The notes under the pieces: generated by a model
Told to the model about the DNA's origin: nothing
Seen by the model: the letters and a program-made list of their open reading frames with translations, nothing else
The model's database searches: none
Part shown: one piece after another, positions 1 through 64,000 of the stretch
How the letters are laid out: the number at the start of each line of letters is the position of its first letter
How positions within the stretch are numbered: the first letter of the stretch is position 1
Translations under genes and position numbers: made by a program
Assembly: GCA_038065235.1 (NCBI GenBank)
Contig: JBBTRK010000005.1
Location: forward strand, 22,389-86,388
Length of the DNA: 64,000 nucleotides
Origin: Patescibacteria group bacterium
GTDB lineage: Bacteria > Patescibacteriota > Patescibacteriia > PEXW01
Direction of reading: 5' to 3'

Positions 1-35
1 AGGCAAGTTCAGAGACCCAAAGCATTTTTGATCAG

Positions 36-3000
36 GTGCTCAAGAACCTCAAGTTCAACGAAATTATACCCACCCCTCTGCCCTTGCCGCTGCTCACCAA
101 CCTGCGCGCCGACCTAAAGCGCATTCACGCCATGCAGGAGCTGGTCTTCGGCCTGGCGGACTACTATCAAGTGAAAAAAGCAAATCCTACGTTGGACACC
201 GGATCGTACATTAAGAATATGTCGTTCTCCGCCTGGCCATCTTGGCAGTCTTTGGGCAGTACGCTGGGCATTACCATGCCGCAAGATCCCGAAGTGCTGT
301 GGAAACCATCGTCAACCCTCTGCGGCACTGGGTTTGACCAGGGGTCGTGCTGGAATCAGGTGAGCAAAGTTATGCAGTTCCCCAGCGACAGCGCTGACCC
401 GCCCGAGTCGCACGGATTCGCCTATAAGTACGTCCCCGGCAACCCGCCGCTCGTCCCACCCAGCGTGCAGCTGTACGGCACAGGCAGTGCGAACATCCAA
501 AATCATGACACGACTCTCATTAGCTTCCCCAGTCCGGCGACAAGTATCTGTCCTACTACTTTGCCTCCTGCACCTGTGAATTCTTGCTTGGGCTTCAACT
601 TTGGCGTCAACGCGTCGAACTTTGGTCAGATGAGCGACTGGCGGTTGCCCAGTGCCGCAGACACGACGGCTCCAACGCCTGTAACCATCGATTCGCCCGT
701 GAATAATGACACAGTGTCTGGGGCAGTGCCATTCGTCATAACCGCCAGTGACGAAACCGGTGGCAGCGGCATGCAGCGGGTTGACGTGCAGATAAAGCGC
801 GGTACTACTATCGTGGCCTCAACCTCCATTGGCGCACCAGACAAAGATGGCAAGTACCGCTGGACCTGGAGTTCGCGCCTAGCGCTCAACAGTCCGCCCG
901 ATTACGACGTCACCGTCACCGCCTTTGACAAGGCCGGCAACAGCCAGGCTGCTCCAAATTTGCAGCTGACGCTCACCAACCCCCCTGCCGACAGCGAACC
1001 GCCAATAATTACCGCTTCGGCGCCGTCAACCACCTGGAATGGCAGCGCCAGCATTGTGGTTTCCGCTACAGCCACAGACGTCCACCCCACAGCCACGAAC
1101 AACACCAAAGTTGTGAAAATAGAGTTCTACCTTGGGAGTTCGAAGCTTGGGCAAGCACCAGACCCAATGTGTGCAGCCAATTGCCCCGATAGCTACACAG
1201 CAAACGTCACCATACCGGCCACAACCATTCGAGGATTTCCGAACGGGTCGTACACCTACTCAGTGGTGGCCTATGACGGCTTTGGTAATACGAGCATTAA
1301 GAACTATCCGGTTACTATCGACAAAACTAGCCCCGATTCCACCCCACCGCAGATACTTATTACGTTGCCAACGGGAACAGTGAGCGGGGCAAATACCGAT
1401 GTCGTTGCAACCGCAACTGATGCCAGCGGCATTGACCGCGTAGAGTTCTTAATTGATGGGATTCCCAAAACAGTAGACTTCAGCGGGCCGTACAGTTTTT
1501 CTTGGCTACTCAATGGTTACGCAGAAGGTCCACATACTATTACCGCCGTGGCGTACGATCGGTATGGCAACCAGGCCACTGCCACGCAGACCGTCACCTA
1601 TATGGTCGTCACCGGGCCAGATACGCAACGGCCGACCATTACTGATGTTACGGCCACGCTCGATACGAACGTTAGCATTCCGCTGGAAGGAGCTCAGTTA
1701 AGTAACAGAGTCACACTCAATGCCACACTCACCGACAACGTCGCCATACATAGAGCTGAGCTGCGTATTGATGGGGTGAAAATCCCGCTCATTGGTGGCG
1801 CGTACTACTGCGACACGCCCCAAAATTGTATCTTGGCGTACAGCTGGGATACGTTGCCCGAAACTGTGGGTCAACACACGGTAAGTATTACGGCATACGA
1901 TACCGCAGGATACGTCGTGACGGTGACGCAGATAGTGAACGTCGTCAACCAGGTAATTATGACCATCAGTTCGCCGCAGTCGGGCACGACGGTGAAAGAT
2001 TTACCTGCCGGTAGCACCTGTTCGAATAATCCGACGAAAACCTGTACGACCAATAGAGACTGTCCATTGGTTAAAGTTGGTTCGTGTGAATTGACCGGTA
2101 TAAAGTGCTATAATGACCCAATATGTGCTGGTGCTAATCCTGGAGACTTTTGTAACCGCCCGCTCGGCTCATGCAACGCCACGCCGGCGGGTATCCCGGT
2201 GGTCATTGACGTGACGCGGACGTGTAGTACAGATCTGACTCTCTCGAGCGTTCAGTTCTTCCTCGACAGCAGCCCCACCCCATTACCCGGCTCGGCAACT
2301 TGCACGTCTGGACGTTGCACCTACACTTGGAATTCCAAGACTACGACTTCAAATGGCTCGCATGTGTTAACCGCAATTGGGCAAGCAACACCTGCTAGCT
2401 GTAGAGGTGGGGCGAAGTCAACCATCGTGGTAAACAATGACGTCGTTGACACAACTCCGCCGGTGATAGACAGTTTCCAGTTCGGCGCCCAGACGTGGGG
2501 CTCTGCTCTGCCTAGGATTATTAACCGTGCAGGGAATATTACCGTAATAGCTAGTGACCCCGCGGGTGGCAGCGGCCTAGCGCAAATCACCATTGCCATA
2601 AACGGCACAACAGTGACAACCTGCAATACTGCGCCTATTGGCACTTGTCAGTACTTCTGGAGCCCTACTGACGGTGCGAACAACACGGTCACCATAGGCG
2701 TAACCGACGTCGCGGGGAACAGTGCGCCGGGCCAGAGCCAGATGGTGAACGTGGATACGACGCCACCAGATACTTCGACCTGGCAGTCACCTGCCACTAG
2801 TAGTATCGTCACGTCGCCGCCAGACGTCACTATGCAGGTCGCGGCGAGCGATCCTCAGATCAACGGGTACGCCTCGGGCATAGCTTCGGTGATTTTCTAC
2901 TATGTCGACACTGATGGTCTTATGTTCCCCCCCGATAGTACTGGATCGGGCGGAGTCTACTCATGGGTTGGGCAACCACCGGTTGGCACCGCAGAGTACT

Positions 3001-3488
3001 TTGCCGAAGTGAGAGACAACGCTGGAAATGTATTCACGACTACGCCGGTAGTAAGTATCACCGTTGTTGCACCCGATACTCGGGCACCGTGGGTGAATAT
3101 CACAATTCCTGACGGTGATGGTTATTACGTTAGCGGGATTTTCAACCCTCAAGCGTCCGCGGGCGATTGGGGTGGCACCGGTATCCGTGACGTGCAACTC
3201 TATCTGGATGGTGCCCCGCTCGGGGGTCCAGATGCGACGTCGCCGTACAACGCCAGTAGTGTTAACACCGCAGCAATGGCGGATTTGAGTTCTCACTCCT
3301 TGTACGCTGTGGCGTGTGATAGGGCAACCCCAACGAACCTGTGCACCACGTCAGCGACCCGTACGTTTCTGGTGAATAATGGCCCGGGGAGTAACTGTGG
3401 CCCACTCATTTGCAGCGGCGCCACGCCAGATTGTTGCGGTGGACCGCCCTTCTCGTGCATTACCCCTACCAGTCTTTGTTCAATATAG
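36..3488 (+). CDS. Giant secreted or surface protein with multiple bacterial Ig-like (group 3-like) repeats and Cys-rich segments. Possibly 5'-partial, because the frame is open to the window start.
   Basis: Recurrent V-T-A-x-D-x-A/G-G-N motifs (VTVTAFDKAGNSQA, VVAYDGFGNTS, ITAVAYDRYGNQAT, ITAYDTAGYVV, IGVTDVAGNSAP, EVRDNAGNVFT). Cys-rich insert (aa ~650-720) and Cys-rich C-terminus. GTG start at 36 with no upstream in-frame stop. Confidence 0.6.
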   Translation: MLKNLKFNEIIPTPLPLPLLTNLRADLKRIHAMQELVFGLADYYQVKKANPTLDTGSYIKNMSFSAWPSWQSLGSTLGITMPQDPEVLWKPSSTLCGTGFDQGSCWNQVSKVMQFPSDSADPPESHGFAYKYVPGNPPLVPPSVQLYGTGSANIQNHDTTLISFPSPATSICPTTLPPAPVNSCLGFNFGVNASNFGQMSDWRLPSAADTTAPTPVTIDSPVNNDTVSGAVPFVITASDETGGSGMQRVDVQIKRGTTIVASTSIGAPDKDGKYRWTWSSRLALNSPPDYDVTVTAFDKAGNSQAAPNLQLTLTNPPADSEPPIITASAPSTTWNGSASIVVSATATDVHPTATNNTKVVKIEFYLGSSKLGQAPDPMCAANCPDSYTANVTIPATTIRGFPNGSYTYSVVAYDGFGNTSIKNYPVTIDKTSPDSTPPQILITLPTGTVSGANTDVVATATDASGIDRVEFLIDGIPKTVDFSGPYSFSWLLNGYAEGPHTITAVAYDRYGNQATATQTVTYMVVTGPDTQRPTITDVTATLDTNVSIPLEGAQLSNRVTLNATLTDNVAIHRAELRIDGVKIPLIGGAYYCDTPQNCILAYSWDTLPETVGQHTVSITAYDTAGYVVTVTQIVNVVNQVIMTISSPQSGTTVKDLPAGSTCSNNPTKTCTTNRDCPLVKVGSCELTGIKCYNDPICAGANPGDFCNRPLGSCNATPAGIPVVIDVTRTCSTDLTLSSVQFFLDSSPTPLPGSATCTSGRCTYTWNSKTTTSNGSHVLTAIGQATPASCRGGAKSTIVVNNDVVDTTPPVIDSFQFGAQTWGSALPRIINRAGNITVIASDPAGGSGLAQITIAINGTTVTTCNTAPIGTCQYFWSPTDGANNTVTIGVTDVAGNSAPGQSQMVNVDTTPPDTSTWQSPATSSIVTSPPDVTMQVAASDPQINGYASGIASVIFYYVDTDGLMFPPDSTGSGGVYSWVGQPPVGTAEYFAEVRDNAGNVFTTTPVVSITVVAPDTRAPWVNITIPDGDGYYVSGIFNPQASAGDWGGTGIRDVQLYLDGAPLGGPDATSPYNASSVNTAAMADLSSHSLYAVACDRATPTNLCTTSATRTFLVNNGPGSNCGPLICSGATPDCCGGPPFSCITPTSLCSI

Positions 3489-3516
3489 GTGACGGTGGTG
3501 GGTAACAATATTCAAT

Positions 3517-4143
3517 ATGCCAGATCAACCAAAAGATATTTTCCAAGAGGTCGAGCCCGCAGCAGATGCGCAACCGGTTCGCCGTGCAGTTCCGGCAGCC
3601 CCGGTTATCCCGTCGGTTGTACCAACCCCAGAAATTCGGGGTGTACAACCTGCCCGCTATGACTCGCAGCGCGTGGCAGGCGGGCCGCGACGTTCACGCA
3701 TGCCTTTTCTGGTCGGTGGGGCAGTCGTGCTGCTCATCGGCATTGTGGCAGTTGTGGTACTGGTGCGCCGACAAACCCCAGCACCTGTGGTCCAGAGTAA
3801 TGTGCAAAATAGCAATACAACAACGAATGCCGCAGCAGCCACGACGAACACCCAACCTGCGCCGGTAGTGGTTCAGCCAGAGGTTGTTGCGAACGATGCG
3901 GACCGCGATGGCCTGACCACCGATGAGGAGCAGAAGCTAGGAACCAAGGATACGCTGGCAGATACCGATGGTGACGGCTTGAGTGACTGGGACGAGGTGA
4001 AAGTGTACAAGACCAACCCGCTGAAGCCGGATACGGATGGCGATGGGAACGCCGATGGCGCTGAAGTAAAAAAAGGGTATAATCCAAATGGTTCTGGCCT
4101 GCTCCTAGATTTTGAGGCCGCCAAGCAGAAGCTCACCAAGTAA
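3517..4143 (+). CDS. Membrane-anchored protein with thrombospondin type-3-like Ca-binding repeats.
   Basis: Pro-rich N-terminus, one TM helix, then DxDxDG repeats (DADRDGLTTDEE, DTDGDGLSDWDE, DTDGDGNADGAE). Confidence 0.65.
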   Translation: MPDQPKDIFQEVEPAADAQPVRRAVPAAPVIPSVVPTPEIRGVQPARYDSQRVAGGPRRSRMPFLVGGAVVLLIGIVAVVVLVRRQTPAPVVQSNVQNSNTTTNAAAATTNTQPAPVVVQPEVVANDADRDGLTTDEEQKLGTKDTLADTDGDGLSDWDEVKVYKTNPLKPDTDGDGNADGAEVKKGYNPNGSGLLLDFEAAKQKLTK

Positions 4144-5341
4144 TTTTTCTTCTCCTTCACGCCACACGCGTATGTTCGAATCTGTTACCCCCTCGGGAGC
4201 GAATACCCCAGCAACCCAAGTTCCGGCCCCACCTACCACGCCACTAGAAATACACAGCATGCCTGAGCGCTTCCTGGGGAGTAAATCCCCGTTAGGCAAA
4301 GCGCCGGTGCCAGGCGGAAAGGGGAGTAGCAAGAAGCTCATTATTGCTATTGGCATTATCGTCGTGGTTGCGCTTGGTGCCGCCGCCGCGCTTATGTTTA
4401 CCGGCGTGCTGAATAAAAACGCCGCGAATACGAATAACGCTAATTTGGTGACGAACGCACCGGCAACCAACACGAATAAGAATGTAAACCTGAACGGGAA
4501 TAAGAATACCAACGGGAATAGCAATGCCAACGTTAATGCCAATTCGAATGCTAATGCAAATGGAAACACGAACGTTAACGTGAATGCAAATAGTAACGCC
4601 AATACGAATGCGAATCAAAACGTGAATAGCAACCCAACAGCAGCCTCCAGCGCCGACGCCGACAAAGACGGCCTCACCGATGCAGAGGAGACATTATTCA
4701 CCACTAACCCAAGTGTCGCAGATACCGATGGTGATGGTTTCACCGATAGCAGCGAAGTGAAGTTTGGGTACAATCCTAAAGGCAGCGGGAGACTCGTGGC
4801 CAGTAATCTCATTTCCACATTCACGAACTCGCTCTATGGGGCAAGCGTGTTGTACCCCAAAGGCTGGTTAAGCGTAGCTCGCAGCAGCACCGAGCAGCTT
4901 ATCTCTAACCCAACCGGTGATGAAACTGTAACGGTTGCGGTGGAAGACAACCTCGCCCGGCTCACGGCGAAGCAGTGGTACATTACCAAAGCGCCGAGTG
5001 CAGACATCGCGTCACTGGTGGATGCGGCGGCGTGGGATGGGAAGAGCACAGGGGTCATTAGTCCAGATGGTTTGGCTTACTACTTTGCCAACGGCAATCA
5101 GGTGTTCGTCATCTCCCTTAGCTATGGTTTGAAGCCAACAGTGGATTCCCGAACAACCTTCGAGATGATTGCACGTAGTCTTGTGGTGGATTCGACAAAA
5201 GTGAACGTCAACGTGAATACGAATACGGCAAACCTAAATTTCAATGTGAACACCACGTTGAATACTAATTCTAATGCAAACACAAATCTTAATAGCAACC
5301 TAAACACCAACAGCGCGACGAATCTCAACGTGACTCCGTAA
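4112..5341 (+). CDS. Paralogous membrane-anchored TSP3-repeat protein with Asn-rich low-complexity linkers. The start is uncertain; ATG at 4172 or 4259 are alternatives.
   Basis: TM helix, then NANSNANANGNTN-type tract, then DADKDGLTDAEE and DTDGDGFTDSSE repeats. C-terminal NVNTN tract. Overlaps the upstream gene by 32 nt if the start is taken at 4112. Confidence 0.6.
   Translation: MRPPSRSSPSNFSSPSRHTRMFESVTPSGANTPATQVPAPPTTPLEIHSMPERFLGSKSPLGKAPVPGGKGSSKKLIIAIGIIVVVALGAAAALMFTGVLNKNAANTNNANLVTNAPATNTNKNVNLNGNKNTNGNSNANVNANSNANANGNTNVNVNANSNANTNANQNVNSNPTAASSADADKDGLTDAEETLFTTNPSVADTDGDGFTDSSEVKFGYNPKGSGRLVASNLISTFTNSLYGASVLYPKGWLSVARSSTEQLISNPTGDETVTVAVEDNLARLTAKQWYITKAPSADIASLVDAAAWDGKSTGVISPDGLAYYFANGNQVFVISLSYGLKPTVDSRTTFEMIARSLVVDSTKVNVNVNTNTANLNFNVNTTLNTNSNANTNLNSNLNTNSATNLNVTP
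4425..4640 (+). repeat. Tandem AAT/GCN/AAC codon repeats encoding a poly-(N-x) low-complexity linker. A second tract lies at about 5200-5335.
   Basis: Visible aatgccaat, aatgcgaat and aacgtgaat iterations in the sequence. Confidence 0.7.
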
Positions 5342-5344
5342 GGC

Positions 5345-5749
5345 ATGGAGTTTCGGGTAATAAACGAAACTGGGCGGCGTCTGCCGGCTGTCCAGTGGGC
5401 GCTGCTCTTCGAGCGCGTCCAACGGGGCGAGCGCGCCGCTGTGGCGACGAGTGTTGCACTAATCCTCACATCGCCGTCGCGAATTTCTGTGCTGAACCGG
5501 CAGTACCACCACGGCAGTGGACCCACTGACGTTTTAGCCTTTCCTGCACCCCAGCATCGGCAACACGATGGTAGCGGGGATATCGTCATCTGTCCGTTCA
5601 TCCTGCGGAAGCGTTACCCTCAAGCATCCCAGCCTGCCTTGCTCCAGCATCGTTTCGTCCACGCCCTCTTGCACCTACACGGCTACCAGCATGCCACCGA
5701 TCGAGCTGCAGCCAGCATGGAAGCACGCACGCTAAAGTACCTAGCATAA
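5345..5749 (+). CDS. ybeY: rRNA maturation endoribonuclease YbeY.
   Basis: TDVLAFP, DIVICP and the HxxLHLHGYQH metal-binding motif. Confidence 0.85.
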   Translation: MEFRVINETGRRLPAVQWALLFERVQRGERAAVATSVALILTSPSRISVLNRQYHHGSGPTDVLAFPAPQHRQHDGSGDIVICPFILRKRYPQASQPALLQHRFVHALLHLHGYQHATDRAAASMEARTLKYLA

Positions 5750-5760
5750 TCCACGCACCA

Positions 5761-6135
5761 ATGGTCGTTATTACCCCCCAGAGCCTTCGCAATAGCTTCC
5801 GCTACGCCCTCCGTGGGTTGCGGCACACATTCCGCACCCAGCAGAGCTTCCGCATTCAGGTCTTTGCGGCTGCGGTCGTCATCGTCGCCATGCTGCTGCT
5901 GCAGGTTAGCACCCGAGATACCGTCGTTCTCATTGTCATGGTGGCGGCAGTTCTGGTCCTGGAACTCATAAATACCGTCGTGGAACATCTAACCGATTTG
6001 GTAAGTGCCCGGCTTTCACCCGTCGCCCAAGCCGTGAAAGATGCTATGGCTGCCGCGGTTTTCGTCGCCTCACTCATTGCCCTGGTGGTTGGTTTACTCA
6101 TCTTCTGGCCCTACCTCGCATCGGCCGCCTTGTAA
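5761..6135 (+). CDS. dgkA: Diacylglycerol kinase / undecaprenol kinase family (DgkA).
   Basis: NSFRYALRGL, TQQSFRIQ, ELINTVVEHLTDLVS. Three TM helices and the typical ~120-aa size. ybeY-dgkA adjacency is common. Confidence 0.75.
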   Translation: MVVITPQSLRNSFRYALRGLRHTFRTQQSFRIQVFAAAVVIVAMLLLQVSTRDTVVLIVMVAAVLVLELINTVVEHLTDLVSARLSPVAQAVKDAMAAAVFVASLIALVVGLLIFWPYLASAAL

Positions 6136-6176
6136 TTGTCCTGAAGGCCATTTTTCTGTATACTTAAAGCCTATTT

Positions 6177-7415
6177 ATGTCACGTGAAGCTCCACTCGTA
6201 GGCCTTGATCTTGGTTCGACGACCGTCCGCGTCGTTGTTGCGACCCCGACCGAAGGTGGTTCGGAACTTCAGATTCTCGGCGTCGGGGAGCACAGTGCAG
6301 ACGGCATTAGTAAGGGCGCAATCACGAGCATCGAAGATGCAATCTCGTCAATTTCTGGCGCACTGGAGCAAGCCGAGCGCATGACCGGCATCCCCGTGAC
6401 ACATGCGTACGTCGGTATCAACGGCACCCACATTTCGTCGCAAGAAGTGCACGGCGTCGTTGCCGTAGCCAAGGCTGATGGCGAGATACGCGAAGAAGAC
6501 GTCGAACGCGTCATCGAAGCCTCCCAGACAATGGTGAGCCCATCAAATGTGGAAATCCTTCACGTTATCCCGCGTACCTTCACCGTTGATAACCAGAAAG
6601 GTGTCAAAGACCCCATCGGCATGTCCGGTATCCGGCTAGAAGTTGACGCGCAGGTCATTCAGGGGCTCACCGCCCAGGTGAAGAACCTCACGAAGTGCGT
6701 GTACCGCACCGGGGTGGAAATTGACGAGTTGGTTCTGGGCGTCCTGGCTGCTTCGGAAGCCGTCCTCACCAAGCGTCAGAAAGAAATTGGCGTTGCCCTG
6801 TTAAATATCGGTGCTTCCACGTCTAGTCTCATGGTGTTCGAAGAGGGCGATGTATTGCATGCTGGTATTATTCCGGTTGGGGCTGGACATATCACGAACG
6901 ATATTGCCATAGGCCTGCGAACCTCTATTGATGTTGCGGAGCGGGTAAAGATAGAATTTGGTACAGCCATGCCAGAAGAGGTTGGTAAGCGCGATGAAAT
7001 AAACCTTGCGGACATAGATCCCAAGGAATCGGGTGTCGTCTCGCGCAAACACGTCGCCGAGATTATTGAAGCTCGGGTCGCCGAAATCTTCAGCATGGTC
7101 GATAAAGAACTTCAGAAAGTCGATCGGTCTGGATTGTTGCCGGCTGGGATCGTGCTCATCGGCGGAGGCGCTAAGCTCTCTGGCATCATCGAAGTGGCTA
7201 AGCGTGAGTTCCGCTTGCCGGCCGCCGTTGGGAACCCACTCAACCTCATTACCGCAATCGACAAAGTGCACGAACCCGAGTACGCTACGGCAGTCGGCCT
7301 CGCTGCGTGGGGCGCCGCCCTTCAGCATGGCGGGGGCACACGCACATCGAAGTTTTCGACGGTGAACGTTGTTCTTGGTAAGCTACGTGGGTGGGTGAAG
7401 AACATTACTTCCTAA
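6177..7415 (+). CDS. ftsA: Cell division protein FtsA.
   Basis: Actin-like ATPase signature ([24 protein letters not shown]) directly upstream of ftsZ. Confidence 0.93.
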
Positions 7416-7422
7416 TATCGTC

Positions 7423-8625
7423 ATGGCCCGAAGCACTATGGAAATAAAGCCAGATATCGAAACCTTTGCGAAGATCAAAGTCGTCGGCGTGGGCGGTTCT
7501 GGTGGCTCGGCTGTAGACCGCATGATCACCTCGAAAATTCGCGGGGTGGAGTTTATTGTAATCAACACCGACGCACAGGCGCTGCACCACTCCAAAGCCC
7601 CGACCAAGATTCACATTGGCAAAACCGTCACACGTGGGCTTGGTGCGGGTATGGATCCCGAGCTTGGACGGAAAGCTGCGGAAGAGAGCCAGGATGAAAT
7701 TCATGAAGCATTGAAAGGCGCAGACATGGTCTTCATTACCTGTGGCCTCGGTGGCGGTACGGGTACGGGTGCGGCGCCAGTCGTTGCGGAAATCGCCAAA
7801 GACGTGGGTGCACTCACGGTAGCTGTCGTCACTAAGCCGTTCGCTTTCGAAGGTGCCCAGCGAAAGGGGATTGCCGACGGGGGTCTGGGCGACCTCGGCG
7901 ATCGCGTCGATACACTCATCACTATCCCGAATGACCGGTTGCTGCAGATCATCGACAAGAAGACTAGTCTCTTGGACGCGTTCGGCACGGTCGATGAGGT
8001 GCTTCGCCAAGGGGTGCAGGGGATTAGCGAACTCATCACTATTCCCGGGCTCATCAACGTCGATTTCGCGGACGTGAAATCCATCATGGCCGATGCCGGC
8101 TCCGCGCTCATGGGTATTGGCAAGGCGACCGGGGATAACCGTGCCGTGGATGCCGCCAAGGCCGCTATCGACAGCCCTCTCTTGGAACTCTCTATTGATG
8201 GCGCCAAGGGCATTCTTTTCACGGTGACGGGTGGTCCAGACCTTGGGATGTATGAGGTAAATGAAGCCGCTAGGGTTATTACTGCCTCGGTTGATCCAAA
8301 TGCCAAGGTTATTTTCGGCACGGTCATTGATGAGACTTTGAAAGGTGAGGTTCGCATTACCGTAATTGCCACTGGGTTTGGTAAAGGTCCACTGGCAACC
8401 CCTCGACCCCTGCCGAAGAAGATCACCCCCACCGGCTTCGATACCTATGAACCCGTGAAGGAGCCCGAAAGACGTCCCCAGCCCCGGCCAATCGCGTCAC
8501 AGCGCCCAGCCGCACCAGTGATGCCGCCAGCACGCCCAGCCGCAGCAGAGCCAAAACCGGTGATGCCGAAGAAGCCAGAAGATGACCTGGAAATTCCCGC
8601 CTTCATCCGGCGGAAGATGATGTGA
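7423..8625 (+). CDS. ftsZ: Cell division GTPase FtsZ.
   Basis: [13 protein letters not shown] and the tubulin signature [17 protein letters not shown]. Pro/Ala-rich C-terminal linker. Confidence 0.97.
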
Positions 8626-8732
8626 GAAGATCTCCACAGGTTTTTTTGGTGTCGGGATTGCGTTCCTAAAGCGACACCGGGATACCCCAGTAATCATGCG
8701 GCTCAACACGAGGCGCCGTTTTTAGGTTTAGG

Positions 8733-8786
8733 TTGACAACACTACATGTAGTGGTATACTACCCTCTAGTAACACTACATCTAGTA
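8733..8786 (+). promoter_or_regulatory. Sigma70-like promoter (TTGACA at 8733-8738, TATACT at 8755-8760) with NrdR box 1 (ACACTACATGTAGTG, 8739-8753) in the spacer and NrdR box 2 (ACACTACATCTAGTA, 8772-8786) 33 bp downstream.
   Basis: Two palindromes match the NrdR-box consensus (acaCwAtATaTwGtgt) in tandem, upstream of nrdR and the RNR gene. Confidence 0.75.
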
Positions 8787-9090
8787 TTGACTAGGGCGTT
8801 GAGCCTTAGCCTCCGCCAGAGGCGGAGGGGAGCGTGACCGCTTGTCACACGCCTCTTTCACAAAAGCAACACCACGTTTTGCTGTTCGCCTGCATTCGTA
8901 AGGTGTCCAGCCCGCCCGCCTCCGCCTAGTGCTCGGCATTGGCGGGCAGGCCCGCCGTTGCCTCCCGCACCAGTCCTGTCGCCCCCTAGGCGAGAGGTCA
9001 ACATCGTTGTACGATGGTGACCCCGCCCGCCACGCGTTGCCGCGAGGCATTGCGGGCAGGCTCAGCGGCTGCTGCTTTCTCGTCCACGCT

Positions 9091-9627
9091 ATGAAGTGCC
9101 CTGCCTGCCACAAACTTGATACTCGGGTCATGGATTCCCGGCTCATTGAGGATGGAATGGCAATTCGCCGACGCCGCGAGTGTGCCCGCTGTGATTTTCG
9201 CTTCTCGACCATCGAAGAGACGGAAATTCTGAACCTCACGGTCATCAAGCGGGATGGTCGGCACGAGCCATATAGTAGGGAGAAGATGGAGACAGGCCTC
9301 CGCCGCTCATTCCAGAAATTACCGATCACGCAGGATGAATTGAAACGTCTGGTTAACCACATTGAGCGGGATATCCAGATCACTGGTCGACAAGAGATAA
9401 AGAGCGCTGACATTGGGGACATCCTAATGAAGCACCTGAAGCGGGCGAATCACGTTGCGTACATTCGCTTCGCCTCGGTGTACCGGTCATTTAAAGACGT
9501 TGAGACCTTCCAGCGTGAACTCCACAGCCTGCTGAAGCCCGCCCGGCACCGGCCCGACACGCTGCGCGAGTCGAAGCGGGCGGGACGCCGTCTGGCGGAC
9601 GAGCCCGCCCGTCGAGCTAAGCGCTAA
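9091..9627 (+). CDS. nrdR: Transcriptional repressor NrdR (Zn ribbon + ATP cone).
   Basis: Starts MKCPACHK...ECARC (zinc ribbon), followed by an ATP-cone. The longer GTG-initiated ORF from 8929 is rejected because NrdR begins at the zinc ribbon. Confidence 0.88.
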   Translation: MKCPACHKLDTRVMDSRLIEDGMAIRRRRECARCDFRFSTIEETEILNLTVIKRDGRHEPYSREKMETGLRRSFQKLPITQDELKRLVNHIERDIQITGRQEIKSADIGDILMKHLKRANHVAYIRFASVYRSFKDVETFQRELHSLLKPARHRPDTLRESKRAGRRLADEPARRAKR

Positions 9628-9666
9628 ATTAATAAATTACCCTTCGCTCTTAAAGACTCTGCGACC

Positions 9667-12600
9667 ATGCCGCACGTCACCCTCCGCGATCCTGCTACCC
9701 AAACTGCCACGGGCAACTATCCCGCGCATGGTTTGCGTATTACGCGTCGTCATACAACCGTGGGGGTGGACCCGCTCGAGCAGCTGACTTATGAGAAGCG
9801 TTCCTCGGTCATCAAGAATCCGGACGGCCGCATCGTCTACGAGATCACCGACGTGGAAGTCCCCACCAGCTGGTCGCAGGTTGCCACAGATATTTTGGCG
9901 CAAAAGTACTTCCGCAAGGCGGGTGTGCCGGTGCTCGACGAGCAGGGGCAGCCGATGCTGGATGGACAGGGGAACGTTGTCACCGGCTCGGAGAAGAGCG
10001 CTAGGCAAGTCGTTCGGCGCATGACCATGTGCTGGCGCTGGTGGGGTGAGCAGTATGGCTACTTCGCCTCGCCCGAGGATGCGCAGGCGTACCAAGATGA
10101 AATGGCGTACTTCCTCATCCACCAGATGAGCGCGCCGAATTCCCCGCAGTGGTTCAACACCGGCCTGCACACGGCCTACGGCATCACTGGCCGACCGCAG
10201 GGGCACTACTACGTCGTCCCCGAAACTGGCGAAGTGGTGAAGTCCGAGGATGCCTACACCCACCCCCAGCCGCACGCGTGCTTCATCCAGAGTGTCTCGG
10301 ACGACCTGGTTGGTGAAGGTGGCATCTTTGACCTTATGACCCGCGAAGCGCGACTCTTCAAGTTTGGCTCTGGCACGGGCAGCAACTTCTCGAGCCTTCG
10401 TGGTCGGGGTGAAAAGCTCGGTGGCGGTGGGACGTCGTCGGGCATGATGTCGTTCCTGAACGTCTTCGACCGTGCCGCGGGCGCCATTAAGAGCGGCGGC
10501 ACCACGCGGCGGGCAGCCAAGATGGTCATTGTGAACGTCGACCATCCCGACGTGGAAGAGTTTATCAGCTGGAAGGTTAAGGAGGAGCAGAAGGTGGCAG
10601 ACCTCGTCACCGGCAGCAAACTTAACGCCAAATATCTGAACGCAATCATGACCACGGCCCATGCCGAAGGGGCCACCGCCCTCACCCAGTCACCCGCGCT
10701 CAAGGCGCTTGTGCGCAAAGCCGTCGCTCACGAGGTGCCGCTTAACTACATTGCCCGCGCACTGGACTTGGTTCGCCAAGGCAAGACGTCAATCGATTTC
10801 CACATCCTCGACACGCATTTCGAAGGCGACGCGTACAATACCGTTTCGGGCCAGAACAGCAACAACACCGTGCGCGTCACCAACGAGTACATGGACGCGG
10901 TGCGAGTGAACGCCCCATGGAACCTCACTGCGCGCGTCACTGGCGATGTCGTGAAGACCATCCCGGCGCGTGAGCTGTGGGATACAATTGGTTACGCCGC
11001 GTGGTCCTGCGCTGACCCAGGCTTGCAATTCGACACGACGATCAATGAGTGGCACACCTGCCCGGTGGACGGCCGCATCAATGGTTCGAACCCATGCAGC
11101 GAGTACATGTTCCTGGATGACACGGCCTGCAACCTCGCTTCTATGAACTTGGCCAAGTACCTCGACGCCGATACCGGCACCTTCGACGTGGATAGCTACC
11201 GTCACAGCATTCGGCTGTGGACCGTCACGCTCGAGCTCTCGGTGCTCATGGCACAGTTCCCAGGCAAGGAGATTGCGCGCCGCAGCTACGCCTACCGTAC
11301 ACTCGGCTTGGGGTACGCCAACCTCGGTACCGTGCTCATGACCATGGGCATTCCGTACGACTCTGACGAAGCCCGCGCCATTGCCGGCAGCCTCACCGCC
11401 ATTATGACCGGCGAGTCCTACGCCACCAGCGCCGAAGTGGCCAGCGTCGTCGGGGCATTCCCAGCCTACGAGCGGAACAAGCGCCACATGCTCCGTGTTA
11501 TCCGCAACCACCGTCGCGCCGCCTACAATGCACCCGCCGATGAGTACGAAGGCCTCTCCATCACCCCGCAGGGCATCAACCACAGTGCTGTCCCGCCCTA
11601 CCTGGGTGACGCCGCCAAGCTGGCCTGGGATCGAGCTATTACCCTGGGCGAGCAGCACGGTTTCCGGAACGCACAGACCACAGTTATTGCACCCACTGGC
11701 ACGATTGGCCTCATCATGGATTGTGACACCACCGGCATCGAGCCAGACTTCGCACTCGTGAAGTTCAAGAAGCTCGCTGGCGGGGGATTCTTCAAGATCG
11801 TGAACCAGTCCATGGACAAAGCCTTGCGCCATTTGGGTTACACCGAGCCGCAGGTGAGAGACATTGAGAATTTCGCCAAGGGTCACGGTACGCTCGTGGG
11901 TTGCCCTGCCATAAACCCGCAAGAGCTCCGTGAGAAAGGTTTCACCGACGCTGACCTAGCAAAGGTCGAGGCCAACCTGAAGACTGCCTTTGACCTCCGT
12001 TTCGCTTTCACCCCTTTCGCGCTCGGGGCCGAAGCACTGACGCGCGCTGGCCTCACCGACGTACAGGTTGCAGACCGTGAGCTTAACGTCCTGGGTGCGC
12101 TCGGCTTCACCGATAGGCAGGTCTCGGAAGCCAACGAGTACGTCTGTGGCACCATGACCATCGAAGGTGCTCCACACCTGAAGCCCGAGCACCTGCCGGT
12201 GTTTGACTGCGCCAACCGCTGTGGTGCCAAGGGGAAGCGCTTCATCGCCTACGACGCGCACCTGCAGATGATGGCGGCAGCCCAGCCATTCATTTCTGGC
12301 GCAATTTCCAAGACCATCAACATGCCTAACGAGGCCACGCTCGTCGACATCGAGCAGGCGTACCAGAAGAGCTGGAAGCACATGCTGAAGGCCGTGGCTC
12401 TCTACCGCGACGGCTCCAAGCTCTCCCAGCCGCTCAACACCATTGCCGGTCTGGATGACCTGGGTCAAGCCGAGACCACCGCGGAAGAGACTAACGAGCA
12501 GGTCACGCCCAAGCAGGTGAATGATGCTACGGCTGCGCAAGCTGCCGGTCAGGCCATCCGCCATGCCTTGCCGAACAAACGCCACGGCTTCGTGCAGAAG

Positions 12601-13179
12601 GCGTACGTCGGCGGGCACAAAGTCTACCTCCGCACCGGCGAGTACGATAACGGCCAGATCGGCGAGATCTTCGTGGACATGTACAAAGAGGGGACTGCCT
12701 ACCGCAGTCTACTCTCTATGTTCGCCATTTCTATTTCCAAAGGTTTGCAGTACGGCATTCCGCTAGAGGAGTACGTCGACACCTTCACCTACACGCGTTT
12801 CGAGCCGGCTGGCACGGTCCAGGGTCACGAGAACGTGAAGATGGCCACATCCATCCTAGACTACGTGTTTCGCGTGTTGGGCTTCGAGTACCTAGGCCGC
12901 ACAGACCTGGTGCACATTAAGCCCCAACTGAAAGTCGATGAGAAAGAACTCCATGTTCCGGCACCGATCCAGCAAGCGACGCTACCCATGAATGTCCAGA
13001 CGACCGCGCAGCGAGATGCCACGAAGAGCAACGTGAGCTTCGGCATGCAGGACAAGGACGAAGCGCGCCAGCAGGGCTTCACCGGCGACCAGTGCGTGGC
13101 CTGCGGGAGCATGAAGATGAAGCGCAACGGCACCTGCATCCTCTGCCTGGACTGCGGCGAGACAACGGGGTGTAGCTAG
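9667..13179 (+). CDS. nrdJ: Class II adenosylcobalamin-dependent ribonucleotide reductase (NrdJ-like, long form).
   Basis: Active-site region SNPCSEYMFLDDTACNLASMNL. C-terminal CxxC...CxxC zinc finger (CVACGS...CILCLDCG). ~1170 aa is typical of long NrdJ. Confidence 0.82.
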   Translation: MPHVTLRDPATQTATGNYPAHGLRITRRHTTVGVDPLEQLTYEKRSSVIKNPDGRIVYEITDVEVPTSWSQVATDILAQKYFRKAGVPVLDEQGQPMLDGQGNVVTGSEKSARQVVRRMTMCWRWWGEQYGYFASPEDAQAYQDEMAYFLIHQMSAPNSPQWFNTGLHTAYGITGRPQGHYYVVPETGEVVKSEDAYTHPQPHACFIQSVSDDLVGEGGIFDLMTREARLFKFGSGTGSNFSSLRGRGEKLGGGGTSSGMMSFLNVFDRAAGAIKSGGTTRRAAKMVIVNVDHPDVEEFISWKVKEEQKVADLVTGSKLNAKYLNAIMTTAHAEGATALTQSPALKALVRKAVAHEVPLNYIARALDLVRQGKTSIDFHILDTHFEGDAYNTVSGQNSNNTVRVTNEYMDAVRVNAPWNLTARVTGDVVKTIPARELWDTIGYAAWSCADPGLQFDTTINEWHTCPVDGRINGSNPCSEYMFLDDTACNLASMNLAKYLDADTGTFDVDSYRHSIRLWTVTLELSVLMAQFPGKEIARRSYAYRTLGLGYANLGTVLMTMGIPYDSDEARAIAGSLTAIMTGESYATSAEVASVVGAFPAYERNKRHMLRVIRNHRRAAYNAPADEYEGLSITPQGINHSAVPPYLGDAAKLAWDRAITLGEQHGFRNAQTTVIAPTGTIGLIMDCDTTGIEPDFALVKFKKLAGGGFFKIVNQSMDKALRHLGYTEPQVRDIENFAKGHGTLVGCPAINPQELREKGFTDADLAKVEANLKTAFDLRFAFTPFALGAEALTRAGLTDVQVADRELNVLGALGFTDRQVSEANEYVCGTMTIEGAPHLKPEHLPVFDCANRCGAKGKRFIAYDAHLQMMAAAQPFISGAISKTINMPNEATLVDIEQAYQKSWKHMLKAVALYRDGSKLSQPLNTIAGLDDLGQAETTAEETNEQVTPKQVNDATAAQAAGQAIRHALPNKRHGFVQKAYVGGHKVYLRTGEYDNGQIGEIFVDMYKEGTAYRSLLSMFAISISKGLQYGIPLEEYVDTFTYTRFEPAGTVQGHENVKMATSILDYVFRVLGFEYLGRTDLVHIKPQLKVDEKELHVPAPIQQATLPMNVQTTAQRDATKSNVSFGMQDKDEARQQGFTGDQCVACGSMKMKRNGTCILCLDCGETTGCS

Positions 13180-13297
13180 ATGTAACGACAACTTCCCCCT
13201 GCCCCCTCCTTGGTAAGGAGGGGGTTTCGTGTAGACCAGCTTCCTCCCTCCCCTTGAGAAGGGGAGGGTTGGGGTGGAGTTGGAGTATACTCGGGGT

Positions 13298-13660
13298 ATG
13301 ACTCGCCTCATCAACCGAAGCACGGAAAAAGCAAAGCGCCGGACGTTGCGAAATGCGATGCCAAAAGCGGAATATATCCTCTGGCAGCAGTTGCGTCGAA
13401 AGCAAATTGCAGGAGTGACGTTTCGCCGTCAGGTAAGTGTTGGGAAGTACGTCGTGGATTTCTACTGCTCCGCAAGGCGATTGGCAATTGAAGTAGATGG
13501 CGAAACACATATTGGAAAAGAAGCGGAGGCATATGACGCTGAGCGACAAAAATATCTAGAAGACCTAGGTATTCGCGTTATCCGTTTCTGGAATACTGAT
13601 GTGTATAAAAATTTGGCGGGTGTGATTGATGAGGTACTCCACGTTGTTAGAAAGATATGA
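13298..13660 (+). CDS. DUF559 endonuclease-domain protein (Vsr-like fold).
   Basis: YVVDFYC, LAIEVDGETH, RQKYLEDLGIRVIRFWNTDV. Start chosen at the internal ATG; ATG at 13274 is also possible. Confidence 0.7.
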   Translation: MTRLINRSTEKAKRRTLRNAMPKAEYILWQQLRRKQIAGVTFRRQVSVGKYVVDFYCSARRLAIEVDGETHIGKEAEAYDAERQKYLEDLGIRVIRFWNTDVYKNLAGVIDEVLHVVRKI

Positions 13661-14120
13661 AAAACGAGCGGGCCGGGGGTGGTCGTCAATAGAAAAGCCC
13701 TCCGGTGGTGTGCGGAGGGCGGGTTCGATCATGGAAACACGATTTCCAGATGCGCGTCCTCAAGCTCGGTAACGTGCGGCATGTTCCGGAGCACGTACTC
13801 ACGGGTTGCAGCCCAGGCGAGTGGTATAGCGTAGGGTCCGCGCGGGATGTGAAATTCATCCCAGCGTACCTCGAGCTTCTCCCAACGTCTGCCGTCGACA
13901 ACTGCGTTCACGAGTGTGAGGGTATAAAATACTCGCATAGATATGCGCCTTTCTACAGATTGGCGCTTCCTATTCGAGGTGATGCCTGGTGGTCCTATGC
14001 CAGGCAAAAGAGCATGAGCAGGGGGAGCCGGCAAACCTACCGCGACAGCTTTCGGCTGTCAAGAAGAAGAACTCCCGAAGAAGAACTCCCGACCAGGTGG
14101 ACGGGAGTTAGGTGCATGTA

Positions 14121-14390
14121 TTATTTTCGGTGACGGTCCAGATTTCGGTAGAGTTTTTTCGCGAGGTCTGCACGGCGGTGTATTTTTAAAATCATGCACA
14201 TTTCATATTTTTCCGCATTGGTCAGCTGCACTCCTTCACGTTTGATATCCATAATATACGCGAGGATGTGCTGGTCGGTGACAGTCACATCTGCACACTT
14301 TGAACGAAAAATCTCTAGGTTCATTGTACTTCTCATTTCTCGAGTTATTTTTTGTTTCTGCAGCGTAGCCAAATTTAACAGAAAGAGCAA
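14121..14390 (-). CDS. Small hypothetical protein in a lower-GC patch.
   Basis: ORF only; no recognisable motif. Confidence 0.25.
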   Translation of the reverse strand: MLFLLNLATLQKQKITREMRSTMNLEIFRSKCADVTVTDQHILAYIMDIKREGVQLTNAEKYEMCMILKIHRRADLAKKLYRNLDRHRK

Positions 14391-14733
14391 CTCTGGTCTT
14401 GCGACGGCTTTATTGCGGTGGCCATAGGCAGTAGCTATTCGCTGGATTTTTCTAGGTCTAGGTGCAACTTTGAGATTGCATAGATAACCTCAAGGGCATT
14501 GAGTTCAGGGCGGTCTTCGGTGAGTTGATCAGTGTAGTCGATGGGGTGTTTCATAGAGTATGAAAAGTTAACCCAGGACTTTAGCATTGGTAACCCGCTA
14601 TGTCAACCAAAGAAAAAAGGCCCCGCAGGAGCCTTGCCAGGGGGGGAGGAAATCTGGCTCAGCATCCCAGAGCGGGGCCGAAGATCAAGACGAAAGATTG
14701 TATTTTTGTGTCGGTTTCCGTACTCTACATGGC

Positions 14734-15321
14734 ATGGTCAAAGCAGTCAAGCGTATAGCCCCAAAGAAGCTCCGTCCCTTCCCCCACGGCATCACCGTGG
14801 CGTACATTGGCGATGGCAAAGGCAAGACCACAGCTGCGGTTGGGGCAGCCACTCGAGCCGCTGGCTACGGCTGGAAGGTGCTCTTTTTGCAGTTTTACAA
14901 AAGTATCGATTGGCCATCCGGTGAACGCGAGGCACTGCGCAAGCTCGGCGTGGACGTCGAGGTACACGGCGCAGGGTTTGTTGGAATCCTCGGTGATCGG
15001 AAGCATCTGCGTGAACACCAGCAAGCTGCTCAACGTGCGTTGCGTGTAGCGTGGGCACACATCCTCTCGGGCAAGTACAAGCTCGTCGTGCTGGATGAAG
15101 TGATTTCTTGCCTCGAACAGAAACTCTTTCCGGTCAGCACGCTCGTACAGTTTTTTCAGAAGCGTCTGCAACACGCCAAAGCCAAGAACGTACACCTCGT
15201 CCTCACCGGTCATCAACAGTTCCCTGCAATCCTCAAGTACTGCGATGTGGTGACAGAGATGAATATGCTGAAGCATCCGTACTATAAAGGCTTCATTGCC
15301 GTGAAGGGGATTGATTTTTAA
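14734..15321 (+). CDS. cobO: Cob(I)alamin (corrinoid) adenosyltransferase, CobA/CobO/BtuR family.
   Basis: P-loop GDGKGKTTAAVGAATRAAGYG, KVLFLQFYK, and overall collinearity with CobO. The 5' extension to 14587 is judged non-coding. Confidence 0.85.
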   Translation: MVKAVKRIAPKKLRPFPHGITVAYIGDGKGKTTAAVGAATRAAGYGWKVLFLQFYKSIDWPSGEREALRKLGVDVEVHGAGFVGILGDRKHLREHQQAAQRALRVAWAHILSGKYKLVVLDEVISCLEQKLFPVSTLVQFFQKRLQHAKAKNVHLVLTGHQQFPAILKYCDVVTEMNMLKHPYYKGFIAVKGIDF

Positions 15322-15334
15322 TTGGTGGTGTGTT

Positions 15335-15545
15335 CGGCATGTGCTATAGTCAGAAAGCTTTGAAAATCAGCAAGGCAAACCGGTGTGAATCCGGTACGGT
15401 CCCGCCATGGTATCTCGACGCCTAGTCCTTTGGACAGGGCAGACGAGTAGTCCAACGCCTATTCTGCCCACCTGGGCAGGATGAAGACAAATCCTTCGGG
15501 AAAAGGTCGAACAAGGATGGAACCTGTCCTGCGACTGCCCTGATG
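15335..15545 (+). ncRNA. Cobalamin (B12) riboswitch.
   Basis: Core GGTGTGAATCCGGTACGGTCCCGCCATGGTA matches the conserved GGUGnnAAUCCgg...GGUCCCGCCACUG B12-box region. Lies 5' of a DUF4430/ECF-S operon. Confidence 0.65.
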
Positions 15546-15577
15546 TCGTAGGCATTTCGTATTTAAGAAATTATTAT

Positions 15578-16027
15578 ATGGATCAACAACAGCCAGTTCA
15601 GCCTGTCTCAAATAAAAAACCAGAAGTGCAAAAATCTCCTCGCGTCCTGTGGTGGCTTGTGGTCATGATCGTTGTCGCCTTGGGGTTGGGCGTGTGGTCA
15701 CGAGTGAGTAAGTACAAGGCGAACACGAACGGGAATACGCCAACTGCGAATACGAACGTCGCCGTAAACACGAATGCTGCTACGAGTTACCTGTATTCTG
15801 GTCAGGATGGGAAGACCGCCTTGGAACTCCTGAAGACTGCCTACCCGAATACGACGACCAAGTCATCAGGGAGCCTCGGTGAACAGGTCATGAGCATAAA
15901 TGGGAAAGAAGCCAAGTCCAATGAGTACTGGCAGTTCCTCGTGAACGGCACAGCAGCGACCGTTGGTGCGGGTTCCTACGTAACTAAGTCCACGGACATG
16001 ATTGAGTGGAGGCTTACTTCGTTCTAA
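15578..16027 (+). CDS. Membrane-anchored DUF4430 protein (transcobalamin-like B12-binding fold, as found in B12 uptake loci).
   Basis: TM anchor, poly-N linker, then GKTALELL...YWQFLVNG...GAGSYVTKSTDMIEWR, characteristic of DUF4430. Confidence 0.6.
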   Translation: MDQQQPVQPVSNKKPEVQKSPRVLWWLVVMIVVALGLGVWSRVSKYKANTNGNTPTANTNVAVNTNAATSYLYSGQDGKTALELLKTAYPNTTTKSSGSLGEQVMSINGKEAKSNEYWQFLVNGTAATVGAGSYVTKSTDMIEWRLTSF

Positions 16028-16037
16028 CTTCATACTC

Positions 16038-16577
16038 ATGCGCCTCCGTCAGCACCTTACGATAACGAACGGAATACTCGTCCTGCTCATTGCCTTTGCG
16101 GCGGCGGCACGGTTCTGGCCCCACCCGGCGAATTTCGCGCCGGTGGCCGCCGTGGCACTTTTCAGCGGCGTGTACCTGGGCAAGCGTGCGTCGATCGTTG
16201 CGCCGGTCATCGCCATGGTCATTTCGGATATGTTCCTGGGCATGCATAATCTCGTTTTCTTTACGTGGGGGAGCATGGCACTCGTGGGTGTCATTGGTTG
16301 GTGGGTGCGGGAGAAGAAGAATCCCGGCAGAATTGTACTCGGTGCGCTCGCTGGTTCGGCGCTGTTCTACTTCATTACAAATGGCGCGGTCTGGGCAATT
16401 GGGCAAGGCGCAAGTTACGCACACAACCTTACCGGGCTCACCCAGGCGTACGTTGCCGGGTTGCCGTTTCTGCGTAATACCCTAGCGGGTGACATGGTGT
16501 ACGTCGGCGTATTCTTCGGCATTGCCGAGCTTGCCTTTGCCTGGGAGCGGCGACGGTTGCGGGCACCAGCGGCGTAA
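16038..16577 (+). CDS. ECF-transporter S-component-like membrane protein. The B12 specificity (CbrT-like) is inferred from context.
   Basis: ~180 aa with 5-6 TM helices and a NFAPVAAVALFSG motif. Sits in the riboswitch operon. Start at 16038, just after the upstream stop. Confidence 0.5.
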   Translation: MRLRQHLTITNGILVLLIAFAAAARFWPHPANFAPVAAVALFSGVYLGKRASIVAPVIAMVISDMFLGMHNLVFFTWGSMALVGVIGWWVREKKNPGRIVLGALAGSALFYFITNGAVWAIGQGASYAHNLTGLTQAYVAGLPFLRNTLAGDMVYVGVFFGIAELAFAWERRRLRAPAA

Positions 16578-16656
16578 AATTTGACCGTTTTTTAACCACC
16601 CCCGCAGATGCGGGGGTGCGTTGCTTTCCTAATGGTTTGGGCGTACACTAGCCGCC

Positions 16657-17586
16657 ATGCGTAACTACCGACGCTATACAGGCGGGAGTGTTCGTTCCCT
16701 TGGTTCCCGGCGGCAATCTGGGTCTCGCCGACGGCCTTTCACCGTGGTACTCATCCTCGTTGCTCTGGTGCTGCTCTTCGTGGCGTACATGAAAGCCGGG
16801 AAAAAGGTGACGAATTTGAATTCGGCACTTTCGAATCAGAACACGAATGTTTCAGTGACTCTCCCCAAGCCTGCCGCGCTCACGACCGCAATATGTCCGA
16901 GTAGTATTAGCATTGTGGCGACGACGCAGAAAATTGTTGCACTCACCTACGATGTTGGTACTACTCCTGGTGATCTTGCAAAAACCATACCAGCAGCAAA
17001 AGCGGCGAACGTACCAGCAGCGTTCTTCATTACGGGTAAGCTCGTGGAGAAGGAGAAAGTAGTGGTGCAGCAGATCCACGATGCGGGTTTTCCCATCTAC
17101 AACCACACCTACGATAATTTAAAATTCACCACGCTTACCCCTACGGAAGTGCAAGCGCAACTTTTGGCTGCAGATGATCTCATCCGCAGCGTAACGAATG
17201 TGACCACGAAACCCTATGCACGTATCCCCTACGGCGCGAGTACACCCGAGGCGCTCACTGCTATGCGCGAAGCCGGGTACTGCGGCATTACCTGGACGGT
17301 GGATGGGCTGGACATTGAGAGCACCGCATCGACCGAGAGCGTGACAAACCGGGTAACCCGGTTTGCGAAACCTGGCGCAATTATTCTCCTTCATGCCGGC
17401 AGCGACCTTGCTGCCACAGCGACCCCCCGTATCGTTGCTGCGTTGCAACAAGCAGGGTACCGTTTCGTCTCACTCGATGAGCTCTTCCGCGCCGCGACAA
17501 CGGTGCCCGGCGGAGCCGGGTCCGGCTCTGCCGGAAACACCAATACTCCAGCGGCTTCTGTGAGTTCTCCTAACGGGAACGCGTAA
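16657..17586 (+). CDS. Polysaccharide deacetylase (NodB homology) family, membrane-anchored.
   Basis: TM anchor plus VALTYDVGTTPGD and NHTYDN motifs. Confidence 0.6.
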   Translation: MRNYRRYTGGSVRSLGSRRQSGSRRRPFTVVLILVALVLLFVAYMKAGKKVTNLNSALSNQNTNVSVTLPKPAALTTAICPSSISIVATTQKIVALTYDVGTTPGDLAKTIPAAKAANVPAAFFITGKLVEKEKVVVQQIHDAGFPIYNHTYDNLKFTTLTPTEVQAQLLAADDLIRSVTNVTTKPYARIPYGASTPEALTAMREAGYCGITWTVDGLDIESTASTESVTNRVTRFAKPGAIILLHAGSDLAATATPRIVAALQQAGYRFVSLDELFRAATTVPGGAGSGSAGNTNTPAASVSSPNGNA

Positions 17587-17740
17587 ACCCACATGTGGTA
17601 CTGCGAGGCCGTCTTTGGTTTTTCAGGATATTTTCAGGGTACGAGTTTTTACTCAGCATGTGCGCGCCGTATCGTTTTTTGATGTACCTACTACGGCCTG
17701 TGGTATACTGATGTCAGTATTCTCTTAATCGATTAATTGT

Positions 17741-19018
17741 ATGTCCGATACACCTATGACTCCTGCCCCTGCCCGCCATGCTTCGCAAGGCGAGGCAGGC
17801 GGGCCGAAACCTCAGCCACGCTACACGCAGTCGGCGTTGACCGTGGCGGTCATCCTTAGTCTTATCTTTGGTACCATTGGTGGGGCACTCGGCGGCGCGC
17901 TCGCCTCGGGGAATTTCGATTCGTGGTTCAACCGGACATTCCAGAAGACCTTTGTTGCCTCATCCACGAGTGGCAGCTCGACCACGTTGAAAGTCGAGGA
18001 GGAATCTGCAACCATTGACGTCGTAAAGAAGGTTCAGAAATCTGTCGTCAGTATTATTATCACTAAAGACTTAAGTAAAGTATATAACCAATCGGGAGGT
18101 TCGCCGTTCGATTTCTTTTTCGGTACGGGTCAGCAACAGCCGCAGCAAGGCACGAAAGAAATTGGGGGCGGTTCCGGGTTCATACTTTCGGCTGACGGGT
18201 ACATCATGACGAACAAGCACGTCGTTGACGACACCCAGGCTGACTACACCGTACTGACGAACGACGCGAAGAGTTACTCAGCGAAAGTTATTGCGAGCGA
18301 CCCGGTGAATGACCTGGCTGTGCTGAAGATCGAGTCGAAAGATTTGCCGGCAATTGAATTTGGCGACTCAGAGAACCTTCAAATAGGCCAGACCGTAATT
18401 GCCATTGGTAATGCGCTCGGTGAGTATCGAAACACCGTGACCAAAGGTGTCGTGTCGGGTCTCGCCCGGCGTATCACCGCTGGCGATGGGCAATCGTCTG
18501 AGACGTTAGAGAACGCCATTCAAACTGATGCTGCTATTAATCCTGGGAATTCTGGTGGTCCGCTGCTCAACCTGGCTGGTCAAGTCATTGGCGTCAACGT
18601 CGCGGTGAGCCAGCAGGGCCAGCTCATCGGCTTCGCTATCCCGGCGAACCAAGCGAACACGGTGTATGAAAGCGTGAGAAAGACTGGGAAAATTGTTCGA
18701 CCCTACCTGGGCGTGCGGTACATGCCCATAACAAAAGCGCTTAAGGAGCAGAATAAACTTTCCGTTGACTACGGCGTCCTTATCCAACGCGGGACGACTT
18801 CGGGCGAGCTAGCGATTATCCCGGGTGGCCCAGCCGATAAAGCCGGGCTGCAGGAGAACGATATTATTTTGGAATTGAACGGGGTGAAACTGGACACCGA
18901 ACATAGCTTGGCCGGTGAAATTCAAAAGCACGCCCCCGGCGACACTATTACCCTTAAAGTCTTGAGCAAGGGCAAGGAGAAGTCGGTTACGGCCACGCTT
19001 GCAGAGCTGAAGCCGTAA
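17741..19018 (+). CDS. htrA: HtrA/DegP-family serine protease with a C-terminal PDZ domain.
   Basis: Trypsin-like GNSGGPLLN and a catalytic-triad context. PDZ-like C-terminus. Confidence 0.85.
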   Translation: MSDTPMTPAPARHASQGEAGGPKPQPRYTQSALTVAVILSLIFGTIGGALGGALASGNFDSWFNRTFQKTFVASSTSGSSTTLKVEEESATIDVVKKVQKSVVSIIITKDLSKVYNQSGGSPFDFFFGTGQQQPQQGTKEIGGGSGFILSADGYIMTNKHVVDDTQADYTVLTNDAKSYSAKVIASDPVNDLAVLKIESKDLPAIEFGDSENLQIGQTVIAIGNALGEYRNTVTKGVVSGLARRITAGDGQSSETLENAIQTDAAINPGNSGGPLLNLAGQVIGVNVAVSQQGQLIGFAIPANQANTVYESVRKTGKIVRPYLGVRYMPITKALKEQNKLSVDYGVLIQRGTTSGELAIIPGGPADKAGLQENDIILELNGVKLDTEHSLAGEIQKHAPGDTITLKVLSKGKEKSVTATLAELKP

Positions 19019-19053
19019 GTTGCTCATGTACGGCAGCATGCTACACTCTGCCC

Positions 19054-20149
19054 ATGCCTAGTTTGGCTGACCAAATCCGCGGCCTCCAGTTGAAGCTTGC
19101 TTCAACTTGGAGGTTACTTTGACCTCGACCAGCGCAGACAGAAGCTCGGCGAACTTGACGACCAAATGGCGCAAGTCGATTTTTGGGATGACCAGGAACA
19201 CGCCCGCAGTGTAAGCCAGCAAGCCGAAGCCTTACGTAAAGAAGTGGGGGAGTGGCAGCAGCTCAAGGCGAATCTTGATGACCTTGGACACCTTGCCGAG
19301 GATACTAGTGGAGACGCTAAGCTTACGAAGGAAATTACCGAGCAGTTCAGCCAATTGCAAAAGCAGTTTGACGGTTTGGAGTTTCAAGTGTTGCTCGCTG
19401 GCGCCTACGACGATAAGGATGCCATCTTCGCCGTGCACGCCGGCACGGGCGGCACCGACGCGCAGGATTGGGCCGAGATGCTGCTGCGCATGCTGTTGCG
19501 ATTTTGCGAACGGAAGAAGTGGAGCGCGCAAGTTGTAGATGAATCGAAAGGCCAAGAAGCGGGTATTAAGAGTGCCACGGTCATTGTCCGTGGCCGCTGG
19601 GCATATGGTTATTTGAAAGCGGAAGCCGGTGTGCATCGCTTGGTTCGTATCTCGCCATTCGACGCCGAGAAGATGCGGCACACGTCATTCGCGCTCGTGG
19701 AAGTGCTGCCCGAGTTTGCCGATGTGGCGGAGCAACCAATTGATGAGAAAGATTTGCGCATCGATACGTACCTTTCATCCGGCCACGGCGGGCAGAGTGT
19801 TCAGACAACGTACTCGGCTGTCCGCATCGTGCACATTCCTACAGGTATAACCGTCGCGTGCCAGAACGAACGGTCGCAGAAGCAGAACAAGGAGACGGCA
19901 ATGAAAATCTTGCGCGCCAAACTGCACCAAATCGACATTGCCAAGCAGCAGGATGAGAAGCAAGCCTTACGCGGGGCGTACAGCGAGGCAGCCTGGGGTA
20001 ATCAGATCCGCAGCTACGTGCTGCAGCCATACCAGCTGGTGAAAGATCACCGGACCAAAGTGGAGACCACGGATCCTGACGCTGTGCTCAACGGCAACCT
20101 TGAACCATTCATTGAAGGCTATTTGCGGTGGCACAGAGGGAAAAAATAA
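19054..20149 (+). CDS. prfB: Peptide chain release factor 2 with a programmed +1 frameshift. Coding is join(19054..19119, 19121..20149).
   Basis: SPF and GGQ motifs. Frame 1 reads MPSLADQIRGLQLKLASTWRLL and ends at CTT TGA C (19117-19123), which is preceded by GGAGG. The main frame continues DLDQRRQKL. Confidence 0.88.
19111..19123 (+). promoter_or_regulatory. RF2 autoregulatory frameshift site (internal SD GGAGG plus CUU UGA C).
   Basis: ttGGAGGttaCTTTGAC, the textbook prfB shift motif. Confidence 0.85.
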
Positions 20150-20157
20150 AGGAGCAG

Positions 20158-20817
20158 TCAGCGTGACTGCTCCATGACGTCTTTGCTACCGAAGGTCTGT
20201 TGGATTTGCGCACTGAAGTAATCTACATGTTCCACCACCTGCCCTGCTTTTTCGAATATGATGATTTTGCGTTGGTCTTCCTCGCTCACCGTATGGCCAA
20301 GGTAATGCTGGAGGGTATCGAGGCTCCACTGGTTCGTGCTGCCAGGCACCGCAAGTGCGTCGGCCCAGATAAGAATTTTTCGTGGGACGGTGCGTAAACC
20401 CTGCACCTCCTGGAGCTCTTGGCCGAGTGCGTACAAGGTGTTGAGGAGCAGACCGACGCTGCGTCGATTGAGTGCCAGGAAGACCAGCACGGGTGTGGCT
20501 TCCAAGTGGTGCAGACGTTCGAGCGGGTCGGTGTACTGCAGCGTGTAGTATCCATTCGATTGGTTTCGATTGCGTACCACATCTGGGTGTGGCGGACCAA
20601 GCGAGTGCGTGTCCACGCGTTTGACAAGGCATCGGTCGGCACCACGACGGACCGCTTCGGCCGTACCCGTGGGTGAGGCCGTGACCATGAGCTGGTGGAA
20701 AGGTTTGCCCCGCCTGGAGTCACTCGACACTTTCGTGCAGAGTTGTACGGCCAGCTCTTCCGCCAAGCGGTCTGACTGCTCGTTGGGATGGGTGTCACCG
20801 AGAATGCAAATGAGCAT
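20158..20817 (-). CDS. Hypothetical protein (Rossmann-like?).
   Basis: GGAGG RBS followed by ATG at 20817. No recognisable family from sequence alone. Confidence 0.4.
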   Translation of the reverse strand: MLICILGDTHPNEQSDRLAEELAVQLCTKVSSDSRRGKPFHQLMVTASPTGTAEAVRRGADRCLVKRVDTHSLGPPHPDVVRNRNQSNGYYTLQYTDPLERLHHLEATPVLVFLALNRRSVGLLLNTLYALGQELQEVQGLRTVPRKILIWADALAVPGSTNQWSLDTLQHYLGHTVSEEDQRKIIIFEKAGQVVEHVDYFSAQIQQTFGSKDVMEQSR

Positions 20818-20922
20818 GTTTCCTCCTTCACTAGAATTTTTCTTTGTCCTGACCCTAGCAATGCCCCGGGCTTTTGACAAGCAGAGGTGTCTGTGGGTAT
20901 CCTATGACTGACAAGCGGACGG

Positions 20923-22056
20923 ATGTCACCCATGACCCCGTCGCGTTGGCTTTTCATAACTACCCTTGCTGCAAGTACTGGCATTACCCTGGTGACGCCA
21001 GGTGTTGGTTCGTTGGGGAAAAGTATTTTCCTTGCAGTACTCCTAGCGATTTTACTCATATGGCGCGTAGGCGTGCGAGGTTTTGCGCTTGCCGTTCTCC
21101 TCGTCACGAGTATGGCTATTCGTAGCCTTGGTGCTGTTCCCATCTCAATCCCACAACCGACTTGGCTAGTGAGTGCTCGGGACACGTTCGTGCAGGCACT
21201 CACCCGCGCAATCCCAGACCGTGAAGCTCAGCTCGGCGCCGGCATGCTGCTGGGCGTGACTGATGGTATCGACAAGCAAACCATCAAAAACTTCCGCACC
21301 GATGGCGTCACGCACGTGGTGGCAGTTTCCGGCTCAAACCTCTCGCTCATCCTCACGGCGCTTTCCATGTTCGGCATCACCATGCTCTCACGGCGCTGGC
21401 GCGTCGTCATCACCGTGAGCGTCGCATTTGGTTTCACCATTTTCACGGGCGGGGAACCTTCGATGATTCGCGCTGCGGTCATGGCGTTTCTTGCTGTACT
21501 CGTTATGGCTCAAGGTCGCAAGGCGGCTGGGACAAATACCCTCTGCGCGGCCGCGCTGCTCATGATTATCTGGGATCCCACATTGCTGTGGGAGAGTGTT
21601 GGCTTTCAGCTCTCGGCTGGTGCGACGTTCGGGCTCGTGGCGTTCAGCGAACCCATTGCTGATTTTCTACGTCGTCTACGTATCCCCGGTGCGTTGCTGC
21701 TTGGTGCGACCCTCGGGGCAACGCTCACGACCATGCCGCTTATACTCCTCACCTTTCAGCAGGTCTCGCTGGTTGGGCCGCTCGCAAATCTTCTCGTGGT
21801 GCCGCTCGTACCTTTCATCATGGTGAGTGTTGCTATCACCGGCCTAGCAGGATTACTCGTGCCGTTCCTTGGTCAAGTTGCTGGTATAGCTGCCTGGGTT
21901 TTGCTCCGAATTGTTGAGTGGCTCACCATGACGGCCGCACGTTTACCAGCGGCAAGTCTCACGCTGGCACGACGGGATGCTATACTCCTGACCTTGCTCA
22001 CAACATTTTTTTTGATTCTGTACGGCCGTCGCCATGCCCGCCAGCTCTTCGACTAA
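20923..22056 (+). CDS. comEC: ComEC/Rec2 competence channel, N-terminal part (DUF4131 plus competence domain).
   Basis: Multi-TM with the HVVAVSGSNLSLIL motif. Confidence 0.8.
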   Translation: MSPMTPSRWLFITTLAASTGITLVTPGVGSLGKSIFLAVLLAILLIWRVGVRGFALAVLLVTSMAIRSLGAVPISIPQPTWLVSARDTFVQALTRAIPDREAQLGAGMLLGVTDGIDKQTIKNFRTDGVTHVVAVSGSNLSLILTALSMFGITMLSRRWRVVITVSVAFGFTIFTGGEPSMIRAAVMAFLAVLVMAQGRKAAGTNTLCAAALLMIIWDPTLLWESVGFQLSAGATFGLVAFSEPIADFLRRLRIPGALLLGATLGATLTTMPLILLTFQQVSLVGPLANLLVVPLVPFIMVSVAITGLAGLLVPFLGQVAGIAAWVLLRIVEWLTMTAARLPAASLTLARRDAILLTLLTTFFLILYGRRHARQLFD

Positions 22057-22894
22057 ACGCATTGTCCTGCTCGCGTGTGGAGTATTTCTTCTCATTGGGA
22101 GTATTGGCTTTTGGTCGTCACGTGAACCCGAGGTGCTGCGCGTGTGGTTTGCCGATGTGGGGCAAGGTGATGGTACGATCATCCGCACACCGAGCCACGA
22201 GACGATTGTCGTTGATGGCGGGAAGCAAAATGATTTTCTCCAAGAAGTTGATGACCACGTACCCATCACCGATCGGACGGTAGATCTGGTCGTGGTTACG
22301 CACGCCGATGCCGACCACGTGACTGGGCTTACCAACCTTATTGCGAGCGGGCGGGTGCAGGCAGTGCTAATGAACCGCGATTCCACGGTGACGACGAAAA
22401 CGTACGCGCGGCTCCTTGCGGCAATCGAAAGTCAGCACGTGCCAGTTATCGAAGCGTATGCCGGGCAAGAGTATACCTACGGAGCAGTTCACCTGAAGGT
22501 GCTCTGGCCAACAGTGGGAGGATTAGCAAAGGCTAAAACGACCAACGAACGTTCTGTTGTGGTGAAAGTCACTTACGGGAATGAAGATATTCTCCTCACG
22601 GGTGATGCGCCGGACACCGTTGAGAAGCAATTGCTCCAGCAGGGGAGTGACGTCGCTGCAGAAGTATTGAAAGTCGGCCACCACGGGAGCGGTCATTCGA
22701 CAACATTGAATTTATTACAAGCAGTGCACCCAGAGATTGCCACTATTTCGGTCGGGGCGAAGAATACGTACGGCCACCCGGCTACGCGGGTGTTGAATGA
22801 CCTGGAAAAATTAGGTCTCGAGGTACTTCGAACAGACGTGCTCGGCGACATTTTGGTGGAGTGTTCATTAGTTATTTGTAAGGTGTATAAATAA
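22034..22894 (+). CDS. comEC: ComEC C-terminal metallo-beta-lactamase domain, encoded as a separate, overlapping ORF.
   Basis: TM helix, then VWFADVGQGDG, VVTHADADHVTGL and KVGHHGSGHS. Overlaps the previous ORF by 23 nt in the +1 frame. Confidence 0.8.
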   Translation: MPASSSTKRIVLLACGVFLLIGSIGFWSSREPEVLRVWFADVGQGDGTIIRTPSHETIVVDGGKQNDFLQEVDDHVPITDRTVDLVVVTHADADHVTGLTNLIASGRVQAVLMNRDSTVTTKTYARLLAAIESQHVPVIEAYAGQEYTYGAVHLKVLWPTVGGLAKAKTTNERSVVVKVTYGNEDILLTGDAPDTVEKQLLQQGSDVAAEVLKVGHHGSGHSTTLNLLQAVHPEIATISVGAKNTYGHPATRVLNDLEKLGLEVLRTDVLGDILVECSLVICKVYK

Positions 22895-22895
22895 A

Positions 22896-22925
22896 AAGCT
22901 CCACATCATTTGTGGAGCTTACAGG
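22896..22925. terminator. Bidirectional hairpin terminator between convergent genes.
   Basis: aagctccaca tcat ttgtggagctt is a perfect 10-bp stem flanked by A/T. Confidence 0.6.
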
Positions 22926-22938
22926 AAAATAATGAGCG

Positions 22939-23961
22939 TCAAGCAACTTTTTCGGTCGATGTTGGCGGGGGAGACCCTGGGACGGTAATGTTAACAATGG
23001 GCGACATGACGCCTCGGAGTTGCTCGAAAAATTGACTTGCAAACAACCCATGGTCTGCTGCCTTCCCTTGGTTGGAGAGGCCGACTTCCATTGCGTAGGC
23101 GAGCATCCACTGCTCGTGCGTTGGCTTCGTGCTAGTTGCTTCGAACATGAGGTTCACTTTCGTCACTATCGCTGACATGTCGATAGCGACACGCTGCTTG
23201 TGGAGCGTCGCAGCAGAGAGTGCCTGCAATTCCTGGATGATGACCGGGTCTGGATCGATGTCACCAATTGGGACGGCAGTTGCTTCTATGCCCCAGACCG
23301 CTATGTTCTTGTTGATCTCTTCCAGAATGCGCTGGTCGATCTCCCGTCGAACGCGTCCGCGCTCTTCGGGTGATACCAGTTCACCATTCATCTTCACGTT
23401 CAGGTGAACAATTTTCTGGTATGGGTAATCGCCAATGACCTGACGTAGGTACCGCAGCACAGCATCAACGATACGCTTGTCGACTTCTGCCCTGGCGATA
23501 CTCGTGTAGGCCAAGAGCAAGTTGCCACGCTTCCAGCCTATGAAGCGGAAGATTTTCCACCAACCATCCGGCCAGCCTGATTCGTGTTTGATGATGTGGA
23601 ATTGCACGGAGACGTTGCTCACATGGACGAAAACCGCGCCTTCGCCGTTTCCGTCAGGTACCAAAATAGTTTCGACTGTTTGGTGCGGCGCCTCATGCGT
23701 TGGGGCGCTGTCATCGGGCTGCGTGTAATCGCGTTTCTTGACGAGTACTTCAATCCGACGCTCAATCGTTGACTCTTCGATGTAGGTGAACAACCACCTG
23801 GGTAGCCAGATGAGCCCTTCATCGAATCTGATGGGTAGCCGTTGGCCAAAGAGGACAGGTATCCACTGGGTATTGGTCGGTACGACCCGAATCCCAATGC
23901 CTACCAACCCTCCAATGAGGATGATTAGAATACTCAGGAACATGGTAACCTCCTTTGTCAC
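22939..23961 (-). CDS. SPFH/band-7 domain membrane protein.
   Basis: N-terminal TM, then VVPTNTQWIPVLFGQ...RFDEGLIWLPRW, resembling the SPFH core. Confidence 0.55.
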   Translation of the reverse strand: MTKEVTMFLSILIILIGGLVGIGIRVVPTNTQWIPVLFGQRLPIRFDEGLIWLPRWLFTYIEESTIERRIEVLVKKRDYTQPDDSAPTHEAPHQTVETILVPDGNGEGAVFVHVSNVSVQFHIIKHESGWPDGWWKIFRFIGWKRGNLLLAYTSIARAEVDKRIVDAVLRYLRQVIGDYPYQKIVHLNVKMNGELVSPEERGRVRREIDQRILEEINKNIAVWGIEATAVPIGDIDPDPVIIQELQALSAATLHKQRVAIDMSAIVTKVNLMFEATSTKPTHEQWMLAYAMEVGLSNQGKAADHGLFASQFFEQLRGVMSPIVNITVPGSPPPTSTEKVA

Positions 23962-24192
23962 CTAGTTATTGTTGTTAATGTGCAACGCCTGACCCTAGCA
24001 CGCCATGTTTCCCGCGTCAAGGCAAGTACGGCGGGATGTAGCGAATGTTGAGACCCCCAGACATTGACAAAAACCCCAGTGAATGCTATCCTGCGACGTT
24101 ATGACCATGGGCTCCTCCTGTGGTAATAGCTCCACCCCAAAAGTGGACGAACATTGAAAAATGAATAACAGCTATAACGAAAAGGAGCCAGC

Positions 24193-25158
24193 ATGACACA
24201 GAGAAAAGACAGAGAAAATGAGCCAAAACCTTCACGGTTTGGGCTTGGGAAAAAAGAATGGTTATTCGTGAACGGATTGCTCACGTTACGACTTTGGTTC
24301 AACATACCGAGAGGCGCAACAGAGCTTACCGGCACGATCTACGGCCAAACCATTACTTCAACTCCTACTGCCACAGGACTCACCATGGTTGATGTACCAG
24401 GTGTCGATCCTCAACTCTCACCCCGTCTCGATGTGACGTGCACAACAGGTACGGGCGAAGTGTTAACGCACACGCAGGATATTACAGCGGAGCAGCCCAC
24501 CAATTCTGAGCAGATGAACGTTCAGTGGCGTGATTTTCAAGTAGACAGACAGTTGTTTTTGGAAGTTGGTGCCCGCGTGCTCTCGCTTGCTGGCCGGGTC
24601 ATCCCGCCAGTACCCGTGCGTTTCATGCTGGGCAATGATAAGCGTGACCCAATTCCGACGGATGCGAAAGGTATTGCTCAAACGACCTTCGGGCCGCTTG
24701 AGTATAACCGGACGTACATACTCTTAGTAGCAACGCCATCTAGTGGCGAGCGGACGACGCCAATTACCATTAAGCCAGCGCGCGCAGTTAAATATGACAT
24801 TCGTGAACTGGTGGTTAAGACACGGAGACCACGACCGGTGATGTTTCAATTGCGAATCAATGTTTGGGACGACGTCAAAGGAATTCCACTCAGCGGATTG
24901 CACGTGAACGTACACGTCGGAGCAGTACATCAGTCAGCTATCACTGACGACAATGGCATTGCGGAAATCACGTGCCCTTTTGATGAGGGCAGTGACGTTA
25001 CGCACTACCGTATCATTGTCGAAGATGGCAAAGACAAGAAGAGCTACATTCGTAGACCGACTGCAGCTCGATCCACGGTTGCAACGCCTACAGATGCACC
25101 ACGGAGTTTCCGTGAAGCGTTTCGTGCGGCACGTAACCCACAACGTAGGAAGGAGTAA
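24193..25158 (+). CDS. Hypothetical protein (soluble). First gene of a three-gene operon.
   Basis: AAAGGAG RBS 6 nt upstream. No recognised domain. Confidence 0.5.
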   Translation: MTQRKDRENEPKPSRFGLGKKEWLFVNGLLTLRLWFNIPRGATELTGTIYGQTITSTPTATGLTMVDVPGVDPQLSPRLDVTCTTGTGEVLTHTQDITAEQPTNSEQMNVQWRDFQVDRQLFLEVGARVLSLAGRVIPPVPVRFMLGNDKRDPIPTDAKGIAQTTFGPLEYNRTYILLVATPSSGERTTPITIKPARAVKYDIRELVVKTRRPRPVMFQLRINVWDDVKGIPLSGLHVNVHVGAVHQSAITDDNGIAEITCPFDEGSDVTHYRIIVEDGKDKKSYIRRPTAARSTVATPTDAPRSFREAFRAARNPQRRKE

Positions 25159-25161
25159 ACA

Positions 25162-26091
25162 ATGTTTTTCTGGATTGATTTTAGTTCAGTATGGTCGTCG
25201 ATCCTAAGCATCTTTGGGATCGGTGTCCTAGCATGTGTCGCGTGGTGGGTTCTCTACATTGTGTGGAGAGCTATTACCGATAACCTGCATGGTGCTCAGC
25301 GCCAGTTCGTTGCACCAGGCGAAAGAAATGCCCTACAAGACACCCCCCAGGGTGTCCTTGGTCGCTTGATGATTTTTTTTGGTACCACCCTTGGTGGCAT
25401 GTGGTATTGGTGGCTGCAGACGAACAACCGACGTGCGCGGGTAATCCTGATCATGCTCACGTTGGGCACGCTTGCCTTTACCTTCATCTACCTACCGTAC
25501 GCGTATCGCCAAGCGCAGCCAAACGGTTTGCGCGATGCCGTACTGACGGAGACGTTTGGGCAACAGCCGTTGTCTGGTAAATCAATGGTTCGTTCCGCCT
25601 ATATCCCTAATCCGGATGAGTTTTATGGGACGGCAAAGCCACAGAAATCAGCATCGGTGAAAACACATCCCGTAACGAGCATCCTCTGGTTGTTTTTCTG
25701 GATGTTTGCATTTTTGCCGTTTGCCTGGACGTGTGCAATTCTCTATGCGGTTATTTCACTCCGTGAGGAAACGTGGAAAGGTGCGCAGAATATGGTTGGC
25801 AAAATTCGCGACTGGATTAGCAACCTGAGCGAGTCTGGGATTAGCGGTACACGCAGTGCGGGTGGTGCGCAAGGTGGCCTCACCTTCAGTGCGCCGGTAA
25901 TTATTACCAGCACTGGCGCGGCTGCTGTAGACGTTGAAAAATCAACAGCGAAAGTGCCTTGGGTCAAGATCATGTCATGGCTGAAGCGGAACAGCGGTGA
26001 AATCATCGCTGGACTCTTCGTCATTGATGAAGTATTGGAACTCGGCATGGCGCGCCGGGGCAAAAAAAACCAAAAAAGAGAGGTTGAATAA
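25162..26091 (+). CDS. Hypothetical integral membrane protein (~4 TM).
   Basis: GGAAGGAG RBS. Tightly coupled to the neighbouring genes. Confidence 0.5.
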   Translation: MFFWIDFSSVWSSILSIFGIGVLACVAWWVLYIVWRAITDNLHGAQRQFVAPGERNALQDTPQGVLGRLMIFFGTTLGGMWYWWLQTNNRRARVILIMLTLGTLAFTFIYLPYAYRQAQPNGLRDAVLTETFGQQPLSGKSMVRSAYIPNPDEFYGTAKPQKSASVKTHPVTSILWLFFWMFAFLPFAWTCAILYAVISLREETWKGAQNMVGKIRDWISNLSESGISGTRSAGGAQGGLTFSAPVIITSTGAAAVDVEKSTAKVPWVKIMSWLKRNSGEIIAGLFVIDEVLELGMARRGKKNQKREVE

Positions 26092-26092
26092 T

Positions 26093-27136
26093 ATGTGGGA
26101 AGCAATCAAAAAACTCCCGGGTACCGTGGTCATCCTCATTGCCACGCTGCTGGGAATCGTTGTGCTCTCAATCATGTTTCCGGAGCGTGCGCAGATCCTG
26201 GCCATCCTTGGCATTTGCGCCTTGGTTTCGGTCGGAGCATTCCGGGCAAAACCAGTTGCTGGATTTATCGTTACCAGTCTCATGATTGTTGCGTTCGTGT
26301 TCTGGGGGCCGAGCATTGTGCAGGAGTTCAATCGGGCGAATGATCCGAATGGTACATTTGCTAGTTTCTTCGCAAAAGCGAAGGAGCAAACGATCAACGC
26401 CAACCGTGACTATGCGTCAGGAGCAATTAGTCAGGCTTCAGCCCTCGCAGGAGTGATGGCTGTCGATGCGAAGTTGAGCGCCAATCTCGAGGTGAATATC
26501 ATGCGTACGGGGTCGACGATTGACAGTGCTCAGCTTACGTTGCGTCCAGAGCAGGTCGACAGCTTAGTATTGGCAGCATCAACTATAAAGGAGAACCAAT
26601 TGGTTCTCCAAAACATTCTCGCTGTTGCTGGTATTACCAATGTAGAGCCTACGAAGGCCGCAGACTCGCTAGATACTCTCGTCGTTGACGTCGCCAACGA
26701 AGACGGCGCAACGTACAAGATTCCGCGTGGGAAGACTGCGGAGGTCAGCATTGATTCGGCTTGGTATACCTGCAAGTTTACCAGGATCGAAAAGTATGAA
26801 AAATCTTGGTGCGATGGCGATGGCTACACCATTGCGCCGAAGAAATCTGTTAGTGGGGCGGCATTTTCTCAACGATTCCTAAATCCCAATGAATCGATGG
26901 GAGCCGTATTGGTTTTTGACCAGAACAACCCTAAAGGGTATAGGCTCGCCATGGGCCAGACCATCGTCGTGCCAGGTGGCACCGTAACCATCGCAGTTAA
27001 TGACTGGCGTGGCGGAGTATTCGGTGGAATCGGGCTAGAAGGCATGGCGCTTTCTAGTAAACAAATACAACGTGGAGGTTTCTACGACAATCAGGGCTAC
27101 CTCCGCGTGCGTATTGTTCTGAATTCGAAATATTGA
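26093..27136 (+). CDS. Hypothetical membrane-anchored protein with a beta-rich C-terminal domain.
   Basis: Start ATG at 26093 after AGAGAGG. Two TM helices. Confidence 0.5.
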   Translation: MWEAIKKLPGTVVILIATLLGIVVLSIMFPERAQILAILGICALVSVGAFRAKPVAGFIVTSLMIVAFVFWGPSIVQEFNRANDPNGTFASFFAKAKEQTINANRDYASGAISQASALAGVMAVDAKLSANLEVNIMRTGSTIDSAQLTLRPEQVDSLVLAASTIKENQLVLQNILAVAGITNVEPTKAADSLDTLVVDVANEDGATYKIPRGKTAEVSIDSAWYTCKFTRIEKYEKSWCDGDGYTIAPKKSVSGAAFSQRFLNPNESMGAVLVFDQNNPKGYRLAMGQTIVVPGGTVTIAVNDWRGGVFGGIGLEGMALSSKQIQRGGFYDNQGYLRVRIVLNSKY

Positions 27137-27240
27137 ACCTTTTTACCGGGCGGCACACACTTCTGTGGCCGCCCTTTCTTTTTGTCTGCGAATGTGCTAC
27201 AATACATTCAGAAATAAAATTCCCAATTAAACATTCATCT

Positions 27241-29604
27241 ATGCACACATCCTTTCGTTTGCGCGTGCACATTGTCACCGCCCTGGTTATCAGCGCGGCG
27301 TTTTTGTTTGCCCCGGCAGTACGGGCTGCATACGGCGATGTTTCCACTTTCCTCGGCAAGATTTACAGCGGTGATGGCGGTACCCGCACCGATGCCCTTC
27401 TCGACTTCCCCGAAGATCTGGAAATTGCCAGTGACGGCAGCTTCTACATTGCCGATACCTACAACAACGTTATTCGGAAAGTAACCACCGCTGGTGTGGT
27501 ATCGACCCTGGCCGGTACAGGGGAGTACGGGAACAAGGATGGTGCTGGCGCTAATGCAACGTTCGCTCTGCCGCGAGGCGTCGCCCTGGATGACGACGGG
27601 AATGTGTATGTAGCAGATTCGGCCAACAACCGCATTAGAAAAATTACCCCGCTCGGTGTCGTAAGTACTCTTGTGAAGACTGTCTTAAAATCTCCTCAGG
27701 GCGTGATCGTAAGTGGAACAACTCTCTATATTGCGGATACCGAAGGCAATGCGATTCGTAAAGTGAGCACGAGTGGTGGAGTTTTGAGCACGGTATCGAC
27801 GAACGTGAATAAACCGAAAAAGCTTGCCTTATCTGCTGACGGTGCTTCACTGTACGTCGCCGATAGCGGTTCATACCGCGTGCTCGAGGTGAGTATTGCC
27901 ACTGGCGCAGCGAGCGTCGTCGCTGGCTCGGGTGCGGCAGGGTACTGGGAAGGGACTGGGGCCGAAGCGCAGTTTCGTAATGTTTGGGGCGTTACCCGTG
28001 ACGGGAACACACTCTACATCAGTGACGGCAATGGCCTCACCGACTACATTCGCGCTATTGATATCCCGACGAAAGCGACGAGCTTATTCGCGACTGACTA
28101 CCGCATGCAGGATTTGAACCTGCCAGTTGGTCTGCGCGTGTATGGGGCGAACGTTTACGTTGCGAACTCAGGCATTGGCACTATTCATCGCTACAGCAAG
28201 GCAACCCCATCTGATGAGGGTGCATTTATTGGTTCTACTCGGTTCGGTAACGTGAATGGGACGAAAGCGAGTGTACTTCTTGGTCGTCCAGCATCTTTTG
28301 CTATCACCCATGATGGCACGACGATGTACGCGTCGGTGAACAACCACATTCGAAAAATTGTTCTTGCAACTGGTGAAACCTCAACGATAATTGGTGATAT
28401 GGTCGATGACTACGGTGAAGGGCCCGCTGACCAGGTGAGTCCACGGACTCGCTTCAGTACCATATCCTCAATAGTCTTAAGTCCAGATGAGACAGCACTC
28501 TACGTCGTCGACCGTTGGAACAATCGGGTACGAAAGGTGACACTCGGGTCAACGGCAGCATCCTCGATCGTCTCTGGTGCCGGGTTAATAAATTCTAACG
28601 GAAGTATGGATAATGGGTATCAAGATGGCGGACCGTGTGTTACAGAATCATTAGGGCAAAGTGGATGTGCGTACTTCCGTGGTCCACAGGGGATTGCTAT
28701 TTCCCCAGATGGTTCAACGTTGTACATAGCTGACTCTGGCAATAATCGAATTAGGACAGTGCGGGTGAGCGATGGGCAGACTGCGCTACTCGCAGGCTCG
28801 GGCGCAAGCAAGAGCACCGATGGCACCGGAGCACTAGCGAGCTTCAACCAACCTCGTCGTCTTGTAATTTCTAGTGATGGGCTTACTCTTTATGTTGCTG
28901 AACAGGGCGGGAATCGTATTCGGGCTATAGTAATTGCCAGTGGGAAGGTGACGACCCTCGCTGGCCACAACCTTGGCTACGCGGAAGGGAAAGGTGTAGA
29001 TGCTTCTTTCTCTCTCCCGGTTGGTTTAGCCATGGGTCCGAACAACCTCCTGTACGTTTCGAGTGCTGGCGCTGGCCGCATTATGGTTGTCGATACGCGC
29101 ACTGGCATTACGACGCTTGTCTCGGGCGCTGGGCAGACCGGCTACAAGGATGGCGTTCGGGCAATCGCGCGCTTCAATGGACTGGCGAGCCTCGCCGTTT
29201 CTCCTGACGGTAAGACGCTCTACGTTGCAGATAGCACGAACGACCTGATCCGGACCGTGGACATCGTCGGGGGGCCGAAGTTCAGCCAGCCCGCGCCGGT
29301 GTTCACGAAATTCCTCGTGAGCAAACTTAAGCAAACGACGAATGTGAAGGCTACGGCGTACCTCGACATTTTCGGCAAGAACTTCCGGAATGGCGTCTCG
29401 GTTACGCTCGGTTCAACGAAATTAAAGACTTTCATGAAGAAGACTACGAATGTCAACATGCTCATCCCGATTGGCAAGATGAAACCTGGGTACTACGATG
29501 TGAAGATCACCAACCGAGATACGCAGTCGGTCATAAAGAAAGCCGCCTTCGTCATCACCGATAGCAAAGGGAAGATCCCGAGGGTATACTTTCGGGTGAA
29601 ATAG
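27241..29604 (+). CDS. Secreted NHL-repeat beta-propeller protein with a C-terminal IPT/TIG-like domain.
   Basis: Signal peptide. Repeated YIADxxNNxIRK and ADSGNNRIR NHL motifs. Confidence 0.7.
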   Translation: MHTSFRLRVHIVTALVISAAFLFAPAVRAAYGDVSTFLGKIYSGDGGTRTDALLDFPEDLEIASDGSFYIADTYNNVIRKVTTAGVVSTLAGTGEYGNKDGAGANATFALPRGVALDDDGNVYVADSANNRIRKITPLGVVSTLVKTVLKSPQGVIVSGTTLYIADTEGNAIRKVSTSGGVLSTVSTNVNKPKKLALSADGASLYVADSGSYRVLEVSIATGAASVVAGSGAAGYWEGTGAEAQFRNVWGVTRDGNTLYISDGNGLTDYIRAIDIPTKATSLFATDYRMQDLNLPVGLRVYGANVYVANSGIGTIHRYSKATPSDEGAFIGSTRFGNVNGTKASVLLGRPASFAITHDGTTMYASVNNHIRKIVLATGETSTIIGDMVDDYGEGPADQVSPRTRFSTISSIVLSPDETALYVVDRWNNRVRKVTLGSTAASSIVSGAGLINSNGSMDNGYQDGGPCVTESLGQSGCAYFRGPQGIAISPDGSTLYIADSGNNRIRTVRVSDGQTALLAGSGASKSTDGTGALASFNQPRRLVISSDGLTLYVAEQGGNRIRAIVIASGKVTTLAGHNLGYAEGKGVDASFSLPVGLAMGPNNLLYVSSAGAGRIMVVDTRTGITTLVSGAGQTGYKDGVRAIARFNGLASLAVSPDGKTLYVADSTNDLIRTVDIVGGPKFSQPAPVFTKFLVSKLKQTTNVKATAYLDIFGKNFRNGVSVTLGSTKLKTFMKKTTNVNMLIPIGKMKPGYYDVKITNRDTQSVIKKAAFVITDSKGKIPRVYFRVK

Positions 29605-29608
29605 TAGA

Positions 29609-31684
29609 TTAGGTTTGCAGTTTCTGACGTCGACGTTCCAGAACGTACCCGGCAATAAGGATGACAATTGAAATACCACTCACGAGCCCGCCCATAGCGA
29701 GGCTCTTGGGTTGATACGAGAACGTCACGGTATGTGCACCCGTAGGCACAACTGCACCCAGGAATGTCGCATTTACTTGGAGTGGTTTAAATTTTTTTCC
29801 ATCCACGTTCACGTACCATCCTGGGTAAAACTGAAGGTTCGTTACGACGACCGTATTCCCCGTCGTGACGACGTTGAGCTTGAGGGCGGAGGTTTTACGA
29901 TGCACGACGCGGACGGTTGCCGTTGCGTTTGGGTCAATGACTGGGGGAATCCCAGCGACGAGTGCCTGAAATTTTAGATCGATTTCCTGTATTGCAGCAG
30001 GTCGAGTGGTTGCGACTAACTTCTGCACCGTATGGATCGGTTCTGGTTGATTGTTTGGTTTTGCCAACGTCCAAGACCCTTGTGTCGTGATTGCATGCCA
30101 ACCTGCAGGCAGTGGTTGGAGTGTGAGGAGGCTATCCACGCCAGTTACCTCTAGAACATTCGGGTTCGGATCGTGAATGACGAGTTGGTACTTCTTCACG
30201 ACAATGCTGTTCGTCCGCCATAGGTCGAGGTACAGCTGTGGGTAGAGCGAGTCGTAGCCAAGCACCGTTGGGATGTTGTATGGCATGAACTGGTCCAGAT
30301 CACTATCTTTTGCCCACATCCGGGATTGGGTTTGCAACGCCGCGTCGCGCAGGATAGAAGACTGCGGGTACAAGTTTGCAGCTGGTCCGAACGGGATCAC
30401 GTGTTGCCACTGCCAGAGCCCTGTGACGATGAGCCCGGTGACGGCTGCTGCACCGATCCACCGACGTTTCTGACCGAGCCATTCGATTCCCAATCCTGCT
30501 AGCACTGCCGCACCGAACGTGAGGAAGAACGAGAATCGCCAGACCGATGCGAGCGAGAGCGGGGGGATTGGCTTCCCGACAAGTAAGCCCTTTAGTGTTG
30601 GAAAGGCGATGAACAAACAGACAAGTATGACCATGCCTGCGGCGACACGCCACAGACGCCGGCGCCACATAACGAACGAGAGTAGACCGAGGAGTATAAC
30701 GACAGGACCCACGTAGAGGTTACCTTCGAGGTAGTTAGCCGGACCGCGGAAGTCTGAGTTGAAACCCAAGATGTTCGGGTCAACGACTGTTGCGAAGGCA
30801 CGGACGTTTCGGCTCTCAAGCTGGAAGAGATTTTTCGGATTGAGGAGGTAAGACCAGGTTTTGGGGCTGGCTTGGCGGTATGCTTGCTGCGATGCTTCGT
30901 AGTTCGGGATGAGCTGAACCGAAGCGAGGCCGAGGCCCAAGGCGAAGGCGAGCATGAAGAGTACCAGCCGTCTCTTCCATTGTGCCTTTTGCCAGAACGT
31001 GAGTGACCAAATGCCGGCAACGAGCAGCACGAGGAGTGCGACTTGGACTTGCCCACTGAGCACAGTCGCGGCGCAGAGTGCGGCGAGGCCAATGACCCAG
31101 CGCCAGGTGAGTGTGCGGTGTAGGCCATGAATTGCCCAGAGGAGCCACGGGAGGAACGCGACGACTGCGCTCATGATCCCAGTCGTGCTCCAGAGAATGA
31201 ATGGCGCACTGAGGATGAACGCAACTGCTGCGAAGAGGCGCGATGCGCGACGCCAGCCCCAGGCGCCGGCGCACAGGTAGAGCCCAAGCCCACCCAGGAG
31301 AAACTGTGAGAGGATGGTGAGCGTGAAGCTCACGGCTGGTGGGAATCCCCACCAGAGCGCCTTTACTGGTGAGAGGACGCCGGCTTGACCATTGGCGAAG
31401 AACGGAATCCCGCTGAAGGTGAGCGGGTTCCACAGTGGGAAGGTGCCCTGGTGAAGCATCGTGCTCGTGAATGCGTGGTACGGGTACGCTTGCACCAGTG
31501 CATCGCGGAGGAACGCCGTATCTACACTCGCCGTCGTCTGCAGGGGCATGAGCGTCGGGAGCGAGTCAACGGCAAGGGGTACGTACCCACGGAGCACTGG
31601 GCCGAAGAGGAAGAGCGTTACGCCGAGTATTACAACGACCGCAATGATTGGTCCGCGTCGGCAAAAGGTGATTAAGCGTGACAT
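29609..31684 (-). CDS. YfhO-family large membrane protein (putative glycosylation-related).
   Basis: ~690 aa with many TMs. N-terminal YPYHAF...FPLWNP...GQAGVLSP resembles YfhO. Confidence 0.45.
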   Translation of the reverse strand: MSRLITFCRRGPIIAVVVILGVTLFLFGPVLRGYVPLAVDSLPTLMPLQTTASVDTAFLRDALVQAYPYHAFTSTMLHQGTFPLWNPLTFSGIPFFANGQAGVLSPVKALWWGFPPAVSFTLTILSQFLLGGLGLYLCAGAWGWRRASRLFAAVAFILSAPFILWSTTGIMSAVVAFLPWLLWAIHGLHRTLTWRWVIGLAALCAATVLSGQVQVALLVLLVAGIWSLTFWQKAQWKRRLVLFMLAFALGLGLASVQLIPNYEASQQAYRQASPKTWSYLLNPKNLFQLESRNVRAFATVVDPNILGFNSDFRGPANYLEGNLYVGPVVILLGLLSFVMWRRRLWRVAAGMVILVCLFIAFPTLKGLLVGKPIPPLSLASVWRFSFFLTFGAAVLAGLGIEWLGQKRRWIGAAAVTGLIVTGLWQWQHVIPFGPAANLYPQSSILRDAALQTQSRMWAKDSDLDQFMPYNIPTVLGYDSLYPQLYLDLWRTNSIVVKKYQLVIHDPNPNVLEVTGVDSLLTLQPLPAGWHAITTQGSWTLAKPNNQPEPIHTVQKLVATTRPAAIQEIDLKFQALVAGIPPVIDPNATATVRVVHRKTSALKLNVVTTGNTVVVTNLQFYPGWYVNVDGKKFKPLQVNATFLGAVVPTGAHTVTFSYQPKSLAMGGLVSGISIVILIAGYVLERRRQKLQT

Positions 31685-31753
31685 ACAATAAGCCTAGGGG
31701 ATTTCTTACGCAGCGACAAACGATCAGTCGTCAGATAATGGCGACTATTCGTC

Positions 31754-31829
31754 TGGCGGACCCGAAGGGAATCGAACCCTCGATCTTCTCCGTGACAGGG
31801 AGACGTGTTAACCGCTACACTACGGGTCC
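31754..31829 (-). tRNA. tRNA-Asp (GUC), CCA-encoded.
   Basis: Reverse complement GGACCCGTAGTGTAGCGGTTAACACGTCTCCCTGTCACGGAGAAGATCGAGGGTTCGATTCCCTTCGGGTCCGCCA. Anticodon loop CTGTCAC. Confidence 0.93.
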
Positions 31830-31888
31830 AAATTTAAAGCTAGGCGATTGTAGCACGCTCACTTGAGCATGCCAAGTATAACCCTTAC

Positions 31889-33529
31889 TTACTCAGCATT
31901 CTGTAGTAATCGAAAATTTACTGAACGAAGGAGGATTCTCCCTGGGAGTGGTGGTATATCGCGTTTTACCCCTTCAAGCACCAGGGCGCCCTTTGGAATT
32001 TCTTTTGGTGCTCCTTGGAGCTTCGTCCCAGGTTCATTCCCAAGGTAGTAGAGGACGGTTGGCTCGTGGTCTAGGAAAATATTCTCGAGGTAGAGCGTTG
32101 CTGGTTTTTCCCGTTGGACTACAGTACGTGCTTCGCGCAGGAGGGGCTCACCTCGCGTAAGGGTGAATTCAGTTTTTTGGCCGAGGAGCGCGATGCACCC
32201 AATCCACAGGACGAGCGCGGTAACCATGGTACGCCACAGCCATAACCATTGGCGTTTGCGTGCAAGAACGGTAATTCCTATGACTGCGCCAACGGCGATT
32301 AGCGCTACGACCAGGCGCGTCGTGGTGTTCATCCAGCCGCCGACGTATTGCTCTGGCACGAGCCAGCGGCCAATGCCATTCCGGTCCACCATGCTCGGCA
32401 AGCGGCGAACGAACGTGAACACGCCCCAGCAAAGTAACCCGACGAATGGCCAACGAGTCGGCCAGCTGAACCATTTGGGAATCCACATGCCAATTATAAG
32501 TGCCAGGACAGGGTAGACCGGCAGTAGGTACCAGTCCGTTTTCGTGGCATTGATCGAGACGATCGCGGAGGTGACGACGAGGAAGAGCACCCAGAGGAGC
32601 ACGAGCTGGTCTCGCTTTTTCGCGAGTCGACCGAGTGACCAGACTAAAGCCGGGATGGCGAATGCAGCGAGTGGGAACGCGCGCTTCAGGAAGATGCCCC
32701 AGTACCAGTCTGGTCCGGCCGTGAAGCCGTAGAGGTTCTTCGATGCGCGAGTAATAATATCCTCGTTTACGTACTCCTGGATGAAGGCGCCGCCGCGAAT
32801 AGCAAGTTGTACCAGGATCCACGGTGCAACAATGAGGACGCCCAGGCCAATGGTTTGGAGCCAAACTTTTATGGGGTACAGTCGGAAGCGTTTGGTGAGC
32901 AGGAGGTGCAGGAGTATTGCCGCGCCCGCAAAGCCAACTGCCGTGAATTTCGTCAGGAAGGTGAGACCGAGCGCGATTGCCGTCAGCAAGAGCCAGCGGG
33001 GTTTCAACCAGCTGCGCCAGTACGACCACAGGGCGAGCAGGGAGAAGAACGTGAGCAAGCCGTCGGTCTCCCCAGTGCGGAAGGCGTGGTAGAAGAGGTA
33101 CCGGCCGCTCAGGAAAGCCAGCGTCGTAAACCACATTGCGGTATTCTTTTGCGTCGCCTGCCAGGCCCACAGCGCGATGAGCATGGTGGTGAGCACGCCT
33201 GCAGTCGCAGACCAGAAACGGATAGTCCACTCATTCTCACCGAACGCCGCGCTCACCACTCCCTGCAGCCAGAAGCGGAGCGGCGGCTTGCGAAAGTACG
33301 GTTCGTGGTTCCAGGTGAGCTCCAACCAGTCGCCAGACTGCAGCATCTCGTGTGTCACCTGTGCGTGGATGGCTTCGTCCCATTTTTCCAAGGGGTTGCT
33401 GCCAAGGCGCCAGAAGAAGAAACCGCCGGCCAATACGGCAATAGCGATGAAGGAGATTAGGGTATGGCGGGGGAGTGACATGGGGGAATTGTACCACTCC
33501 ATCATTGAATATAAACCAAGCGCACCCAC
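31889..33529 (-). CDS. GT-C fold glycosyltransferase (PMT/ArnT, GT39/83-like).
   Basis: WDEAIHAQVTHEM...YFRKPPLRFW first-loop motif plus >10 TM helices. Confidence 0.7.
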   Translation of the reverse strand: MGALGLYSMMEWYNSPMSLPRHTLISFIAIAVLAGGFFFWRLGSNPLEKWDEAIHAQVTHEMLQSGDWLELTWNHEPYFRKPPLRFWLQGVVSAAFGENEWTIRFWSATAGVLTTMLIALWAWQATQKNTAMWFTTLAFLSGRYLFYHAFRTGETDGLLTFFSLLALWSYWRSWLKPRWLLLTAIALGLTFLTKFTAVGFAGAAILLHLLLTKRFRLYPIKVWLQTIGLGVLIVAPWILVQLAIRGGAFIQEYVNEDIITRASKNLYGFTAGPDWYWGIFLKRAFPLAAFAIPALVWSLGRLAKKRDQLVLLWVLFLVVTSAIVSINATKTDWYLLPVYPVLALIIGMWIPKWFSWPTRWPFVGLLCWGVFTFVRRLPSMVDRNGIGRWLVPEQYVGGWMNTTTRLVVALIAVGAVIGITVLARKRQWLWLWRTMVTALVLWIGCIALLGQKTEFTLTRGEPLLREARTVVQREKPATLYLENIFLDHEPTVLYYLGNEPGTKLQGAPKEIPKGALVLEGVKRDIPPLPGRILLRSVNFRLLQNAE

Positions 33530-33563
33530 GGAGAGGTGCGCTCGGGCTAAAATTTAGGGTAAA

Positions 33564-33905
33564 TTACTTCGTTTCCTCGACGATCTTGGTGAATGCCTTG
33601 GGTTCGTGCTCGGCCAGGTAGGCCAGGATTTTCCGGTCCAGCTCCACGTGCGCCTGCTTCAGGCTGTGCATGAGTTTGGAATAAGTCGTGTCGTTCAAGC
33701 GGGCGGCGGCGTTGATCTTAATCTGCCACAGGCTGCGGGCTTCGCGCTTCTTCAGGCGGCGGTGGATGTAGGCGTAGCGGCCGGCTTTGCGGACGGCAAC
33801 TTTGGCCAGCTTGATGCTGGACTTGCGCTTCCAGCGGTAGCCCTTCGCTCGGGAGAGGAGGTTCTTGCGGTGCTTGACGTGGTGGGTGCCTCGTTTGACG
33901 CGCAT
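33564..33905 (-). CDS. rplT: 50S ribosomal protein L20.
   Basis: MRVKRGTHHVKHRK...INAAARLN. Confidence 0.95.
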   Translation of the reverse strand: MRVKRGTHHVKHRKNLLSRAKGYRWKRKSSIKLAKVAVRKAGRYAYIHRRLKKREARSLWQIKINAAARLNDTTYSKLMHSLKQAHVELDRKILAYLAEHEPKAFTKIVEETK

Positions 33906-33908
33906 AGG

Positions 33909-34106
33909 TTAGGCGTAGGGAGTGAGCTCACGAACTGCGCGCTCGTTGGTCTTGTGTGCCAACTTATCGCGGCGCTTGTTGCGGGTAATGTTGCCAGACT
34001 CACGGGCGTTGAAGTGGTCTTGGCCCGCGGCACGGCGAAGCAGCTTCCCCGTACCAGTCCGGCGGAAGCGCTTGGCTGTTGCTTTATGCGTCTTAATCTT
34101 CGGCAT
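33909..34106 (-). CDS. rpmI: 50S ribosomal protein L35.
   Basis: MPKIKTHKATAKRFRRTGTGK. Confidence 0.95.
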   Translation of the reverse strand: MPKIKTHKATAKRFRRTGTGKLLRRAAGQDHFNARESGNITRNKRRDKLAHKTNERAVRELTPYA

Positions 34107-34242
34107 AGGTATCGAATCTACCCCGTTTGGCGGGGTTCGTCAAGGGTGAGCGGAGAGATCCCGCCAGAAGCGTATTGCAGTGTGCCGGCGGGATGATGCT
34201 TCGGTCAGACTTTCATTCACAAAACGCTTTACCACCGAAGCA

Positions 34243-34755
34243 TCACTTCTTTCTCCGAATCAGGGCAGTGAGCCGCCCGCCCATGGAGCTCATGGGGGAA
34301 TCAACGACCACCCCTTCCCCGAGGCTGGTCACGAAGTCTTTCATGATTTGGCGAGCCAGGTCCATACGGGCTTTCTCGCGACCCCGCAGGATCATTTCCA
34401 GCTTCACTCGGTCACCTTGCTCGAAGAATTTCAGCGATTGGCTGCGGCGCATGTCCAGGTCGTGGGCGCCAATCTTCAAGGACAGGCGGATACCTTTAAT
34501 CTCCGATACCTTCATTTTCGCCTTCTGCTTCCGCTCAGCTTTCTCTTGCTGGTAGAGGTACGAGCCCCAGTCAATGATCTTACAGATCGGTGGGTTGGCC
34601 CGAGGGTTCACCTCAACCAGGTCGAGCTCTTGCTCTTTCGCTTGCCGAAGCGCTTGTTCGGTTGGCATTTTGCCAATGAACTTCCCCTCCGCATCAATAA
34701 TCTGGACTTCTGGTATACGAATTTGGAGATTGATGCGGAAACGTTTAGTACTAAT
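34243..34755 (-). CDS. infC: Translation initiation factor IF-3, probably AUU-initiated.
   Basis: The ATG ORF (34243..34668) lacks the IF3 N-domain. The frame stays open upstream and encodes STKRFRINLQIRIPEVQIIDAEGKFIGK, which matches the IF3 N-terminus. ATT at 34753-34755 is the first in-frame candidate after the stop at 34768-34770. Confidence 0.8.
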   Translation of the reverse strand: MSTKRFRINLQIRIPEVQIIDAEGKFIGKMPTEQALRQAKEQELDLVEVNPRANPPICKIIDWGSYLYQQEKAERKQKAKMKVSEIKGIRLSLKIGAHDLDMRRSQSLKFFEQGDRVKLEMILRGREKARMDLARQIMKDFVTSLGEGVVVDSPMSSMGGRLTALIRRKK

Positions 34756-34896
34756 ACGCGTCGGGGGTTAGGAAACGAGATGGATAGAGTATAGCAGAGA
34801 ACTGATACTTTTCGACAAGGCTGCTACCACAAAAATCTTTTTTCTGGATTGGAATAGAAAGACCCCGTGACAATTGTCATCGGGGTCAAAGGTGCT

Positions 34897-35121
34897 TTAC
34901 GCGGCGAATGTGTGTGTGCCGTACTTCGGACTGCAGTGCGGGCAACGGCGATGGATTATGCCATTACCCCAGCCCATTTTTTTCAAGAATTCAGCATGTT
35001 TTTCGTTGCGTATGCGGTCCTGCTCTTCCCTTGGAAGTTTTTGGAATGCCTCACATGCTTCTTGGAATTGTCTGATACAGGCACGAGTCGCCTCGTGTTC
35101 TTCCGGTGTTAATTCAGGCAT
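34897..35121 (-). CDS. Small CxxC-containing hypothetical protein.
   Basis: Strong AGGAGG RBS. 74 aa. Confidence 0.5.
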   Translation of the reverse strand: MPELTPEEHEATRACIRQFQEACEAFQKLPREEQDRIRNEKHAEFLKKMGWGNGIIHRRCPHCSPKYGTHTFAA

Positions 35122-35186
35122 TATTGCCTCCTTTGGTTTGTGACCTAAGTATACACCGGCTACAAAAAGACTTTAAGCGCAGTGAA

Positions 35187-35456
35187 TTATGCTTTACCCA
35201 ACGATTCCTTCAATATTGTCCGCAACGCGACTTTGCCTTTCGTCGTCTTGAAGTAGGCTTCGCGCCGTCGGGCTTCTGCGGCAGTTAGAAAACCTTCAAA
35301 GAAAATGAGTTTCAGTGGTCGGCGATTTGCCGTTGAAACGTTTTGGCCTGCGTTGTGGGCTTTCAGGCGTTCAGCCACGTCGCCGGTATATCCGATGTAG
35401 AGTTTTCGGTCCCTGAGGCTTTGGAGTACGTAGACGTAGCAAAAGTTTTCGTGCAT
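35187..35456 (-). CDS. GIY-YIG nuclease-domain protein.
   Basis: CYVYVLQS...LYIGYTGDVAERLKAHN. Confidence 0.7.
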   Translation of the reverse strand: MHENFCYVYVLQSLRDRKLYIGYTGDVAERLKAHNAGQNVSTANRRPLKLIFFEGFLTAAEARRREAYFKTTKGKVALRTILKESLGKA

Positions 35457-35622
35457 ACAAGCATTATAACGGAAGAGCCCCGCACCAGTCGCTACTCGCC
35501 TTGCGGCGAGGCTCCGGTGCAGGGCATGAACCACTCGTCACACTTTCATGGCTGGTCACTCTTCAGAAATTGGTACTGTACTAGAGTGGCTCGCCATGAA
35601 CCCGAGCGAAGCGAGTGGTTCA

Positions 35623-36026
35623 TGGTGGAGATGAGGGGTCTTGCGCCCCTGTCTAGAATGCGGCGGGCAGGTGGTCTACAGGTGTAGGGCGTTCACGGGT
35701 GTTTCGATTGTGCCGCATGGAGCGCCCAAGCTCGGCAGAATCTAGTGGAGGTGATTTTCGGTTGCGCTGTTACCACACCCACGCAACCTACGCCTGAATT
35801 ATGACACTCGCAATTCCCGCGCCAGGCCGCGGGGCGAATGGGTTATCGGTTTTTAAGCGAGAACCGGAGCAAAGCTGGGCATTGCGAACGCGTTAGCGAA
35901 CGCAGTCTTCACTTTGCTGACAATGTTATTGGCAGTTGTCAATTTGTCCAGCAGTTTCACGCCGTGCCGAACGAGGGCGACCCGCACACTTACCGTAATG
36001 CAATCTATCAACTAATGGACATCCCC
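35623..36026 (-). ncRNA. ssrA: tmRNA (ssrA).
   Basis: Lies immediately downstream of smpB. The 5' GGGGAUG pairs with 3' CAUCUCC-A-CCA to give a 7-bp acceptor stem with a G3-U70 wobble (the AlaRS identity element). A T-arm-like GGGG-CGCAAGA-CCCC sits before the 3' end. An internal tag frame reads ...ANAFAMPSFAPVLA with TAA at 35853-35855. Confidence 0.6.
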
Positions 36027-36163
36027 GAGGAGATTGTTAGTGATAACATGCTCTTCGTGGACGTTCAATGCTTATACTTTATGTTGCGCTGACAGAGAAC
36101 CAAGAACTGAGAACCGTGAACCAGAAAGTTCGGTTCTAAGTTCTTTGTTTTGTGTTCAAAGTT

Positions 36164-36616
36164 CTATCCCTTCTGCCGCATGGCGCGGGCGACGTCGCGG
36201 GCAACTTCACGTTTCTTTATGGACGACCGTTTATCGTGCGCTTTTTTTCCGCGCGCCAGGCCGACGCCGACTTTCACCAAACCTCGGTAGGTAAAGAATT
36301 TTAGCGGGATAAGCGTGCAGCCCGCGCTATGCATCTTGCCAATGAGGCTGGCAATCTCGTTGCGCTTCATGAGCAACCGACGATCACGATCTGGGACGTA
36401 GTGTGTCTGCACCGCGGCGGCCGGTTTGTATGGGCCGATGAACGCGTGCACCAGCCATAGGCTGCTCTCCCGTAAGCTCACATAGGCACCCTGCAGGCTC
36501 ACGTTGCCGCCCTTCACACTCTTCACCTCGGGGCCGGTTAGGGCAATACCCGCATCGTACGATTCCAGGATGTCGTAGTTAAAGGTAGCTTTTTTGTTGC
36601 GGGCGAGCTGGGGCAT
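36164..36616 (-). CDS. smpB: SsrA-binding protein SmpB.
   Basis: NKKATFNYDILESYDAGIALTGPEVKSVK. Start at MPQLARNKKA. Confidence 0.9.
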   Translation of the reverse strand: MPQLARNKKATFNYDILESYDAGIALTGPEVKSVKGGNVSLQGAYVSLRESSLWLVHAFIGPYKPAAAVQTHYVPDRDRRLLMKRNEIASLIGKMHSAGCTLIPLKFFTYRGLVKVGVGLARGKKAHDKRSSIKKREVARDVARAMRQKG

Positions 36617-36712
36617 AGAAGCAGTATAGCGCAGGTGTTCACGCCTGCGGGATAGAATAGCGGCCCGTGTCCTGGTGGGGAGCACGGGCCGACTGTTTAT
36701 TGTTTTTCTGCG

Positions 36713-37144
36713 TCAGGCGGCGATGGCACGATTGTGCAGAATGACCGGCGAGGAGTGGTTGCGCAACGTGCGCTCCAGGCTCCGTAGGTCGTCAGCGAAC
36801 TTGTACGCGGTGACGAATACTCCGTGGACATCGACTCCTAGATCTTCTTTGGCGTGCATACGGCACTGCGGTGATGCCTTACACTCCGCCGCAATGAGCA
36901 GGAGCTGGGCTCCAACCGGCTTACTATAGCCAAATGAGTGTAGGTAGATACGGTGGTCGTCACCAAGACAGGTTTTCGCCGTGTGCGTGAGGGCGAAGGT
37001 GGCGCGCTTCAGATCGATTGGATGCCCTTCGGTGCTGGGCTCAGGAAAATCTTCGTACTTTTCAAAACGGCAATTTCCATGATGTTGCATGTAGTTCCTG
37101 ATACCTTCGAAGAACTCCACAACGGATTGACGGTTTCTTGCCAA
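36713..37144 (-). CDS. Hypothetical protein.
   Basis: ORF with good coding appearance but no recognised motif. Confidence 0.4.
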   Translation of the reverse strand: MARNRQSVVEFFEGIRNYMQHHGNCRFEKYEDFPEPSTEGHPIDLKRATFALTHTAKTCLGDDHRIYLHSFGYSKPVGAQLLLIAAECKASPQCRMHAKEDLGVDVHGVFVTAYKFADDLRSLERTLRNHSSPVILHNRAIAA

Positions 37145-37247
37145 AACTGAACTCCTTTTGTTTTAGGTTTGGGCGTGACTGCGCACTTTAGGATATAGCT
37201 GTCGTCCTGTCAAGAGTCGAGTAACCTCTACGTGGTATACTCAGGCC

Positions 37248-38861
37248 ATGAACGTCCGCAAAGAACTACAAGAACTCATCACCAAGGTTGCCGGTGGTAC
37301 GCAAGCCAAAATTGAGCGCACGCCGCGACCAGATTTCGGCGACTATGCGACGAACGTTGCACTAGGATTGGCGAAGGTGGAAAATCAGAAGCCACATGAT
37401 ATTGCCGCAAAGCTCTCCGAGAAAGTTACTGCTCCGTACATCGCGAAGGTCAGTGTTGCTGGTCCGGGTTTCCTTAATATTACCCTGGACGACGCATGGC
37501 TTGTGGCGAAGGTAAAAGTGTTTGCGAAGTCTGCATCGTCACTCGTGAAGAGTACCGAGCATAAAGGCAAGCACGTGCACTTGGAGTTCATTTCTGCAAA
37601 CCCCACGGGTCCGTTGACCTTGGCGAATGCGCGCGGTGGCTTCCTGGGCGACGTGCTGGGTAACGTGCTACAACGTACCGGCTACAAAGTCTACCGCGAG
37701 TATTACGTCAACGACCGCGGTAACCAGGTGAGCGTGCTGGCCGAGTCTGTGCTGCGCCGGTACTTTCAGCAGCAGGGGATTACCATCGACTACCCGGAGA
37801 CGTGCTACCAGGGCGTGTACATCGACGAGCTCGCCCGCAAGCTGAAGCTGCCCAACTACAAGATGACGGACGTGGCCAAGCTCAACGATATCCGCGACAA
37901 GATAAAGGATAAGGTTGTGGCCATCATGCTCAAGGAGCTCCAGCGTGTTGTTGCAAAGAGTATGAGCATTACGTTCGATAATTGGCTTTCAGAAAAAGCC
38001 CTGGTTGCTACGGGCATCGTGGAAAAACTTTTGGCCACGTTCAAAGCCAAGGGTTTGATTTTTGAAAAAGACGGTGCCACATGGCTGGCCACGACAAAGT
38101 TCGGTGACGATAAAGATCGGGTGCTCATAAAAAAGGATGGTGAGATGACGTATTTCCCGCCGGACATTGCCAACCACTACTTAAAGTTCACCAAGCACAA
38201 GGCAGACGTTGCTATTAACATCCTGGGTGCAGACCACCACGGCTACATTGGCCGAATGGCTGCGGCGATTGCGGGTATGGGTATCGACCCCAAGAAATTC
38301 CAGCCAATCATCATTCAGTTCGTGCGGCTCATCCGCGACGGGCAAGAGGTGAAGATGTCCAAGCGGCGGGGGACGTACGTGGAAGCTGAGGAAATCGTGC
38401 AGGAGGTCGGCCTGGATGCCGCACGGTTCTTCTTCCTCATGTACGACGTGAATTCGCACATGGATTTCAACCTCGACGTGGCGAAGGAGCGGAGCGAGAA
38501 GAACCCGGTGTACTACGTGCAGTATGCCCACGCCCGCATCTGCAGCATCCTGGCCAAGGTGAAGGCACTGCCCGCGGCGAAATTAAAACCCGGAGCATTG
38601 CACCCCTCGGCGCGGAAGCTTATACTGGAACTCCTCCGTTGGCCTGAAGTGCTAGAAGACGTGAGCCGCGACTACGGCGCGCAACGCATCCCGCAGTACG
38701 CGCTCGACCTCGCCCGGACGTTCCACGATTTCTACACGCAAGTGCGGGTGATTGATAACGACAGAGTGCAACCATTGCCCCTCACGCTCACCCGCGCGAC
38801 GAAGAATGTGCTCGAAGATGTCCTCGAAACGCTCGGCATCACTGCGCCGGTGAAGATGTGA
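37248..38861 (+). CDS. argS: Arginine--tRNA ligase.
   Basis: ANPTGPL...ARGG (HIGH-region variant) and KMSKRRG. Confidence 0.9.
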   Translation: MNVRKELQELITKVAGGTQAKIERTPRPDFGDYATNVALGLAKVENQKPHDIAAKLSEKVTAPYIAKVSVAGPGFLNITLDDAWLVAKVKVFAKSASSLVKSTEHKGKHVHLEFISANPTGPLTLANARGGFLGDVLGNVLQRTGYKVYREYYVNDRGNQVSVLAESVLRRYFQQQGITIDYPETCYQGVYIDELARKLKLPNYKMTDVAKLNDIRDKIKDKVVAIMLKELQRVVAKSMSITFDNWLSEKALVATGIVEKLLATFKAKGLIFEKDGATWLATTKFGDDKDRVLIKKDGEMTYFPPDIANHYLKFTKHKADVAINILGADHHGYIGRMAAAIAGMGIDPKKFQPIIIQFVRLIRDGQEVKMSKRRGTYVEAEEIVQEVGLDAARFFFLMYDVNSHMDFNLDVAKERSEKNPVYYVQYAHARICSILAKVKALPAAKLKPGALHPSARKLILELLRWPEVLEDVSRDYGAQRIPQYALDLARTFHDFYTQVRVIDNDRVQPLPLTLTRATKNVLEDVLETLGITAPVKM

Positions 38862-39002
38862 CGTTTCGGTGCAACCAATGTTTTCTCCAAAGTGTACTAT
38901 TTCCCGAAACGTCATCCCGCAGGCAGCTTGATGCAAAAATTCTTGCGGGATCTCGGCCTGTGCTATCCTGAACTCATCCCTCGCAGCTCATCCGATAGAA
39001 GT

Positions 39003-40145
39003 ATGCGCATCGGCATCGACTGCAGAACCATCCTGAACCCACACTCCGGCGAACGCGCTGGCGTGGGGCATTACGTGGAAGGCCTCGTCTCTGCGCTCAT
39101 TGAGCGGTTCCCGAAAGAGGAATTCGTCTTGTACTTCGACTACCGCATTGGTGACCTTGCAGGTTTTACACGGCCGAATGTGAAGGTGAAGCACTTCCCC
39201 TTCTCCCAGTACGGCAAGTACCTCTCGTTCGGGTACTCGCACATGCTCATTACCGCGTACCTACTCAAGGAAGGTTTGGACGTACTGCACGTGCCTGCCG
39301 GATCCATCCCGCTGACGTACCCCAAGAAGGTGGTATACACCGTGCACGACTTGGCAATTTTCAAACACCCCGAGTGGTTCCCGTCGTCGTTCATCTCGCG
39401 GTCCGTGCTGGTGCCGCAGACCTTGCGGAAGGCAGATAACCTCATCGCGGTGTCGCAGAGCACAGCCAAAGACCTGCGGCAGCTCTTCAATATCAAGAGC
39501 TCGAAAATTTCCGTCATTCATCATGGTTTCGACGTAGCGAAGATCCCGCTGAAGCGCCGGGTGAGCGAGACGATTGAGAAGTACAAGTTACCGAAGCGCT
39601 ATGTGCTCTTCGTTGGGACAATTGAGCCACGGAAGAACGTAGAAGGCTTGATGCGCGCGTTCGTCGGCCTGCAAGAGAAAAATCCTGCCCTTGCCGATGT
39701 TGCCCTGGTCATCGCCGGGCAGGAAGGCTACCACTCGGAACAGGTGATGCAGACAATGACCGCATTGAAAGTGAAGCGGAGTATTCGGTACATTGGCTAC
39801 GTCACGCACAACGAGAAGGTAGAGTTACTTCGCCACGCTACGGCATTCGTCTTCCCGTCGTTCTACGAAGGTTTTGGTCTGCCTATTCTCGAAGCCATGG
39901 CTTTGAGCGTGCCGGTCATCACGAGTAAAACCACGTCTATGCCCGAGATCGCGGAGCGTGCCGCGCTTTTCGTCGACCCCACGAGCGTCACGGACATGAC
40001 CCGTGGCTTGCGTGAGGTACTCACCAAGCCCGACGTCGCCAAGCGCTTGCACGAAGCTGGGCCCAAGCAGGCGGCGAAGTTCTCATGGGAGCGCTGCGCG
40101 GACCAGACCATGGCGGTGTACAAGAAGGTTGTGGGGAAGAAGTAG
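39003..40145 (+). CDS. GT4-family glycosyltransferase.
   Basis: C-terminal GTIEPRKN...EGFGLPILEAMA. Confidence 0.8.
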   Translation: MRIGIDCRTILNPHSGERAGVGHYVEGLVSALIERFPKEEFVLYFDYRIGDLAGFTRPNVKVKHFPFSQYGKYLSFGYSHMLITAYLLKEGLDVLHVPAGSIPLTYPKKVVYTVHDLAIFKHPEWFPSSFISRSVLVPQTLRKADNLIAVSQSTAKDLRQLFNIKSSKISVIHHGFDVAKIPLKRRVSETIEKYKLPKRYVLFVGTIEPRKNVEGLMRAFVGLQEKNPALADVALVIAGQEGYHSEQVMQTMTALKVKRSIRYIGYVTHNEKVELLRHATAFVFPSFYEGFGLPILEAMALSVPVITSKTTSMPEIAERAALFVDPTSVTDMTRGLREVLTKPDVAKRLHEAGPKQAAKFSWERCADQTMAVYKKVVGKK

Positions 40146-40147
40146 GG

Positions 40148-40196
40148 GATTGACCCAGCACCACTTTTAGAGTCATAAAAAGTGGTGCTGGGTTGA
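40148..40196 (+). terminator. Long perfect hairpin after the GT4 gene.
   Basis: acccagcaccactttt ... aaaagtggtgctgggt, with a 16-bp stem. Confidence 0.55.
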
Positions 40197-40447
40197 CGTC
40201 AAACGTACCGCGTTGTACGCTTATTTGTAATTGGAAATTATGAACAACCAACTCCACAACTGGCACCAGCAAAAAACCGCAACCATTACGGTCGGTTTTT
40301 CCATGCCGCGTTACGATGCGGTCGCGAATGCTTTGCCTGCGCTGAGTTGGGATAGTCTGATGTAAGAAGGTTCACCCTTTCCATCAATCATGTATCTCGG
40401 CTGAGCAGAGGCCGAGATTTTTCGATTGAACTTTGAAAGGAGAATAT

Positions 40448-41638
40448 ATGGAACAGAAATTGATTTTGCGGAACCTGAAGCTCTACGCGTGGTTCCAAGC
40501 TTTACGCGAGCCGTTGTTCTGGGGGCCGGTGCTCATCACCTACATCCAGCAGATTGGCCGCATGAGCTTATCGCAGATTTACGTGATGGAGTCCATCGTG
40601 GTCGTGGCGGTCATGCTGCTGCAGATTCCGGGCGGCGCCATCGCGGACCGCATCGGGCGCAAGCGGACCATGGTCATTGGCATGAGCATCCTGGTGCTGG
40701 ACAGCGTGCTGTTCGGAATCGGGGATAGCCCAGCGTGGATGTGGGCGGCGAACCTAGCGTGGGCATTCGGGTACTCCCTGGTGAGTGGCGCCGACAGCGC
40801 CTTGCTCTACGACACGCTCGTCGCTGCCGGCCGCACTGACGACTTTAAACGTATCGAGGGGCGGACCATCGCGTACCGGCTGCTACTCATGGCGCTCACG
40901 TCGCTGAGCGTCGGCTACCTGGCGGGCGTGCACATGCGCCTACCAGTGCTGCTCGGCATTCCGGGCATCCTCGCCGCCGTTGCCGTGGTGGCGAACATGG
41001 TGGAGCCGCCGCGCACGAAGTCCACAGCCAAGCACTGGGACCTGATGAAGCTGTCCGTCCTGTTCGTAGCGAATAACCGTAAGGTGAAGTGGATCATTGC
41101 CTACGCCGTGCTGCTCACGGTCATCGGTAAGGTGTGGTTCTTCACTTACAACCCGTACTTCGAGCTAGTGCACTTGCCACTCGCAATGTACGGCTGGGTG
41201 TTCTTCGGGCTCAACCTGGTGGCGGCAATCTTCAGCTGGGGAGCGGCGTGGCTGGCCAAGCACGTGCCAGCGAGCACGAGCATCGCGAGCATGGTGGTAC
41301 TCACGGGCGTGCCGATTGTGCTCATGGCCCTCATCATTGCCGCACCCATGGTCGTTCTGGTACTCATGCAGAATGTCGTGCGTGGCTACCTGAAGCCGTT
41401 CATGGGACATTTCCTGCACGACCACCTGGATTCGGATAACCGCGCCACGGTCGCCTCCGTGCAGTCTGCCGTGGATGGCTTTGGGCAAGTTGTGCTCCTG
41501 GGGATTTTCGGCCTCGTCCTCCAGGTTGTCAGCTTACCTGCAAGCCTCTTGCTACTCGGCGTGTTCACGCTGGTGGCAGGTGGCGCGCTGCTTGTGGCGT
41601 ACCCCAGAGTATTCGGCAGGAGTACGTCAGTTCGCTAG
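40448..41638 (+). CDS. MFS transporter.
   Basis: 12 TM helices and a DRIGRKRTMVIGM motif. AAAGGAGA RBS. Confidence 0.75.
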   Translation: MEQKLILRNLKLYAWFQALREPLFWGPVLITYIQQIGRMSLSQIYVMESIVVVAVMLLQIPGGAIADRIGRKRTMVIGMSILVLDSVLFGIGDSPAWMWAANLAWAFGYSLVSGADSALLYDTLVAAGRTDDFKRIEGRTIAYRLLLMALTSLSVGYLAGVHMRLPVLLGIPGILAAVAVVANMVEPPRTKSTAKHWDLMKLSVLFVANNRKVKWIIAYAVLLTVIGKVWFFTYNPYFELVHLPLAMYGWVFFGLNLVAAIFSWGAAWLAKHVPASTSIASMVVLTGVPIVLMALIIAAPMVVLVLMQNVVRGYLKPFMGHFLHDHLDSDNRATVASVQSAVDGFGQVVLLGIFGLVLQVVSLPASLLLLGVFTLVAGGALLVAYPRVFGRSTSVR

Positions 41639-41802
41639 TACACCGAATGCTCTTTGCAACAACCCCGCGCCATATTGGTTCGGGGTTGTTTGTTCTGTAT
41701 GCTGGCGGGTTTGACGTATGCTGAAATACGCGCTACAATGCACTTCGACGAATGACAAACGTCCTCTCCTCGAGGGGAGTTTGTGCCATTGCTTTTCCTC
41801 CT

Positions 41803-43599
41803 ATGTCCCAACACACTTCCGCCACACTCCGCATCTACTGGCAGCACGTGAAACAGTACCCCTGGCTCACGGCGTCCGCGCTGGCCGCAATGCTACTCGC
41901 TTCAATCGAGGGCGTTGTCCTGCCACTCGTCTTCAAACGTTTTTTCGACACGCTCGCCCAGGCAGGATTGGATCGCGCGAGCACGGCAGCGTTGCTGCTC
42001 CACACGTTGCTCTTCATTGGCGCACTAGAATTTTTTGGCTGGGCTATGTTCCGCGTCGCAACCTTCACCAGCATTCAGGTGCAGGGCAAGGTAATGTACT
42101 CCTTAAGCACCATGTGCTTTAGCACATTGCACCGTCACGCCGTGAGTTTCTTCGCCAACAACTTCGTCGGCTCCTTGGTGAAGAAGGTGAAGTGGTTCTC
42201 CCGCGCCTTCGACAAAATTTCTGACGACATTTTCTGGCGCATCATCCCCATGGTCATCAGCTTGGTGGCTATCTGCGGTGTGCTCTTCGTGCGCAACGCC
42301 ACGCTCGGTTTGGTCGTTTCGCTTTGGCTCGTTGTCTTCCTAAGCGCGCAGGTATTCTTCATTCGGTACAAGCTGAAGTACGATCTTGCGCGTTCCGCAG
42401 CGGAAACCAAGTCCACGGCCGTGCTGGCAGACTCGATTACGAACTACAGCACTATTACACTCTTCGGCGGCTTCCTGCGGGAAGTGCAGCGCTTCGGTCG
42501 CGCCATGGCCGAGCAGCGCCGTCTCTTCCTGAAGAGCTGGAATATCAGCGGCATTTTTGACGCGATCCAGGGCTTCCTCATGGTATGCCTGGAGGTTGGT
42601 GGTTTTGTACTCGTCATTCACTTGTGGAAGCAAGGCAGACTCACGCTCGGTGATTTCGTGCTTTTTCAGTCGTACGTGCTGGTGCTCATCAATCGGCTGT
42701 GGGACTTTGGCCGCGTATCGCGGGATATCTATGAGAGTCTGGCCGACGCCGACGAGATGACCGTAATCCTCCAAACCCCGCGGGAAGTGAAAGATGTGCG
42801 TTCGGCACAACCTCTCACTGTACCGCATGGAATGGTGCATTTCGACAAGGTGGACTTCAACTACCACCAAACGCGGCGCGTGCTGCACCACTTCAGCCTG
42901 GACATTACACCGCGGGAGCATGTGGCACTGGTCGGCCCATCTGGCGCGGGGAAGTCCACTGTGGTCAAAGTGCTGCTTCGTTTGCACGACCTCTCGGGCG
43001 GACACATCAAGATTGACGGCCAGGACATTTCGAAAGTCACGCAGGAGAGTTTGCGCCACAGCATCAGCGTGGTGCCGCAGGACGTCGTGCTCTTCCACCG
43101 CACGCTCATGGAGAACATTCGCTACGGCAAGCCGGACGCCACGGACGAGGAAGTGATCGAAGCATCCAAGGCCGCGCACTGCCACGAATTCATCCAGACG
43201 TTCACCGACAAGTACGACACCTACGTCGGCGAACGAGGCGTGAAGCTCTCGGGTGGGGAGCGCCAGCGCGTGGCAATTGCGCGCGCCATGCTTGCGAATG
43301 CGCCTATTCTCGTGCTGGATGAAGCAACCTCTAGTTTGGACTCCGAATCCGAGCAGCTCGTCCAGGCTGCACTCGCCAAGCTCATGGCCGGCAAGACCGT
43401 GCTGGCAATTGCCCACCGGCTCTCCACCATCCGCGCCATGAATCGCATCGTCGTTCTCGACGGCGGCCGTATCATCGAGCAGGGGACGCATGACGCGCTG
43501 CTCGCGAACCCAGCCAACACCTACAGCAAGCTCTGGAACCTGCAGGTGGCAGGCACCGGCGTGCTGCCGAAGGTTACGGTCGAAGCAGAGGAGGAGTAA
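41803..43599 (+). CDS. ABC exporter (fused permease-ATPase, MsbA-like).
   Basis: 6 TM helices, Walker A GPSGAGKST, signature LSGGERQR, Walker B ILVLDEATS. Confidence 0.9.
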   Translation: MSQHTSATLRIYWQHVKQYPWLTASALAAMLLASIEGVVLPLVFKRFFDTLAQAGLDRASTAALLLHTLLFIGALEFFGWAMFRVATFTSIQVQGKVMYSLSTMCFSTLHRHAVSFFANNFVGSLVKKVKWFSRAFDKISDDIFWRIIPMVISLVAICGVLFVRNATLGLVVSLWLVVFLSAQVFFIRYKLKYDLARSAAETKSTAVLADSITNYSTITLFGGFLREVQRFGRAMAEQRRLFLKSWNISGIFDAIQGFLMVCLEVGGFVLVIHLWKQGRLTLGDFVLFQSYVLVLINRLWDFGRVSRDIYESLADADEMTVILQTPREVKDVRSAQPLTVPHGMVHFDKVDFNYHQTRRVLHHFSLDITPREHVALVGPSGAGKSTVVKVLLRLHDLSGGHIKIDGQDISKVTQESLRHSISVVPQDVVLFHRTLMENIRYGKPDATDEEVIEASKAAHCHEFIQTFTDKYDTYVGERGVKLSGGERQRVAIARAMLANAPILVLDEATSSLDSESEQLVQAALAKLMAGKTVLAIAHRLSTIRAMNRIVVLDGGRIIEQGTHDALLANPANTYSKLWNLQVAGTGVLPKVTVEAEEE

Positions 43600-43630
43600 A
43601 GGCGGCATTGCTACATATATCGTCAATCAT

Positions 43631-44038
43631 ATGAATTCCAAAAATATCATAAAATACATTTGCATAGTGATATTACTTTTCTTTGCGGTCATTGATATAG
43701 TCGCACTGTTTACCAGTATTACCTCTGGGTACCTTACTTGGTCATTCTCAAGCGAAACAAAATCTTTTGTTTTCACGTTGATAAGTTTGAGTTTGTATAT
43801 TCCAGTACTCTTTGGTATTTGGAATCTTAAGAAATGGGCAATCCTGCCGTTGGCTGGGCTAACTATATTTGGCCTCATTCTTGCCATAGCATATCCGCCG
43901 GCGTATCTCAGCGGAAATATTATTAATAAGTTGTCTAATCTACCACCAGATTTATTCATTGGTATAGTAGTCTTGGCAGTCTACTATTTTGTGCTACGGC
44001 AAAAAGTTGTTTCTAACCAACTCACTTCAAAATTATGA
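43631..44038 (+). CDS. Small 4-TM membrane protein in an AT-rich patch.
   Basis: GC content visibly lower than the flanks. Hydrophobic segments. Confidence 0.45.
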   Translation: MNSKNIIKYICIVILLFFAVIDIVALFTSITSGYLTWSFSSETKSFVFTLISLSLYIPVLFGIWNLKKWAILPLAGLTIFGLILAIAYPPAYLSGNIINKLSNLPPDLFIGIVVLAVYYFVLRQKVVSNQLTSKL

Positions 44039-44153
44039 CCACCCTCGTCCTTCGATGAAAGATGGCGCAGCAATCGTCTGGCCAGCCATGCTGGTGTACC
44101 ATGCCTTGCAATTCCTCTATACTCACTAAGCTTCACATTCACCCCGATCTCCT

Positions 44154-44780
44154 ATGGCAACGAATATCGTCGACTCTGGGAAAGCATTCCGTTACGGCTG
44201 GGAGTCCTTGAAGAAGGACTTCTGGTACTTCATTGGTATTTCGGTGCTCTACCTGGTTATTACCAATTTACCAAGTAGTGGGAAGGGGAATAGCTTGGGC
44301 ATTCTTGGTATCTTCATCAGTGCCTGGCTCGCAGGTGGCTTGTATCGCATCTTGCTAGATTACAAGGACGGCAAGAAGCCGGAGATCACCGTACTCTTCA
44401 CCCAGTTCAAGCAGTTCTGGCGCATCCTTTTGGGTATGCTTTTGCTGTTGCTCATCGTCGCCGGCGGGTTTATCCTGTTCATTGTGCCGGGCATTATTTT
44501 GGCCATCAAGTACCAGTTCACTATTTTACTCATCATCGATAAGGACATGCAGGTCATGGATGCCTTGCGTGCCAGCGGGGAGATGACCAAGGGCATCAAG
44601 AGTCAGCTCTTCATGTTCGGCCTGACGGCAATTGGCGTCATGATTCTTGGGTTCATTGCTTTGGGTGTGGGCGTTATAGTTGCCATGCCTGTGGTGTGGC
44701 TTGCGCAAGTGTGGGTATACCGCAGCTTGGCAGCACCAGCGGTCCCAACGCCAGATGTTCCAACACCAATAAAGGTCTAG
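44154..44780 (+). CDS. Integral membrane protein (DUF975-like?).
   Basis: Multiple TM helices. Confidence 0.45.
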   Translation: MATNIVDSGKAFRYGWESLKKDFWYFIGISVLYLVITNLPSSGKGNSLGILGIFISAWLAGGLYRILLDYKDGKKPEITVLFTQFKQFWRILLGMLLLLLIVAGGFILFIVPGIILAIKYQFTILLIIDKDMQVMDALRASGEMTKGIKSQLFMFGLTAIGVMILGFIALGVGVIVAMPVVWLAQVWVYRSLAAPAVPTPDVPTPIKV

Positions 44781-44938
44781 ATACTTCGTCTTTCCGCAAA
44801 ACCCGCCAGCCAGCGGGTTTTGTATTTCATCGGGGCAAGCTGGTATTCCTATTGTGTTTTTGCAGAAATTCAGTAGCATTATTGTCAGAAAAAGAAAACT
44901 AACTATCTTGAAAACCAAAAGGAAGGAGGGTAACCACC

Positions 44939-45316
44939 TTGAAAATACTTGGTAAACACCTGCTGGCAGAGCTCACCGGCTGCAATGTGGCGGTGCTGGA
45001 TGACCTGGAAAAACTCCAGAACATCTTCAAAACCGCTGCCGAAAAGGCTGGCGCGACTGTGGTGAACGCCACTGCGCACCGTTTCTCCCCGCACGGCGTG
45101 TCCGTGGTCGTGGTGATTTCCGAATCCCACGTCTCGGTGCACACCTGGCCAGAGTACGCCTTCGCGTCAGTAGACTTCTACACCTGCGGTGAGAAGGTTG
45201 ACCCCCACAAAGGGCTCGACTACATCCGGCAGGAGTTGGGTGCTACCGACGCGCACGTGCAAGAGATTGCACGGGGTATTCCTTCTTCTATTGAGGAGAA
45301 GCTTGCCCACAAGTAG
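44939..45316 (+). CDS. speH: S-adenosylmethionine decarboxylase proenzyme (class 1B, pyruvoyl).
   Basis: ESHVSVHTWPE (Ser cleavage site) and the typical ~125-aa size. Confidence 0.85.
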   Translation: MKILGKHLLAELTGCNVAVLDDLEKLQNIFKTAAEKAGATVVNATAHRFSPHGVSVVVVISESHVSVHTWPEYAFASVDFYTCGEKVDPHKGLDYIRQELGATDAHVQEIARGIPSSIEEKLAHK

Positions 45317-45509
45317 CTAGTGGTTCATTCAAAGGCTTGAACAATTTGTTCAGGCCTTTATTTTTACCCCCTTTCTAACCCCCACTCACACGAATGCGGG
45401 AATAAAAAGAGTGGGCATCCGTTTGGATACCCACGTTTGCCGAATGGCGCGGCTTCTTATCCGCATGCTCACTATGATGTGAGGCTATGCATTACACCGC
45501 GGTTCGGGT

Positions 45510-45764
45510 TTAGGAGCGCTTGGTGCGCTTGCGTTCATCTTTGGCCTTCAGGAAGGCCGGGAGATTCGCACACGCTTTTTCAAGCATTGCATGTACGTGC
45601 TGATCGTACTCATCGCTCGAATGCCCATTTTGGCCGAGAATGAACTTTTGATACTCACTGGTTCTCCGACCGATTTCGTTCAATCCATCCTCTACCATGA
45701 AGCTCATGATAGTGCTGACAACGAACAGTTCGGCCGCGGCTTCTCTTGTTATTGGCTTAGCCAC
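45510..45764 (-). CDS. Small hypothetical protein.
   Basis: ORF only. Confidence 0.35.
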   Translation of the reverse strand: MAKPITREAAAELFVVSTIMSFMVEDGLNEIGRRTSEYQKFILGQNGHSSDEYDQHVHAMLEKACANLPAFLKAKDERKRTKRS

Positions 45765-45832
45765 ACAATCACCTCCTTTCAGGCTGTTTTAGGTGACAGG
45801 AAAATCTATACCAAAATGTAGCATTTGTCAAT

Positions 45833-45897
45833 GCCAACCCCGCTTGCCGACCGAAGCTCTAATGAGCGAAGGCTGGGGGCAGAGGGGTGGGGGAATT
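45833..45897. repeat. GC-rich palindromic repeat, family A, copy 1.
   Basis: ccaacccc...ttgccgaccgaagc...gcgaaggctgggggcagaggggtggggg. Confidence 0.7.
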
Positions 45898-45932
45898 GTT
45901 AGTAAAGCAGTTGCGGCTAAGCGTAAACATTC

Positions 45933-46658
45933 TTGACGTTATGTGTGGAACCTGGTAATTTTTTCAACCACGTTCTTTCCCATAACCAATCAGTGAAACG
46001 GAGGTACCCGTTGAGCAATCGAATTCTTGGCATGTGGTTACGTTACCTGTGTATAATACCTGGCCTACCGCCACGTGGTGATCTATCGACCGCGGATGTG
46101 GTACTGGTGCAGGCTTTCGGTCGCAACCAGTACCCCGACAGCGAGCTCGATCACATTACTGATCTGCATGTTGCGTACGGTAAGCAGGATGCCGTAACGA
46201 TAGCAAAGTTACGCGAACAAGGCTTTGATCCTGGTCAACCAAACCGAGACCTCGCTCTGGCTTGCCAGCAGCTAGTGGACACGTATGGTATTGCAGCAAT
46301 TGTCCAGTGGGAGGTTACCGTCGCCTTTGATCCCGCGTGGTACGCCGCGCACCGCAACCGCATTGTCAGTCTGTGGCCGACGGCGGAGTACTTTTCTACT
46401 AGGCTGGTGCAAGAGCACAGCCTGCGGGTGATGCAAGAGCACGGGTGGACAAAGCCCATTGAGCTGGCGCATAGCTGGCAAATCGTTCGCGCCTTCCTCA
46501 TTGTGAGGAAATTATTTGGCCATGAACCTATGGTCAGCTCCGAAACCATACGATGCTTTGATTCGAAATCCGTCCAATGGTGGACGAGGTCCAAGGTTAA
46601 ATGGTTAGCATACGAGTGCTTGGCGCGTGTCCATCATGTGTTGTATCGCTGGGTGTAA
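45933..46658 (+). CDS. Hypothetical protein.
   Basis: ORF only. The start may be an internal ATG. Confidence 0.4.
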   Translation: MTLCVEPGNFFNHVLSHNQSVKRRYPLSNRILGMWLRYLCIIPGLPPRGDLSTADVVLVQAFGRNQYPDSELDHITDLHVAYGKQDAVTIAKLREQGFDPGQPNRDLALACQQLVDTYGIAAIVQWEVTVAFDPAWYAAHRNRIVSLWPTAEYFSTRLVQEHSLRVMQEHGWTKPIELAHSWQIVRAFLIVRKLFGHEPMVSSETIRCFDSKSVQWWTRSKVKWLAYECLARVHHVLYRWV

Positions 46659-46705
46659 CGGAAGGTCTTTGAAACCGGCCCCAATTTTGGAGCCGGTTTT
46701 TCTTT

Positions 46706-46784
46706 TCCCCCAACCCCCCCCCTATCGGCCGAAGTCCCGCGCATGCGGGACGAAGGCTGAAACCCCCCCCCGCCCCCGGGGTAG
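46706..46784. repeat. Family A-like GC palindrome with long C homopolymers and an inner tcccgcgcatgcggga palindrome.
   Basis: Seen directly in the sequence. Confidence 0.6.
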
Positions 46785-46861
46785 AGAATATTTTGGCATT
46801 GTATTCTTTGATTGGTACACTACTGTGCATCAACGCACTTCACACTTATGAGCGCATTATT

Positions 46862-48016
46862 ATGAATCCTATTCGTCGGTTTGGCGCTTTACTAGCGATC
46901 GTGGCTGCAGTAGCAGTCATGCTTTTCCCTTTGGCTAGCGTTCGAGCGCAAGCCAACGAAGAGTCGTTCAAAGCGAAAGTGGTGGAAGTCCTTGAGAACA
47001 AAACCACTCCAGAAGAAGAAGGTGCGGCCCTACCCCAGCAGAAGTTGCAGCTGCAAGGCCTTTCTGGTACCTGGAAAGGGAAGAGCATCATCTTCGACGG
47101 TACGAAGTATGAGGTCATGTCGGCGAGTAGGTACGAAGTCGGTGATGTCGTCATGGTTAATGTATCTGCAGACGCAGATGGGAATAAAGAATTCTTCGTC
47201 GTCGACTACGTCCGGCAGAACTCGCTCTACTGGCTCGCAGCACTTTTCGCATTAGTGGTTGTCGTTGTGGGCAGGCTCAAAGGCCTGCGCGCACTTGCCG
47301 TGCTGCTGCTGACTTTCGTGGTCATCCAGAAGTTCATCGTGCCAAGAATCCTCGCCGGTGATAACCCGCTCGTCATTAGCATTCTTGGTGCGTTGGTTAT
47401 CCTCGGCATTGCAATCTACATTACGGAAGGCTTCAAGCGTTCCTCTACTATTGCCATTGGCTCGGTCCTGCTCTCGCTCATTATCACCGGCCTGCTGTCT
47501 ATTGCGTTTACCGCCGCAGCGAAGCTCACGGGATTTGCAAGTGAAGAAGCCATTTACCTCAAAGGGCTCTCTGGGGTGGACATTAACGTGCATGGCTTAC
47601 TACTCGCCGGCATCATCATCGGTACCCTGGGGGTTTTGGATGATGTCATTATTTCTCAAGTGATGGTGGTAGAAGAATTGAAGCACGCAAACCGTAGCCT
47701 GACGAATCGCACCGTCTTCGCAAAAGCAATGCGGGTGGGCATTGGGCACATGAGCGCCTTGGTGAACACGCTCTTCCTCGCCTACGCCGGGGCATCGCTG
47801 CCACTCCTCTTGCTCTTCAGTGTTCGCGAGGAGCCGTTCCTGACGTTTAATCAGGTCATCAACAACGACATGATCGCTACAGAAATTGTCCGTACGCTCA
47901 CGGGCAGCATTGGCATTGTCCTCGCCGTACCGATTGCCACAGCACTAGCAGTAAAATTTATAAAAGCAAGTAAAGGTGGGGATACCGAGGTTGCCGACAG
48001 CACCCACCGGCACTAA
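46862..48016 (+). CDS. YibE/F-family membrane protein.
   Basis: Signal/TM, an extracellular domain, then multiple TMs with a GVLDDVIIS motif. Confidence 0.5.
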   Translation: MNPIRRFGALLAIVAAVAVMLFPLASVRAQANEESFKAKVVEVLENKTTPEEEGAALPQQKLQLQGLSGTWKGKSIIFDGTKYEVMSASRYEVGDVVMVNVSADADGNKEFFVVDYVRQNSLYWLAALFALVVVVVGRLKGLRALAVLLLTFVVIQKFIVPRILAGDNPLVISILGALVILGIAIYITEGFKRSSTIAIGSVLLSLIITGLLSIAFTAAAKLTGFASEEAIYLKGLSGVDINVHGLLLAGIIIGTLGVLDDVIISQVMVVEELKHANRSLTNRTVFAKAMRVGIGHMSALVNTLFLAYAGASLPLLLLFSVREEPFLTFNQVINNDMIATEIVRTLTGSIGIVLAVPIATALAVKFIKASKGGDTEVADSTHRH

Positions 48017-48047
48017 CTGAAACCTTTTTGGTTCGGGTTCCCCCCAA

Positions 48048-48127
48048 CCCCCTTGCCGACCGTAGCTTACTTGCCGTCCGAAGCTTTAGCGTAGGAAGGG
48101 GCGCAGGCTGGGGGCAGAGGGGTGGGT
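48048..48127. repeat. Family A repeat, copy 3.
   Basis: ttccccccaacccccttgccgaccgtagctt...ggctgggggcagaggggtggg. Confidence 0.7.
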
Positions 48128-48164
48128 TTTGGCGTTCACTTCTTCAGCCTGGTAGACTAGGGGC

Positions 48165-48655
48165 ATGACCCTATTGCCCGCGGAGACGATTAGGGTCAGA
48201 ATGTTATTTTTTTGGGTTATGTAAAAACCGCTCGGGGATTGAGCGGTTTTGAGTAATACGGTATTTGGGTTACTTTCACATTAGCCGGCGAAAGCTTGGA
48301 TGGCCGCAGCGCAGGCTGCAATAATGAGCATAATGGTTACGGAAATTGCAGAGCAAACAAAAAGGATCAGGGTTACGTGCAAGAGTTTTGCCCGATAGTA
48401 CTTCCCAGCGCTTTCGGCAGTAAAAAGTAAGGCCCAGCTTATCACGACTCCAGCGCAGCTAATGGGGATTAAGAACAGCCACGCCCACCAATAAGCAGAT
48501 ATAAAATTTATCAATGTTGCCTCCGTTGGTTTTCTCAAACCTACACCCCCAGCTTGAGTAGTCAATAGCTTGCACGTACAATACAGGTATGAACCTCATG
48601 TCATCTTTGAATAGTGAACAAAAACAGGCGGTTACGCATGCGTCCGGCCCGCTGT
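48165..48655. repeat. Left copy of a 491-bp perfect direct repeat.
   Basis: Identical to 53606-54096 (atgaccctattgcccgcggagacg ... gcgtccggcccgct). Confidence 0.9.
48281..48514 (-). CDS. Small 2-TM membrane protein, left duplicate copy. Probable TTG start after GGAGG; the ORF track extends it to 48565.
   Basis: MINFISAYWWAWLFLIPIS... A highly hydrophobic ~77 aa. Confidence 0.5.
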   Translation of the reverse strand: MINFISAYWWAWLFLIPISCAGVVISWALLFTAESAGKYYRAKLLHVTLILFVCSAISVTIMLIIAACAAAIQAFAG

Positions 48656-48671
48656 TAATCGTTGCTGGTGG
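48589..48671 (+). pseudogene. Duplicated 5' fragment of the UvrD-like helicase gene.
   Basis: MNLMSSLNSEQKQAVTHASGPLLIVAG is identical to the start of the 54031 gene, then diverges before Walker A. Confidence 0.75.
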
Positions 48672-48755
48672 AGAGATATTGTTAGGTAGGCCACGAAAGT
48701 CGACACACGAAAGTCGGCACTTGATATTCTGTATTACTTTGGGTAGAGTATCTCT

Positions 48756-49031
48756 ATGCTCTTACACGTAAATGTACCCCTCTCCATTTTCCGCGAAGGT
48801 AAGCGTTTTGTGGCCTTTACCCCAGCACTCGACCTCTCTACCTCTGGCAAGTCCCTTGCCGAGGCAAAGTCTCGTTTTTCCGAAGCCGTCCAGCTCTTCT
48901 TTGAAGAGTTAGAACGGATGGGGACAGTGGACGAAACACTTTCCGATCTCGGCTGGCACAAAGCCGAGCGGAAGTGGCAAGCGCCCCAGCCAATTTTTCA
49001 AGATACACAGCGGGTGCAAGTCGCGGTGTAA
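48756..49031 (+). CDS. hicB: HicB-family antitoxin (UPF0150 fold).
   Basis: FVAFTPALDLSTSGKSLAEAKSRFSEAVQLFFEELE matches the HicB N-domain pattern. Adjacent to hicA. Confidence 0.65.
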   Translation: MLLHVNVPLSIFREGKRFVAFTPALDLSTSGKSLAEAKSRFSEAVQLFFEELERMGTVDETLSDLGWHKAERKWQAPQPIFQDTQRVQVAV

Positions 49032-49035
49032 TTTT

Positions 49036-49266
49036 ATGCCGCGCGTCACGCCGGTACACTGGAAGCGCTTTGAGAAGTTTCTCCTCTACGTTGGTTGCAC
49101 GTTCGTTCGAGAGAAAGGTGACCACCGCATCTACACGCGGGATGGTTTATCGCGCCCGGTTGTTGTCCCCCGCGACACGCAGCTGCCGATATTCATTATA
49201 CGGAATAACTTACGCGTCCTTGGTATTTCGACGGACGACTACTTGCAAATTTTAGACCGCGTGTAG
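49036..49266 (+). CDS. hicA: HicA-family mRNA interferase toxin.
   Basis: WKRFEKFLLYVGCTFVREKGDHRIYTRDG...VVVP fits the K..L...GW...R.KGSH..F HicA pattern. Confidence 0.7.
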   Translation: MPRVTPVHWKRFEKFLLYVGCTFVREKGDHRIYTRDGLSRPVVVPRDTQLPIFIIRNNLRVLGISTDDYLQILDRV

Positions 49267-49352
49267 CAGGTTCCTCGTATGGCCCTATTGCCCATGCGCT
49301 AGGGGATTTGTTTATGCTTCCGAGCGCAGCATCTCCAAGCTGCGCTCTCTCC

Positions 49353-49392
49353 ATTCCCCCAACCCCCGCCCGCCCCAGGGGGCAGAGGGATT
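49353..49392. repeat. Family A repeat, short copy.
   Basis: cccccaacccccgcccgccccagggggcagaggg. Confidence 0.6.
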
Positions 49393-49481
49393 GACAAAGC
49401 GTAGTATTTCTAGTACATTGTATTGTTCCTAGAAAAAGTACAAAGTACCCTGACAATATTCACACAGAAAGGTGGAATTTC

Positions 49482-50468
49482 GTGCAAAAAGACCCAGTTG
49501 TTTACTTGGGCGAGGCATGGCGTGATGCACATGCCGTCGCGGTTCTGGATCATCAACGAGTCGTTGCAGAAAAGCAACTGGCTCGTACGCTCGTCCAAGA
49601 CGAAGATGTCATGGGCGAACGAGTTCTTTACGGTTGCACAGTGCAAGTGCCAGTTGGCATCGCACATGCAGATCGTGCTGTAGAATCTGCTTCTACCGAG
49701 TTTGAGCTTGTTCAAGCAGAGGCAGAACAGGCAAAAGCATTCGAATGCGAATGTCTGACGGAGACCGGTATAGCCCCGCTAGCAGTTGTACCGACGAATA
49801 TATGGGAACAGGTGACCAAGGCCTGGGGGTTGGTGAGGTTCGAATACCTGGAGCACTCCCGCGCCTACGCGCGTACTGTCAGCGAGCCGCCAATGCCTTC
49901 GGAGACTCGTAGAGCTGCGTGGATGTACTCCATTTCTGCTTGCATTGCACTGTGCATGGTCGCCATTCTGGCGATCGTTGCATCGGTATACTGGTGGGGT
50001 GCCGCATTCGTTGCTGTGTTTCTTTCCTGGTGTGCCTATGTTCTGGTTCGCGAGTACCGCACAAAGTCAAAAGCGCGTAGTGCATACGAGCAGCGTAAAC
50101 AGACACCGGGAGGGTTCGTTTCCGAGCTCTGGCCAGATGGGCATGACTATTACGAGTACCTCGTTCGAATGTCTGATTTCGGTGAGTTCTGCCAGCTTCC
50201 CGTAGCGTTTCCAAACGCACCCAAGAGCTTTGTTGAGAAGTTGCTTCGGTTAGAATCCAAGAGGGTACATTGCTGCATTGCCGCCGCCCCCGAAGCAATT
50301 CACGTCAAGCTTAGCGAAGCAAGACCGGCACCGAATGCCGATCCCATACTGTATATCAAGTCTCCATGCGGAGGCTTCGTAGCAGTCCTCGACCGCTTCG
50401 GTAACTTCGAAAATGAAGCGCGTGCCGTCCAGCAAGCGCAAGACATCACGGCACAGTACTACGCCTAA
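49482..50468 (+). CDS. Hypothetical protein with two central TM helices.
   Basis: GTG start after AAAGGTGG. Confidence 0.45.
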   Translation: MQKDPVVYLGEAWRDAHAVAVLDHQRVVAEKQLARTLVQDEDVMGERVLYGCTVQVPVGIAHADRAVESASTEFELVQAEAEQAKAFECECLTETGIAPLAVVPTNIWEQVTKAWGLVRFEYLEHSRAYARTVSEPPMPSETRRAAWMYSISACIALCMVAILAIVASVYWWGAAFVAVFLSWCAYVLVREYRTKSKARSAYEQRKQTPGGFVSELWPDGHDYYEYLVRMSDFGEFCQLPVAFPNAPKSFVEKLLRLESKRVHCCIAAAPEAIHVKLSEARPAPNADPILYIKSPCGGFVAVLDRFGNFENEARAVQQAQDITAQYYA

Positions 50469-50522
50469 CACCAACATTCGTTGTTTGATGACCAGCACCC
50501 TAAAAAGTGCTGGTTTTCTTTT

Positions 50523-50633
50523 TCCCCCAACCCCCTTGCCGTCCGTAGCTTTCTTGCCGACCGAAGCCTTGGCGAAGGTCGGAGCGTAGGACGGTGGCGT
50601 AGGTCGGTGCGCCCCGAGGGAGGGGGCAGCGGC
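50523..50633. repeat. Family A repeat, expanded copy with internal cgtaggWcgg sub-repeats.
   Basis: tttcccccaacccccttgccgtccgtagctttcttgccgaccgaagc...gagggagggggcagcggccc. Confidence 0.7.
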
Positions 50634-50678
50634 CCAGGTTGACGCCCACTTTCGGCTGGCGTACACTAGTTTTTACTT

Positions 50679-50951
50679 ATGTCTGCCCCAACTACTGAAT
50701 ACCTAGACCAGCGTTTTGAGCGCCTGGAATTAGCTACGCAATCTATTCTGACCGAAATGCGTCAGCGGTTTGCTGACCATGACGCCCGTTTCCAGCGTAT
50801 TGAAGCAACCTTAGCAACCCTTGTAGAATCCGTTGATCGTTTTGCAAAAATTTACACCGATCTAAACCAGGAAGTCGTGGTTATGCGGCAACAGCTTCGC
50901 GACGTGGAATCGCGTGTGGGGAAACTGGAGCTCAAGTTGAAGACAGCGTAA
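50679..50951 (+). CDS. Small coiled-coil hypothetical protein.
   Basis: ORF followed by a terminator hairpin. Confidence 0.45.
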   Translation: MSAPTTEYLDQRFERLELATQSILTEMRQRFADHDARFQRIEATLATLVESVDRFAKIYTDLNQEVVVMRQQLRDVESRVGKLELKLKTA

Positions 50952-51085
50952 TTATTCATTTTCTGGCAAACCCCGAGCATCCGCCCGGGGTTTTCTTTTT
51001 GCCGAATTTTCCCCCACCCCCAACCCCCGCGCCCCGGAACGTAAAACAAAAAGCCCAACTCTCGTGAGTTGGGCCAAAAGTAATT

Positions 51086-51313
51086 TTACTTTTTCGTATC
51101 GCCCTTCTTCGTGCATTCGACGCTAACCTTCAGCCGCCACTGTGCACCGCAGCGCGTGCAGGTAAAAGTCTTTTTGCCATCGACGAATACGACTGGCTTG
51201 CCACAGTGGCATGCCTGGGAGGGGATAGGCGTGAAGAGATGACCTATTTCCAGAATCAACCTCTCGCCGGCAGTTTGAATCACTTTTCTTAAAGAGCTAG
51301 TTTCGCTTGCCAT
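51086..51313 (-). CDS. Small zinc-ribbon protein.
   Basis: CHCG...CTRCG. Confidence 0.45.
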   Translation of the reverse strand: MASETSSLRKVIQTAGERLILEIGHLFTPIPSQACHCGKPVVFVDGKKTFTCTRCGAQWRLKVSVECTKKGDTKK

Positions 51314-51384
51314 GTAAATACCTCACTTTGTATGTGACTTTGTTTAACGGCTTACTGTAGCTAGGTAAGCTGCCTTTGTCAACC

Positions 51385-51466
51385 AAACCCCGCGCCCCCG
51401 CCCCAGGGGAGGGCAGAGGTCCGCCCGGCACGCCTACGGCGCAGCCGTGGCGGACGGGGGTGGGGG
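51385..51466. repeat. Family A repeat copy. A partial copy also lies at 51009-51037.
   Basis: caaaccccgcgcccccgccccaggggagggcagagg...gggggtgggggat. Confidence 0.65.
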
Positions 51467-51540
51467 ATAACCTGTTCACAAGCTAGCCCTTGCCGTTTGC
51501 TGTGGGAAAGCTAAAATAGTACTTATTTTAAAGTTATTGT

Positions 51541-52335
51541 ATGACTTCTGATAAAGAGTTTAATAAGGCAGCGCTGACAGCCGTAATATGCGCATTCATA
51601 ATCATGACATTTGTATTATTGTGGCGTTCTGGGGTGGATATAAGGTGGGCTGATGTACTAATTAATTTGTGTATAGCGTTACTTACAGCAATAATTTCAA
51701 TATTCGCCGCATTTGCTTTGTATAAGAGAGGGAAGAAAGCTGAGCAAAAAAGAGTGTTCGCAAACTTTAAACTGCTGTTTGCCGCATTTGTTTCAGAGAC
51801 TAATGACAATTTAGGTATACTAGTGTCATATCAAAAATCTGTAACGACAGATTCAATTTCGCATTTTAAAATGCTAACTGAAGTAATATCTAAAATAGTT
51901 ACTAACCATTTAATCTATAAACATTTAAGTGAGGAGCATGTAGTAGCAATTCGTTACGCACTTCATAAATACTTAGAGCTAAATAGCTATCTTGAAATTT
52001 TGATGCCGATTTTTTATGAGGGGAAAATTACTGAGCATTTAGTAAAACAGTTGCAGTTAGATGCAAAGAAAGTCAGGTATTATGCACTCGTTTTGCAGAA
52101 TTTAAACCAGGTTGCATTAAATGTGCTTGACGTTAGGTGGGTACCAAGTACAGATACTAAGTTGTTATATATGGATTTGTTGAAAAATGAGCCTAAGGAA
52201 GACGATCTTGAAAAATTTATTGATAAGTTGAAAAGCCATATAGAAATTGAGAAAAATATTAGCGCTCAACAAAAAGCGATTTCTAAAAAGAACTATTTAG
52301 CCGCAATGGAGAGGTACGAGAAAAAGTTAGAGTGA
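51541..52335 (+). CDS. AT-rich hypothetical protein with an N-terminal 2-TM anchor.
   Basis: Strongly AT-rich relative to the flanks. Confidence 0.55.
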   Translation: MTSDKEFNKAALTAVICAFIIMTFVLLWRSGVDIRWADVLINLCIALLTAIISIFAAFALYKRGKKAEQKRVFANFKLLFAAFVSETNDNLGILVSYQKSVTTDSISHFKMLTEVISKIVTNHLIYKHLSEEHVVAIRYALHKYLELNSYLEILMPIFYEGKITEHLVKQLQLDAKKVRYYALVLQNLNQVALNVLDVRWVPSTDTKLLYMDLLKNEPKEDDLEKFIDKLKSHIEIEKNISAQQKAISKKNYLAAMERYEKKLE

Positions 52336-52433
52336 ATCACGATACCTCACCTCAAGGGGCACATCAGTTACACCCGGCCATATGGTTTATTGTAAAGAGC
52401 TTAGAATATGAGCTCACATAACGCATAGATATT

Positions 52434-53180
52434 ATGAAGAAAGGGACAAAAATTTCGATACGTCTCAACCCCTACGTTTTTTTATATTCTGAAGCAAAGT
52501 TCTTTTTAGAGCACAGCAGTGTTAGTAGAGACTCTAAAAATGTGACCGATCTTATTAAGCGTTCAAAATTTGCAAGAACGAGCATAATTCTGTTCCAAGC
52601 TACGGTGGAATCAATACTTCGGTGGCTTCTTTTTAATGGCGCAATAAAAGGTATTTCAATGAGTTTAAAGAAAAAAATCGACCGAATGGATTTCAAGACC
52701 CGATTGGTTGAAATCACGAACGCTAATTGTAAAAAAATAAAGGTGTCTAATTTTCAGAAATACAATCACTTACTAGAAATGGCTGACCTAAGAAACAGCA
52801 TAATTCATCAAGAACATCTTCAAATGCAAGGCACCGTGGAAACTTTCGATAAAGTAAACAATAAAATAAAGATCCACCTAATTTCACGGAGTGAATTTTA
52901 TACTCATTCAAAACTCCAGAAGAATGTCAGACTCGTTGACTATTTTGATGCAATAAAAAGTAACGAAATTGTAGACGAGTTTGTTGATTGGTTGAAAATC
53001 AATCTTAAACGCCCAGAAGACTTTATCAACACGTTTAGCATTGTTGCCCATAATATAAAATCTAGAAGCCGGAAATTAAAAATCGGTTCAAGTTTACAGA
53101 TTGAAATTAAAGGTAGAGGAGAAGATCTCATCGATATGGCTAGCTATTGGCCAAATACAAAAATGACTTTTAGATTGTAA
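52434..53180 (+). CDS. AT-rich hypothetical protein with an RNxxxH (HEPN-like) motif.
   Basis: EMADLRNSIIHQEH. AT-rich. Confidence 0.55.
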   Translation: MKKGTKISIRLNPYVFLYSEAKFFLEHSSVSRDSKNVTDLIKRSKFARTSIILFQATVESILRWLLFNGAIKGISMSLKKKIDRMDFKTRLVEITNANCKKIKVSNFQKYNHLLEMADLRNSIIHQEHLQMQGTVETFDKVNNKIKIHLISRSEFYTHSKLQKNVRLVDYFDAIKSNEIVDEFVDWLKINLKRPEDFINTFSIVAHNIKSRSRKLKIGSSLQIEIKGRGEDLIDMASYWPNTKMTFRL

Positions 53181-53319
53181 TCTCACACCCTATTTTTTGG
53201 CATCTCCTATCCTGCCTGGTAGACTAGGTACATGACCCTATTGCCCCAAGAAAAATAGTTTTTGTTTGAAAAAAAGCCACCCGTAGAGAGTGGCTTGCAT
53301 TTTGCAACGATGTTTTTGC

Positions 53320-53532
53320 TCATGTCGCCGTGAGGGCGTGTACTCCTGCAATTATCAGTAGTACTACTGAGCTTGCACCGACCAGAAAGAACATAGAAAA
53401 AAGAAAACCCAGGAATCTTTGGTATTTTATACTCATCAGCGAGATGACGCTGAAGTACATTCCCAGTACGCCCAGTAACCCAATGATTCCCGTGAGAATC
53501 CAGACCCACCAAAGCGCTGTTATTAAATCCAC
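53320..53532 (-). CDS. Small 2-TM membrane protein, paralogous to the 48281/53723 genes.
   Basis: MDLITALWWVWILTG... AGGAGG RBS. The upstream region is similar to the paralog's upstream region. Confidence 0.55.
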   Translation of the reverse strand: MDLITALWWVWILTGIIGLLGVLGMYFSVISLMSIKYQRFLGFLFSMFFLVGASSVVLLIIAGVHALTAT

Positions 53533-53605
53533 ATTTTCCTCCTTGTGTTTTCTTCAACCTACACCAGCCGCTTGAGTAGTCAATGGCTAGCACCTGCAAT
53601 GAGGC

Positions 53606-54096
53606 TATGACCCTATTGCCCGCGGAGACGATTAGGGTCAGAATGTTATTTTTTTGGGTTATGTAAAAACCGCTCGGGGATTGAGCGGTTTTGAGTAATA
53701 CGGTATTTGGGTTACTTTCACATTAGCCGGCGAAAGCTTGGATGGCCGCAGCGCAGGCTGCAATAATGAGCATAATGGTTACGGAAATTGCAGAGCAAAC
53801 AAAAAGGATCAGGGTTACGTGCAAGAGTTTTGCCCGATAGTACTTCCCAGCGCTTTCGGCAGTAAAAAGTAAGGCCCAGCTTATCACGACTCCAGCGCAG
53901 CTAATGGGGATTAAGAACAGCCACGCCCACCAATAAGCAGATATAAAATTTATCAATGTTGCCTCCGTTGGTTTTCTCAAACCTACACCCCCAGCTTGAG
54001 TAGTCAATAGCTTGCACGTACAATACAGGTATGAACCTCATGTCATCTTTGAATAGTGAACAAAAACAGGCGGTTACGCATGCGTCCGGCCCGCTC
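53606..54096. repeat. Right copy of the 491-bp direct repeat. It carries the genuine 5' end of the helicase gene.
   Basis: See the left copy. Confidence 0.9.
53723..53956 (-). CDS. Small 2-TM membrane protein, right duplicate copy.
   Basis: Identical to the 48281..48514 copy. Confidence 0.5.
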   Translation of the reverse strand: MINFISAYWWAWLFLIPISCAGVVISWALLFTAESAGKYYRAKLLHVTLILFVCSAISVTIMLIIAACAAAIQAFAG

Positions 54097-57000
54097 CTTA
54101 TCGTTGCCGGCGCGGGGACGGGCAAGACCACCGTCGTCACCCAGCGCATTGCCTGGCTCATTGCCGAAAAGAAGATTAAGCCTGACCACATCCTCGGGTT
54201 AACGTTCACGGACAAAGCCGCCGGGGAACTGGAAGAGCGCGTGGACAAGCTGCTGCCCATGGGCTACGTGGATTTGTGGGTGAGCACGTTCCACAGCTTC
54301 TGCGAGCGCATCCTGCGGGATCACGCCCTGGACATTGGCCTTAGCCCCGACTTCACCTTGCTGGATGAGACGGACCAGGCCATTCTGATGCGCGAGCACC
54401 TGGAGCAATTCGACTTGAGCTACTACCGGCCGTTGGGCAACCCGACGAAGTTCGTGTCCAGCCTCATCAAGCACTTCAGCCGGTGCAAGGATGAAGCAAT
54501 TCGGCCAGAGGAATATCTGAAATACGCAGAAAAGTTACGGCTGGATTTGGATCAGGTGCATGGGCGCAAAAAGCATTCGCAGGATGAAGACAAGGATGAA
54601 ATCGTTGAAGTAGACAGGATAAACGAAATTGCGAACGCGTACCACACCTACCAGCAGCTCCTGTTCCAGAAGGGGAGCCTGGACTTCGGCGACCTCATCA
54701 CGCAGACGCTCTATCTCTTCCAGCAGCGGCCCAAGATTCTGGAGCGCTACCGCAAGCAGTTCGAGTACATCCTGGTGGACGAATTCCAGGACACGAACTG
54801 GGCGCAGTACGAGCTGGTGAAGTTGCTCGCTGCCCCGCAGAACAACCTGACCGTGGTGGGGGATGATGACCAGAGTATCTACAAGTTCCGCGGCGCCAGC
54901 GTGGCCAACATTCTGGCGTTCAAGACGGACTTCCCCAAAGCCAAAGAAGTGGTGCTCACCCAGAACTACCGCAGCACGCAAAACATTCTGGACTTGGCCT
55001 ACGACTTCATCCAGGCGAACAACCCGAATAGGTTAGAGGTGCAGCTTGGTAATACACCCCCCCTTACCCCCCCTTCGAAAGGGGGGGAGGGTGAGGGAGC
55101 CAAGAAGCGTGGGCGACGGAAAAATTCCGCACCCCAATTATCTCCCTCTTCACAAGGGGGAGAGGGAGGGGGTCGAGACAAGGCCTTTGCGATTAGCAAA
55201 AAGCTTTTTGCTCAAGAGCAAGGCACCGGTACAATAGAGTATTCCATTGCACCGATTCTGGAGCAGGAAGCCACTGGCGCAGTGGAGAAAATCCTGGAGC
55301 TCAAGAAGAAGAAAGGCACCAGCTACAACGATTTTGCCATTCTGGTGCGCGCCAATGATTCGGCGCAGCCCTTCATCCAGCGCCTGAAAGCCGCGGACGT
55401 GCCGTTCCAGTTCGTGGCCACGGCCGGGCTGTACCGCCAACCCATTGTGCTGGACATCCTCAACTACCTCAAGCTGCTAGATAACTTCCACGAGAGCGCC
55501 AGCTTGTACCGCATGCTCACCCTCCCATCCCTGTGCATTCCCTTGCAGGATGTGATGAGCATGATGGCTACAGCGCGGCGGGAGACCAAGTCGCTGTACG
55601 AAGTGTCCAAGAACGTCCGTGCGCTCACCGGGATGCAACCCGAGACAATCGCGGCTGTGGAAAAACTTCATGGGTGGCTCGAAGCGCACGGCCAACTGGC
55701 GCGCACGCAGCCCGTGGGTGAAGTGGCCTTGAAGTTCTTGGAAGACTCGGGTTTGATGAAAGACCTCACCAGCTCCACAGACGCTGACCACTTGGAAGTG
55801 GTGAACTACATGAACCAGCTGTTCCAAGTGTTCCAGAGCTTCCAGATGCGGCACGAAGAACCGACGGTGAAGAATTTTTTGCACGAATTAGCTTTCGCCC
55901 AAGACGCGGGCGATTCTGGAAGTCTGCGGCCGCCCGAATGGGAGCAAGGCCCAGAGGCTGTGAAGCTCATGACCATTCACAGCGCCAAAGGCTTGGAATT
56001 CCCGTACGTGTTCATTGCGAACTTGGTTGATAAGAGATTCCCCACAATCGAGCGCCGCGACGCCATTGAACTACCCGATGATCTCGTCAGAGAGAAACTT
56101 CCCGAAGGGGACTGGCACTTGCAAGAAGAGCGACGCCTCATGTATGTGGCCATCACCCGCGCCAAGCAAGGCGTGTTCTTCACGGCCGCGGAAGACTACG
56201 GCGGCACGCGCAAGAAAAAGCCCTCGCGCTTCATTGAAGAGCTTGGCCTCAAAGCCAAACCGTTCAAATTAAAGGGTGGATTGTTGGATAAGCAAAAGGC
56301 GCCTGCACGTCAAGAAAATGACGCCGAATTACTGCGTAAAGCACTGCCCCCGTACTTCAGCTTCACGCAGTTGAAGGCGTTTGAGAAATGCCCTAAGCAG
56401 TACAAGTACGCCCACTTGCTGAAGATCCCGGTGCCAGGGCATGCCACGTTGAGCTTTGGCCAAACCATTCATAACACCTTGCTCAACTTCTTCAAGCTGG
56501 CACGCGAGCGCGGCATGGCCGGTCAGGCTGATTTGTTCGGCAAGAAAGACCAGGCCACCAGCGGCCCGCCTGTTACCTGGGCCGAGCTGCAGCAAATTTA
56601 CCAAGCCAACTGGCAAGACATGTGGTACAGCAGCATGGCGCAGAAGACGGAGTACAAGCACCGCGGCGTAAAGTTCCTCAAAAACTTCTACGATTCTCTC
56701 CCAACACCGTGGCCACAACCAACCGAGCTGGAAAAAGGTTTTACCATTGTCATCAACGGCCATAAAGTAAAAGGCAAGATTGACCGCATTGACCCCAGCA
56801 CTGGCGGCATAGAAATTATTGACTACAAGACCAGCGAGAAACCGCCAGCAGAAAACAAAGCCGATTTGGAACAGCTGCACATTTACGCTATGGCCGCGCG
56901 CGAAGCGCTTGGACTCAATCCGGTGAAGCTCACCTTCATTTACCTGGCCGCCGAAAAACCCTTTAGCTACCCAATTGACGAAAAGGCCATTGAGAAAACC

Positions 57001-57123
57001 CGCGCCGAGATAGGGGAGACCATTGAGGCAATTTTGAAAAGTGACTTTGTTGCCACGCCGAGCAAGTTCACCTGCGTATCCTGCGATTTTCGAAATATCT
57101 GCGAGGATAGGTATAGAGGGTAA
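54031..57123 (+). CDS. UvrD/PcrA-like superfamily-1 helicase fused to a C-terminal RecB-family (PD-(D/E)xK, Cys-cluster) nuclease domain.
   Basis: Walker A AGAGTGKT, DEFQDTN, and the helicase motifs. C-terminal IIDYKTS and CVSCDFRNICEDR. Confidence 0.9.
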   Translation: MNLMSSLNSEQKQAVTHASGPLLIVAGAGTGKTTVVTQRIAWLIAEKKIKPDHILGLTFTDKAAGELEERVDKLLPMGYVDLWVSTFHSFCERILRDHALDIGLSPDFTLLDETDQAILMREHLEQFDLSYYRPLGNPTKFVSSLIKHFSRCKDEAIRPEEYLKYAEKLRLDLDQVHGRKKHSQDEDKDEIVEVDRINEIANAYHTYQQLLFQKGSLDFGDLITQTLYLFQQRPKILERYRKQFEYILVDEFQDTNWAQYELVKLLAAPQNNLTVVGDDDQSIYKFRGASVANILAFKTDFPKAKEVVLTQNYRSTQNILDLAYDFIQANNPNRLEVQLGNTPPLTPPSKGGEGEGAKKRGRRKNSAPQLSPSSQGGEGGGRDKAFAISKKLFAQEQGTGTIEYSIAPILEQEATGAVEKILELKKKKGTSYNDFAILVRANDSAQPFIQRLKAADVPFQFVATAGLYRQPIVLDILNYLKLLDNFHESASLYRMLTLPSLCIPLQDVMSMMATARRETKSLYEVSKNVRALTGMQPETIAAVEKLHGWLEAHGQLARTQPVGEVALKFLEDSGLMKDLTSSTDADHLEVVNYMNQLFQVFQSFQMRHEEPTVKNFLHELAFAQDAGDSGSLRPPEWEQGPEAVKLMTIHSAKGLEFPYVFIANLVDKRFPTIERRDAIELPDDLVREKLPEGDWHLQEERRLMYVAITRAKQGVFFTAAEDYGGTRKKKPSRFIEELGLKAKPFKLKGGLLDKQKAPARQENDAELLRKALPPYFSFTQLKAFEKCPKQYKYAHLLKIPVPGHATLSFGQTIHNTLLNFFKLARERGMAGQADLFGKKDQATSGPPVTWAELQQIYQANWQDMWYSSMAQKTEYKHRGVKFLKNFYDSLPTPWPQPTELEKGFTIVINGHKVKGKIDRIDPSTGGIEIIDYKTSEKPPAENKADLEQLHIYAMAAREALGLNPVKLTFIYLAAEKPFSYPIDEKAIEKTRAEIGETIEAILKSDFVATPSKFTCVSCDFRNICEDRYRG
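55055..55172 (+). repeat. In-frame GC-rich palindromic insertion within the helicase ORF.
   Basis: CCCCCCC-TTCGAAA-GGGGGGG and tccctct...agaggga hairpins. Encodes the low-complexity stretch NTPPLTPPSKGGEGEGAKKRGRRKNSAPQLSPSSQGGEGGG. Confidence 0.6.
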
Positions 57124-57200
57124 TTAAAGTTGTCATGCCGGACTCGATCCGGCATCTTGCCGCAAGGCCCCGGGTCTGACGCCCGGGGCGACATAAATGA

Positions 57201-57749
57201 GTGAAGCTTATGCAAGAAGAACTTTTCGACGCCTGCGACGAACAAGGCAACCCAAAGGGTGAGCGGGTAACCCGTGCAGACGCGCACACCAAAGGAATTT
57301 GGCACCACACCGTGCACCTGTACCTGGTACGGAAGGTGGGGGATGACTTCGCGTTCCTCATGCACCTTCGAGCAAAGACCAAAGACTTGAACCCGGACAA
57401 GTGGGACACGCGCTTCGGCGGACACGTGCTTGCGGGTATGAGCATCGCCGATACCGCTCGCCGAGAACTCAAAGAAGAAGTTGGTTTGAACTTGGAGTAC
57501 TATAAAATAGTTGAAGGTGTTGTAACGAAACGTGACAATTTTCCAAATAGGGAATTTACTCACACATTTTTTGTTGAGGTTCCAGAAGATGTCCCAGTAC
57601 AATTCGAAGACGGTGAAGTGCAGCGCGTGGAGTGGATGACGGCAAAGGAAATTATTGCTTCAATGCAAACCAAGTCTCGCCCGTGGGCCGGGAGTCTGCA
57701 AGGCTTCCAAGAAACGCTGAAGGTTTTGCAGGAGAGGTGGAAGGGGTAG
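57201..57749 (+). CDS. NUDIX hydrolase.
   Basis: Nudix box GGHVLAGMSIADTARRELKEEVGL. Confidence 0.8.
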   Translation: MKLMQEELFDACDEQGNPKGERVTRADAHTKGIWHHTVHLYLVRKVGDDFAFLMHLRAKTKDLNPDKWDTRFGGHVLAGMSIADTARRELKEEVGLNLEYYKIVEGVVTKRDNFPNREFTHTFFVEVPEDVPVQFEDGEVQRVEWMTAKEIIASMQTKSRPWAGSLQGFQETLKVLQERWKG

Positions 57750-58190
57750 TGTTATTTGTCATGCCGGAGAGCACATCCGGCATCTTGTAGTTGCACTGAA
57801 GTGCGACCTAATGTTTTCCAGTTGATGGTGTTCCATCACGTGAATGCCACCCTTTCTTGGTGGCAAGAAAGGATGTAGCCCAAAGAAGCCAGCAGGGGGA
57901 ATCGATTCGCACACGAGAAGCACGCCATCCCATTTGTTGGATGGGCTCAGCGATTCCCCCTGCACCCGAATGCTAAACAAGTTTTCTCTTTTCCCTTTGA
58001 TCAACCGTGATTCGATGACATGAACCGTATAAACGTTTGGTCGTTCACCCGTATAACCCAGAGATCCCGGATCGGAGTCCGGGATGACAGTAAATGAGCA
58101 TTGCGTTGTACTATAATTGACACTATTACAGGAGGAGTATACTAGGGCGACATGAGCGTACGTGCTGGGTGTGGCTAACCTTCCCGCACT

Positions 58191-58763
58191 ATGGCAGTTT
58201 TCCTCGGGGTCATTGTGGTCATAAGTCTCTTCGTCGCAGCGATTGCGCTGTGCACGGCGCTGGTTGGCTTTGGCGCATGGCTGCGGTGGCGCATTGCACT
58301 GCTGCCGCATATGCGCCAATCTTCCGACTTGCGTACGTGGTACAAGCGCGAGAAGGTGAAAGACGATGACCGCCGCAACATGCAGCGCATGGCATTCGGT
58401 ATGGTCTTCCTCATCGTGCAGGTTCCTTTTTTCATTTTCTTCGAGCAACGCACATGGCCATTCCGAACGGTGCTGCTCGGCCTTGGTGTCTACTTAGCAC
58501 TCCGGGGAGTGTACGGCCACTGGCTCGGTGGTCGAGCGCGGTTGGAGCGTCATGTCACAGAAAAAGCATCGACAGCACACCATGCATTTGATTTACTGAC
58601 GCCCGAGGAGGGTGCGCGCTCGAGAGAGATCATGATGCGGCTCTTCACCGCTGAGCGAATTATTCGCCTGGGCGGGTATACAATCTTGGGTGTAGGCTTC
58701 GTGGCAGCCTTAGTGTGGGACGCTGGGGCTGGTGGCGCCCTGCCTTCGCTCGTGCTACCGTAA
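58191..58763 (+). CDS. Hypothetical integral membrane protein.
   Basis: 4-5 TM helices. Confidence 0.5.
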   Translation: MAVFLGVIVVISLFVAAIALCTALVGFGAWLRWRIALLPHMRQSSDLRTWYKREKVKDDDRRNMQRMAFGMVFLIVQVPFFIFFEQRTWPFRTVLLGLGVYLALRGVYGHWLGGRARLERHVTEKASTAHHAFDLLTPEEGARSREIMMRLFTAERIIRLGGYTILGVGFVAALVWDAGAGGALPSLVLP

Positions 58764-58785
58764 CTATAGAAAGGAGACGGGGCGT

Positions 58786-59082
58786 ATGGGTTTTACCCCG
58801 ATTAAGTACACGCTAAACCGTAATATTCAATCCTCTGGCCTGCAGGATCAGGTTGACGGCGCTCGAGTCATTGAGCTCTTTTCTTCTATTGTGGCGGAGG
58901 TGATTGGCGAAGGTATTGCCCAGAAAGTGAAGGGCCTCTACCTGAAGAATCGGACACTCACCGTGTCGGTTCCATCCCCGGTCATCGGCCAAGAAATCAA
59001 ATTACACGAGAATGCGATTGTGGACGCGCTCAACAAGAAAATGGAGGTCGTGGTGGTCGAGCGGTTGAGGTTTTTGGCATGA
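58786..59082 (+). CDS. DUF721 (DciA/RemB-like) small protein.
   Basis: AAAGGAGA RBS. ARVIELFSSIV...LYLKNRTLTVSVPSPVIGQEI pattern. Confidence 0.45.
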   Translation: MGFTPIKYTLNRNIQSSGLQDQVDGARVIELFSSIVAEVIGEGIAQKVKGLYLKNRTLTVSVPSPVIGQEIKLHENAIVDALNKKMEVVVVERLRFLA

Positions 59083-59227
59083 TTGCCCCTCTCCCCAGCC
59101 CTCTCCCGCGAAGGGGAGAGGGAGATTTTTTATACCCTCTCCTCCAGCAGGAGAGGGTGGCCGAAGGCCGGGAGAGGAGGATTGCGAGAAATAATTCGAG
59201 TGGAAAAATGAGAAGAAATATGGTATA

Positions 59228-59656
59228 GTGAAGGTGTTCGCAGCACCTCATTTTTTATTCATGAGCCTGAAGAATTACCTCATACTCTTCGCCGTCGGTA
59301 CGTTGCTCTCGTGGGGGGCGTGGGCAATCGTCCTCACGCAAATGAACCCAGACGTGAACCGCGCAATGACCGTGACGGCCTTTGCCATGTCACTCGGTTT
59401 CGCCGTGGCTGGGACGTTCGCCCTGGCAGGATTTGGGGTGCGGGCGATGTTCGGCAAAGATCCCGTGCTCTTCCGCGTGTTGCGCACGTCCGTGCGGCAG
59501 GGCGTTGTGGTTGCTGTACTGCTAGAAGGCCTACTCGTCCTGCAAGCTATGCGCTGGTTCGCCTGGTGGAACGTCATGCCTTTGGTACTTTTCTTTATTT
59601 TACTCGAAGGCTTTTTCTTATCGCAGGAAGCATTGCGTGAACGCCAGACTCGATGA
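59228..59656 (+). CDS. Hypothetical membrane protein.
   Basis: 4 TM helices. Confidence 0.45.
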   Translation: MKVFAAPHFLFMSLKNYLILFAVGTLLSWGAWAIVLTQMNPDVNRAMTVTAFAMSLGFAVAGTFALAGFGVRAMFGKDPVLFRVLRTSVRQGVVVAVLLEGLLVLQAMRWFAWWNVMPLVLFFILLEGFFLSQEALRERQTR

Positions 59657-60669
59657 AATCTGCAATTGAACAGCTCCAAGCCGAAACCCTCGACGCCCTA
59701 CAGCACGTGCAAGACGTTGCTGCTGTGGATGCACTTGAAATTGCTGTCCTCGGTCGCAAAGGCAAGCTCGCGGCAATCCTCTCGCGCATTCCAACCTTGC
59801 CCCCTGCGGAGCGGGCTGGTATTGGCACGCTCGCGAATGAGGTAAAGCAAGCGTTGCAGCAGGCCTTCAACGATTGCCGGACGAAGTTTAGCGGCACCAG
59901 CGACCACAGCCACTTCGATCCCACGTGGCCGGGCGTGGCGCCGAGCATCGGCCACCTTCATCCGGTCACGGCGTTCGTCGAGAAAGCAGTGCAGTTCTTC
60001 ACTTCGTTGGGCTACGCCGTAGCGGACGGGCCAGAGGTAGAAACCGCAGTCTACAACTTCGACAAGCTCAACATTCCAGCGAATCACCCGGTCCGTGATT
60101 TGTGGGACACCTACTACCTCAACCCCGAACGTGAGGGGATACTACTGCGCACCCAAACATCGCCGGTTCAGTTGCGGTACATGGAAAAGCATCGGCCGCC
60201 AGCGTTTTTCGTTGCTCCGGGTCGGGTATACCGTCGCGAAGCTACGGATGCCAGTCATGACACCAACTTCACTCAGCTGGAAGGTTTAGCAATTGACCGC
60301 GACCTGCACATCACCGATCTCATTGGCACGCTCAAGGCGTTCATCACCCATACCTTCGGAAACGTGAAGATGCGCGTGCGACCAAGCTACTTCCCGTTCG
60401 TGGAGCCTGGTATTGAAGTCGACATGTCCTGCCTCATTTGCGCAGGCAAAGGCTGCTCGGTGTGCAAGCAGACGGGTTGGCTAGAAATGCTCGGCGCTGG
60501 CATGGTGCACCCCAAGGTGCTGACCAACATGAAAGTAGACCCCAAGAAGTTCTCGGGCTTCGCCTTTGGCATTGGCGTGGAGCGCATGGTTATGTTGCTG
60601 CACGGCATTCCCGAAGTTCGTTTGCTGTTGAGTGGTGACCAGAGATTTTTAGAACAATTTCACTACTAA
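59653..60669 (+). CDS. pheS: Phenylalanine--tRNA ligase alpha subunit.
   Basis: NHPVRDLWDTYY, FTQLEGL and the class II motifs. Confidence 0.95.
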   Translation: MKSAIEQLQAETLDALQHVQDVAAVDALEIAVLGRKGKLAAILSRIPTLPPAERAGIGTLANEVKQALQQAFNDCRTKFSGTSDHSHFDPTWPGVAPSIGHLHPVTAFVEKAVQFFTSLGYAVADGPEVETAVYNFDKLNIPANHPVRDLWDTYYLNPEREGILLRTQTSPVQLRYMEKHRPPAFFVAPGRVYRREATDASHDTNFTQLEGLAIDRDLHITDLIGTLKAFITHTFGNVKMRVRPSYFPFVEPGIEVDMSCLICAGKGCSVCKQTGWLEMLGAGMVHPKVLTNMKVDPKKFSGFAFGIGVERMVMLLHGIPEVRLLLSGDQRFLEQFHY

Positions 60670-60679
60670 CGAACTTCAT

Positions 60680-61165
60680 ATGGAAAAAGTGCATGAAGCA
60701 GTCGACGAGCCAGACGAAATTGAAGCGCGGATAGAGAAGCAAGGTGTGTACGATGAGACGCCGAATGAAGTTTTGAATAAAGAAAAGGAAGATGAGGTTG
60801 AAGTACAAGTCGAGCCGACCGCCGAAGATTTACAAGTCGAAGAGGAGATGAAGCTCACGGGCAGTGAGGAGAAATGGTTGCAAGATTTGAAGCTCCGCGT
60901 GAAAGAGTGGAAAGCAAGTAAATCCACCTACCCACACGATGCACAAGATGCCATGGGGAATATTCATGCGGAAGATTTTGACGGCGTGGATGTTCGGCTC
61001 TACCACGTTTTTCAGCAACTGCAGAAAAGTCCTAGCCCGTACTTCAAGCAACGGTTCGGTCGGCTGCTGCGCAAGCAGGTTCGCGATACCCAGAACAATA
61101 CCGAATCTACTGGCTACCAGCTGACGAAGATACTGGATGCACTCGCCAACGCTGAACAAGAATAA
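60680..61165 (+). CDS. Acidic hypothetical protein located between pheS and pheT.
   Basis: Glu-rich ORF. Confidence 0.45.
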   Translation: MEKVHEAVDEPDEIEARIEKQGVYDETPNEVLNKEKEDEVEVQVEPTAEDLQVEEEMKLTGSEEKWLQDLKLRVKEWKASKSTYPHDAQDAMGNIHAEDFDGVDVRLYHVFQQLQKSPSPYFKQRFGRLLRKQVRDTQNNTESTGYQLTKILDALANAEQE

Positions 61166-61168
61166 TTC

Positions 61169-63523
61169 ATGAAGCTCCCGCTCACCTGGCTCAAAGACTT
61201 CGTCACCGTCCGTACTAGCCCAGAGAAACTGGCGCAGCTGCTGACGTTGTCGGGATCGGAAGTGGAGAAAATTGAACGTGGGCCAGAGGTGAGCGGCATC
61301 ATCGTTGGTTTGGTAGAAGAGGTGAAGCAGCACCCGAACGCCGATCGTTTGAAAGTCTGTAAGGTTCGAGTTGAGCCAGATGGAGAGCTGCGGACAATCG
61401 TCTGCGGCGCGCCGAACGTTGCCGTTGGTCAGAAAGTTCCGGTTGCTTTGCCAGGCACGGTTTTGCCGAACGGCGTGGAGCTGGGGAAGGCGACGATTCG
61501 CGGGGTGGAATCCAGCGGCATGATTTGTGCAGCAGATGAGCTCGCCTTAGGCAACGACCACAGCGGTATCATTGTCCTCGATCCGAAAGCAGAAGTCGGC
61601 ACACCGGCAGCGAAGTGGCTGGGCGCGGCAGACACGACGTTCGACGTGAAGGTCACACCAAACCGCGGGGACTGCCTCTCCATTCGCGGCCTGGCCCGGG
61701 AAGTTGCCATCCTCACCAAGCAGAAGGTGAAAGTTGTCGAACCGATGCTTGTGGAGGGAAAATCACGCAACACCGTTAAAGTGAAAATCCAAGATACCAA
61801 AGGCTGCAGCCAGTACGTGGCGCGGCTCGTGGAAGGCATCACCATAAAGCCGTCGCCATTGGAAGTGCAGGAACGTCTGCGCAGCGTTGGGGTGCGCCCC
61901 ATCAACGCCGTGGTGGATGCAACCAACTACGTCATGTTGGAGCTCGGCCAACCCTTGCACGCATTCGATGCGGACACGGTGAAGCAGATTGTCGTCCGCA
62001 GCGCCAAGCCCAACGAGCAGCTCGTCACCTTGGATGGCGAGAAGCGCAATCTCCTAACGGCCGACCTCGTCATTGCAGACAAGCAGAAAGCTATTGCGCT
62101 GGCTGGCGTTATGGGCGGCCAAGCCACTGAAGTGAGCGAGCACACGACCCGCGTCATTATTGAGTCAGCACGCTTCGATCCCATCCGCGTGCGACTCACG
62201 GCGCAGCGTTTGCGTTTGCGCTCCGAAGCCTCGAGCCGGTTCGAGAAGGGGATAGACCCCAATCTCGCAATCGAAGCAGCTGACCGGTGCGCGGCGTACA
62301 TTGCGCAATGGGCAGACGGTGTCGTGGCGAAAGGCCGCATTGTCGCTGGGAAGAAACCATCAGCGCCAAAAGCCATCAGTCTACCGCTCGCAGAAGTGGA
62401 GCGACTCCTCGGCACACGCATTGCCGCAACCAAAGTGAAAGCGACACTCGTCAGCTTGGGGTGCCTCGTATCGGGTACGAAAACTGCGCTGCGCGTCATC
62501 CCGCCATCGTGGCGCTTGGATCTTTGTATTCCAGCAGACCTTGTAGAAGAGGTTGGTCGGCTCATGGACTACAACACCCTCACACCAACGTTGCCGCGAA
62601 TCCCGCAGCGATCACCCGAACCATCCAGCACGTTCACGTTCACCTCGACTGTTCGGCACCGCTTGGTGGCTGCTGGCCTTACCGAGACACCAACGTACAG
62701 CTTCTACAGCAAGCAGCTCGCGGCAGACTTCGATTTAGCCGACCAGCCGCACTCGGAACTCGCAAACCCGCTCAACCCCGACCAAGCGTTGCTGCGCCGC
62801 TCGCTCATGCCGCAGCTCCTCACCGTGGCAGGCAAGCAGAGTGCCACGCGCGATACGCTGCGCATCTTCGAAGTTGGCCGCGCGTTCTGGCCAGCGAACA
62901 AGACTATGCCCGAGGAGCGCACCATGCTGGGCATCGTGGACGTACGTAAAGTCGGCCTGCCCGCCAGCGCCTCGGCGCAGCCGTGGCAGGCGGGTGACCC
63001 CTTCCTTGCCGTGAAAGGCGTGGTGGAAGCACTGTGCCGAAGCCTCGGCTTGCATGACGTGCGCTACCACGGTTCAACCTCAACCGCAGCGCGCATCACC
63101 GTGGGCACGGAAGCCATTGGCATCATCGGCAGCGTGCGGCAGAAGTACGCTGACGCGGTGAAGCTGCGCAAGCCTGCAGCGTTCGCTGAGATCGACCTGT
63201 CGCTGCTCATGGAGCAGCCGCGACACGTGACGAAAGCACAGCCGCTTCCCGTCTACCCGTCGGTGGAGCGCGACCTCTCATTCGCCCTGCCCCACCCTGT
63301 AGCGCATGCCGAGCTCATACGGGAAGTGCGCAGCGTGGACCCGCTCGTGCTGAAGGTGCAGGGGATTGACCGGTTCAGCCTGCCCGGCGGCAAGGTGAGT
63401 ATCACCCTCCGCGTGACGTTCCAGAGCCCGGGAACCACGTTGACCAGCGATGACGTGCAAGGTATCGTAGAGAGGATCGCCCAGCGCATGGACGAGGTAT
63501 TCTCCGCTGAATTCCGCAGGTAA
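61169..63523 (+). CDS. pheT: Phenylalanine--tRNA ligase beta subunit.
   Basis: N-terminal tRNA-binding domain [12 protein letters not shown]. ~784 aa. Confidence 0.95.
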
Positions 63524-63537
63524 TTCCACCATTCCGT

Positions 63538-64000
63538 ATGCCGAAGAAAGCCGCCAGTTCCGAATACTCCGCCAAGCAAATTACCGTCCTCGAAGGCCTG
63601 GACCCGGTGCGCAAGCGCCCGGGTATGTACATTGGCAACACTGCCAGTGAGGGTTTGCATCACCTGGTGTGGGAGGTCGTGGACAACTCCATTGACGAAG
63701 CTATGGCTGGCCACGCCAAACGCATTGTAGTCACCATGCACTCTGGCAACCGCGTGTCTGTGGAAGATGATGGCCGCGGCATTCCGGTGGACATCCATAA
63801 GACCACGAAGAAGTCTGCCCTGGAAACCGTGCTCACCGTGCTCCACGCTGGCGGTAAGTTCGGCGAAGGCGGGTACAAAGTTTCTGGCGGCCTGCACGGC
63901 GTAGGTGTTTCCGTGGTCAATGCACTGTCCGTCTACGTAAAGGCTGAGGTGAAGCGCGACGGCAAGCTGTGGCAGCAGGAGTACACCCGCGGCAAAGCAC
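63538..64000 (+). CDS. gyrB: DNA gyrase subunit B, N-terminal part (3' end lies beyond the window).
   Basis: [24 protein letters not shown]...[15 protein letters not shown]. Confidence 0.95.

Follow-up and report, generated by a model that had tools for sequence, protein, structure and literature searches.

BOX elements of Streptococcus pneumoniae are built as boxA-(boxB)n-boxC, occur genome-wide in about 100 copies and are often transcribed together with their neighbours. Integron cassettes are mostly promoterless and are expressed from a common Pc promoter, and the intI gene and the attI site adjoin the array, both being absent in the clusters known as CALINs. The hallmark of REP elements is a conserved, unpaired tetranucleotide of the GTAG type at one end of the stem-loop (PMC3733652). 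The body of the GTAG-3 type consists of a stem, an unpaired trinucleotide, a GC-loop-GC part, a further unpaired stretch and the closing half of the stem (PMC3733652), an arrangement matched by the main hairpin type (B) of the repeats described here. In-frame insertion of REPs in genes has also been reported (PMC3733652) and may be compared with a related subfamily found here in a repair helicase gene. The genomes of Patescibacteria measure about 1 Mb and contain hardly any non-coding DNA; the exchange of accessory and defence genes among them is little known. REP-like repeats are, to our knowledge, unreported in Patescibacteria, and a literature search for the repeat motif and for REPs in this group found nothing relevant.

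In the Patescibacteria DNA analyzed here (a stretch of 64 kb, the window), a conserved chromosomal slot extends from speH/DUF975 to uvrD and holds different single-gene units in every sampled lineage. These units, among them TIR, SMODS, AAA ATPase and HicAB genes, are separated by one structured repeat family, with an enzyme of the RAYT type nearby in one lineage. We give about even chances to the reading that the copies are a lineage-specific, modular REP/BIME-like family belonging to a small groundwater clade of Patescibacteria, which forms cassette junctions at the DNA level. Seven copies and one degenerate copy, all on the + strand, lie at 45.4-51.5 kb of the window, and are listed below with their hairpins.

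45366 to 45385, + strand: W0, degenerate relic of a left module (ACCCCCTTTCTAACCCCCAC), read directly from the sequence
45833 to 45894, + strand: W1, left end CCAACCCC, one B hairpin, right end GGCTGGGGGCAGAGGGGTGGGGGA
45847 to 45876, + strand: B hairpin of W1, CCGACC-GAA-GC / loop / GC-GAA-GGCTGG
46707 to 46786, + strand: W2, C5AAC9, variant B hairpin, C9GC5GGGG, truncated right end (TAGAG)
46725 to 46760, + strand: variant B hairpin of W2, TCGGCC-GAA-GTCCCGCG / CATG / CGCGGGAC-GAA-GGCTGA
48040 to 48126, + strand: W3, C6AAC5, two nested B units, GGCTGGGGGCAGAGGGGTGGG
48056 to 48111, + strand: nested B hairpins of W3
49356 to 49390, + strand: W4, bare scaffold CCCCCAACCCCCGCCCGCCCCAGGGGGCAGAGGGA, scaffold-model score 30.1 bits, E 1.2e-7
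50524 to 50638, + strand: W5, C5AAC5, B units (two left and three right), degenerate right end (GGGGGCAGCGG)
50539 to 50607, + strand: nested B hairpins of W5, with compensatory A-T and T-A arms
51011 to 51037, + strand: W6, left half only, C5AC5AAC5GCGC4GG
51383 to 51467, + strand: W7, scaffold interrupted by a 36-nt hairpin between GGGCAGAGG and GGGGGTGGGGGA

The copies, 27 to 115 nt long, exist as a real and modular family with structure on one strand. Their common scaffold measures about 35-40 nt (C5AAC5 - GCGC5 - G4CAGAG4TG5A); its C-rich left end pairs with the G-rich right end, and small GC-rich hairpins nested at differing points of this scaffold turn the copies into mosaics. The motif CCCCCAACCCCC occurs five times at one mismatch or less, against 0.43 expected, and none of 100 shuffles reached five; GGGGGCAGAGGG occurs three times exactly, and the sub-repeats CCGWCCGWAGC (five times) and GCGWAGGWCGG (three times) are found only in these copies and only on the + strand. 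Modules of different copies have stretches of 25-83 nt in common. A search of the window with a sequence model of the scaffold returned only the known copies and one weak match on the minus strand (13243-13277), which belongs to a different subfamily. An earlier reading of the same DNA, made from its letters alone (the sequence-only reading), had listed seven positions, and a copy is present at every one of them (W1 to W7); W0 is assigned to the family with low confidence. The arms and inner palindrome which that reading had considered as shared occur together in W1 and W3 only: in W5 the palindrome is accompanied by a degenerate right arm, the hairpin of W2 is a variant, and the ttgccgaccgaagc module is missing from W4, W6 and W7. 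About 8 of the about 13 intergenic gaps of the block contain a copy, rather than nearly every gap as was claimed.

The B hairpin is arranged as stem / GWA / GC-loop-GC / GWA / stem. In the pairing analysis 95.8% of cells pair, with compensatory changes in four of eight pairs, statistics reached by none of 500 shuffles, and slid controls gave nothing. Four G-T wobbles in this hairpin are compatible with the + strand only; the predicted folding energies of the copies showed no asymmetry between plus and minus strands. Whole copies are predicted to fold end to end into stable hairpins (folding z of -3.8 for W2 and -3.6 for W7). All B units contain G(T/A)AG, always in the + orientation but inside a symmetric internal loop, and it is absent from the scaffold-only copies W4 and W6.

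The family was found in seven related Patescibacteria, namely the source of the window and the relatives L100, L108, L128, L129, L130 and L132, with about 30 copies in total, all of them located between speH/DUF975 and the uvrD-like helicase gene and in the orientation of uvrD. The more distant relatives L101/L102 and L131 had no copies, nor had the additional flanks L133 and L134. In about 80 kb of the source genome (some 8% of it, taking the genome as about 1 Mb) no copy lies outside the island, and in these 80 kb together with about 110 kb of the relatives all copies fall in one island of 5-8 kb; confinement to the island is thus provisional and refers to all sequence examined. The content of the island is different in every genome, including TIR, SMODS, AAA_15/21, DUF6602 and HicAB genes as well as ORFans. 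A look-up of the HicA protein returned only the same arrangement, and a homologue search left the 328-aa cassette protein as an ORFan. The 384-aa gene that follows speH in L128 and L129 is not yibE.

A scan of species-representative genomes with C5AAC5...GGGCAGAGG gave 94 matches, heterogeneous, mostly single copies and mostly with unrelated hairpins; none was in Patescibacteria, and no RAYT gene was found near the matches. The end motifs, spread over many phyla, are not diagnostic. In a metagenome scan with AACCCC...GGGCAGAGGGGTGGG, one of 23 matches was a true relative (L108) and 22 were due to chance, as was the only match of a viral scan. The copies are not generic terminator sequence devoid of a consensus; it is the end motifs C5AAC5 and GGGCAGAGG alone that are not specific to the lineage.

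In evolution the copies have gained and lost hairpin modules. Whole modules account for the differences among orthologous spacers: W5 has 115 nt, compared with about 30-35 nt in L132 and in L128, and the L128 spacer orthologous to W7 (7833-7951) carries other inserts at another point of the scaffold. A near-identical counterpart of the variant B hairpin of W2 was found in L108. Strain polymorphisms are concentrated in the copies: the C-run lengths of W2 differ among strains, and in strain L004 a C>A change at 48104 in W3 brings back the canonical GCGAAGG unit.

Indels of cassettes and breakpoints of mosaics are found within the copies or next to them. In L128 the orthologue of W6 is duplicated, one on each side of an extra cassette, and two CCAACCCCAACCCCCGCGCCCC modules enclose a 132-aa cassette, whereas only one such module is present at this place in the window. 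Positions 45372-46764 of the window are inserted within a single element of L100, and homology to L100 and L128 breaks at W0, immediately 3' of the speH terminator. Near-identical frames of repeat plus promoter, and of terminator plus repeat, surround unrelated ORFs, and units of terminator plus left module are common to unrelated genes. Window positions 49356-49409 match L132 4013-4064 at 85%, and 50462-50526 match L132 5377-5441 at 89%, these two frames bracketing dissimilar proteins of 328 and 419 aa. Some breakpoints are at ORF edges, not in repeats, and a strain-variable insert of 4.95 kb has a 491-bp duplication rather than repeats at its boundaries. Breakpoints in intergenic gaps are also partly expected of any modular gene array. 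For the role in recombination put forward by the sequence-only reading, the indels and breakpoints constitute circumstantial evidence.

Sigma-70-like promoters and terminators flank each gene of the island, with 19 promoter-like sites against 6.9 expected, and W1, W4, W5 and W7 lie 0-2 nt from a -35 hexamer. W4 is placed directly against TTGACA at 49391, and W5, with a terminator upstream, is immediately followed by TTGACG at 50639. W2 has a terminator with a U-run upstream and TTGGCA at 46793 downstream. W1 and W7 are flanked by divergent promoters, the minus-strand -35 boxes (TTGACA in both) ending at 45831 and 51382, respectively. W3, located 3' of yibE, adjoins a promoter-like site TTGGCG...TAGACT, and W6 sits between convergent terminators. 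Complete terminator hairpins with U-runs precede the copies, which have no T-run of their own. A search of the copies against Rfam 15 gave no match at the gathering threshold, and at E<=5 the sole matches were the neighbouring terminators, not the copies.

These surroundings bear on the proposal that the copies are elements acting on transcription, as back-up terminators, insulators, modulators upstream of promoters or stabilisers of RNA 3' ends. It would account for their constant location in the gap between terminator and promoter, for their stable hairpins, for the G-T pairs, which would fit an RNA, and for the G-rich DNA that the four copies abutting a -35 box place at about -36 to -48 of + and - promoters. 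The copies are, however, downstream of complete terminators and without a U-run, no + strand transcript is expected for W1 and W7, copies are missing from other gaps between terminator and promoter, both in the window and in the relatives, orthologous gaps accept versions of 30 nt or 115 nt, and Rfam gave no match, so that we regard this proposal as rather improbable. Because they are located past intrinsic terminators at -35 boxes, or between divergent promoters, the copies are taken to be neither terminators nor RNA stabilisers, and the role in termination or transcript stabilisation once suggested for them is not supported; that they act as DNA, not as functional RNA, is the best reading. 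At the DNA level, the (C4-5A2)n tracts, with their G-rich minus strand, might form a G-quadruplex or i-motif that stalls replication or transcription and induces local recombination, as does the pilE G4 of Neisseria. The left modules do resemble Tetrahymena telomeres (C5AAC5, and CCCCAACCCCAACCCCC in L128 and L129), and W4 and W6 satisfy the G3+N1-7 x4 rule on the minus strand, as few other sites in the 64 kb do. Yet only two of the seven copies comply with this rule, a hairpin is favoured by the complementary G-rich tract that accompanies every C-rich end in cis, and the covarying B hairpins would be given no role; a G-quadruplex is very improbable as the explanation.

Another proposal takes the copies as attC-like sites of a cluster without an integrase, where a site-specific tyrosine recombinase encoded elsewhere would act on the folded repeats and move circular single-gene cassettes. 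A co-oriented array between single genes, regardless of gene orientation, agrees with it, as do imperfect palindromes of such variable length with conserved ends and a variable centre, a toxin-antitoxin cassette (HicAB) in the array, one cassette indel bracketed by direct repeats, and a left end CCCCAAC close to the inverse core RYYYAAC. We nonetheless judge it distinctly improbable: no integrase was found within 45 kb upstream and 20 kb downstream in the source genome or within 10 kb in the six relatives, the right end is GGGGTGGGGG rather than GTTRRRY, each cassette comes with a promoter and a terminator of its own, and the 4.95-kb insert is not bounded by repeats. The copies terminate in GGGGTGGGGGA, without GTT, and Pfam scans and gene tables yielded no tyrosine recombinase in the window or in the loci of the six relatives. 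Chance similarity or generic GC-rich filler, with no family at all, is already refuted and of negligible probability; recurrence of the end motifs alone in many phyla (the 94 matches) and the 22 chance matches among 23 from metagenomes would suit it, but the motifs exceed their numbers in shuffles, modules agree over 25-83 nt, the same island keeps the family in seven genomes, and the stems covary. The attC, G-quadruplex and transcriptional readings are all weaker than that of REP/BIME-like junctions. Other candidates were rejected as well. MITEs, named in the sequence-only reading, are not supported, as the copies lack terminal inverted repeats accompanied by target-site duplications, none of them is flanked by a duplication, and what distinguishes orthologous gaps is internal modules rather than the presence or absence of whole elements with clean flanks. 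In a CRISPR reading the intervening "spacers" would be whole genes, uptake signal sequences would not be clustered but dispersed, and coding sequence is dismissed since all window copies are extragenic and no ORF spans any of them. The designation as a REP-like family, in turn, was upheld by copies that are extragenic, hairpin-forming and modular, by compensatory changes in their stems and by a RAYT homologue among the copies of a sister lineage.

This homologue (L132:3402-3959) lies inside the island of L132, with copies on both sides. It matches the NCBIfam model REP_Tyr_transpos (NF047646) with E 8.4e-22 and 77.6 bits, just below the curated cut-off of 80; its best solved structure is TnpArep (4ER8), and the HUH and Y..NP motifs are present. 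Its flanks are not specific evidence, because copies flank every cassette of the island, and no RAYT or other recombinase was found in the 64-kb window or in the loci of the five other relatives. According to the REP/BIME-like reading, the copies occupy, in the hypervariable island that lies upstream of the uvrD-like gene, the space from the terminator of one single-gene expression unit to the -35 box of its neighbour. The hairpin modules may be made or moved on single-stranded DNA by a RAYT-type Y1 HUH transposase, and the shared stretches of repeat plus promoter or terminator plus repeat, 35-65 nt long, might serve as portable homology for the insertion, deletion or exchange of cassettes, probably following DNA uptake. 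Insulation of neighbouring transcription units would be a possible side effect. Both the recombination at the copies and the activity of RAYT are inferred. A bolder proposal, unlikely on balance, considers the island as an integrase-free, integron-like platform, in which single-gene cassettes with their own promoters and terminators are inserted, excised and exchanged at the modular C-tract/G-tract palindromes, through Y1 HUH (RAYT-type) processing of single-stranded hairpins or short-homology recombination after DNA uptake. If true, the genome-reduced Patescibacteria would possess a dedicated site for the turnover of defence and accessory genes.

Should the repeats be recombination joints, REP/RAYT biology would be extended to a new phylum, and REP-like repeats would be tied to cassette turnover, not to mere dispersal. 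They would also provide a sequence handle for variable islands in metagenome-assembled genomes. Such repeats break metagenome assemblies, three contigs ending at or just past W3.

Among the known systems, Rickettsia palindromic elements and intragenic REPs have a parallel in the GC-tract palindromes located in frame within uvrD (55048-55175), although these inserts are of a subfamily different from, but related to, that of the intergenic copies. BOX elements are likewise modular, intergenic and strongly folded, their internal units varying in number between conserved ends, whereas they have no sequence relation with the copies, which are clustered at cassette junctions past terminators. Integron attC sites and CALINs resemble the present array in their co-orientation between single-gene cassettes, their conserved ends with variable centre and length, their toxin-antitoxin cassettes and their action through single-strand folding, which may also apply to the copies. 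Unlike in integrons, no IntI was found in the window or the six relatives' loci, there is no GTTRRRY/RYYYAAC pair, and the cassettes carry their own promoters and terminators, in frames shared by unrelated ORFs. Classical REPs, BIMEs and REPINs with their RAYTs, known from Proteobacteria (E. coli, Pseudomonas, Stenotrophomonas), are dispersed genome-wide in tens to hundreds of copies, in both orientations and commonly as inverted pairs, whereas the present copies are co-oriented and clustered in one island in the sequence examined; here GWAG is in an internal loop rather than in a terminal unpaired tag, the C-tract/G-tract scaffold pairs with itself, copies abut promoters, and the window has no RAYT. 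Both groups are nevertheless short, extragenic, GC-rich imperfect palindromes, whose hairpin units and linkers make up mosaic clusters and whose stems carry compensatory as well as G-T changes; G(T/A)AG is kept in one orientation, and the sister lineage has its RAYT homologue among the copies.

A GC-rich element was found at all seven positions named in the sequence-only reading when window 45500-51800 was read. These seven copies, as read from the sequence, and a degenerate relic are as follows:

45366-45385, + strand: W0, degenerate relic, 3' of the speH terminator
45833-45894, + strand: W1, GC-rich element
46707-46786, + strand: W2, GC-rich element
48040-48126, + strand: W3, GC-rich element
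49356-49390, + strand: W4, GC-rich element
50524-50638, + strand: W5, GC-rich element
51011-51037, + strand: W6, GC-rich element
51383-51467, + strand: W7, GC-rich element

The repeat motifs are far above chance frequency: CCCCCAACCCCC occurs five times at up to one mismatch against 0.43 expected, a count reached in no shuffle; GGGGGCAGAGGG has three exact occurrences in the window; and CCGWCCGWAGC (five times) and GCGWAGGWCGG (three times) are confined to the + strand and to the repeat region. Stretches common to the copies measure 25-83 nt by repeat detection.

The copies are mosaics. The simplest ones of the window and its relatives align to a scaffold, CCCCCAACCCCC-GCGCCCCC-GGGG-CAGAGGGGTGGGGGA, whose G-rich right end pairs on folding with the C-rich left end and which holds nested hairpins. 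In the main hairpin type, B, a 6-bp stem leads into the unpaired triplet G-W-A and a GC pair step; a loop of 4-8 nt or another stem comes next, followed by GC and G-W-A again before the stem closes. Among nine B hairpins from five genomes, pairing holds in 95.8% of cells and four of eight pairs show two-sided changes (C-G/T-A, G-C/C-G, A-T/T-A/G-C); none of 500 shuffles matched the observed values, and slid registers gave nothing. The B hairpins contain four G-T pairs, which become A-C mismatches if read on the opposite strand, and their GWA triplets have the same orientation on both arms and are not complementary, features that point to + as the structured strand. Nearest-neighbour folding energies revealed no strand asymmetry.

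Every copy separates two transcription units. Terminators with a hairpin and U-run precede W2, W5 and W6, and W4 lies 3' of a strong hairpin; W4 and W5 adjoin -35 hexamers of the + strand, while W1 and W7 adjoin minus-strand -35 hexamers, each between divergent promoters. None of the copies is followed by its own T-run, and none matches an Rfam family. Gap position, preceding terminators and these two absences together speak against the copies being terminators, RNA stabilisers or structured-RNA genes; the role in termination or transcript stabilisation put forward earlier is not supported.

Proteins identical to those of the window come from Hainich H52 well groundwater metagenomes and from the NCBI MAG GCA_038062575.1, and homologues are annotated as Patescibacteria. 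Six relatives' loci were compared, namely L128, L129, L130 and L132 (UvrD 84-92% identical), L100 (YibE 85% identical) and the metagenome contig L108. The family is present in all six, with about 30 copies in total when those of the window are included, all oriented as uvrD, all between speH/DUF975 (or purD) and the uvrD-like helicase gene, and almost always directly 3' of a terminator T-run and 5' of a -35 box. No copy was seen in more distant relatives (L101 and L102, YibE 68%; L131, UvrD 72%), nor elsewhere in the window or in about 16 kb of additional flanking sequence from the same genome. A weak scaffold-model match at 13243-13277 (minus strand) belongs to a different subfamily; two adjacent hairpins of such a C/G-tract subfamily, CCACCCCAACCCTCCCCTTCTCAAGGGGAGGGAGG and AACCCCCTCCTTACCAAGGAGGGGGCAGGGGGAAG, lie at 13190-13290 (minus strand), with the ribonucleotide reductase gene on one side and a small gene in convergent orientation on the other, and similar hairpins occur 3' of uvrD in L131 and L132. 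Among species-representative genomes (L006-L099), the signature C5AAC5...GGGCAGAGG was found across many phyla, with 11 matches of scaffold-like nested build (e.g., atcCCCCCAACCCCCCTTTGGCAAAGGGGGGCAGAGGggggat in Nitrospiraceae, Methylococcaceae and Deinococcota) and about 11 signature loci in one Polyangiaceae MAG; these builds may have arisen by convergence or may belong to a hairpin type that is old and widespread.

Between speH/DUF975 and uvrD lies a hypervariable island, different in every genome compared. It carries HicAB and ORFans in the window, and TIR, SMODS, AAA_15/21, DUF6602, an IS200-type element and others in relatives; hardly any island proteins are common to different genomes. 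A recombination role had been suggested for the repeats, and this stands in part, on cassette indels and shared frames at the copies. In L128, two near-identical left modules (CCYCCAACCCCAACCCCCGCGCCCC) enclose an additional cassette of 132 aa at the place where the window has a single W6. Compared with L100, the window has an insertion at 45372-46764, which holds two genes, W1 and part of W2 and which falls inside a single element of L100. W4 with its promoter resembles L132 4013-4064 (85% over 55 nt), and a terminator with the start of W5 resembles L132 5377-5441 (89% over 65 nt), whereas the ORFs within these shared frames (328 and 419 aa) are unrelated. Units of terminator plus left module (36-47 nt, 85-94% identical) stand behind unrelated genes of different genomes. 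Orthologous gaps vary by whole hairpin modules: W5 measures 115 nt, its counterparts in L132 and L128 about 30-35 nt, and W7 differs from its L128 orthologue in having other inserts at other scaffold points.

Three points qualify this link to recombination: any array made of independent units should in part show breakpoints in its intergenic gaps; some of the breakpoints coincide with ORF edges; and a 4.95-kb insert is not bounded by repeats. This block, with W4-W7, is missing from a contig of the window's own population (L002) and forms a separate contig of about 5 kb in other assemblies. It ends in a low-GC stretch (35-44% GC, 51.5-53.6 kb) and has on either side one copy of an exact 491-bp direct duplication (48165-48655 and 53607-54097) that carries a 94-aa membrane-protein gene (minus strand), the uvrD promoter and the first uvrD codons. 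Strain differences are few, and four fall within repeats: 48104 C>A in W3 and C-run lengths in W2 (46713; 46763-46771), where assemblies of the same population have C9 versus C7, C10 or +1, either by real slippage or by homopolymer assembly error.

A few types of terminator hairpin are seen repeatedly 3' of unrelated genes, both in one genome and across genomes (window 44782-44826 and L132 5887-5931; window 50968-51003 and L129 7554-7589; L100 12317-12363 and L129 5502-5548), which gives the impression that terminators, too, are shared as modules.

A 15-mer resembling the start-codon region of uvrD, ATGRCCCTATTGCCC ('MTLLP'), occurs on the + strand at 48165, 49279, 53232 and 53607, and in L108, L128 (9854), L129 (9161), L130 (9854) and L132 (8136, 8320). 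Its flanks differ on both sides among copies, and it is often 3' of a TTGGCA-N17-TAGACT promoter-like site. It has the look of a conserved crossover core at the 5' end of uvrD, a place at which modules build up; no recombinase was found close to these sites. A truncated uvrD 5' end (MNLMSSLNSEQKQAVTHASGPLLIVAG...) at 48589-48680 lies directly upstream of hicB-hicA, and L132 has the same order immediately 5' of intact uvrD, so the start of uvrD was apparently the insertion site of the HicBA module. The uvrD-like gene also contains two in-frame GC-tract palindromes, at 55048-55100 (C7TTAC7TTCGAAAG7AGGGTGAGGGA, encoding TPPLTPPSKGGEGEG) and 55125-55175 (encoding APQLSPSSQGGEGGG), within a linker short or different in all relatives' proteins; they are reminiscent of the intragenic REPs and Rickettsia palindromic elements that have been described from repair genes (PMC3733652).

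Profile searches and gene tables revealed no integrase or transposase in the window. The L132 island encodes a 185-aa protein, with repeat copies on both flanks of its gene, that matches the NCBIfam REP-associated tyrosine transposase (RAYT) over the whole profile (E 8.4e-22; 77.6 bits against a cut-off of 80) and Pfam Y1_Tnp, has E. coli TnpA-REP (4ER8) as its top solved-structure match, and contains HVH and YMKHNP motifs. At a distance of 2 kb there is a separate IS200-type TnpA, which has hairpins of its own. The hairpin GAGCGCAGC(A/T)TCTCCAAGCTGCGCT occurs 3' of hicA (49322-49346) and in frame within the RAYT-like ORF (L132 3675-3699). The DDE-type recombinase nearest to the island in the window's genome is an IS30-like transposase (HTH_38 + rve; L134 20603-21613), about 8 kb past the window's right end. 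RAYTs act on single-stranded-DNA hairpins (PMC3733652 and works cited there). The + strand has more G than C over 13-64 kb of the window and is therefore probably the lagging-strand template, where hairpins of the RAYT-substrate type can form.

We give about even odds to the repeats being a REP/BIME-like family, specific to this lineage, whose copies form the non-coding joints in an island of single-gene cassettes; an enzyme would then act on the repeats, and recombination events would have occurred at them. Integron attC sites are arrayed in a similar way, but the comparison breaks down at the integrase, at the core sites and at the promoterless cassettes. W4 and W6 are the only copies that suit a G-quadruplex reading, and assignment of the copies to MITEs, to terminators or to an Rfam family fails. 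Of the REP/MITE-like label proposed earlier, the REP-like part holds in some measure, on extragenic palindromes, mosaic build, G-T pairs and the RAYT-like protein in L132. REP/BIME with RAYT is the closest known kind: both have GC-rich extragenic palindromes, mosaic clustering and G-T pairs, and the bulged hairpin body is like the GTAG-3 type (PMC3733652). A GTAG-like tetranucleotide, which in the window family lies in an internal loop, and a nearby RAYT, with the L132 protein as the candidate, may be further features in common. The window family differs from it in host phylum, single orientation, confinement to one island in the sequence examined, a self-pairing C/G-tract scaffold and its position at junctions.

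Follow-up and report, generated by a model that had tools for sequence, protein, structure and literature searches.

Probable displaced promoter and start-codon stubs of a helicase gene in and around a variable islet bounded by a 489-bp direct repeat in a Patescibacteria bacterium

The 5′ end of a UvrD-type helicase gene is probably a recombination target in this Patescibacteria bacterium. In the 64-kb window (the whole stretch of DNA analyzed, 64,000 nucleotides), five promoter/5′ helicase stubs were found in addition to the working start of the gene, and these stubs delimit cassettes (Table 1). It seems reasonably likely that these cassettes were stacked one after another by recombination events at the 5′ end of the helicase gene, and that an islet among them is now present or absent through homologous recombination between two 489-bp repeats. 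The X-core motif, a promoter-like arm (X) joined to a 15-nt core, is best explained as something other than a dedicated att core.

The core, ATGACCCTATTGCCC, occurs exactly at 48165, 53232, and 53607; all three sites lie where the preliminary description had placed them, and a fourth copy with one mismatch (ATGGCCCTATTGCCC, 49279–49293) lies shortly 3′ of the hicA stop codon. For this 15-mer, 0.10 matches per window with up to two mismatches are expected by chance, and none of 100 shuffled windows contained four or more. At the first exact copy, CCTGGTAGACTAGG (48148–48161) precedes the core (48165–48179); at the second, the same CCTGGTAGACTAGG (53215–53228) precedes the core (53232–53246), which is followed by CAAGAAAAATAG; the third (53607–53621) has a left flank unlike those of the other two. 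The preliminary description had arranged these sites as X-core-Y, X-core-Z, and W-core-Y, and had likened them to att-like junctions with swapped arms. The three sites are real and their arms do resemble one another beyond the core, since the X arm is a 53-nt block with 79% identity (48127–48179 versus 53194–53246) and the Y arm extends over 489 bp at 100% identity. However, Y is a perfect direct repeat, and the likeness between X-core-Y and W-core-Y is better read as that of a perfect 489-bp duplication than as that of two att junctions with a common 15-bp core. The W flank (53535–53606) is 78% identical to 48517–48588 and therefore appears to be a paralogue of the helicase promoter region, not unrelated DNA.

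Judged from its sequence, the core reads as the ancestral start codon and four further codons (ATG ACC CTA TTG CCC, MTLLP) of the adjacent helicase gene, and X as the predicted sigma-70-type promoter of that gene, so that the X-core module of ~53 nt would consist of this promoter, 6 nt, and the first five helicase codons. The −10 element ends 6 nt before the ATG in both X′ (TTGGCA/17/TAGACT, with TG) and P_U (TTGAGT/17/TACAAT), and the helicase gene is probably leaderless. Stub 1, apparently the promoter and five-codon start of the helicase gene moved out of place, is 88% identical to positions 7869–7928 of a relative's contig (L015). Stub 2 is cut off at 48653/48654, where the reading continues towards hicB (mechanical ORF 48589–48771). 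The type of right flank that follows the core of stub 3 also follows the core in L095. The promoter scan lists stub 4 at 53197–53225 with a TG, and stub 5 meets repeat copy 2 at 53606/53607.

Table 1. Features of the helicase-proximal part of the window (promoters, small genes, and stub assignments are predictions)
Feature	Position	Strand	Description
Stub 1 (X-core)	48127–48179	+	−35 TTGGCG, 18-nt spacer, extended −10 TGgTAGACT, 6 nt, ATGACCCTATTGCCC (MTLLP)
R copy 1	48165–48653		489 bp, 100% identical to copy 2
Hairpin between stub 1 and gene U	48223–48250		CCGCTC/GAGCGG, flanked by A-run and T-run; read from sequence
Gene U copy 1	48281–48514	−	77 aa, small hydrophobic; TTG start 5 nt after GGAGG
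Stub 2	48554–48653	+	Duplicate of P_U (TTGAGT, 17 nt, TACAAT, 6 nt, ATG) and first 65 nt of helicase ORF
Islet unique part	48654–53606		Missing from empty allele
hicB-like and hicA pair	48756–49266 (hicB-like 48756–49031; hicA 49036–49266)	+	Toxin-antitoxin
Stub 3, degenerate	49279–49293	+	ATGGCCCTATTGCCC, then ATGCGCTAGGGG
Cargo genes	49482–50951	+	328 aa (49482–50468) and 90 aa, coiled-coil-like (50679–50951); no assigned function
Cargo genes, foreign composition	51541–53180	+	264-aa and 248-aa proteins
Stub 4 (X′-core)	53194–53246	+	−35 TTGGCA, 17 nt, TGgTAGACT, 6 nt, ATGACCCTATTGCCC
Terminator and gene U′	53274–53532 (terminator 53274–53296; U′ 53320–53532)	−	U′ 70 aa
Stub 5 (W-core)	53535–53621	+	ATGACCCTATTGCCC preceded by a P_U′-type promoter (78% identity with P_U)
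R copy 2	53607–54095		Holds U copy 2, P_U, and working helicase start
Gene U copy 2	53723–53956	−	In R copy 2
P_U	53996–54024	+	Predicted promoter of working helicase start
UvrD-type helicase	54031–57123	+	1030 aa; C-terminal PD-(D/E)XK nuclease domain

The helicase matched PF00580 (E = 8.5e-85), PF13361, and PF12705, and has 583 relatives in Patescibacteria and other MAGs; the relatives compared here were Patescibacteria, Kerfeldbacteria-like. The core is homologous to the helicase starts of these relatives. X-core modules also occur in L015, L018, L095, L097, and L102. In L018, a sequence of this kind serves as the actual helicase start: this start (cTGgTAAACTatgagtATGACCCTTCTGCCATCTCTGAAT) is ~80% identical to X-core over 30 nt, and L018 retains an X-core stub upstream in addition. 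In L015, X-ATGACCCTATTGCC would connect again with ATCTCTGAATGAC if ~90 nt following TTGCC were taken out. Further relatives have the helicase starts ATGACTCTCATGCC, ATGGCCCTAATGTC, and ATGCCCCTCCTG, and in L020 the order is TGcTAGAAT–accccc–ATG, a Shine–Dalgarno sequence being absent. What lies between the helicase gene and the AdoMet decarboxylase gene was different in each of the window, L001, L015, and L102.

Within the direct repeat (R) lie a likely terminator, gene U (a predicted small membrane protein), a predicted promoter, and the 65 nt that open the helicase gene. Its identity begins at the first base of the core, with none to the left of 48165, and its other edge, at 48653/48654 inside helicase codon 22, carries no core. 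The islet has 4,953 bp of unique sequence, which together with one 489-bp repeat make up a unit of 5,442 bp. A 177-kb contig (L001) matches the window at 38587–48665 and 53603–64000 with a single repeat copy, located at 9577–10065 of L001 by offset from the aligned blocks, and its flanks differ from the window only by a 2-nt indel at 46763–46764. The unit is absent from this contig, which is otherwise identical in both flanks, and the two sequences therefore represent an empty-site/occupied-site pair. L099 likewise has one repeat copy and identical flanks, as an empty site would; both contigs are short-read. The occupied allele was found in a 1.09-Mb contig (L003), colinear with 46001–58000, and in several other contigs. 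Each allele recurs in several contigs and samples, and both were found in the same aquifer. The host is a tiny groundwater bacterium, and the islet is present in some of its genomes and absent from other, otherwise identical ones. More than one recombination event at this locus, as the preliminary description had suggested, is borne out by this pair of alleles and by the unrelated sequences that begin at the same nucleotide after X-core in close copies.

The islet carries HicAB, genes of unknown function, and a gene pair with 33% GC, and had no match in plasmid, phage, and viral collections. The HicA toxin domain (PF07927, E = 1.6e-9, 38.2 bits against a cut-off of 27) adjoins a small upstream ORF of 91 aa, which matched no family and is assigned to HicB by position only; the pair is 93% identical at the nucleotide level to L015 4881–5439. 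The 328-aa and 90-aa proteins gave only weak profile matches under the family cut-offs, as did the 264-aa and 248-aa proteins (PycTM and BT_3535-like), whose genes have a GC content of 32–36% versus about 50–58% in the surroundings. U falls in a small family marked by WWxW near the N terminus; its coding status is inferred from sequence, with no call by the gene callers in L001 or L004. Its 26%-identical paralogue U′ was called in L003, L004, and L011–L014. The hairpin between stub 1 and gene U, which is predicted by folding and absent from a simple terminator-scan list, is likely a bidirectional terminator. No integrase, transposase, or other recombinase was identified among the islet ORFs with four profile libraries (Pfam, PADLOC, PHROGs, and NCBIfam), and none was seen by eye among the longer ORFs of the window. 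An insertion sequence or transposon was rejected as an identification, given that these scans gave no transposase, that no inverted terminal repeats lie at the unit ends, and that the duplication is 489 bp long. The coreless far end of the duplication and the lack of a detected recombinase in the islet run counter to the att reading of the core.

Under the reading that we favor, incoming DNA with its own promoter and helicase 5′ end would have recombined repeatedly into the helicase gene. At each event, the promoter and 5′ stub then in place would have moved upstream, with cargo caught between successive stubs, including the small membrane-protein genes U and U′, HicAB, and foreign- or defense-looking genes. 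The newest layer would be the 5,442-bp unit bounded by the perfect repeat. At the core, a crossover or template switch could have followed the 15-nt identity between a donor-type start (P_U′-ATGACCCTATTGCC) and a resident stub, and the opposite repeat end would be an illegitimate junction in helicase codon 22. The 489-bp duplication is long enough for ordinary homologous recombination to suffice thereafter: RecA-type recombination between the copies would remove the islet, which might be regained as a putative 5.4-kb circle, and both alleles of the aquifer would arise in this way. The repeat structure, both alleles, the relation of the core to helicase starts, and the failure to detect a recombinase are observations; how and in which order the older events took place, whether the recent one was a gain or a loss, and the leaderless promoter function are inferences.

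Two features fit this scheme poorly. Four lineages with helicase genes ~10–14% apart at the nucleotide level share, without a single difference, the 32 nt that run from CCTGG through the core, which suggests that the stubs may still be functional. In addition, the X′ and L095 modules agree at 51 of 53 positions, including the neutral spacer, yet diverge immediately after TTGCCC, and the right flanks after the core fall into four classes (GCGGAGAC, CAAGAAAA, CGCACCAG, and ATGC(A/G)CTAGG). Random illegitimate joins should scatter, and the shared boundary nucleotide therefore points to a site-specific process or a hotspot. Site-specific integration of cassettes, with X-core or the 3′ edge TTGCC/C acting like attB and the recombinase supplied by another genomic locus or by a helper element, is a possibility that we consider rather unlikely. 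In this view, integrase-less circular cassettes, each with a promoter and helicase-start look-alike as attP, would have inserted successively in an integron- or tycheposon-like manner. Such a process would account for a stub/cassette boundary at one nucleotide in at least four unrelated cassettes, with the right junction (ATCT...) also the same, and for a contig (L014) that departs from the window exactly at 53246/53247. It is also consistent with the left edge of the module (TTTTGG), which adjoins unrelated DNA in all copies, with the imperfect direct repeats of ~30 nt that flank the L018 cassette, and with a conservation of the module exceeding the neutral-drift prediction. Nevertheless, the islet, the rest of the 64-kb window, and the surroundings of X-core in L015, L095, L097, and L102 yielded no recombinase; the recent 5.4-kb unit has the core at one end only, with a repeat of 489 bp; and the inverted arms TAGGG/CCCTA around GCATGA would put strand exchange at the ATG rather than at +15. 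Moreover, the known independent copies of the module number only about six.

The pattern of conservation could also mean that X-core still acts as a portable promoter instead of being a dead remnant, with copies spread as a "mobile promoter," although we consider this distinctly unlikely, and no less so the suggestion that it drives a short RNA convergent with U (type I toxin-antitoxin-like) or the downstream cassette. Conservation is seen in the −35, the −10, and positions +1 to +15, with the spacer variable, a hairpin or terminator follows ~30–70 nt downstream at all four window sites, and the L018 cassette ORF lies downstream of X on the same strand. The core can pair with flank types (a) and (d) as a 5′ hairpin (GACCCTA...TAGGGTC, CCCTA...TAGGG), but this is unpredicted for types (b) and (c) and for L015, the fold z-scores are modest (−2.6 to +0.6), and no Rfam family matched. 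Short ORFs from the core are conserved only as far as MTLLP, and the proteins U and U′ (70–77 aa, several hydrophobic segments) exceed typical type I toxins, which are smaller. That the core is homologous to genuine helicase starts suffices to account for its sequence, and no new function is needed.

The assemblies bear on whether the islet or the 489 bp was misthreaded, for example from a free 5.4-kb circle sharing R, or whether the "empty" contig arose by collapse of a path. R exceeds every k-mer in length, and short-read assemblies break at its edges or bridge it by a gap: L005 is a stand-alone contig equal to 48599–53661 with 55-nt overlaps, L100 ends at 48164, and L002 has a 100-N gap. 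The assembly graph would be identical for an integrated unit and for a chromosome plus circle, and an assembler of short reads, the source of the empty-allele contigs, could skip a segment bracketed by a 489-bp repeat. This, like the failure to see a circular form, also counts against our preferred reading. Such an artefact is nonetheless very improbable, because L003 spans the locus and looks like a long-read assembly, with the indel-rich errors typical of long reads, L004 runs unbroken through W-R-helicase, L002 and L098 span X-R-islet, both alleles recur, and stubs 1, 3, 4, and 5 and their counterparts in other species are independent of the repeat.

Among known systems, the recent event resembles Campbell-type recombination (single-crossover merodiploids and loop-out deletion), in that the unit lies between two identical 489-bp direct repeats, the empty allele retains exactly one copy, and no element-encoded recombinase is needed. 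In contrast to that system, which would leave the origin of the duplicated 489 bp without an account, one repeat edge here coincides with a multi-copy 15-nt motif, the other is an illegitimate in-gene junction, and no replicating circle is known for the islet. The tycheposons of Prochlorococcus are islands that insert at the end of a gene, where partial copies of the target keep the stacked elements apart (bioRxiv 10.1101/2020.12.28.424599). Adjacent cassettes are similarly separated by partial target-gene copies here, and newer arrivals would push older ones deeper into the island, where degenerate older stubs are scattered. However, what is targeted is a protein-coding helicase gene, at its promoter and opening five codons, instead of a tRNA/tmRNA end, the islet has no detected tyrosine recombinase or replication/packaging module, and the cassettes comprise one to a few genes.

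Orphan immunity and toxin-tip arrays at T6SS, Rhs, and CDI loci have been explained by homology-facilitated illegitimate recombination (PMC5361080). As in those arrays, a conserved gene part would serve as the homology anchor, the incoming module would displace the resident one and leave a remnant, and growth would require no mobile-element gene. The window encodes a ComEC-type competence channel; DNA uptake is therefore plausible, with natural transformation as a plausible route. Unlike those arrays, the constant part here (the helicase body) is downstream, stubs and promoters accumulate upstream, and the stub boundary keeps to a single nucleotide, a feature not foreseen by that model. Integron arrays (IntI, attI, and attC) share the stacking of promoterless or single-gene cassettes by a fixed site with a recurring junction module between them. 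An integron was nevertheless rejected, because the searches gave no IntI, a promoter and start codon form the junction in place of a folded attC with R/L boxes, no hairpin was conserved across the sites in the folds, and cassette orientation is mixed. Putative mobile promoters, reportedly described by Nijveen, Matus-Garcia and colleagues in 2012, are promoter sequences reused upstream of unrelated genes. The X-core module is likewise promoter-sized and present in several copies with unrelated flanks, but here a single locus accounts for every copy, and each copy extends into the opening five codons of one particular gene.

Exact copies of the 15-mer core (ATGACCCTATTGCCC) were found at positions 48165, 53232, and 53607 when the window was scanned, together with a one-mismatch copy at 49279; shuffled sequences contained a mean of 0.10 matches to the 15-mer and never reached four. 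All of the core positions in the preliminary description were recovered, and its three arrangements, X-core-Y, X-core-Z, and W-core-Y, are real. Upstream of the core, CCTGGTAGACTAGG occurred at both 48148 and 53215. On the Y side, the sequences starting at 48165 and 53607 formed a direct repeat (R) of 489 nt without a mismatch, and the left limit of their identity was the first base of the core. The similarity of the left flank X was a 53-nt block with 79% identity (48127–48179 versus 53194–53246; repeat family D7), and the left flank of the third copy, W (53535–53606), was 78% identical to 48517–48588 (repeat family D2). The arms are thus a 489-nt identity and a 53-nt block rather than short arms. 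The att-like reading held in part: several recombination events and a pair of empty and occupied sites speak for it, but a 15-bp att core with an integrase does not account for the pattern. The sites look like att junctions because of the 489-bp repeat and a series of stubs, each a displaced promoter with the 5' start of the helicase gene (see table).

Features of the locus and GC-rich repeats of the variable region (window coordinates unless stated otherwise)
Feature	Position	Strand	Details
YibE/F membrane-protein gene	46793–48016		
GC-rich hairpin repeat	between YibE/F gene and stub 1		
Stub 1 (X-core)	48127–48179		
R copy 1	48165–48653		contains hairpin terminator, U, P_U, and first 65 nt of helicase ORF
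U, small hydrophobic ORF	48281–48514	minus	GGAGG ahead of start
Promoter P_U	48554–48582		TTGAGT/17/TACAAT
Abrupt junction, right edge of R copy 1	48653/48654		
hicB-like and hicA genes	3' of 48653/48654 junction		HicA_toxin, E = 1.6e-9
Degenerate stub	49279		
328-aa and 90-aa ORFs	between 49279 stub and low-GC gene pair		function unknown
264-aa and 248-aa gene pair	51541–53180		32–36% GC versus ~50–58% in surroundings
Stub 4 (X'-core)	53194–53246		
Terminator, then U'	U': 53320–53532		U' 26% identical to U
P_U-like promoter fused to core	53535–53621		
R copy 2	53607–54095		continues into helicase gene
UvrD/PD-(D/E)XK helicase	54031–57123		1030 aa
GC-rich hairpin repeats, window	45834–45894, 46692–46718, 48038–48129, 49341–49390, 50509–50603, 51001–51033, 51439–51467		
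GC-rich hairpin repeats, contig L015	4808–4893, 5457–5522 (L015)		flank hicBA

Judged by sequence comparison with contigs fetched from databases, the core is the first five codons of the helicase gene. In L018, which encodes an 88% identical helicase, the gene starts with cTGgTAAACTatgagtATGACCCTTCTGCCATCTCTGAAT (MTLLPSLN...), and 590 nt ahead of it is an X-core stub (…CTGGTAGACTAGGGGCATGACTTTATTGCCC), separated from the gene by a 107-aa ORF. In L015, ~90 nt separate X-core from CATCTCTGAATGAC, and their removal would restore an uninterrupted X-ATGACCCTATTGCC-ATCTCTGAAT gene. The order in L095 and L102 is X-core, a third paralogue of the small hydrophobic protein U, the helicase promoter P_U, and ATGACTCTCATGCCATCT, and the helicases of more distant relatives start with ATGGCCCTAATGTCATCT, ATGGCTCTTATGTCA, or ATGCCCCTCCTG. 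X itself is built like a sigma-70 promoter (TTGGCA, 17 nt, TAGACT, with TG upstream of the −10 element). The −10 element ends 6 nt before the ATG, and the same geometry in P_U and in the promoter of L020 (TGcTAGAAT-accccc-ATG, without a Shine–Dalgarno sequence) points to a leaderless helicase mRNA. Apart from the working start, five such displaced promoter/5' stubs were present in the window (48127, 48554–48653, 49279, 53194, and 53535). At 48554–48771, the duplicated helicase promoter and the truncated helicase start (21 codons) continue into a junk ORF of 60 codons, which overlaps the start of hicB; the duplication may thus have placed the first operon of the islet (the 4,953 bp between the R copies) under the control of this promoter copy.

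In terms of the alleles, a 177-kb contig (L001; ENA ERZ1300416) encoding the exact helicase protein matched the window at 38587–48665 and 53603–64000, with a single R copy and no islet. Once a spurious alignment overhang was set aside, the sole difference across ~20 kb of flanks was a 2-nt indel at 46763–46764, a CC indel in a C-run upstream of YibE/F. The occupied arrangement was 100% identical in three contigs (L002, L098, and L004) and colinear over 46001–58000 in the 1.09-Mb contig L003 (contig_2308), whose name, together with 35 gaps over 12 kb, suggests a polished assembly of long reads. The 489-bp repeat breaks or misleads short-read assemblies exactly at this locus: these end at the R edges or span R by a gap, as in L005 (the unique islet with 55-nt overlaps), L100 (terminating at 48164), and L002 (100 N across the second R copy). 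A look-up of the YibE/F protein recovered both arrangements, each in at least the places listed. The occupied allele is therefore secure, and the empty allele, represented by short-read contigs, is likely to be real. The samples came from Hainich groundwater, and the nearest named relatives are Patescibacteria, Candidatus Kerfeldbacteria.

The segment from the AdoMet decarboxylase gene to the helicase was different in each lineage compared. It contained a 241-aa gene, YibE/F, X, and U in L001; hicBA (93% identical in nucleotides to that of the window), three other ORFs, and X in L015; and purD, three ORFs, X, and U'' in L102. When the U units were aligned, their ends (X-core, ~53 nt; P_U, ~85 nt) were conserved, whereas their middle had diverged past recognition. 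X' and the L095 module were the same at 51 of 53 positions, the neutral promoter spacer included, and their right flanks were unrelated from the nucleotide after TTGCCC onward. Four classes of right flank are known (GCGGAGAC, CAAGAAAA, CGCACCAG, and ATGC(A/G)CTAGG), and at the left edge of the module (TTTTGG), unrelated DNA adjoins in each copy. The match across the neutral spacer and the unrelated flanks at both edges mean that the edges are real breakpoints at a recurring position, not merely the limit of sequence constraint.

In a related genome (L097 398–1805; JGI Ga0172379_10000253), a SMODS nucleotidyltransferase gene (E = 1.2e-28) directly adjoins the X-core module and is paired with the gene for a SLATT_4-like 2-TM protein (E = 1.1e-4; 22.4 bits, under the Pfam cut-off of 27), which suggests a CBASS-like pair; the contig stops ~300 nt past the module. 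Given this defence-type pair, the region by the helicase start may gather defence genes in several lineages. A U-family profile search yielded only three further proteins, two of which gave new contigs (L102 and L103), with context added by L102 only. As a U-like gene was located upstream of the helicase in just one of 74 more distant relatives, U is clade-specific. No homology was detectable between the AT-rich 248-aa protein and the 216-aa protein of L095. An 875-bp contig (L014; ENA ERZ1292636, well H32) tracks the window from the end of R copy 2 back through U' and departs at the 3' edge of the core (53246/53247) into 26 nt (TGAACGCCAACAAAAAATAAAATAGG) without a match in the rest of the window or in any of the fetched loci; the contig (counterpart of window 53247–54095) may represent a further structural variant at the same breakpoint. 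L013 (Logan ERR2809145; window 53163–53789) was rejected as a variant: its 280-nt flank of ~68% GC, joined to the U'/X' region at 53163, looks by eye like part of panD (the aspartate decarboxylase gene) from another organism, and the contig is thus most likely chimeric.

The present polymorphism would be explained most simply by homologous recombination between the two 489-bp copies. Loop-out would produce the empty allele and a 5,442-bp circle, and the reverse reaction would re-insert the circle, with no need for an element-encoded enzyme. One edge of the duplication lies at the core, where 15 nt are common to a donor-type helicase start (P_U'-ATGACCCTATTGCC) and the resident X-core stub, and the other is an illegitimate join in helicase codon 22. 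The duplication may have arisen in a one-sided homology event, like the homology-facilitated illegitimate recombination described in PMC5361080 and references therein, or through a pair of template switches in replication, with the core guiding the second switch. The older stubs would reflect serial displacement, in which each incoming segment carried its own promoter and helicase 5' end. DNA uptake is a plausible route for the exchange of cassettes, because the window encodes a ComEC-type channel (20923–22894), split into a Competence ORF (PF03772, E = 1.8e-54) and a metallo-beta-lactamase domain ORF.

The fixed breakpoint is the main fact that serial displacement leaves unaccounted for, so an att-like hotspot at which a recombinase from another locus acts stays viable, if rather unlikely. 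Still less probably, the ~53-nt promoter and start-codon module of the putatively leaderless helicase gene is a true attachment site, where integrase-less cassettes (small membrane proteins, toxin–antitoxin, and defence genes) are added serially at a single fixed nucleotide, either by a recombinase whose gene lies elsewhere or by a transformation-dependent pathway. Pfam, PADLOC, PHROGs, and NCBIfam searches with every islet ORF returned HicA and sub-threshold matches only, with no recombinase, transposase, replication, or packaging family; by-eye inspection of the other long ORFs of the window found no recombinase, and repeat analysis found no terminal inverted repeats at the islet. As an explanation of the breakpoints, a Xer/dif-like or lox-like core was rejected because the short TAGGG-GCATGA-CCCTA palindrome would have strands exchanged at the ATG, whereas the boundary was observed at +15. 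With low probability, the stubs might also work as promoters, driving for instance short RNAs convergent with U: a 5' hairpin was predicted in just two of the four flank types, which makes a conserved hairpin or small RNA a minor rival, and an Rfam E-value scan of 47500–54500 gave only a chance-level match. Where the hairpin is predicted (48165–48250, 49279–49350, and L095), the core pairs with the variable flank (GACCCTA…TAGGGTC; CCCTA…TAGGG), and the 5' hairpin followed by a terminator hairpin convergent with U forms a small-RNA-like layout, absent from the other two flank types and reminiscent of type I toxin–antitoxin pairs. The sole tRNA in the window (31754) is unrelated to the locus, blastn searches of PLSDB and INPHARED gave no match to plasmids or phages, neither the motif nor the 328-aa and 248-aa proteins were found in IMG/VR, and membership tests placed the locus outside integrons, insertion sequences, and prophages.

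Patescibacteria (CPR) have tiny genomes with few recognisable mobile elements, and their gain and loss of accessory genes is poorly understood. The locus is a natural and currently polymorphic example, in which the same aquifer population occurs with and without a 5-kb islet of toxin–antitoxin and foreign genes. Earlier events can be read with unusual ease from their scars, since a copy of the helicase promoter with the first five codons stayed behind each time. Should an enzyme be responsible for the fixed breakpoint, the locus would define a new capture site; otherwise, it is a clear example of an island assembled by homologous and illegitimate recombination in a naturally competent lineage. 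Were the attachment-site reading true, ultra-small Patescibacteria, apparently poor in classical mobile elements otherwise, would possess a gene-capture platform resembling an integron. With its motif traced to the 489-bp repeat and the helicase-start stubs, the locus is a variant of a known island architecture. Like tycheposon islands (bioRxiv 10.1101/2020.12.28.424599), it contains stacked partial copies of its target, but the recombinase that defines those islands is absent here, and the target is the promoter and start of a protein gene. The remnant arrays of T6SS/Rhs sequential displacement (PMC5361080) are also similar, although here the arrangement is a mirror image, on the 5' side.

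GC-rich imperfect-hairpin repeats (…CCCCCAACCCCCTTGCCGACCG…GGCTGGGGGCAGAGGGGTGGG) were observed at nearly every gene boundary of the variable region, and every exact CCCCCAACCCCC copy of the 64-kb window (five in total) falls between 46.7 and 51.0 kb. These repeats may terminate transcription or serve as substrates for recombination when cassettes are shuffled; folding gave energies no better than those of shuffled sequence. The low-GC gene pair encodes a 264-aa protein with N-terminal hydrophobic segments and a 248-aa protein with an R-N-x-x-x-H motif (LRNSIIH), and had only sub-threshold matches (PycTM and BT_3535-like); it was probably acquired from a foreign source recently and may be a defence pair. 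The helicase ORF contains, in frame at 55056–55172, a pair of short GC-rich palindromes (ccccccttaccccccc ttcgaa agggggggagggtgaggg and ctccctcttcacaagggggagagggaggggg) that encode …PPLTPPSKGGEGEG…SPSSQGGEGGG…; as the alignment of L015 to this ORF is broken at ~55095–55197, they look like an inserted repeat element that left the reading frame intact.

Follow-up and report, generated by a model that had tools for sequence, protein, structure and literature searches.

The window, the whole 64,000-nucleotide stretch of DNA that was analysed, belongs to an ultra-small groundwater bacterium from the Hainich aquifer, a Kerfeldbacteria-like Patescibacterium. Base-by-base extension delimits a direct repeat of 489 bp with copies at 48165–48653 and 53607–54095 (plus strand, offset 5442); the copies are written as a perfect match, although graph assembly can write two near-identical copies from one shared edge and "perfect" may overstate an identity of ~99–100%. 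Identity over such a length excludes chance. The preliminary description had reported a perfect repeat of 491 bp (48165–48655 and 53606–54096); the perfect match stands, while the length is 489 bp and three of the ends move by 1–2 bases. It had also listed a small 2-TM gene, a promoter region and the first helicase codons in each copy, all of which are present in both, and the 27-residue peptide that it quoted is encoded identically left and right.

The left copy comprises a core relic, the small membrane gene, the helicase promoter and helicase codons 1–21 plus 2 nt. The gene for the small 2-TM membrane protein runs on the minus strand (48281–48514, 77 aa), taking the RBS-proximal TTG at 48514 as the likely start within an ORF spanning 48281–48565, and an identical second copy lies at 53723–53956. 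This small-membrane-protein family is kept beside the helicase in the related genomes L089, L101 and L014. A helicase promoter-like site, P_h (sigma-70-like, TTGAGT-17-TACAAT), is found on the plus strand at 48554–48582 and again at 53996–54024, with a leaderless-type spacing of 6 nt to the helicase ATG at 48589 (left) or 54031 (right), and each ATG is followed by 65 nt of coding sequence inside the repeat.

The right copy heads an intact gene (54031–57123, plus strand, 1030 aa) for a UvrD-type helicase with a C-terminal PD-(D/E)XK nuclease. A complete gene follows the right copy alone, in line with the earlier proposal. The left copy, which had been described as decaying into a frameshifted remnant, is instead cut short and runs into foreign DNA after six in-frame homeologous codons. 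This 5' relic (48589–48670, plus strand) holds codons 1–27 plus 1 nt and joins unrelated DNA at about 48671, while the open frame of the stump continues to 48771 (60 aa). Past the repeat, codons 22–27 read CTG TTA ATC GTT GCT GGT in the relic versus CTC CTT ATC GTT GCC GGC in the resident helicase, with five synonymous differences, and are closest to L009, a genome of a different lineage. Over the homeologous 17-nt tail (48654–48670), 12/17 positions match the resident gene and 14/17 match L009, and all differences are synonymous.

The unique part of the insert spans 4953 bp (48654–53606, plus strand) and, together with one repeat copy, makes up a 5442-bp islet that is absent from the near-identical genome L001. 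Its cargo consists of hicBA, two ORFans, a coiled-coil ORF, a Zn-ribbon ORF, an AT-rich pair and a diverged second small-membrane-gene/promoter unit; hicBA and the AT-rich cassette had already been placed between the repeats, and the diverged unit adds a third copy of the repeat unit. The hicB-like (91 aa) and hicA (76 aa) genes (48756–49266, plus strand) have their own promoter at 48721–48749 and are 93% identical in nucleotides to hicBA at another site in L009. HicA carries a HicA toxin domain (PF07927, E 1.6e-9, above cut-off; also phrog_353 toxin), and the adjacent small partner gene ends 4 nt upstream, the arrangement of a type II HicAB system; the 91-aa partner matches TTHA1756 weakly (E 1) and has no Pfam or NCBIfam match. 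Downstream lie a 328-aa ORFan with two predicted TM helices (49482–50468, plus strand), a 90-aa coiled-coil ORF (50679–50951, plus strand) and a 75-aa CxxC...CxxC Zn-ribbon ORF (51086–51313, minus strand). The last has weak similarity to the C-terminal TNB domain of TnpB/Cas12f (E 0.006–0.02), a likeness that a PDB sequence search did not confirm, returning generic zinc fingers only. The AT-rich cassette (51480–53180, plus strand; 32–36% GC versus 50–58% around it) encodes a 264-aa N-terminal membrane protein (51541–52335, plus strand) and a 248-aa protein (52434–53180, plus strand) with a four-helix HEPN fold and an Rx4-6H motif. The diverged unit, U' (53194 to about 53606/53614, plus strand; 78–79% to the repeat unit), abuts the right repeat and contains P_L' (53197–53225), the core m3 (53232–53246), a 70-aa membrane gene (53320–53532, minus strand) and P_h' (53572–53600). 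Its end meets core m4, which makes up the initial 15 nt of the right repeat.

The cores are relics of the helicase start. The first (m1, ATGACCCTATTGCCC) follows a promoter-like site, P_L (TTGGCG-18-TAGACT-6-ATG; 48129–48179 with the core, plus strand), and corresponds to helicase codons 1–5, the left repeat beginning at its ATG. A second relic, m2 (ATGGCCCTATTGCCC, 49279–49293, plus strand), is followed by 16 nt that match the post-core sequence of L089. At the right end of the islet, the helicase-type promoter P_h' precedes ATGACCCTATTGCC, which equals helicase codons 1–5 as in relatives and is identical to the host's 15-nt relic core. In all, the core occurs four times in the window, versus 0.05 expected, and is found in five related genomes. 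Its identity as the helicase start is seen from TGGTAGACTAGcattATGCCCCTGTTGCCA in L101, ATGACTCTTTTGCCATCT in L103/L104, ATGACCCTTCTGCCATCT in L012/L102 and ATGACTCTCATGCCATCT in L089. Each end of the islet is an old fragment of the helicase 5' region.

Relatives show similar layouts. L089, a different species, has the single-copy order P_L, core, TM gene, P_h, helicase, and a single-unit layout is also found in the outgroup L014. In the more distant L101 this layout recurs around a Fic cassette, in the order TM gene, 8-codon relic, 29-codon relic, Fic cassette, P_L-type promoter and helicase, and its helicase relic is 93% identical to its resident gene. Helicase 5' relics recur in the window and in relatives, and the islet event adds one layer to this pattern.

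L001, a short-read assembly, has a single 489-bp copy and no insert, in the order YibE_F, 572 bp, helicase, and its flanks are colinear with the window with 0 mismatches over 20.4 kb (10,067 + 10,394 bases), apart from a poly-C run that differs in length by 2 nt. Given identical flanks around a single, insert-free copy, the helicase 5' end is polymorphic for an insertion/duplication, which supports the event that had been proposed there, and L001 has the single junction predicted for a related genome lacking the insert. Long YibE_F-carrying contigs divide into four of the occupied and four of the empty type, and both alleles recur across several assemblies. The integrated form is carried by L092 (1.09 Mb), which is indel-rich, as is typical of long-read assembly, and links the left flank to the helicase through repeat, islet and second repeat on a single contig, colinear across both repeats; L002 and L003, from replicate assemblies, each span one repeat. 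The repeat boundaries are exact contig breakpoints in several independent assemblies (overlaps k-1 or k). Since the Illumina libraries of H52 had inserts of 214–234 bp, shorter than the repeat (bioRxiv 10.1101/2019.12.18.880807), short-read "empty" contigs could arise from loop skipping and "perfect" identity from edge sharing. Because near-identical genomes lack it, the 5.4-kb islet is strain-variable, gained by the occupied or lost by the empty genomes, with the empty allele drawn from short-read assemblies.

Scans of all cargo ORFs against Pfam, PADLOC, PHROGs and NCBIfam found no integrase or recombinase, nor a missed fragment of one, for which a search of the cargo had been advised, and gene tables for ~10 kb on either side list housekeeping genes only, with no integrase or recombinase. 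Ten other ORFs in the window with an integrase-like size encode FtsA, FtsZ, HtrA, RF, ComEC and similar proteins, and no IntI integrase with attI and Pc was found in the window ORFs tested or the flanks. An integrase-mediated island or prophage was rejected, as no recombinase was found in the cargo, in the ~10 kb on either side or among the window ORFs tested and, in place of a short att core, there is a 489-bp repeat with the 15-nt core at its left edge only; L001 does offer the precise empty site of integrase-type islands, as seen in short-read assemblies. A transposon or IS was likewise rejected: no transposase was found in the cargo, where the 75-aa Zn-ribbon ORF is the sole hint, the two islet ends do not pair as terminal inverted repeats, and the target duplication is 489 bp, not short.

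Together, our results suggest that the islet is probably an insertion-duplication that homologous recombination of the host made and can remove, and not the product of an integrase or a transposase. The repeats copy the target, which is single in the empty allele, and leave one truncated and one intact gene. Both insert ends carry homology, codons 22–27 on the left (12/17 nt) and P_h' plus codons 1–5 on the right, both short. Patescibacteria have genomic islands, competence genes and homologous-recombination genes (PMC12455944), and the window encodes a ComEC "Competence" domain at 20923–22053 (E 2e-54).

We then propose a model for the origin of the islet. DNA of a related lineage, which probably entered through competence, would pair with the recipient in "crossed" order, the donor's left helicase relic with the recipient's real gene start and the donor's real helicase start with the recipient's upstream relic. 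Repair would copy the recipient's 489-bp interval onto both sides, either by ends-in gap repair or by alternative pairing with unequal exchange. Instead, the left relic may later have converted the functional locus and so made the copies uniform. Recombination between the repeats would delete the islet and regenerate exactly the empty allele, and the reverse route, Campbell-type integration of an excised circle, is conceivable. The right-end homology of ~15 nt and the left-end homeology of ~17 nt beyond the repeat are short for RecA pairing and speak against this model, as do junctions lying exactly at the core 3' edge in several genomes, a hint of site specificity that recombination does not need. 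A donor genome with the exact left relic, or with the cargo in another context, was not found. After insertion the helicase retains a promoter and its full ORF. The left promoter copy would now read through the 60-codon stump into hicBA, and HicAB may penalise loss of the islet.

One alternative, which we consider unlikely, is that the islet is an old resident. Ectopic gene conversion, acting between the relic locus on the left and the helicase's functional start, would have kept or produced the 489-bp identity, the "empty" genomes would be repeat-repeat deletions, and no insertion would have taken place recently. Loss of the islet between perfect repeats of 489 bp poses no mechanistic difficulty and has the empty allele as its exact product, the identity ends ~17 nt short of the end of homology, as expected if conversion tracts cannot reach a heterology boundary, and the L101 relic shows how relic-cassette-helicase layouts can last through long divergence. 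However, the single-unit layout is common to another species (L089) and the outgroup L014, which points to the empty architecture as the ancestral one. The nearest counterparts of hicBA and the left relic occur in the different lineage L009, and the AT-rich cassette is compositionally foreign. This alternative concerns polarity and timing only, as its recombination mechanism is the same as in the recombination model.

Still less probable is a site-specific cassette system, in which the core would serve as attachment site for a recombinase whose gene lies elsewhere in the genome, cassettes that bring an outward promoter and a new gene start would insert serially as in integrons, and the co-oriented palindromic elements (CCCCCAACCCCC) would be cassette-end sites. 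The core is conserved 15/15 and the left repeat edge falls exactly on its first base, while the sequence 3' of TTGCCC forms four unrelated classes (window, L009, L089, L012/L102, L091); yet three of the four stand ahead of homologous TM-gene modules and may go back to a single old event whose traces have diverged. In L095 a different sequence adjoins the 3' edge of core m3, but the right repeat edge lies inside coding sequence, not at a core, and relic lengths of 5, 8 and 27–29 codons mean that there is no single crossover point. The five or six GC-rich composite, REP-like elements sit only in the variable region, just after gene ends and all co-oriented with the helicase; L009 has hicBA between such elements at another position, and the variable region of L101 contains a Y1 (IS200/RAYT-like) transposase. 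Against this, the elements show no evident GTTRRRY box or obvious attC R'/R'' consensus, fold no better than shuffles and match nothing in Rfam, the cassettes have their own promoters, and the recombinase search within ~10 kb on either side and among the window ORFs tested was negative. It is tempting to speculate, though we think it improbable, that the helicase gene start is a dedicated landing pad for recombinase-less or trans-mobilised cassettes (TA, HEPN, Fic, CBASS-adjacent), each carrying a promoter and helicase 5' fragment as targeting arm or att site, inserting repeatedly at codon 5 and codon 27–29, leaving a promoter-plus-stump relic and re-creating the gene. If so, it would be an integron-like system of accessory-gene capture in CPR bacteria, anchored on a repair helicase. 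An assembly artefact, whether a separate circular element or another strain's DNA sharing the 489 bp and threaded into the chromosome, or loop skipping without any polymorphism, could account for insert-only contigs (L004–L007, L098, L099) ending in k or k-1 repeat overlaps, a graph that fits a circle plus an empty site, for L111, which crosses the right repeat boundary but begins at the repeat's first base, and is in keeping with library inserts shorter than the repeat, but is highly improbable in view of the one-piece L092, the replicate L002 and L003 and the recurrence of both alleles.

Among known systems, integron cassette arrays and CALINs similarly have co-oriented small gene units, TA genes among them, each followed by an imperfect palindromic repeat beside a fixed chromosomal anchor; the islet differs in having neither IntI nor a recognisable attC consensus, in units with their own promoters, and in 5.4-kb polymorphism junctions that do not fall at palindromic repeats. 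Integrase islands and prophages that replace a target-gene end (tRNA/tmRNA or protein genes) also keep the gene intact with a partial duplicate at the other junction, have an empty site in relatives and carry TA and defence-like cargo, whereas the islet has no integrase or excisionase, a 489-bp host-identical repeat instead of a short att core, and a 5' end including the promoter as its target. The E. coli microcin H47 island is likewise small, lacks its own site-specific recombinase and is excised via flanking direct repeats; those repeats are short and their recombination is reported there as RecA-independent, whereas the long repeats of the islet supply a second copy of a functional gene start (PMC3191183, PMC5426353).

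When repeats pair in alternative ways during transformation, tandem duplications can result (Johnston et al. 2013, PMC3784515). In such transformation-triggered duplication with interchromatid integration, donor parts pair non-colinearly with recipient repeats and the interval between is duplicated, which needs competence and homologous recombination, and the window has ComEC; those duplications cover 100–900 kb between IS-derived repeats and involve self DNA, whereas here, by a mechanism that we infer, the duplicated interval is 489 bp and the junction holds 5 kb of foreign cargo (PMC3784515). Unlike Campbell-type (single-crossover) or ends-in insertion-duplication by a non-replicating plasmid with a 5' gene fragment, the islet is a natural event in an uncultivated CPR bacterium, with a hypothetical circular intermediate and very short end homology outside the duplicated block (about 15 and 17 nt). 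In both, the insert lies between direct copies of the target sequence, a truncated 5' stump stands beside an intact gene, the element requires no recombinase of its own, and the event can be undone via the repeats.

A seed-and-extend search with base-by-base extension identified two perfectly matching 489-bp direct repeat copies, 48165-48653 and 53607-54095, which are offset by 5442 bp and enclose 4953 bases of unique cargo. The preliminary description had put the perfect repeat at 491 bp; the repeat itself stands, while its length was overstated and the coordinates given for it are one or two bases off. Each copy starts with a 15-nt motif, ATGACCCTATTGCCC (hereafter the core), and further contains a bidirectional terminator hairpin, a minus-strand gene for a small two-TM protein (77 aa from an RBS-proximal TTG at 48514, with the ORF extending to 48565), a sigma-70-like site, TTGAGT-17-TACAAT, with an ATG six bases downstream, and the first 65 nt of a gene encoding a 1030-aa UvrD-type helicase with a C-terminal PD-(D/E)XK nuclease. 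Past the repeat, the left copy continues in frame through helicase codons 22-27, carrying five synonymous changes (CTG TTA ATC GTT GCT GGT vs CTC CTT ATC GTT GCC GGC in the intact helicase) and joins unrelated DNA at ~48671. A frameshifted decay product, as this copy had been described, is ruled out because the reading frame is intact and none of the changes alters the protein; the left copy reads as a truncated, homeologous helicase stump.

The closest relatives of the helicase are found in Patescibacteria MAGs, including several named Candidatus Kerfeldbacteria, and DNA identical to the window recurs in many Hainich groundwater well assemblies. A 177-kb ENA contig (L001) carries the site without the 5.4-kb islet, in the order YibE_F (the gene left of the repeat), 572 bp, helicase, with a single 489-bp copy. 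It shows 0 mismatches to the window over 10,067 and 10,394 flanking bases, poly-C length aside; the sole difference over 20.4 kb is a 2-nt change in poly-C length at 46763-46764, inside a GC-rich repeat. This is the single junction expected of a related genome lacking the insert, and the earlier proposal of an insertion or duplication event at the helicase 5' end is essentially right. Long contigs with an identical YibE_F protein comprise four of the occupied and four of the empty type.

The cargo includes a hicBA-type pair under its own promoter (a hicB-like gene and hicA, the latter matching PF07927 at E 1.6e-9), which shares 93% identity with hicBA elsewhere in the relative L009; a 328-aa two-TM ORF, which is an ORFan in the word-indexed search; a 90-aa coiled-coil ORF; a 75-aa Zn-ribbon ORF (51086-51313, minus strand); and an AT-rich cassette (32-36% GC vs 50-58%) encoding a 264-aa membrane protein and a 248-aa protein. 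The pattern of the 75-aa ORF, PSQxCxCG...FxCxxCG, is as in the zinc-ribbon (TNB) domain of TnpB/Cas12f; the similarity to the TnpB/Cas12f C-terminus is weak, the following RuvC motif is absent, and comparison with the PDB returned generic zinc fingers only. The ORF may be the remnant of an IS605-family element, or else a Zn ribbon with no such link. The 248-aa protein, an ORFan in the word-indexed search, has 8 unannotated relatives by exhaustive search, and the one genomic context inspected was uninformative. In a HEPN comparison, BLASTP gave no support for its homology with a 216-aa protein of L089, a relative of another species.

Adjoining the right repeat is a diverged paralogue of the repeat unit, U' (53194-53614, 78-79% identical), which comprises P_L', a core, a 70-aa membrane gene and P_h'; P_L and P_h denote the promoter-like sites before the core and the helicase, respectively. 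Exact protein look-ups for a donor or another setting of the cargo returned the same insertion in every context found, and neither the exact helicase 5' sequence nor a relative of the 328-aa ORF was found in viral contigs. One Logan contig (L094, ERR2809145), with a junction at window position 53163, joins a GC-rich PanD-like C-terminal fragment to ATGACTTTTAGATTG..., upstream of P_L'-U'; the joint opens with an ATGAC motif resembling the core form of L012, and the contig is probably chimeric.

A missed integrase or recombinase fragment in the cargo had also been envisaged. All cargo ORFs were searched for integrases, transposases and recombinases against Pfam, PADLOC, PHROGs and NCBIfam. HicA was the sole solid match, and no such enzyme was found in the cargo, in ~10 kb of each flank or in ten more window ORFs of integrase-like size. 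The two islet ends share no terminal inverted repeats, and searching 45-55 kb against Rfam at E<=1 yielded a single sub-threshold match, attributable to chance.

The core occurs four times in the window (at 48165, 49279, 53232 and 53607) against 0.05 expected, and a promoter-like TTGGCR-17/18-TAGACT-6 site lies ahead of two of these copies. In relatives, the core sequence is the functional helicase start. The helicase begins TGGTAGACTAGcatt ATG CCC CTG TTG CCA ACC CTG AAC in L101, ATG ACT CTT TTG CCA TCT TTG AAT in L103/L104, ATG ACC CTT CTG CCA TCT CTG AAT in L012/L102, ATG ACT CTC ATG CCA TCT TTG AAT in L089 and ATG AAC CTC ATG TCA TCT TTG AAT in the window. Thus, the core is what remains of helicase codons 1-5, and it often retains the promoter from which the gene is still driven in L101 and L009. 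L009, L012/L102, L089 and L091 carry this relic upstream of their helicase gene, with unrelated sequences directly after TTGCCC; a metagenome scan for the P_L-core pattern found three loci only. Since the right repeat begins exactly where the islet's P_h'-type promoter meets a core, the right junction joins the start of a helicase gene to the relic core of the recipient. Identity at this junction spans 14-15 nt, and the left junction falls within helicase codons 22-27.

Similar arrangements recur in relatives. L101 (JGI Ga0376277_0029648, 2758-4810), with a helicase 77% identical, has the small membrane gene in common and different cargo: past the membrane gene lie a promoter with an 8-codon relic, a promoter with a 29-codon relic (93% nt identity with the resident helicase), a 68-aa gene with Fic, and a P_L-type promoter with the intact helicase. 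A CBASS-like pair in L091 (398-1805, minus relative to the helicase), consisting of a SMODS nucleotidyltransferase (E 1e-28) and a SLATT_4 two-TM effector, directly adjoins a P_L-core relic. L014 (78%) has the plain order of membrane gene, promoter and helicase. Among 80 other CPR helicase loci, helicase relics were found in L101 only, and no N-terminal variants were found within the helicase 90% cluster; a relic match in L031 was spurious, belonging to a metallo-beta-lactamase-fold protein. The relics and differing cargo show the helicase 5' end in this clade to be a hot spot gathering accessory toxin-antitoxin (TA) and defence-like genes, with each event leaving a promoter-plus-stump relic of 5, 8 or 27-29 codons.

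L101 also encodes a Y1/IS200-like (RAYT-like) transposase ORF at 333-1031 (Pfam E 2.7e-6). The helicase N-terminus of L009 (MPSLANAQPSLNDAQ, 7986-8030) contains a diverged 7-codon tandem duplication, PSLANAQ / PSLNDAQ, which adds to the evidence of slippage or recombination at the helicase start. Within the window helicase (55046-55175, codons ~340-382), an in-frame low-complexity insertion, PPLTPPSKGGEGEGAKKRGRRKNSAPQLSPSSQGGEGGG, consists of two GC-rich hairpin-forming stretches and is much shorter or absent in L009, L012 and L011; this segment is a variable linker, possibly an in-frame palindromic-element insertion.

Target-derived long repeats, an exact single-copy allele, the lack of a recombinase or inverted repeats, and insert ends made of helicase-5' fragments fit insertion-duplication by homologous recombination. 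We lean towards the view that this is a strain-variable, recombinase-free TA/HEPN islet made by recombination in helicase-5' homology. In this model, DNA from a related lineage would pair with the recipient in crossed order, the donor stump with the recipient's real gene start and the donor's real start with the relic upstream in the recipient. The 489 bp lying between these pairing sites would then be copied to both sides, equivalent to ends-in gap repair, and recombination between the repeats would delete the islet to give exactly the L001 allele. Alternatively, ectopic gene conversion of the left relic into the functional locus would look alike, and would account for identity ending ~17 nt short of the end of homology. 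The identical flanks carry no signal of gain vs loss. The outgroup layout favours the empty architecture as ancestral. L089 has P_L-core, membrane gene, P_h and helicase once each, as in the empty allele. The ease with which the islet can be deleted speaks for loss as the commonest event. For the insertion-duplication model, a ComEC/Rec2 'Competence' domain protein is encoded at 20923-22894 (PF03772, E 1.8e-54; domain 20923-22053), and this DNA-uptake gene sits 26 kb from the islet. Genomic islands as well as competence and homologous recombination genes have been reported in Patescibacteria (PMC12455944).

Junctions that coincide precisely with the core's 3' edge, seen in several genomes and in L095, would suit a trans-acting site-specific system acting at the core, as would the co-oriented CCCCCAACCCCC palindromic elements that trail gene ends in the variable region only; such a system is nevertheless improbable, since relic lengths differ, no core lies at the repeat's right edge and no recombinase was found in the searched cargo, flanks and window ORFs. 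If the junctions prove site-specific, they would point to an undescribed cassette-capture mechanism. The palindromic elements are GC-rich composites of a T-rich tail, CCCCCAACCCCC, two copies of TTGCCGNCCGNAGC and two to three of GCGNAGGNCGG, found at 45846-45935, 46692-46790, 48038-48125, 49341-49400, 50509-50612 and 51001-51035, inverted at ~51385-51470, and in L009 at 4808-4893, 5457-5522 and 6207-6273, where two of them flank hicBA. Within the 64-kb window they are confined to the variable region upstream of the helicase, nearly all in its orientation and directly after gene ends. They folded no better than shuffles, and could be REP/MITE-like or cassette-boundary elements. In L095 itself (ENA ERZ1292636, well H32; 875 nt), 26 nt replace P_L'-core ahead of U' and the whole right repeat. 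Read in reverse complement, these first 26 nt correspond to a P_L-type -35 region, and the joint lies at window 53246/53247, the core's exact 3' edge; the promoter segment may be inverted in the population of another well, or the contig may be a fold-back artefact.

That the islet is purely an assembly artefact is unlikely, since the integrated form is carried by L092, a 1.09-Mb, indel-rich contig of the kind that long-read assembly yields, which is colinear with window 45300-61536 across both repeats. The left repeat is also spanned by contig L002 and the right by L003. Many short-read and Logan contigs end exactly at the repeat edges with overlaps of k or k-1 bases. Illumina library inserts from well H52 are 214-234 bp (bioRxiv 10.1101/2019.12.18.880807), shorter than the repeat, and thus the empty contigs and the 'perfect' identity are provisional until read-level confirmation; Nanopore reads from this well have a mean of 5.6 kb. 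A Logan contig from ERR3858110 (L111) equals window 53607-57786, beginning at the repeat's first base and crossing the right boundary unbroken. This run seems to lack k-mers that would link the repeat with the left end of the islet, and low coverage or another structural variant could explain this.

Genome plasticity in CPR/Patescibacteria has mostly been inferred from composition-based island predictions, and this locus is a concrete case, offering both alleles, base-exact junctions, no recombinase found and a competence gene nearby. These features make homologous or 'alternative-pairing' recombination a testable route for the gain and loss of TA and defence-like genes in ultra-small bacteria. 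The stacked helicase-start relics with differing cargo across several lineages mark a recombination hot spot, which could be tracked through existing Hainich long-read and time-series data. Alternative pairing and interchromatid integration have been shown to make tandem duplications in pneumococcal transformation (PMC3784515), and the proposed origin of the islet matches this process. The islet is a variant of known insertion-duplication and genomic-islet biology.
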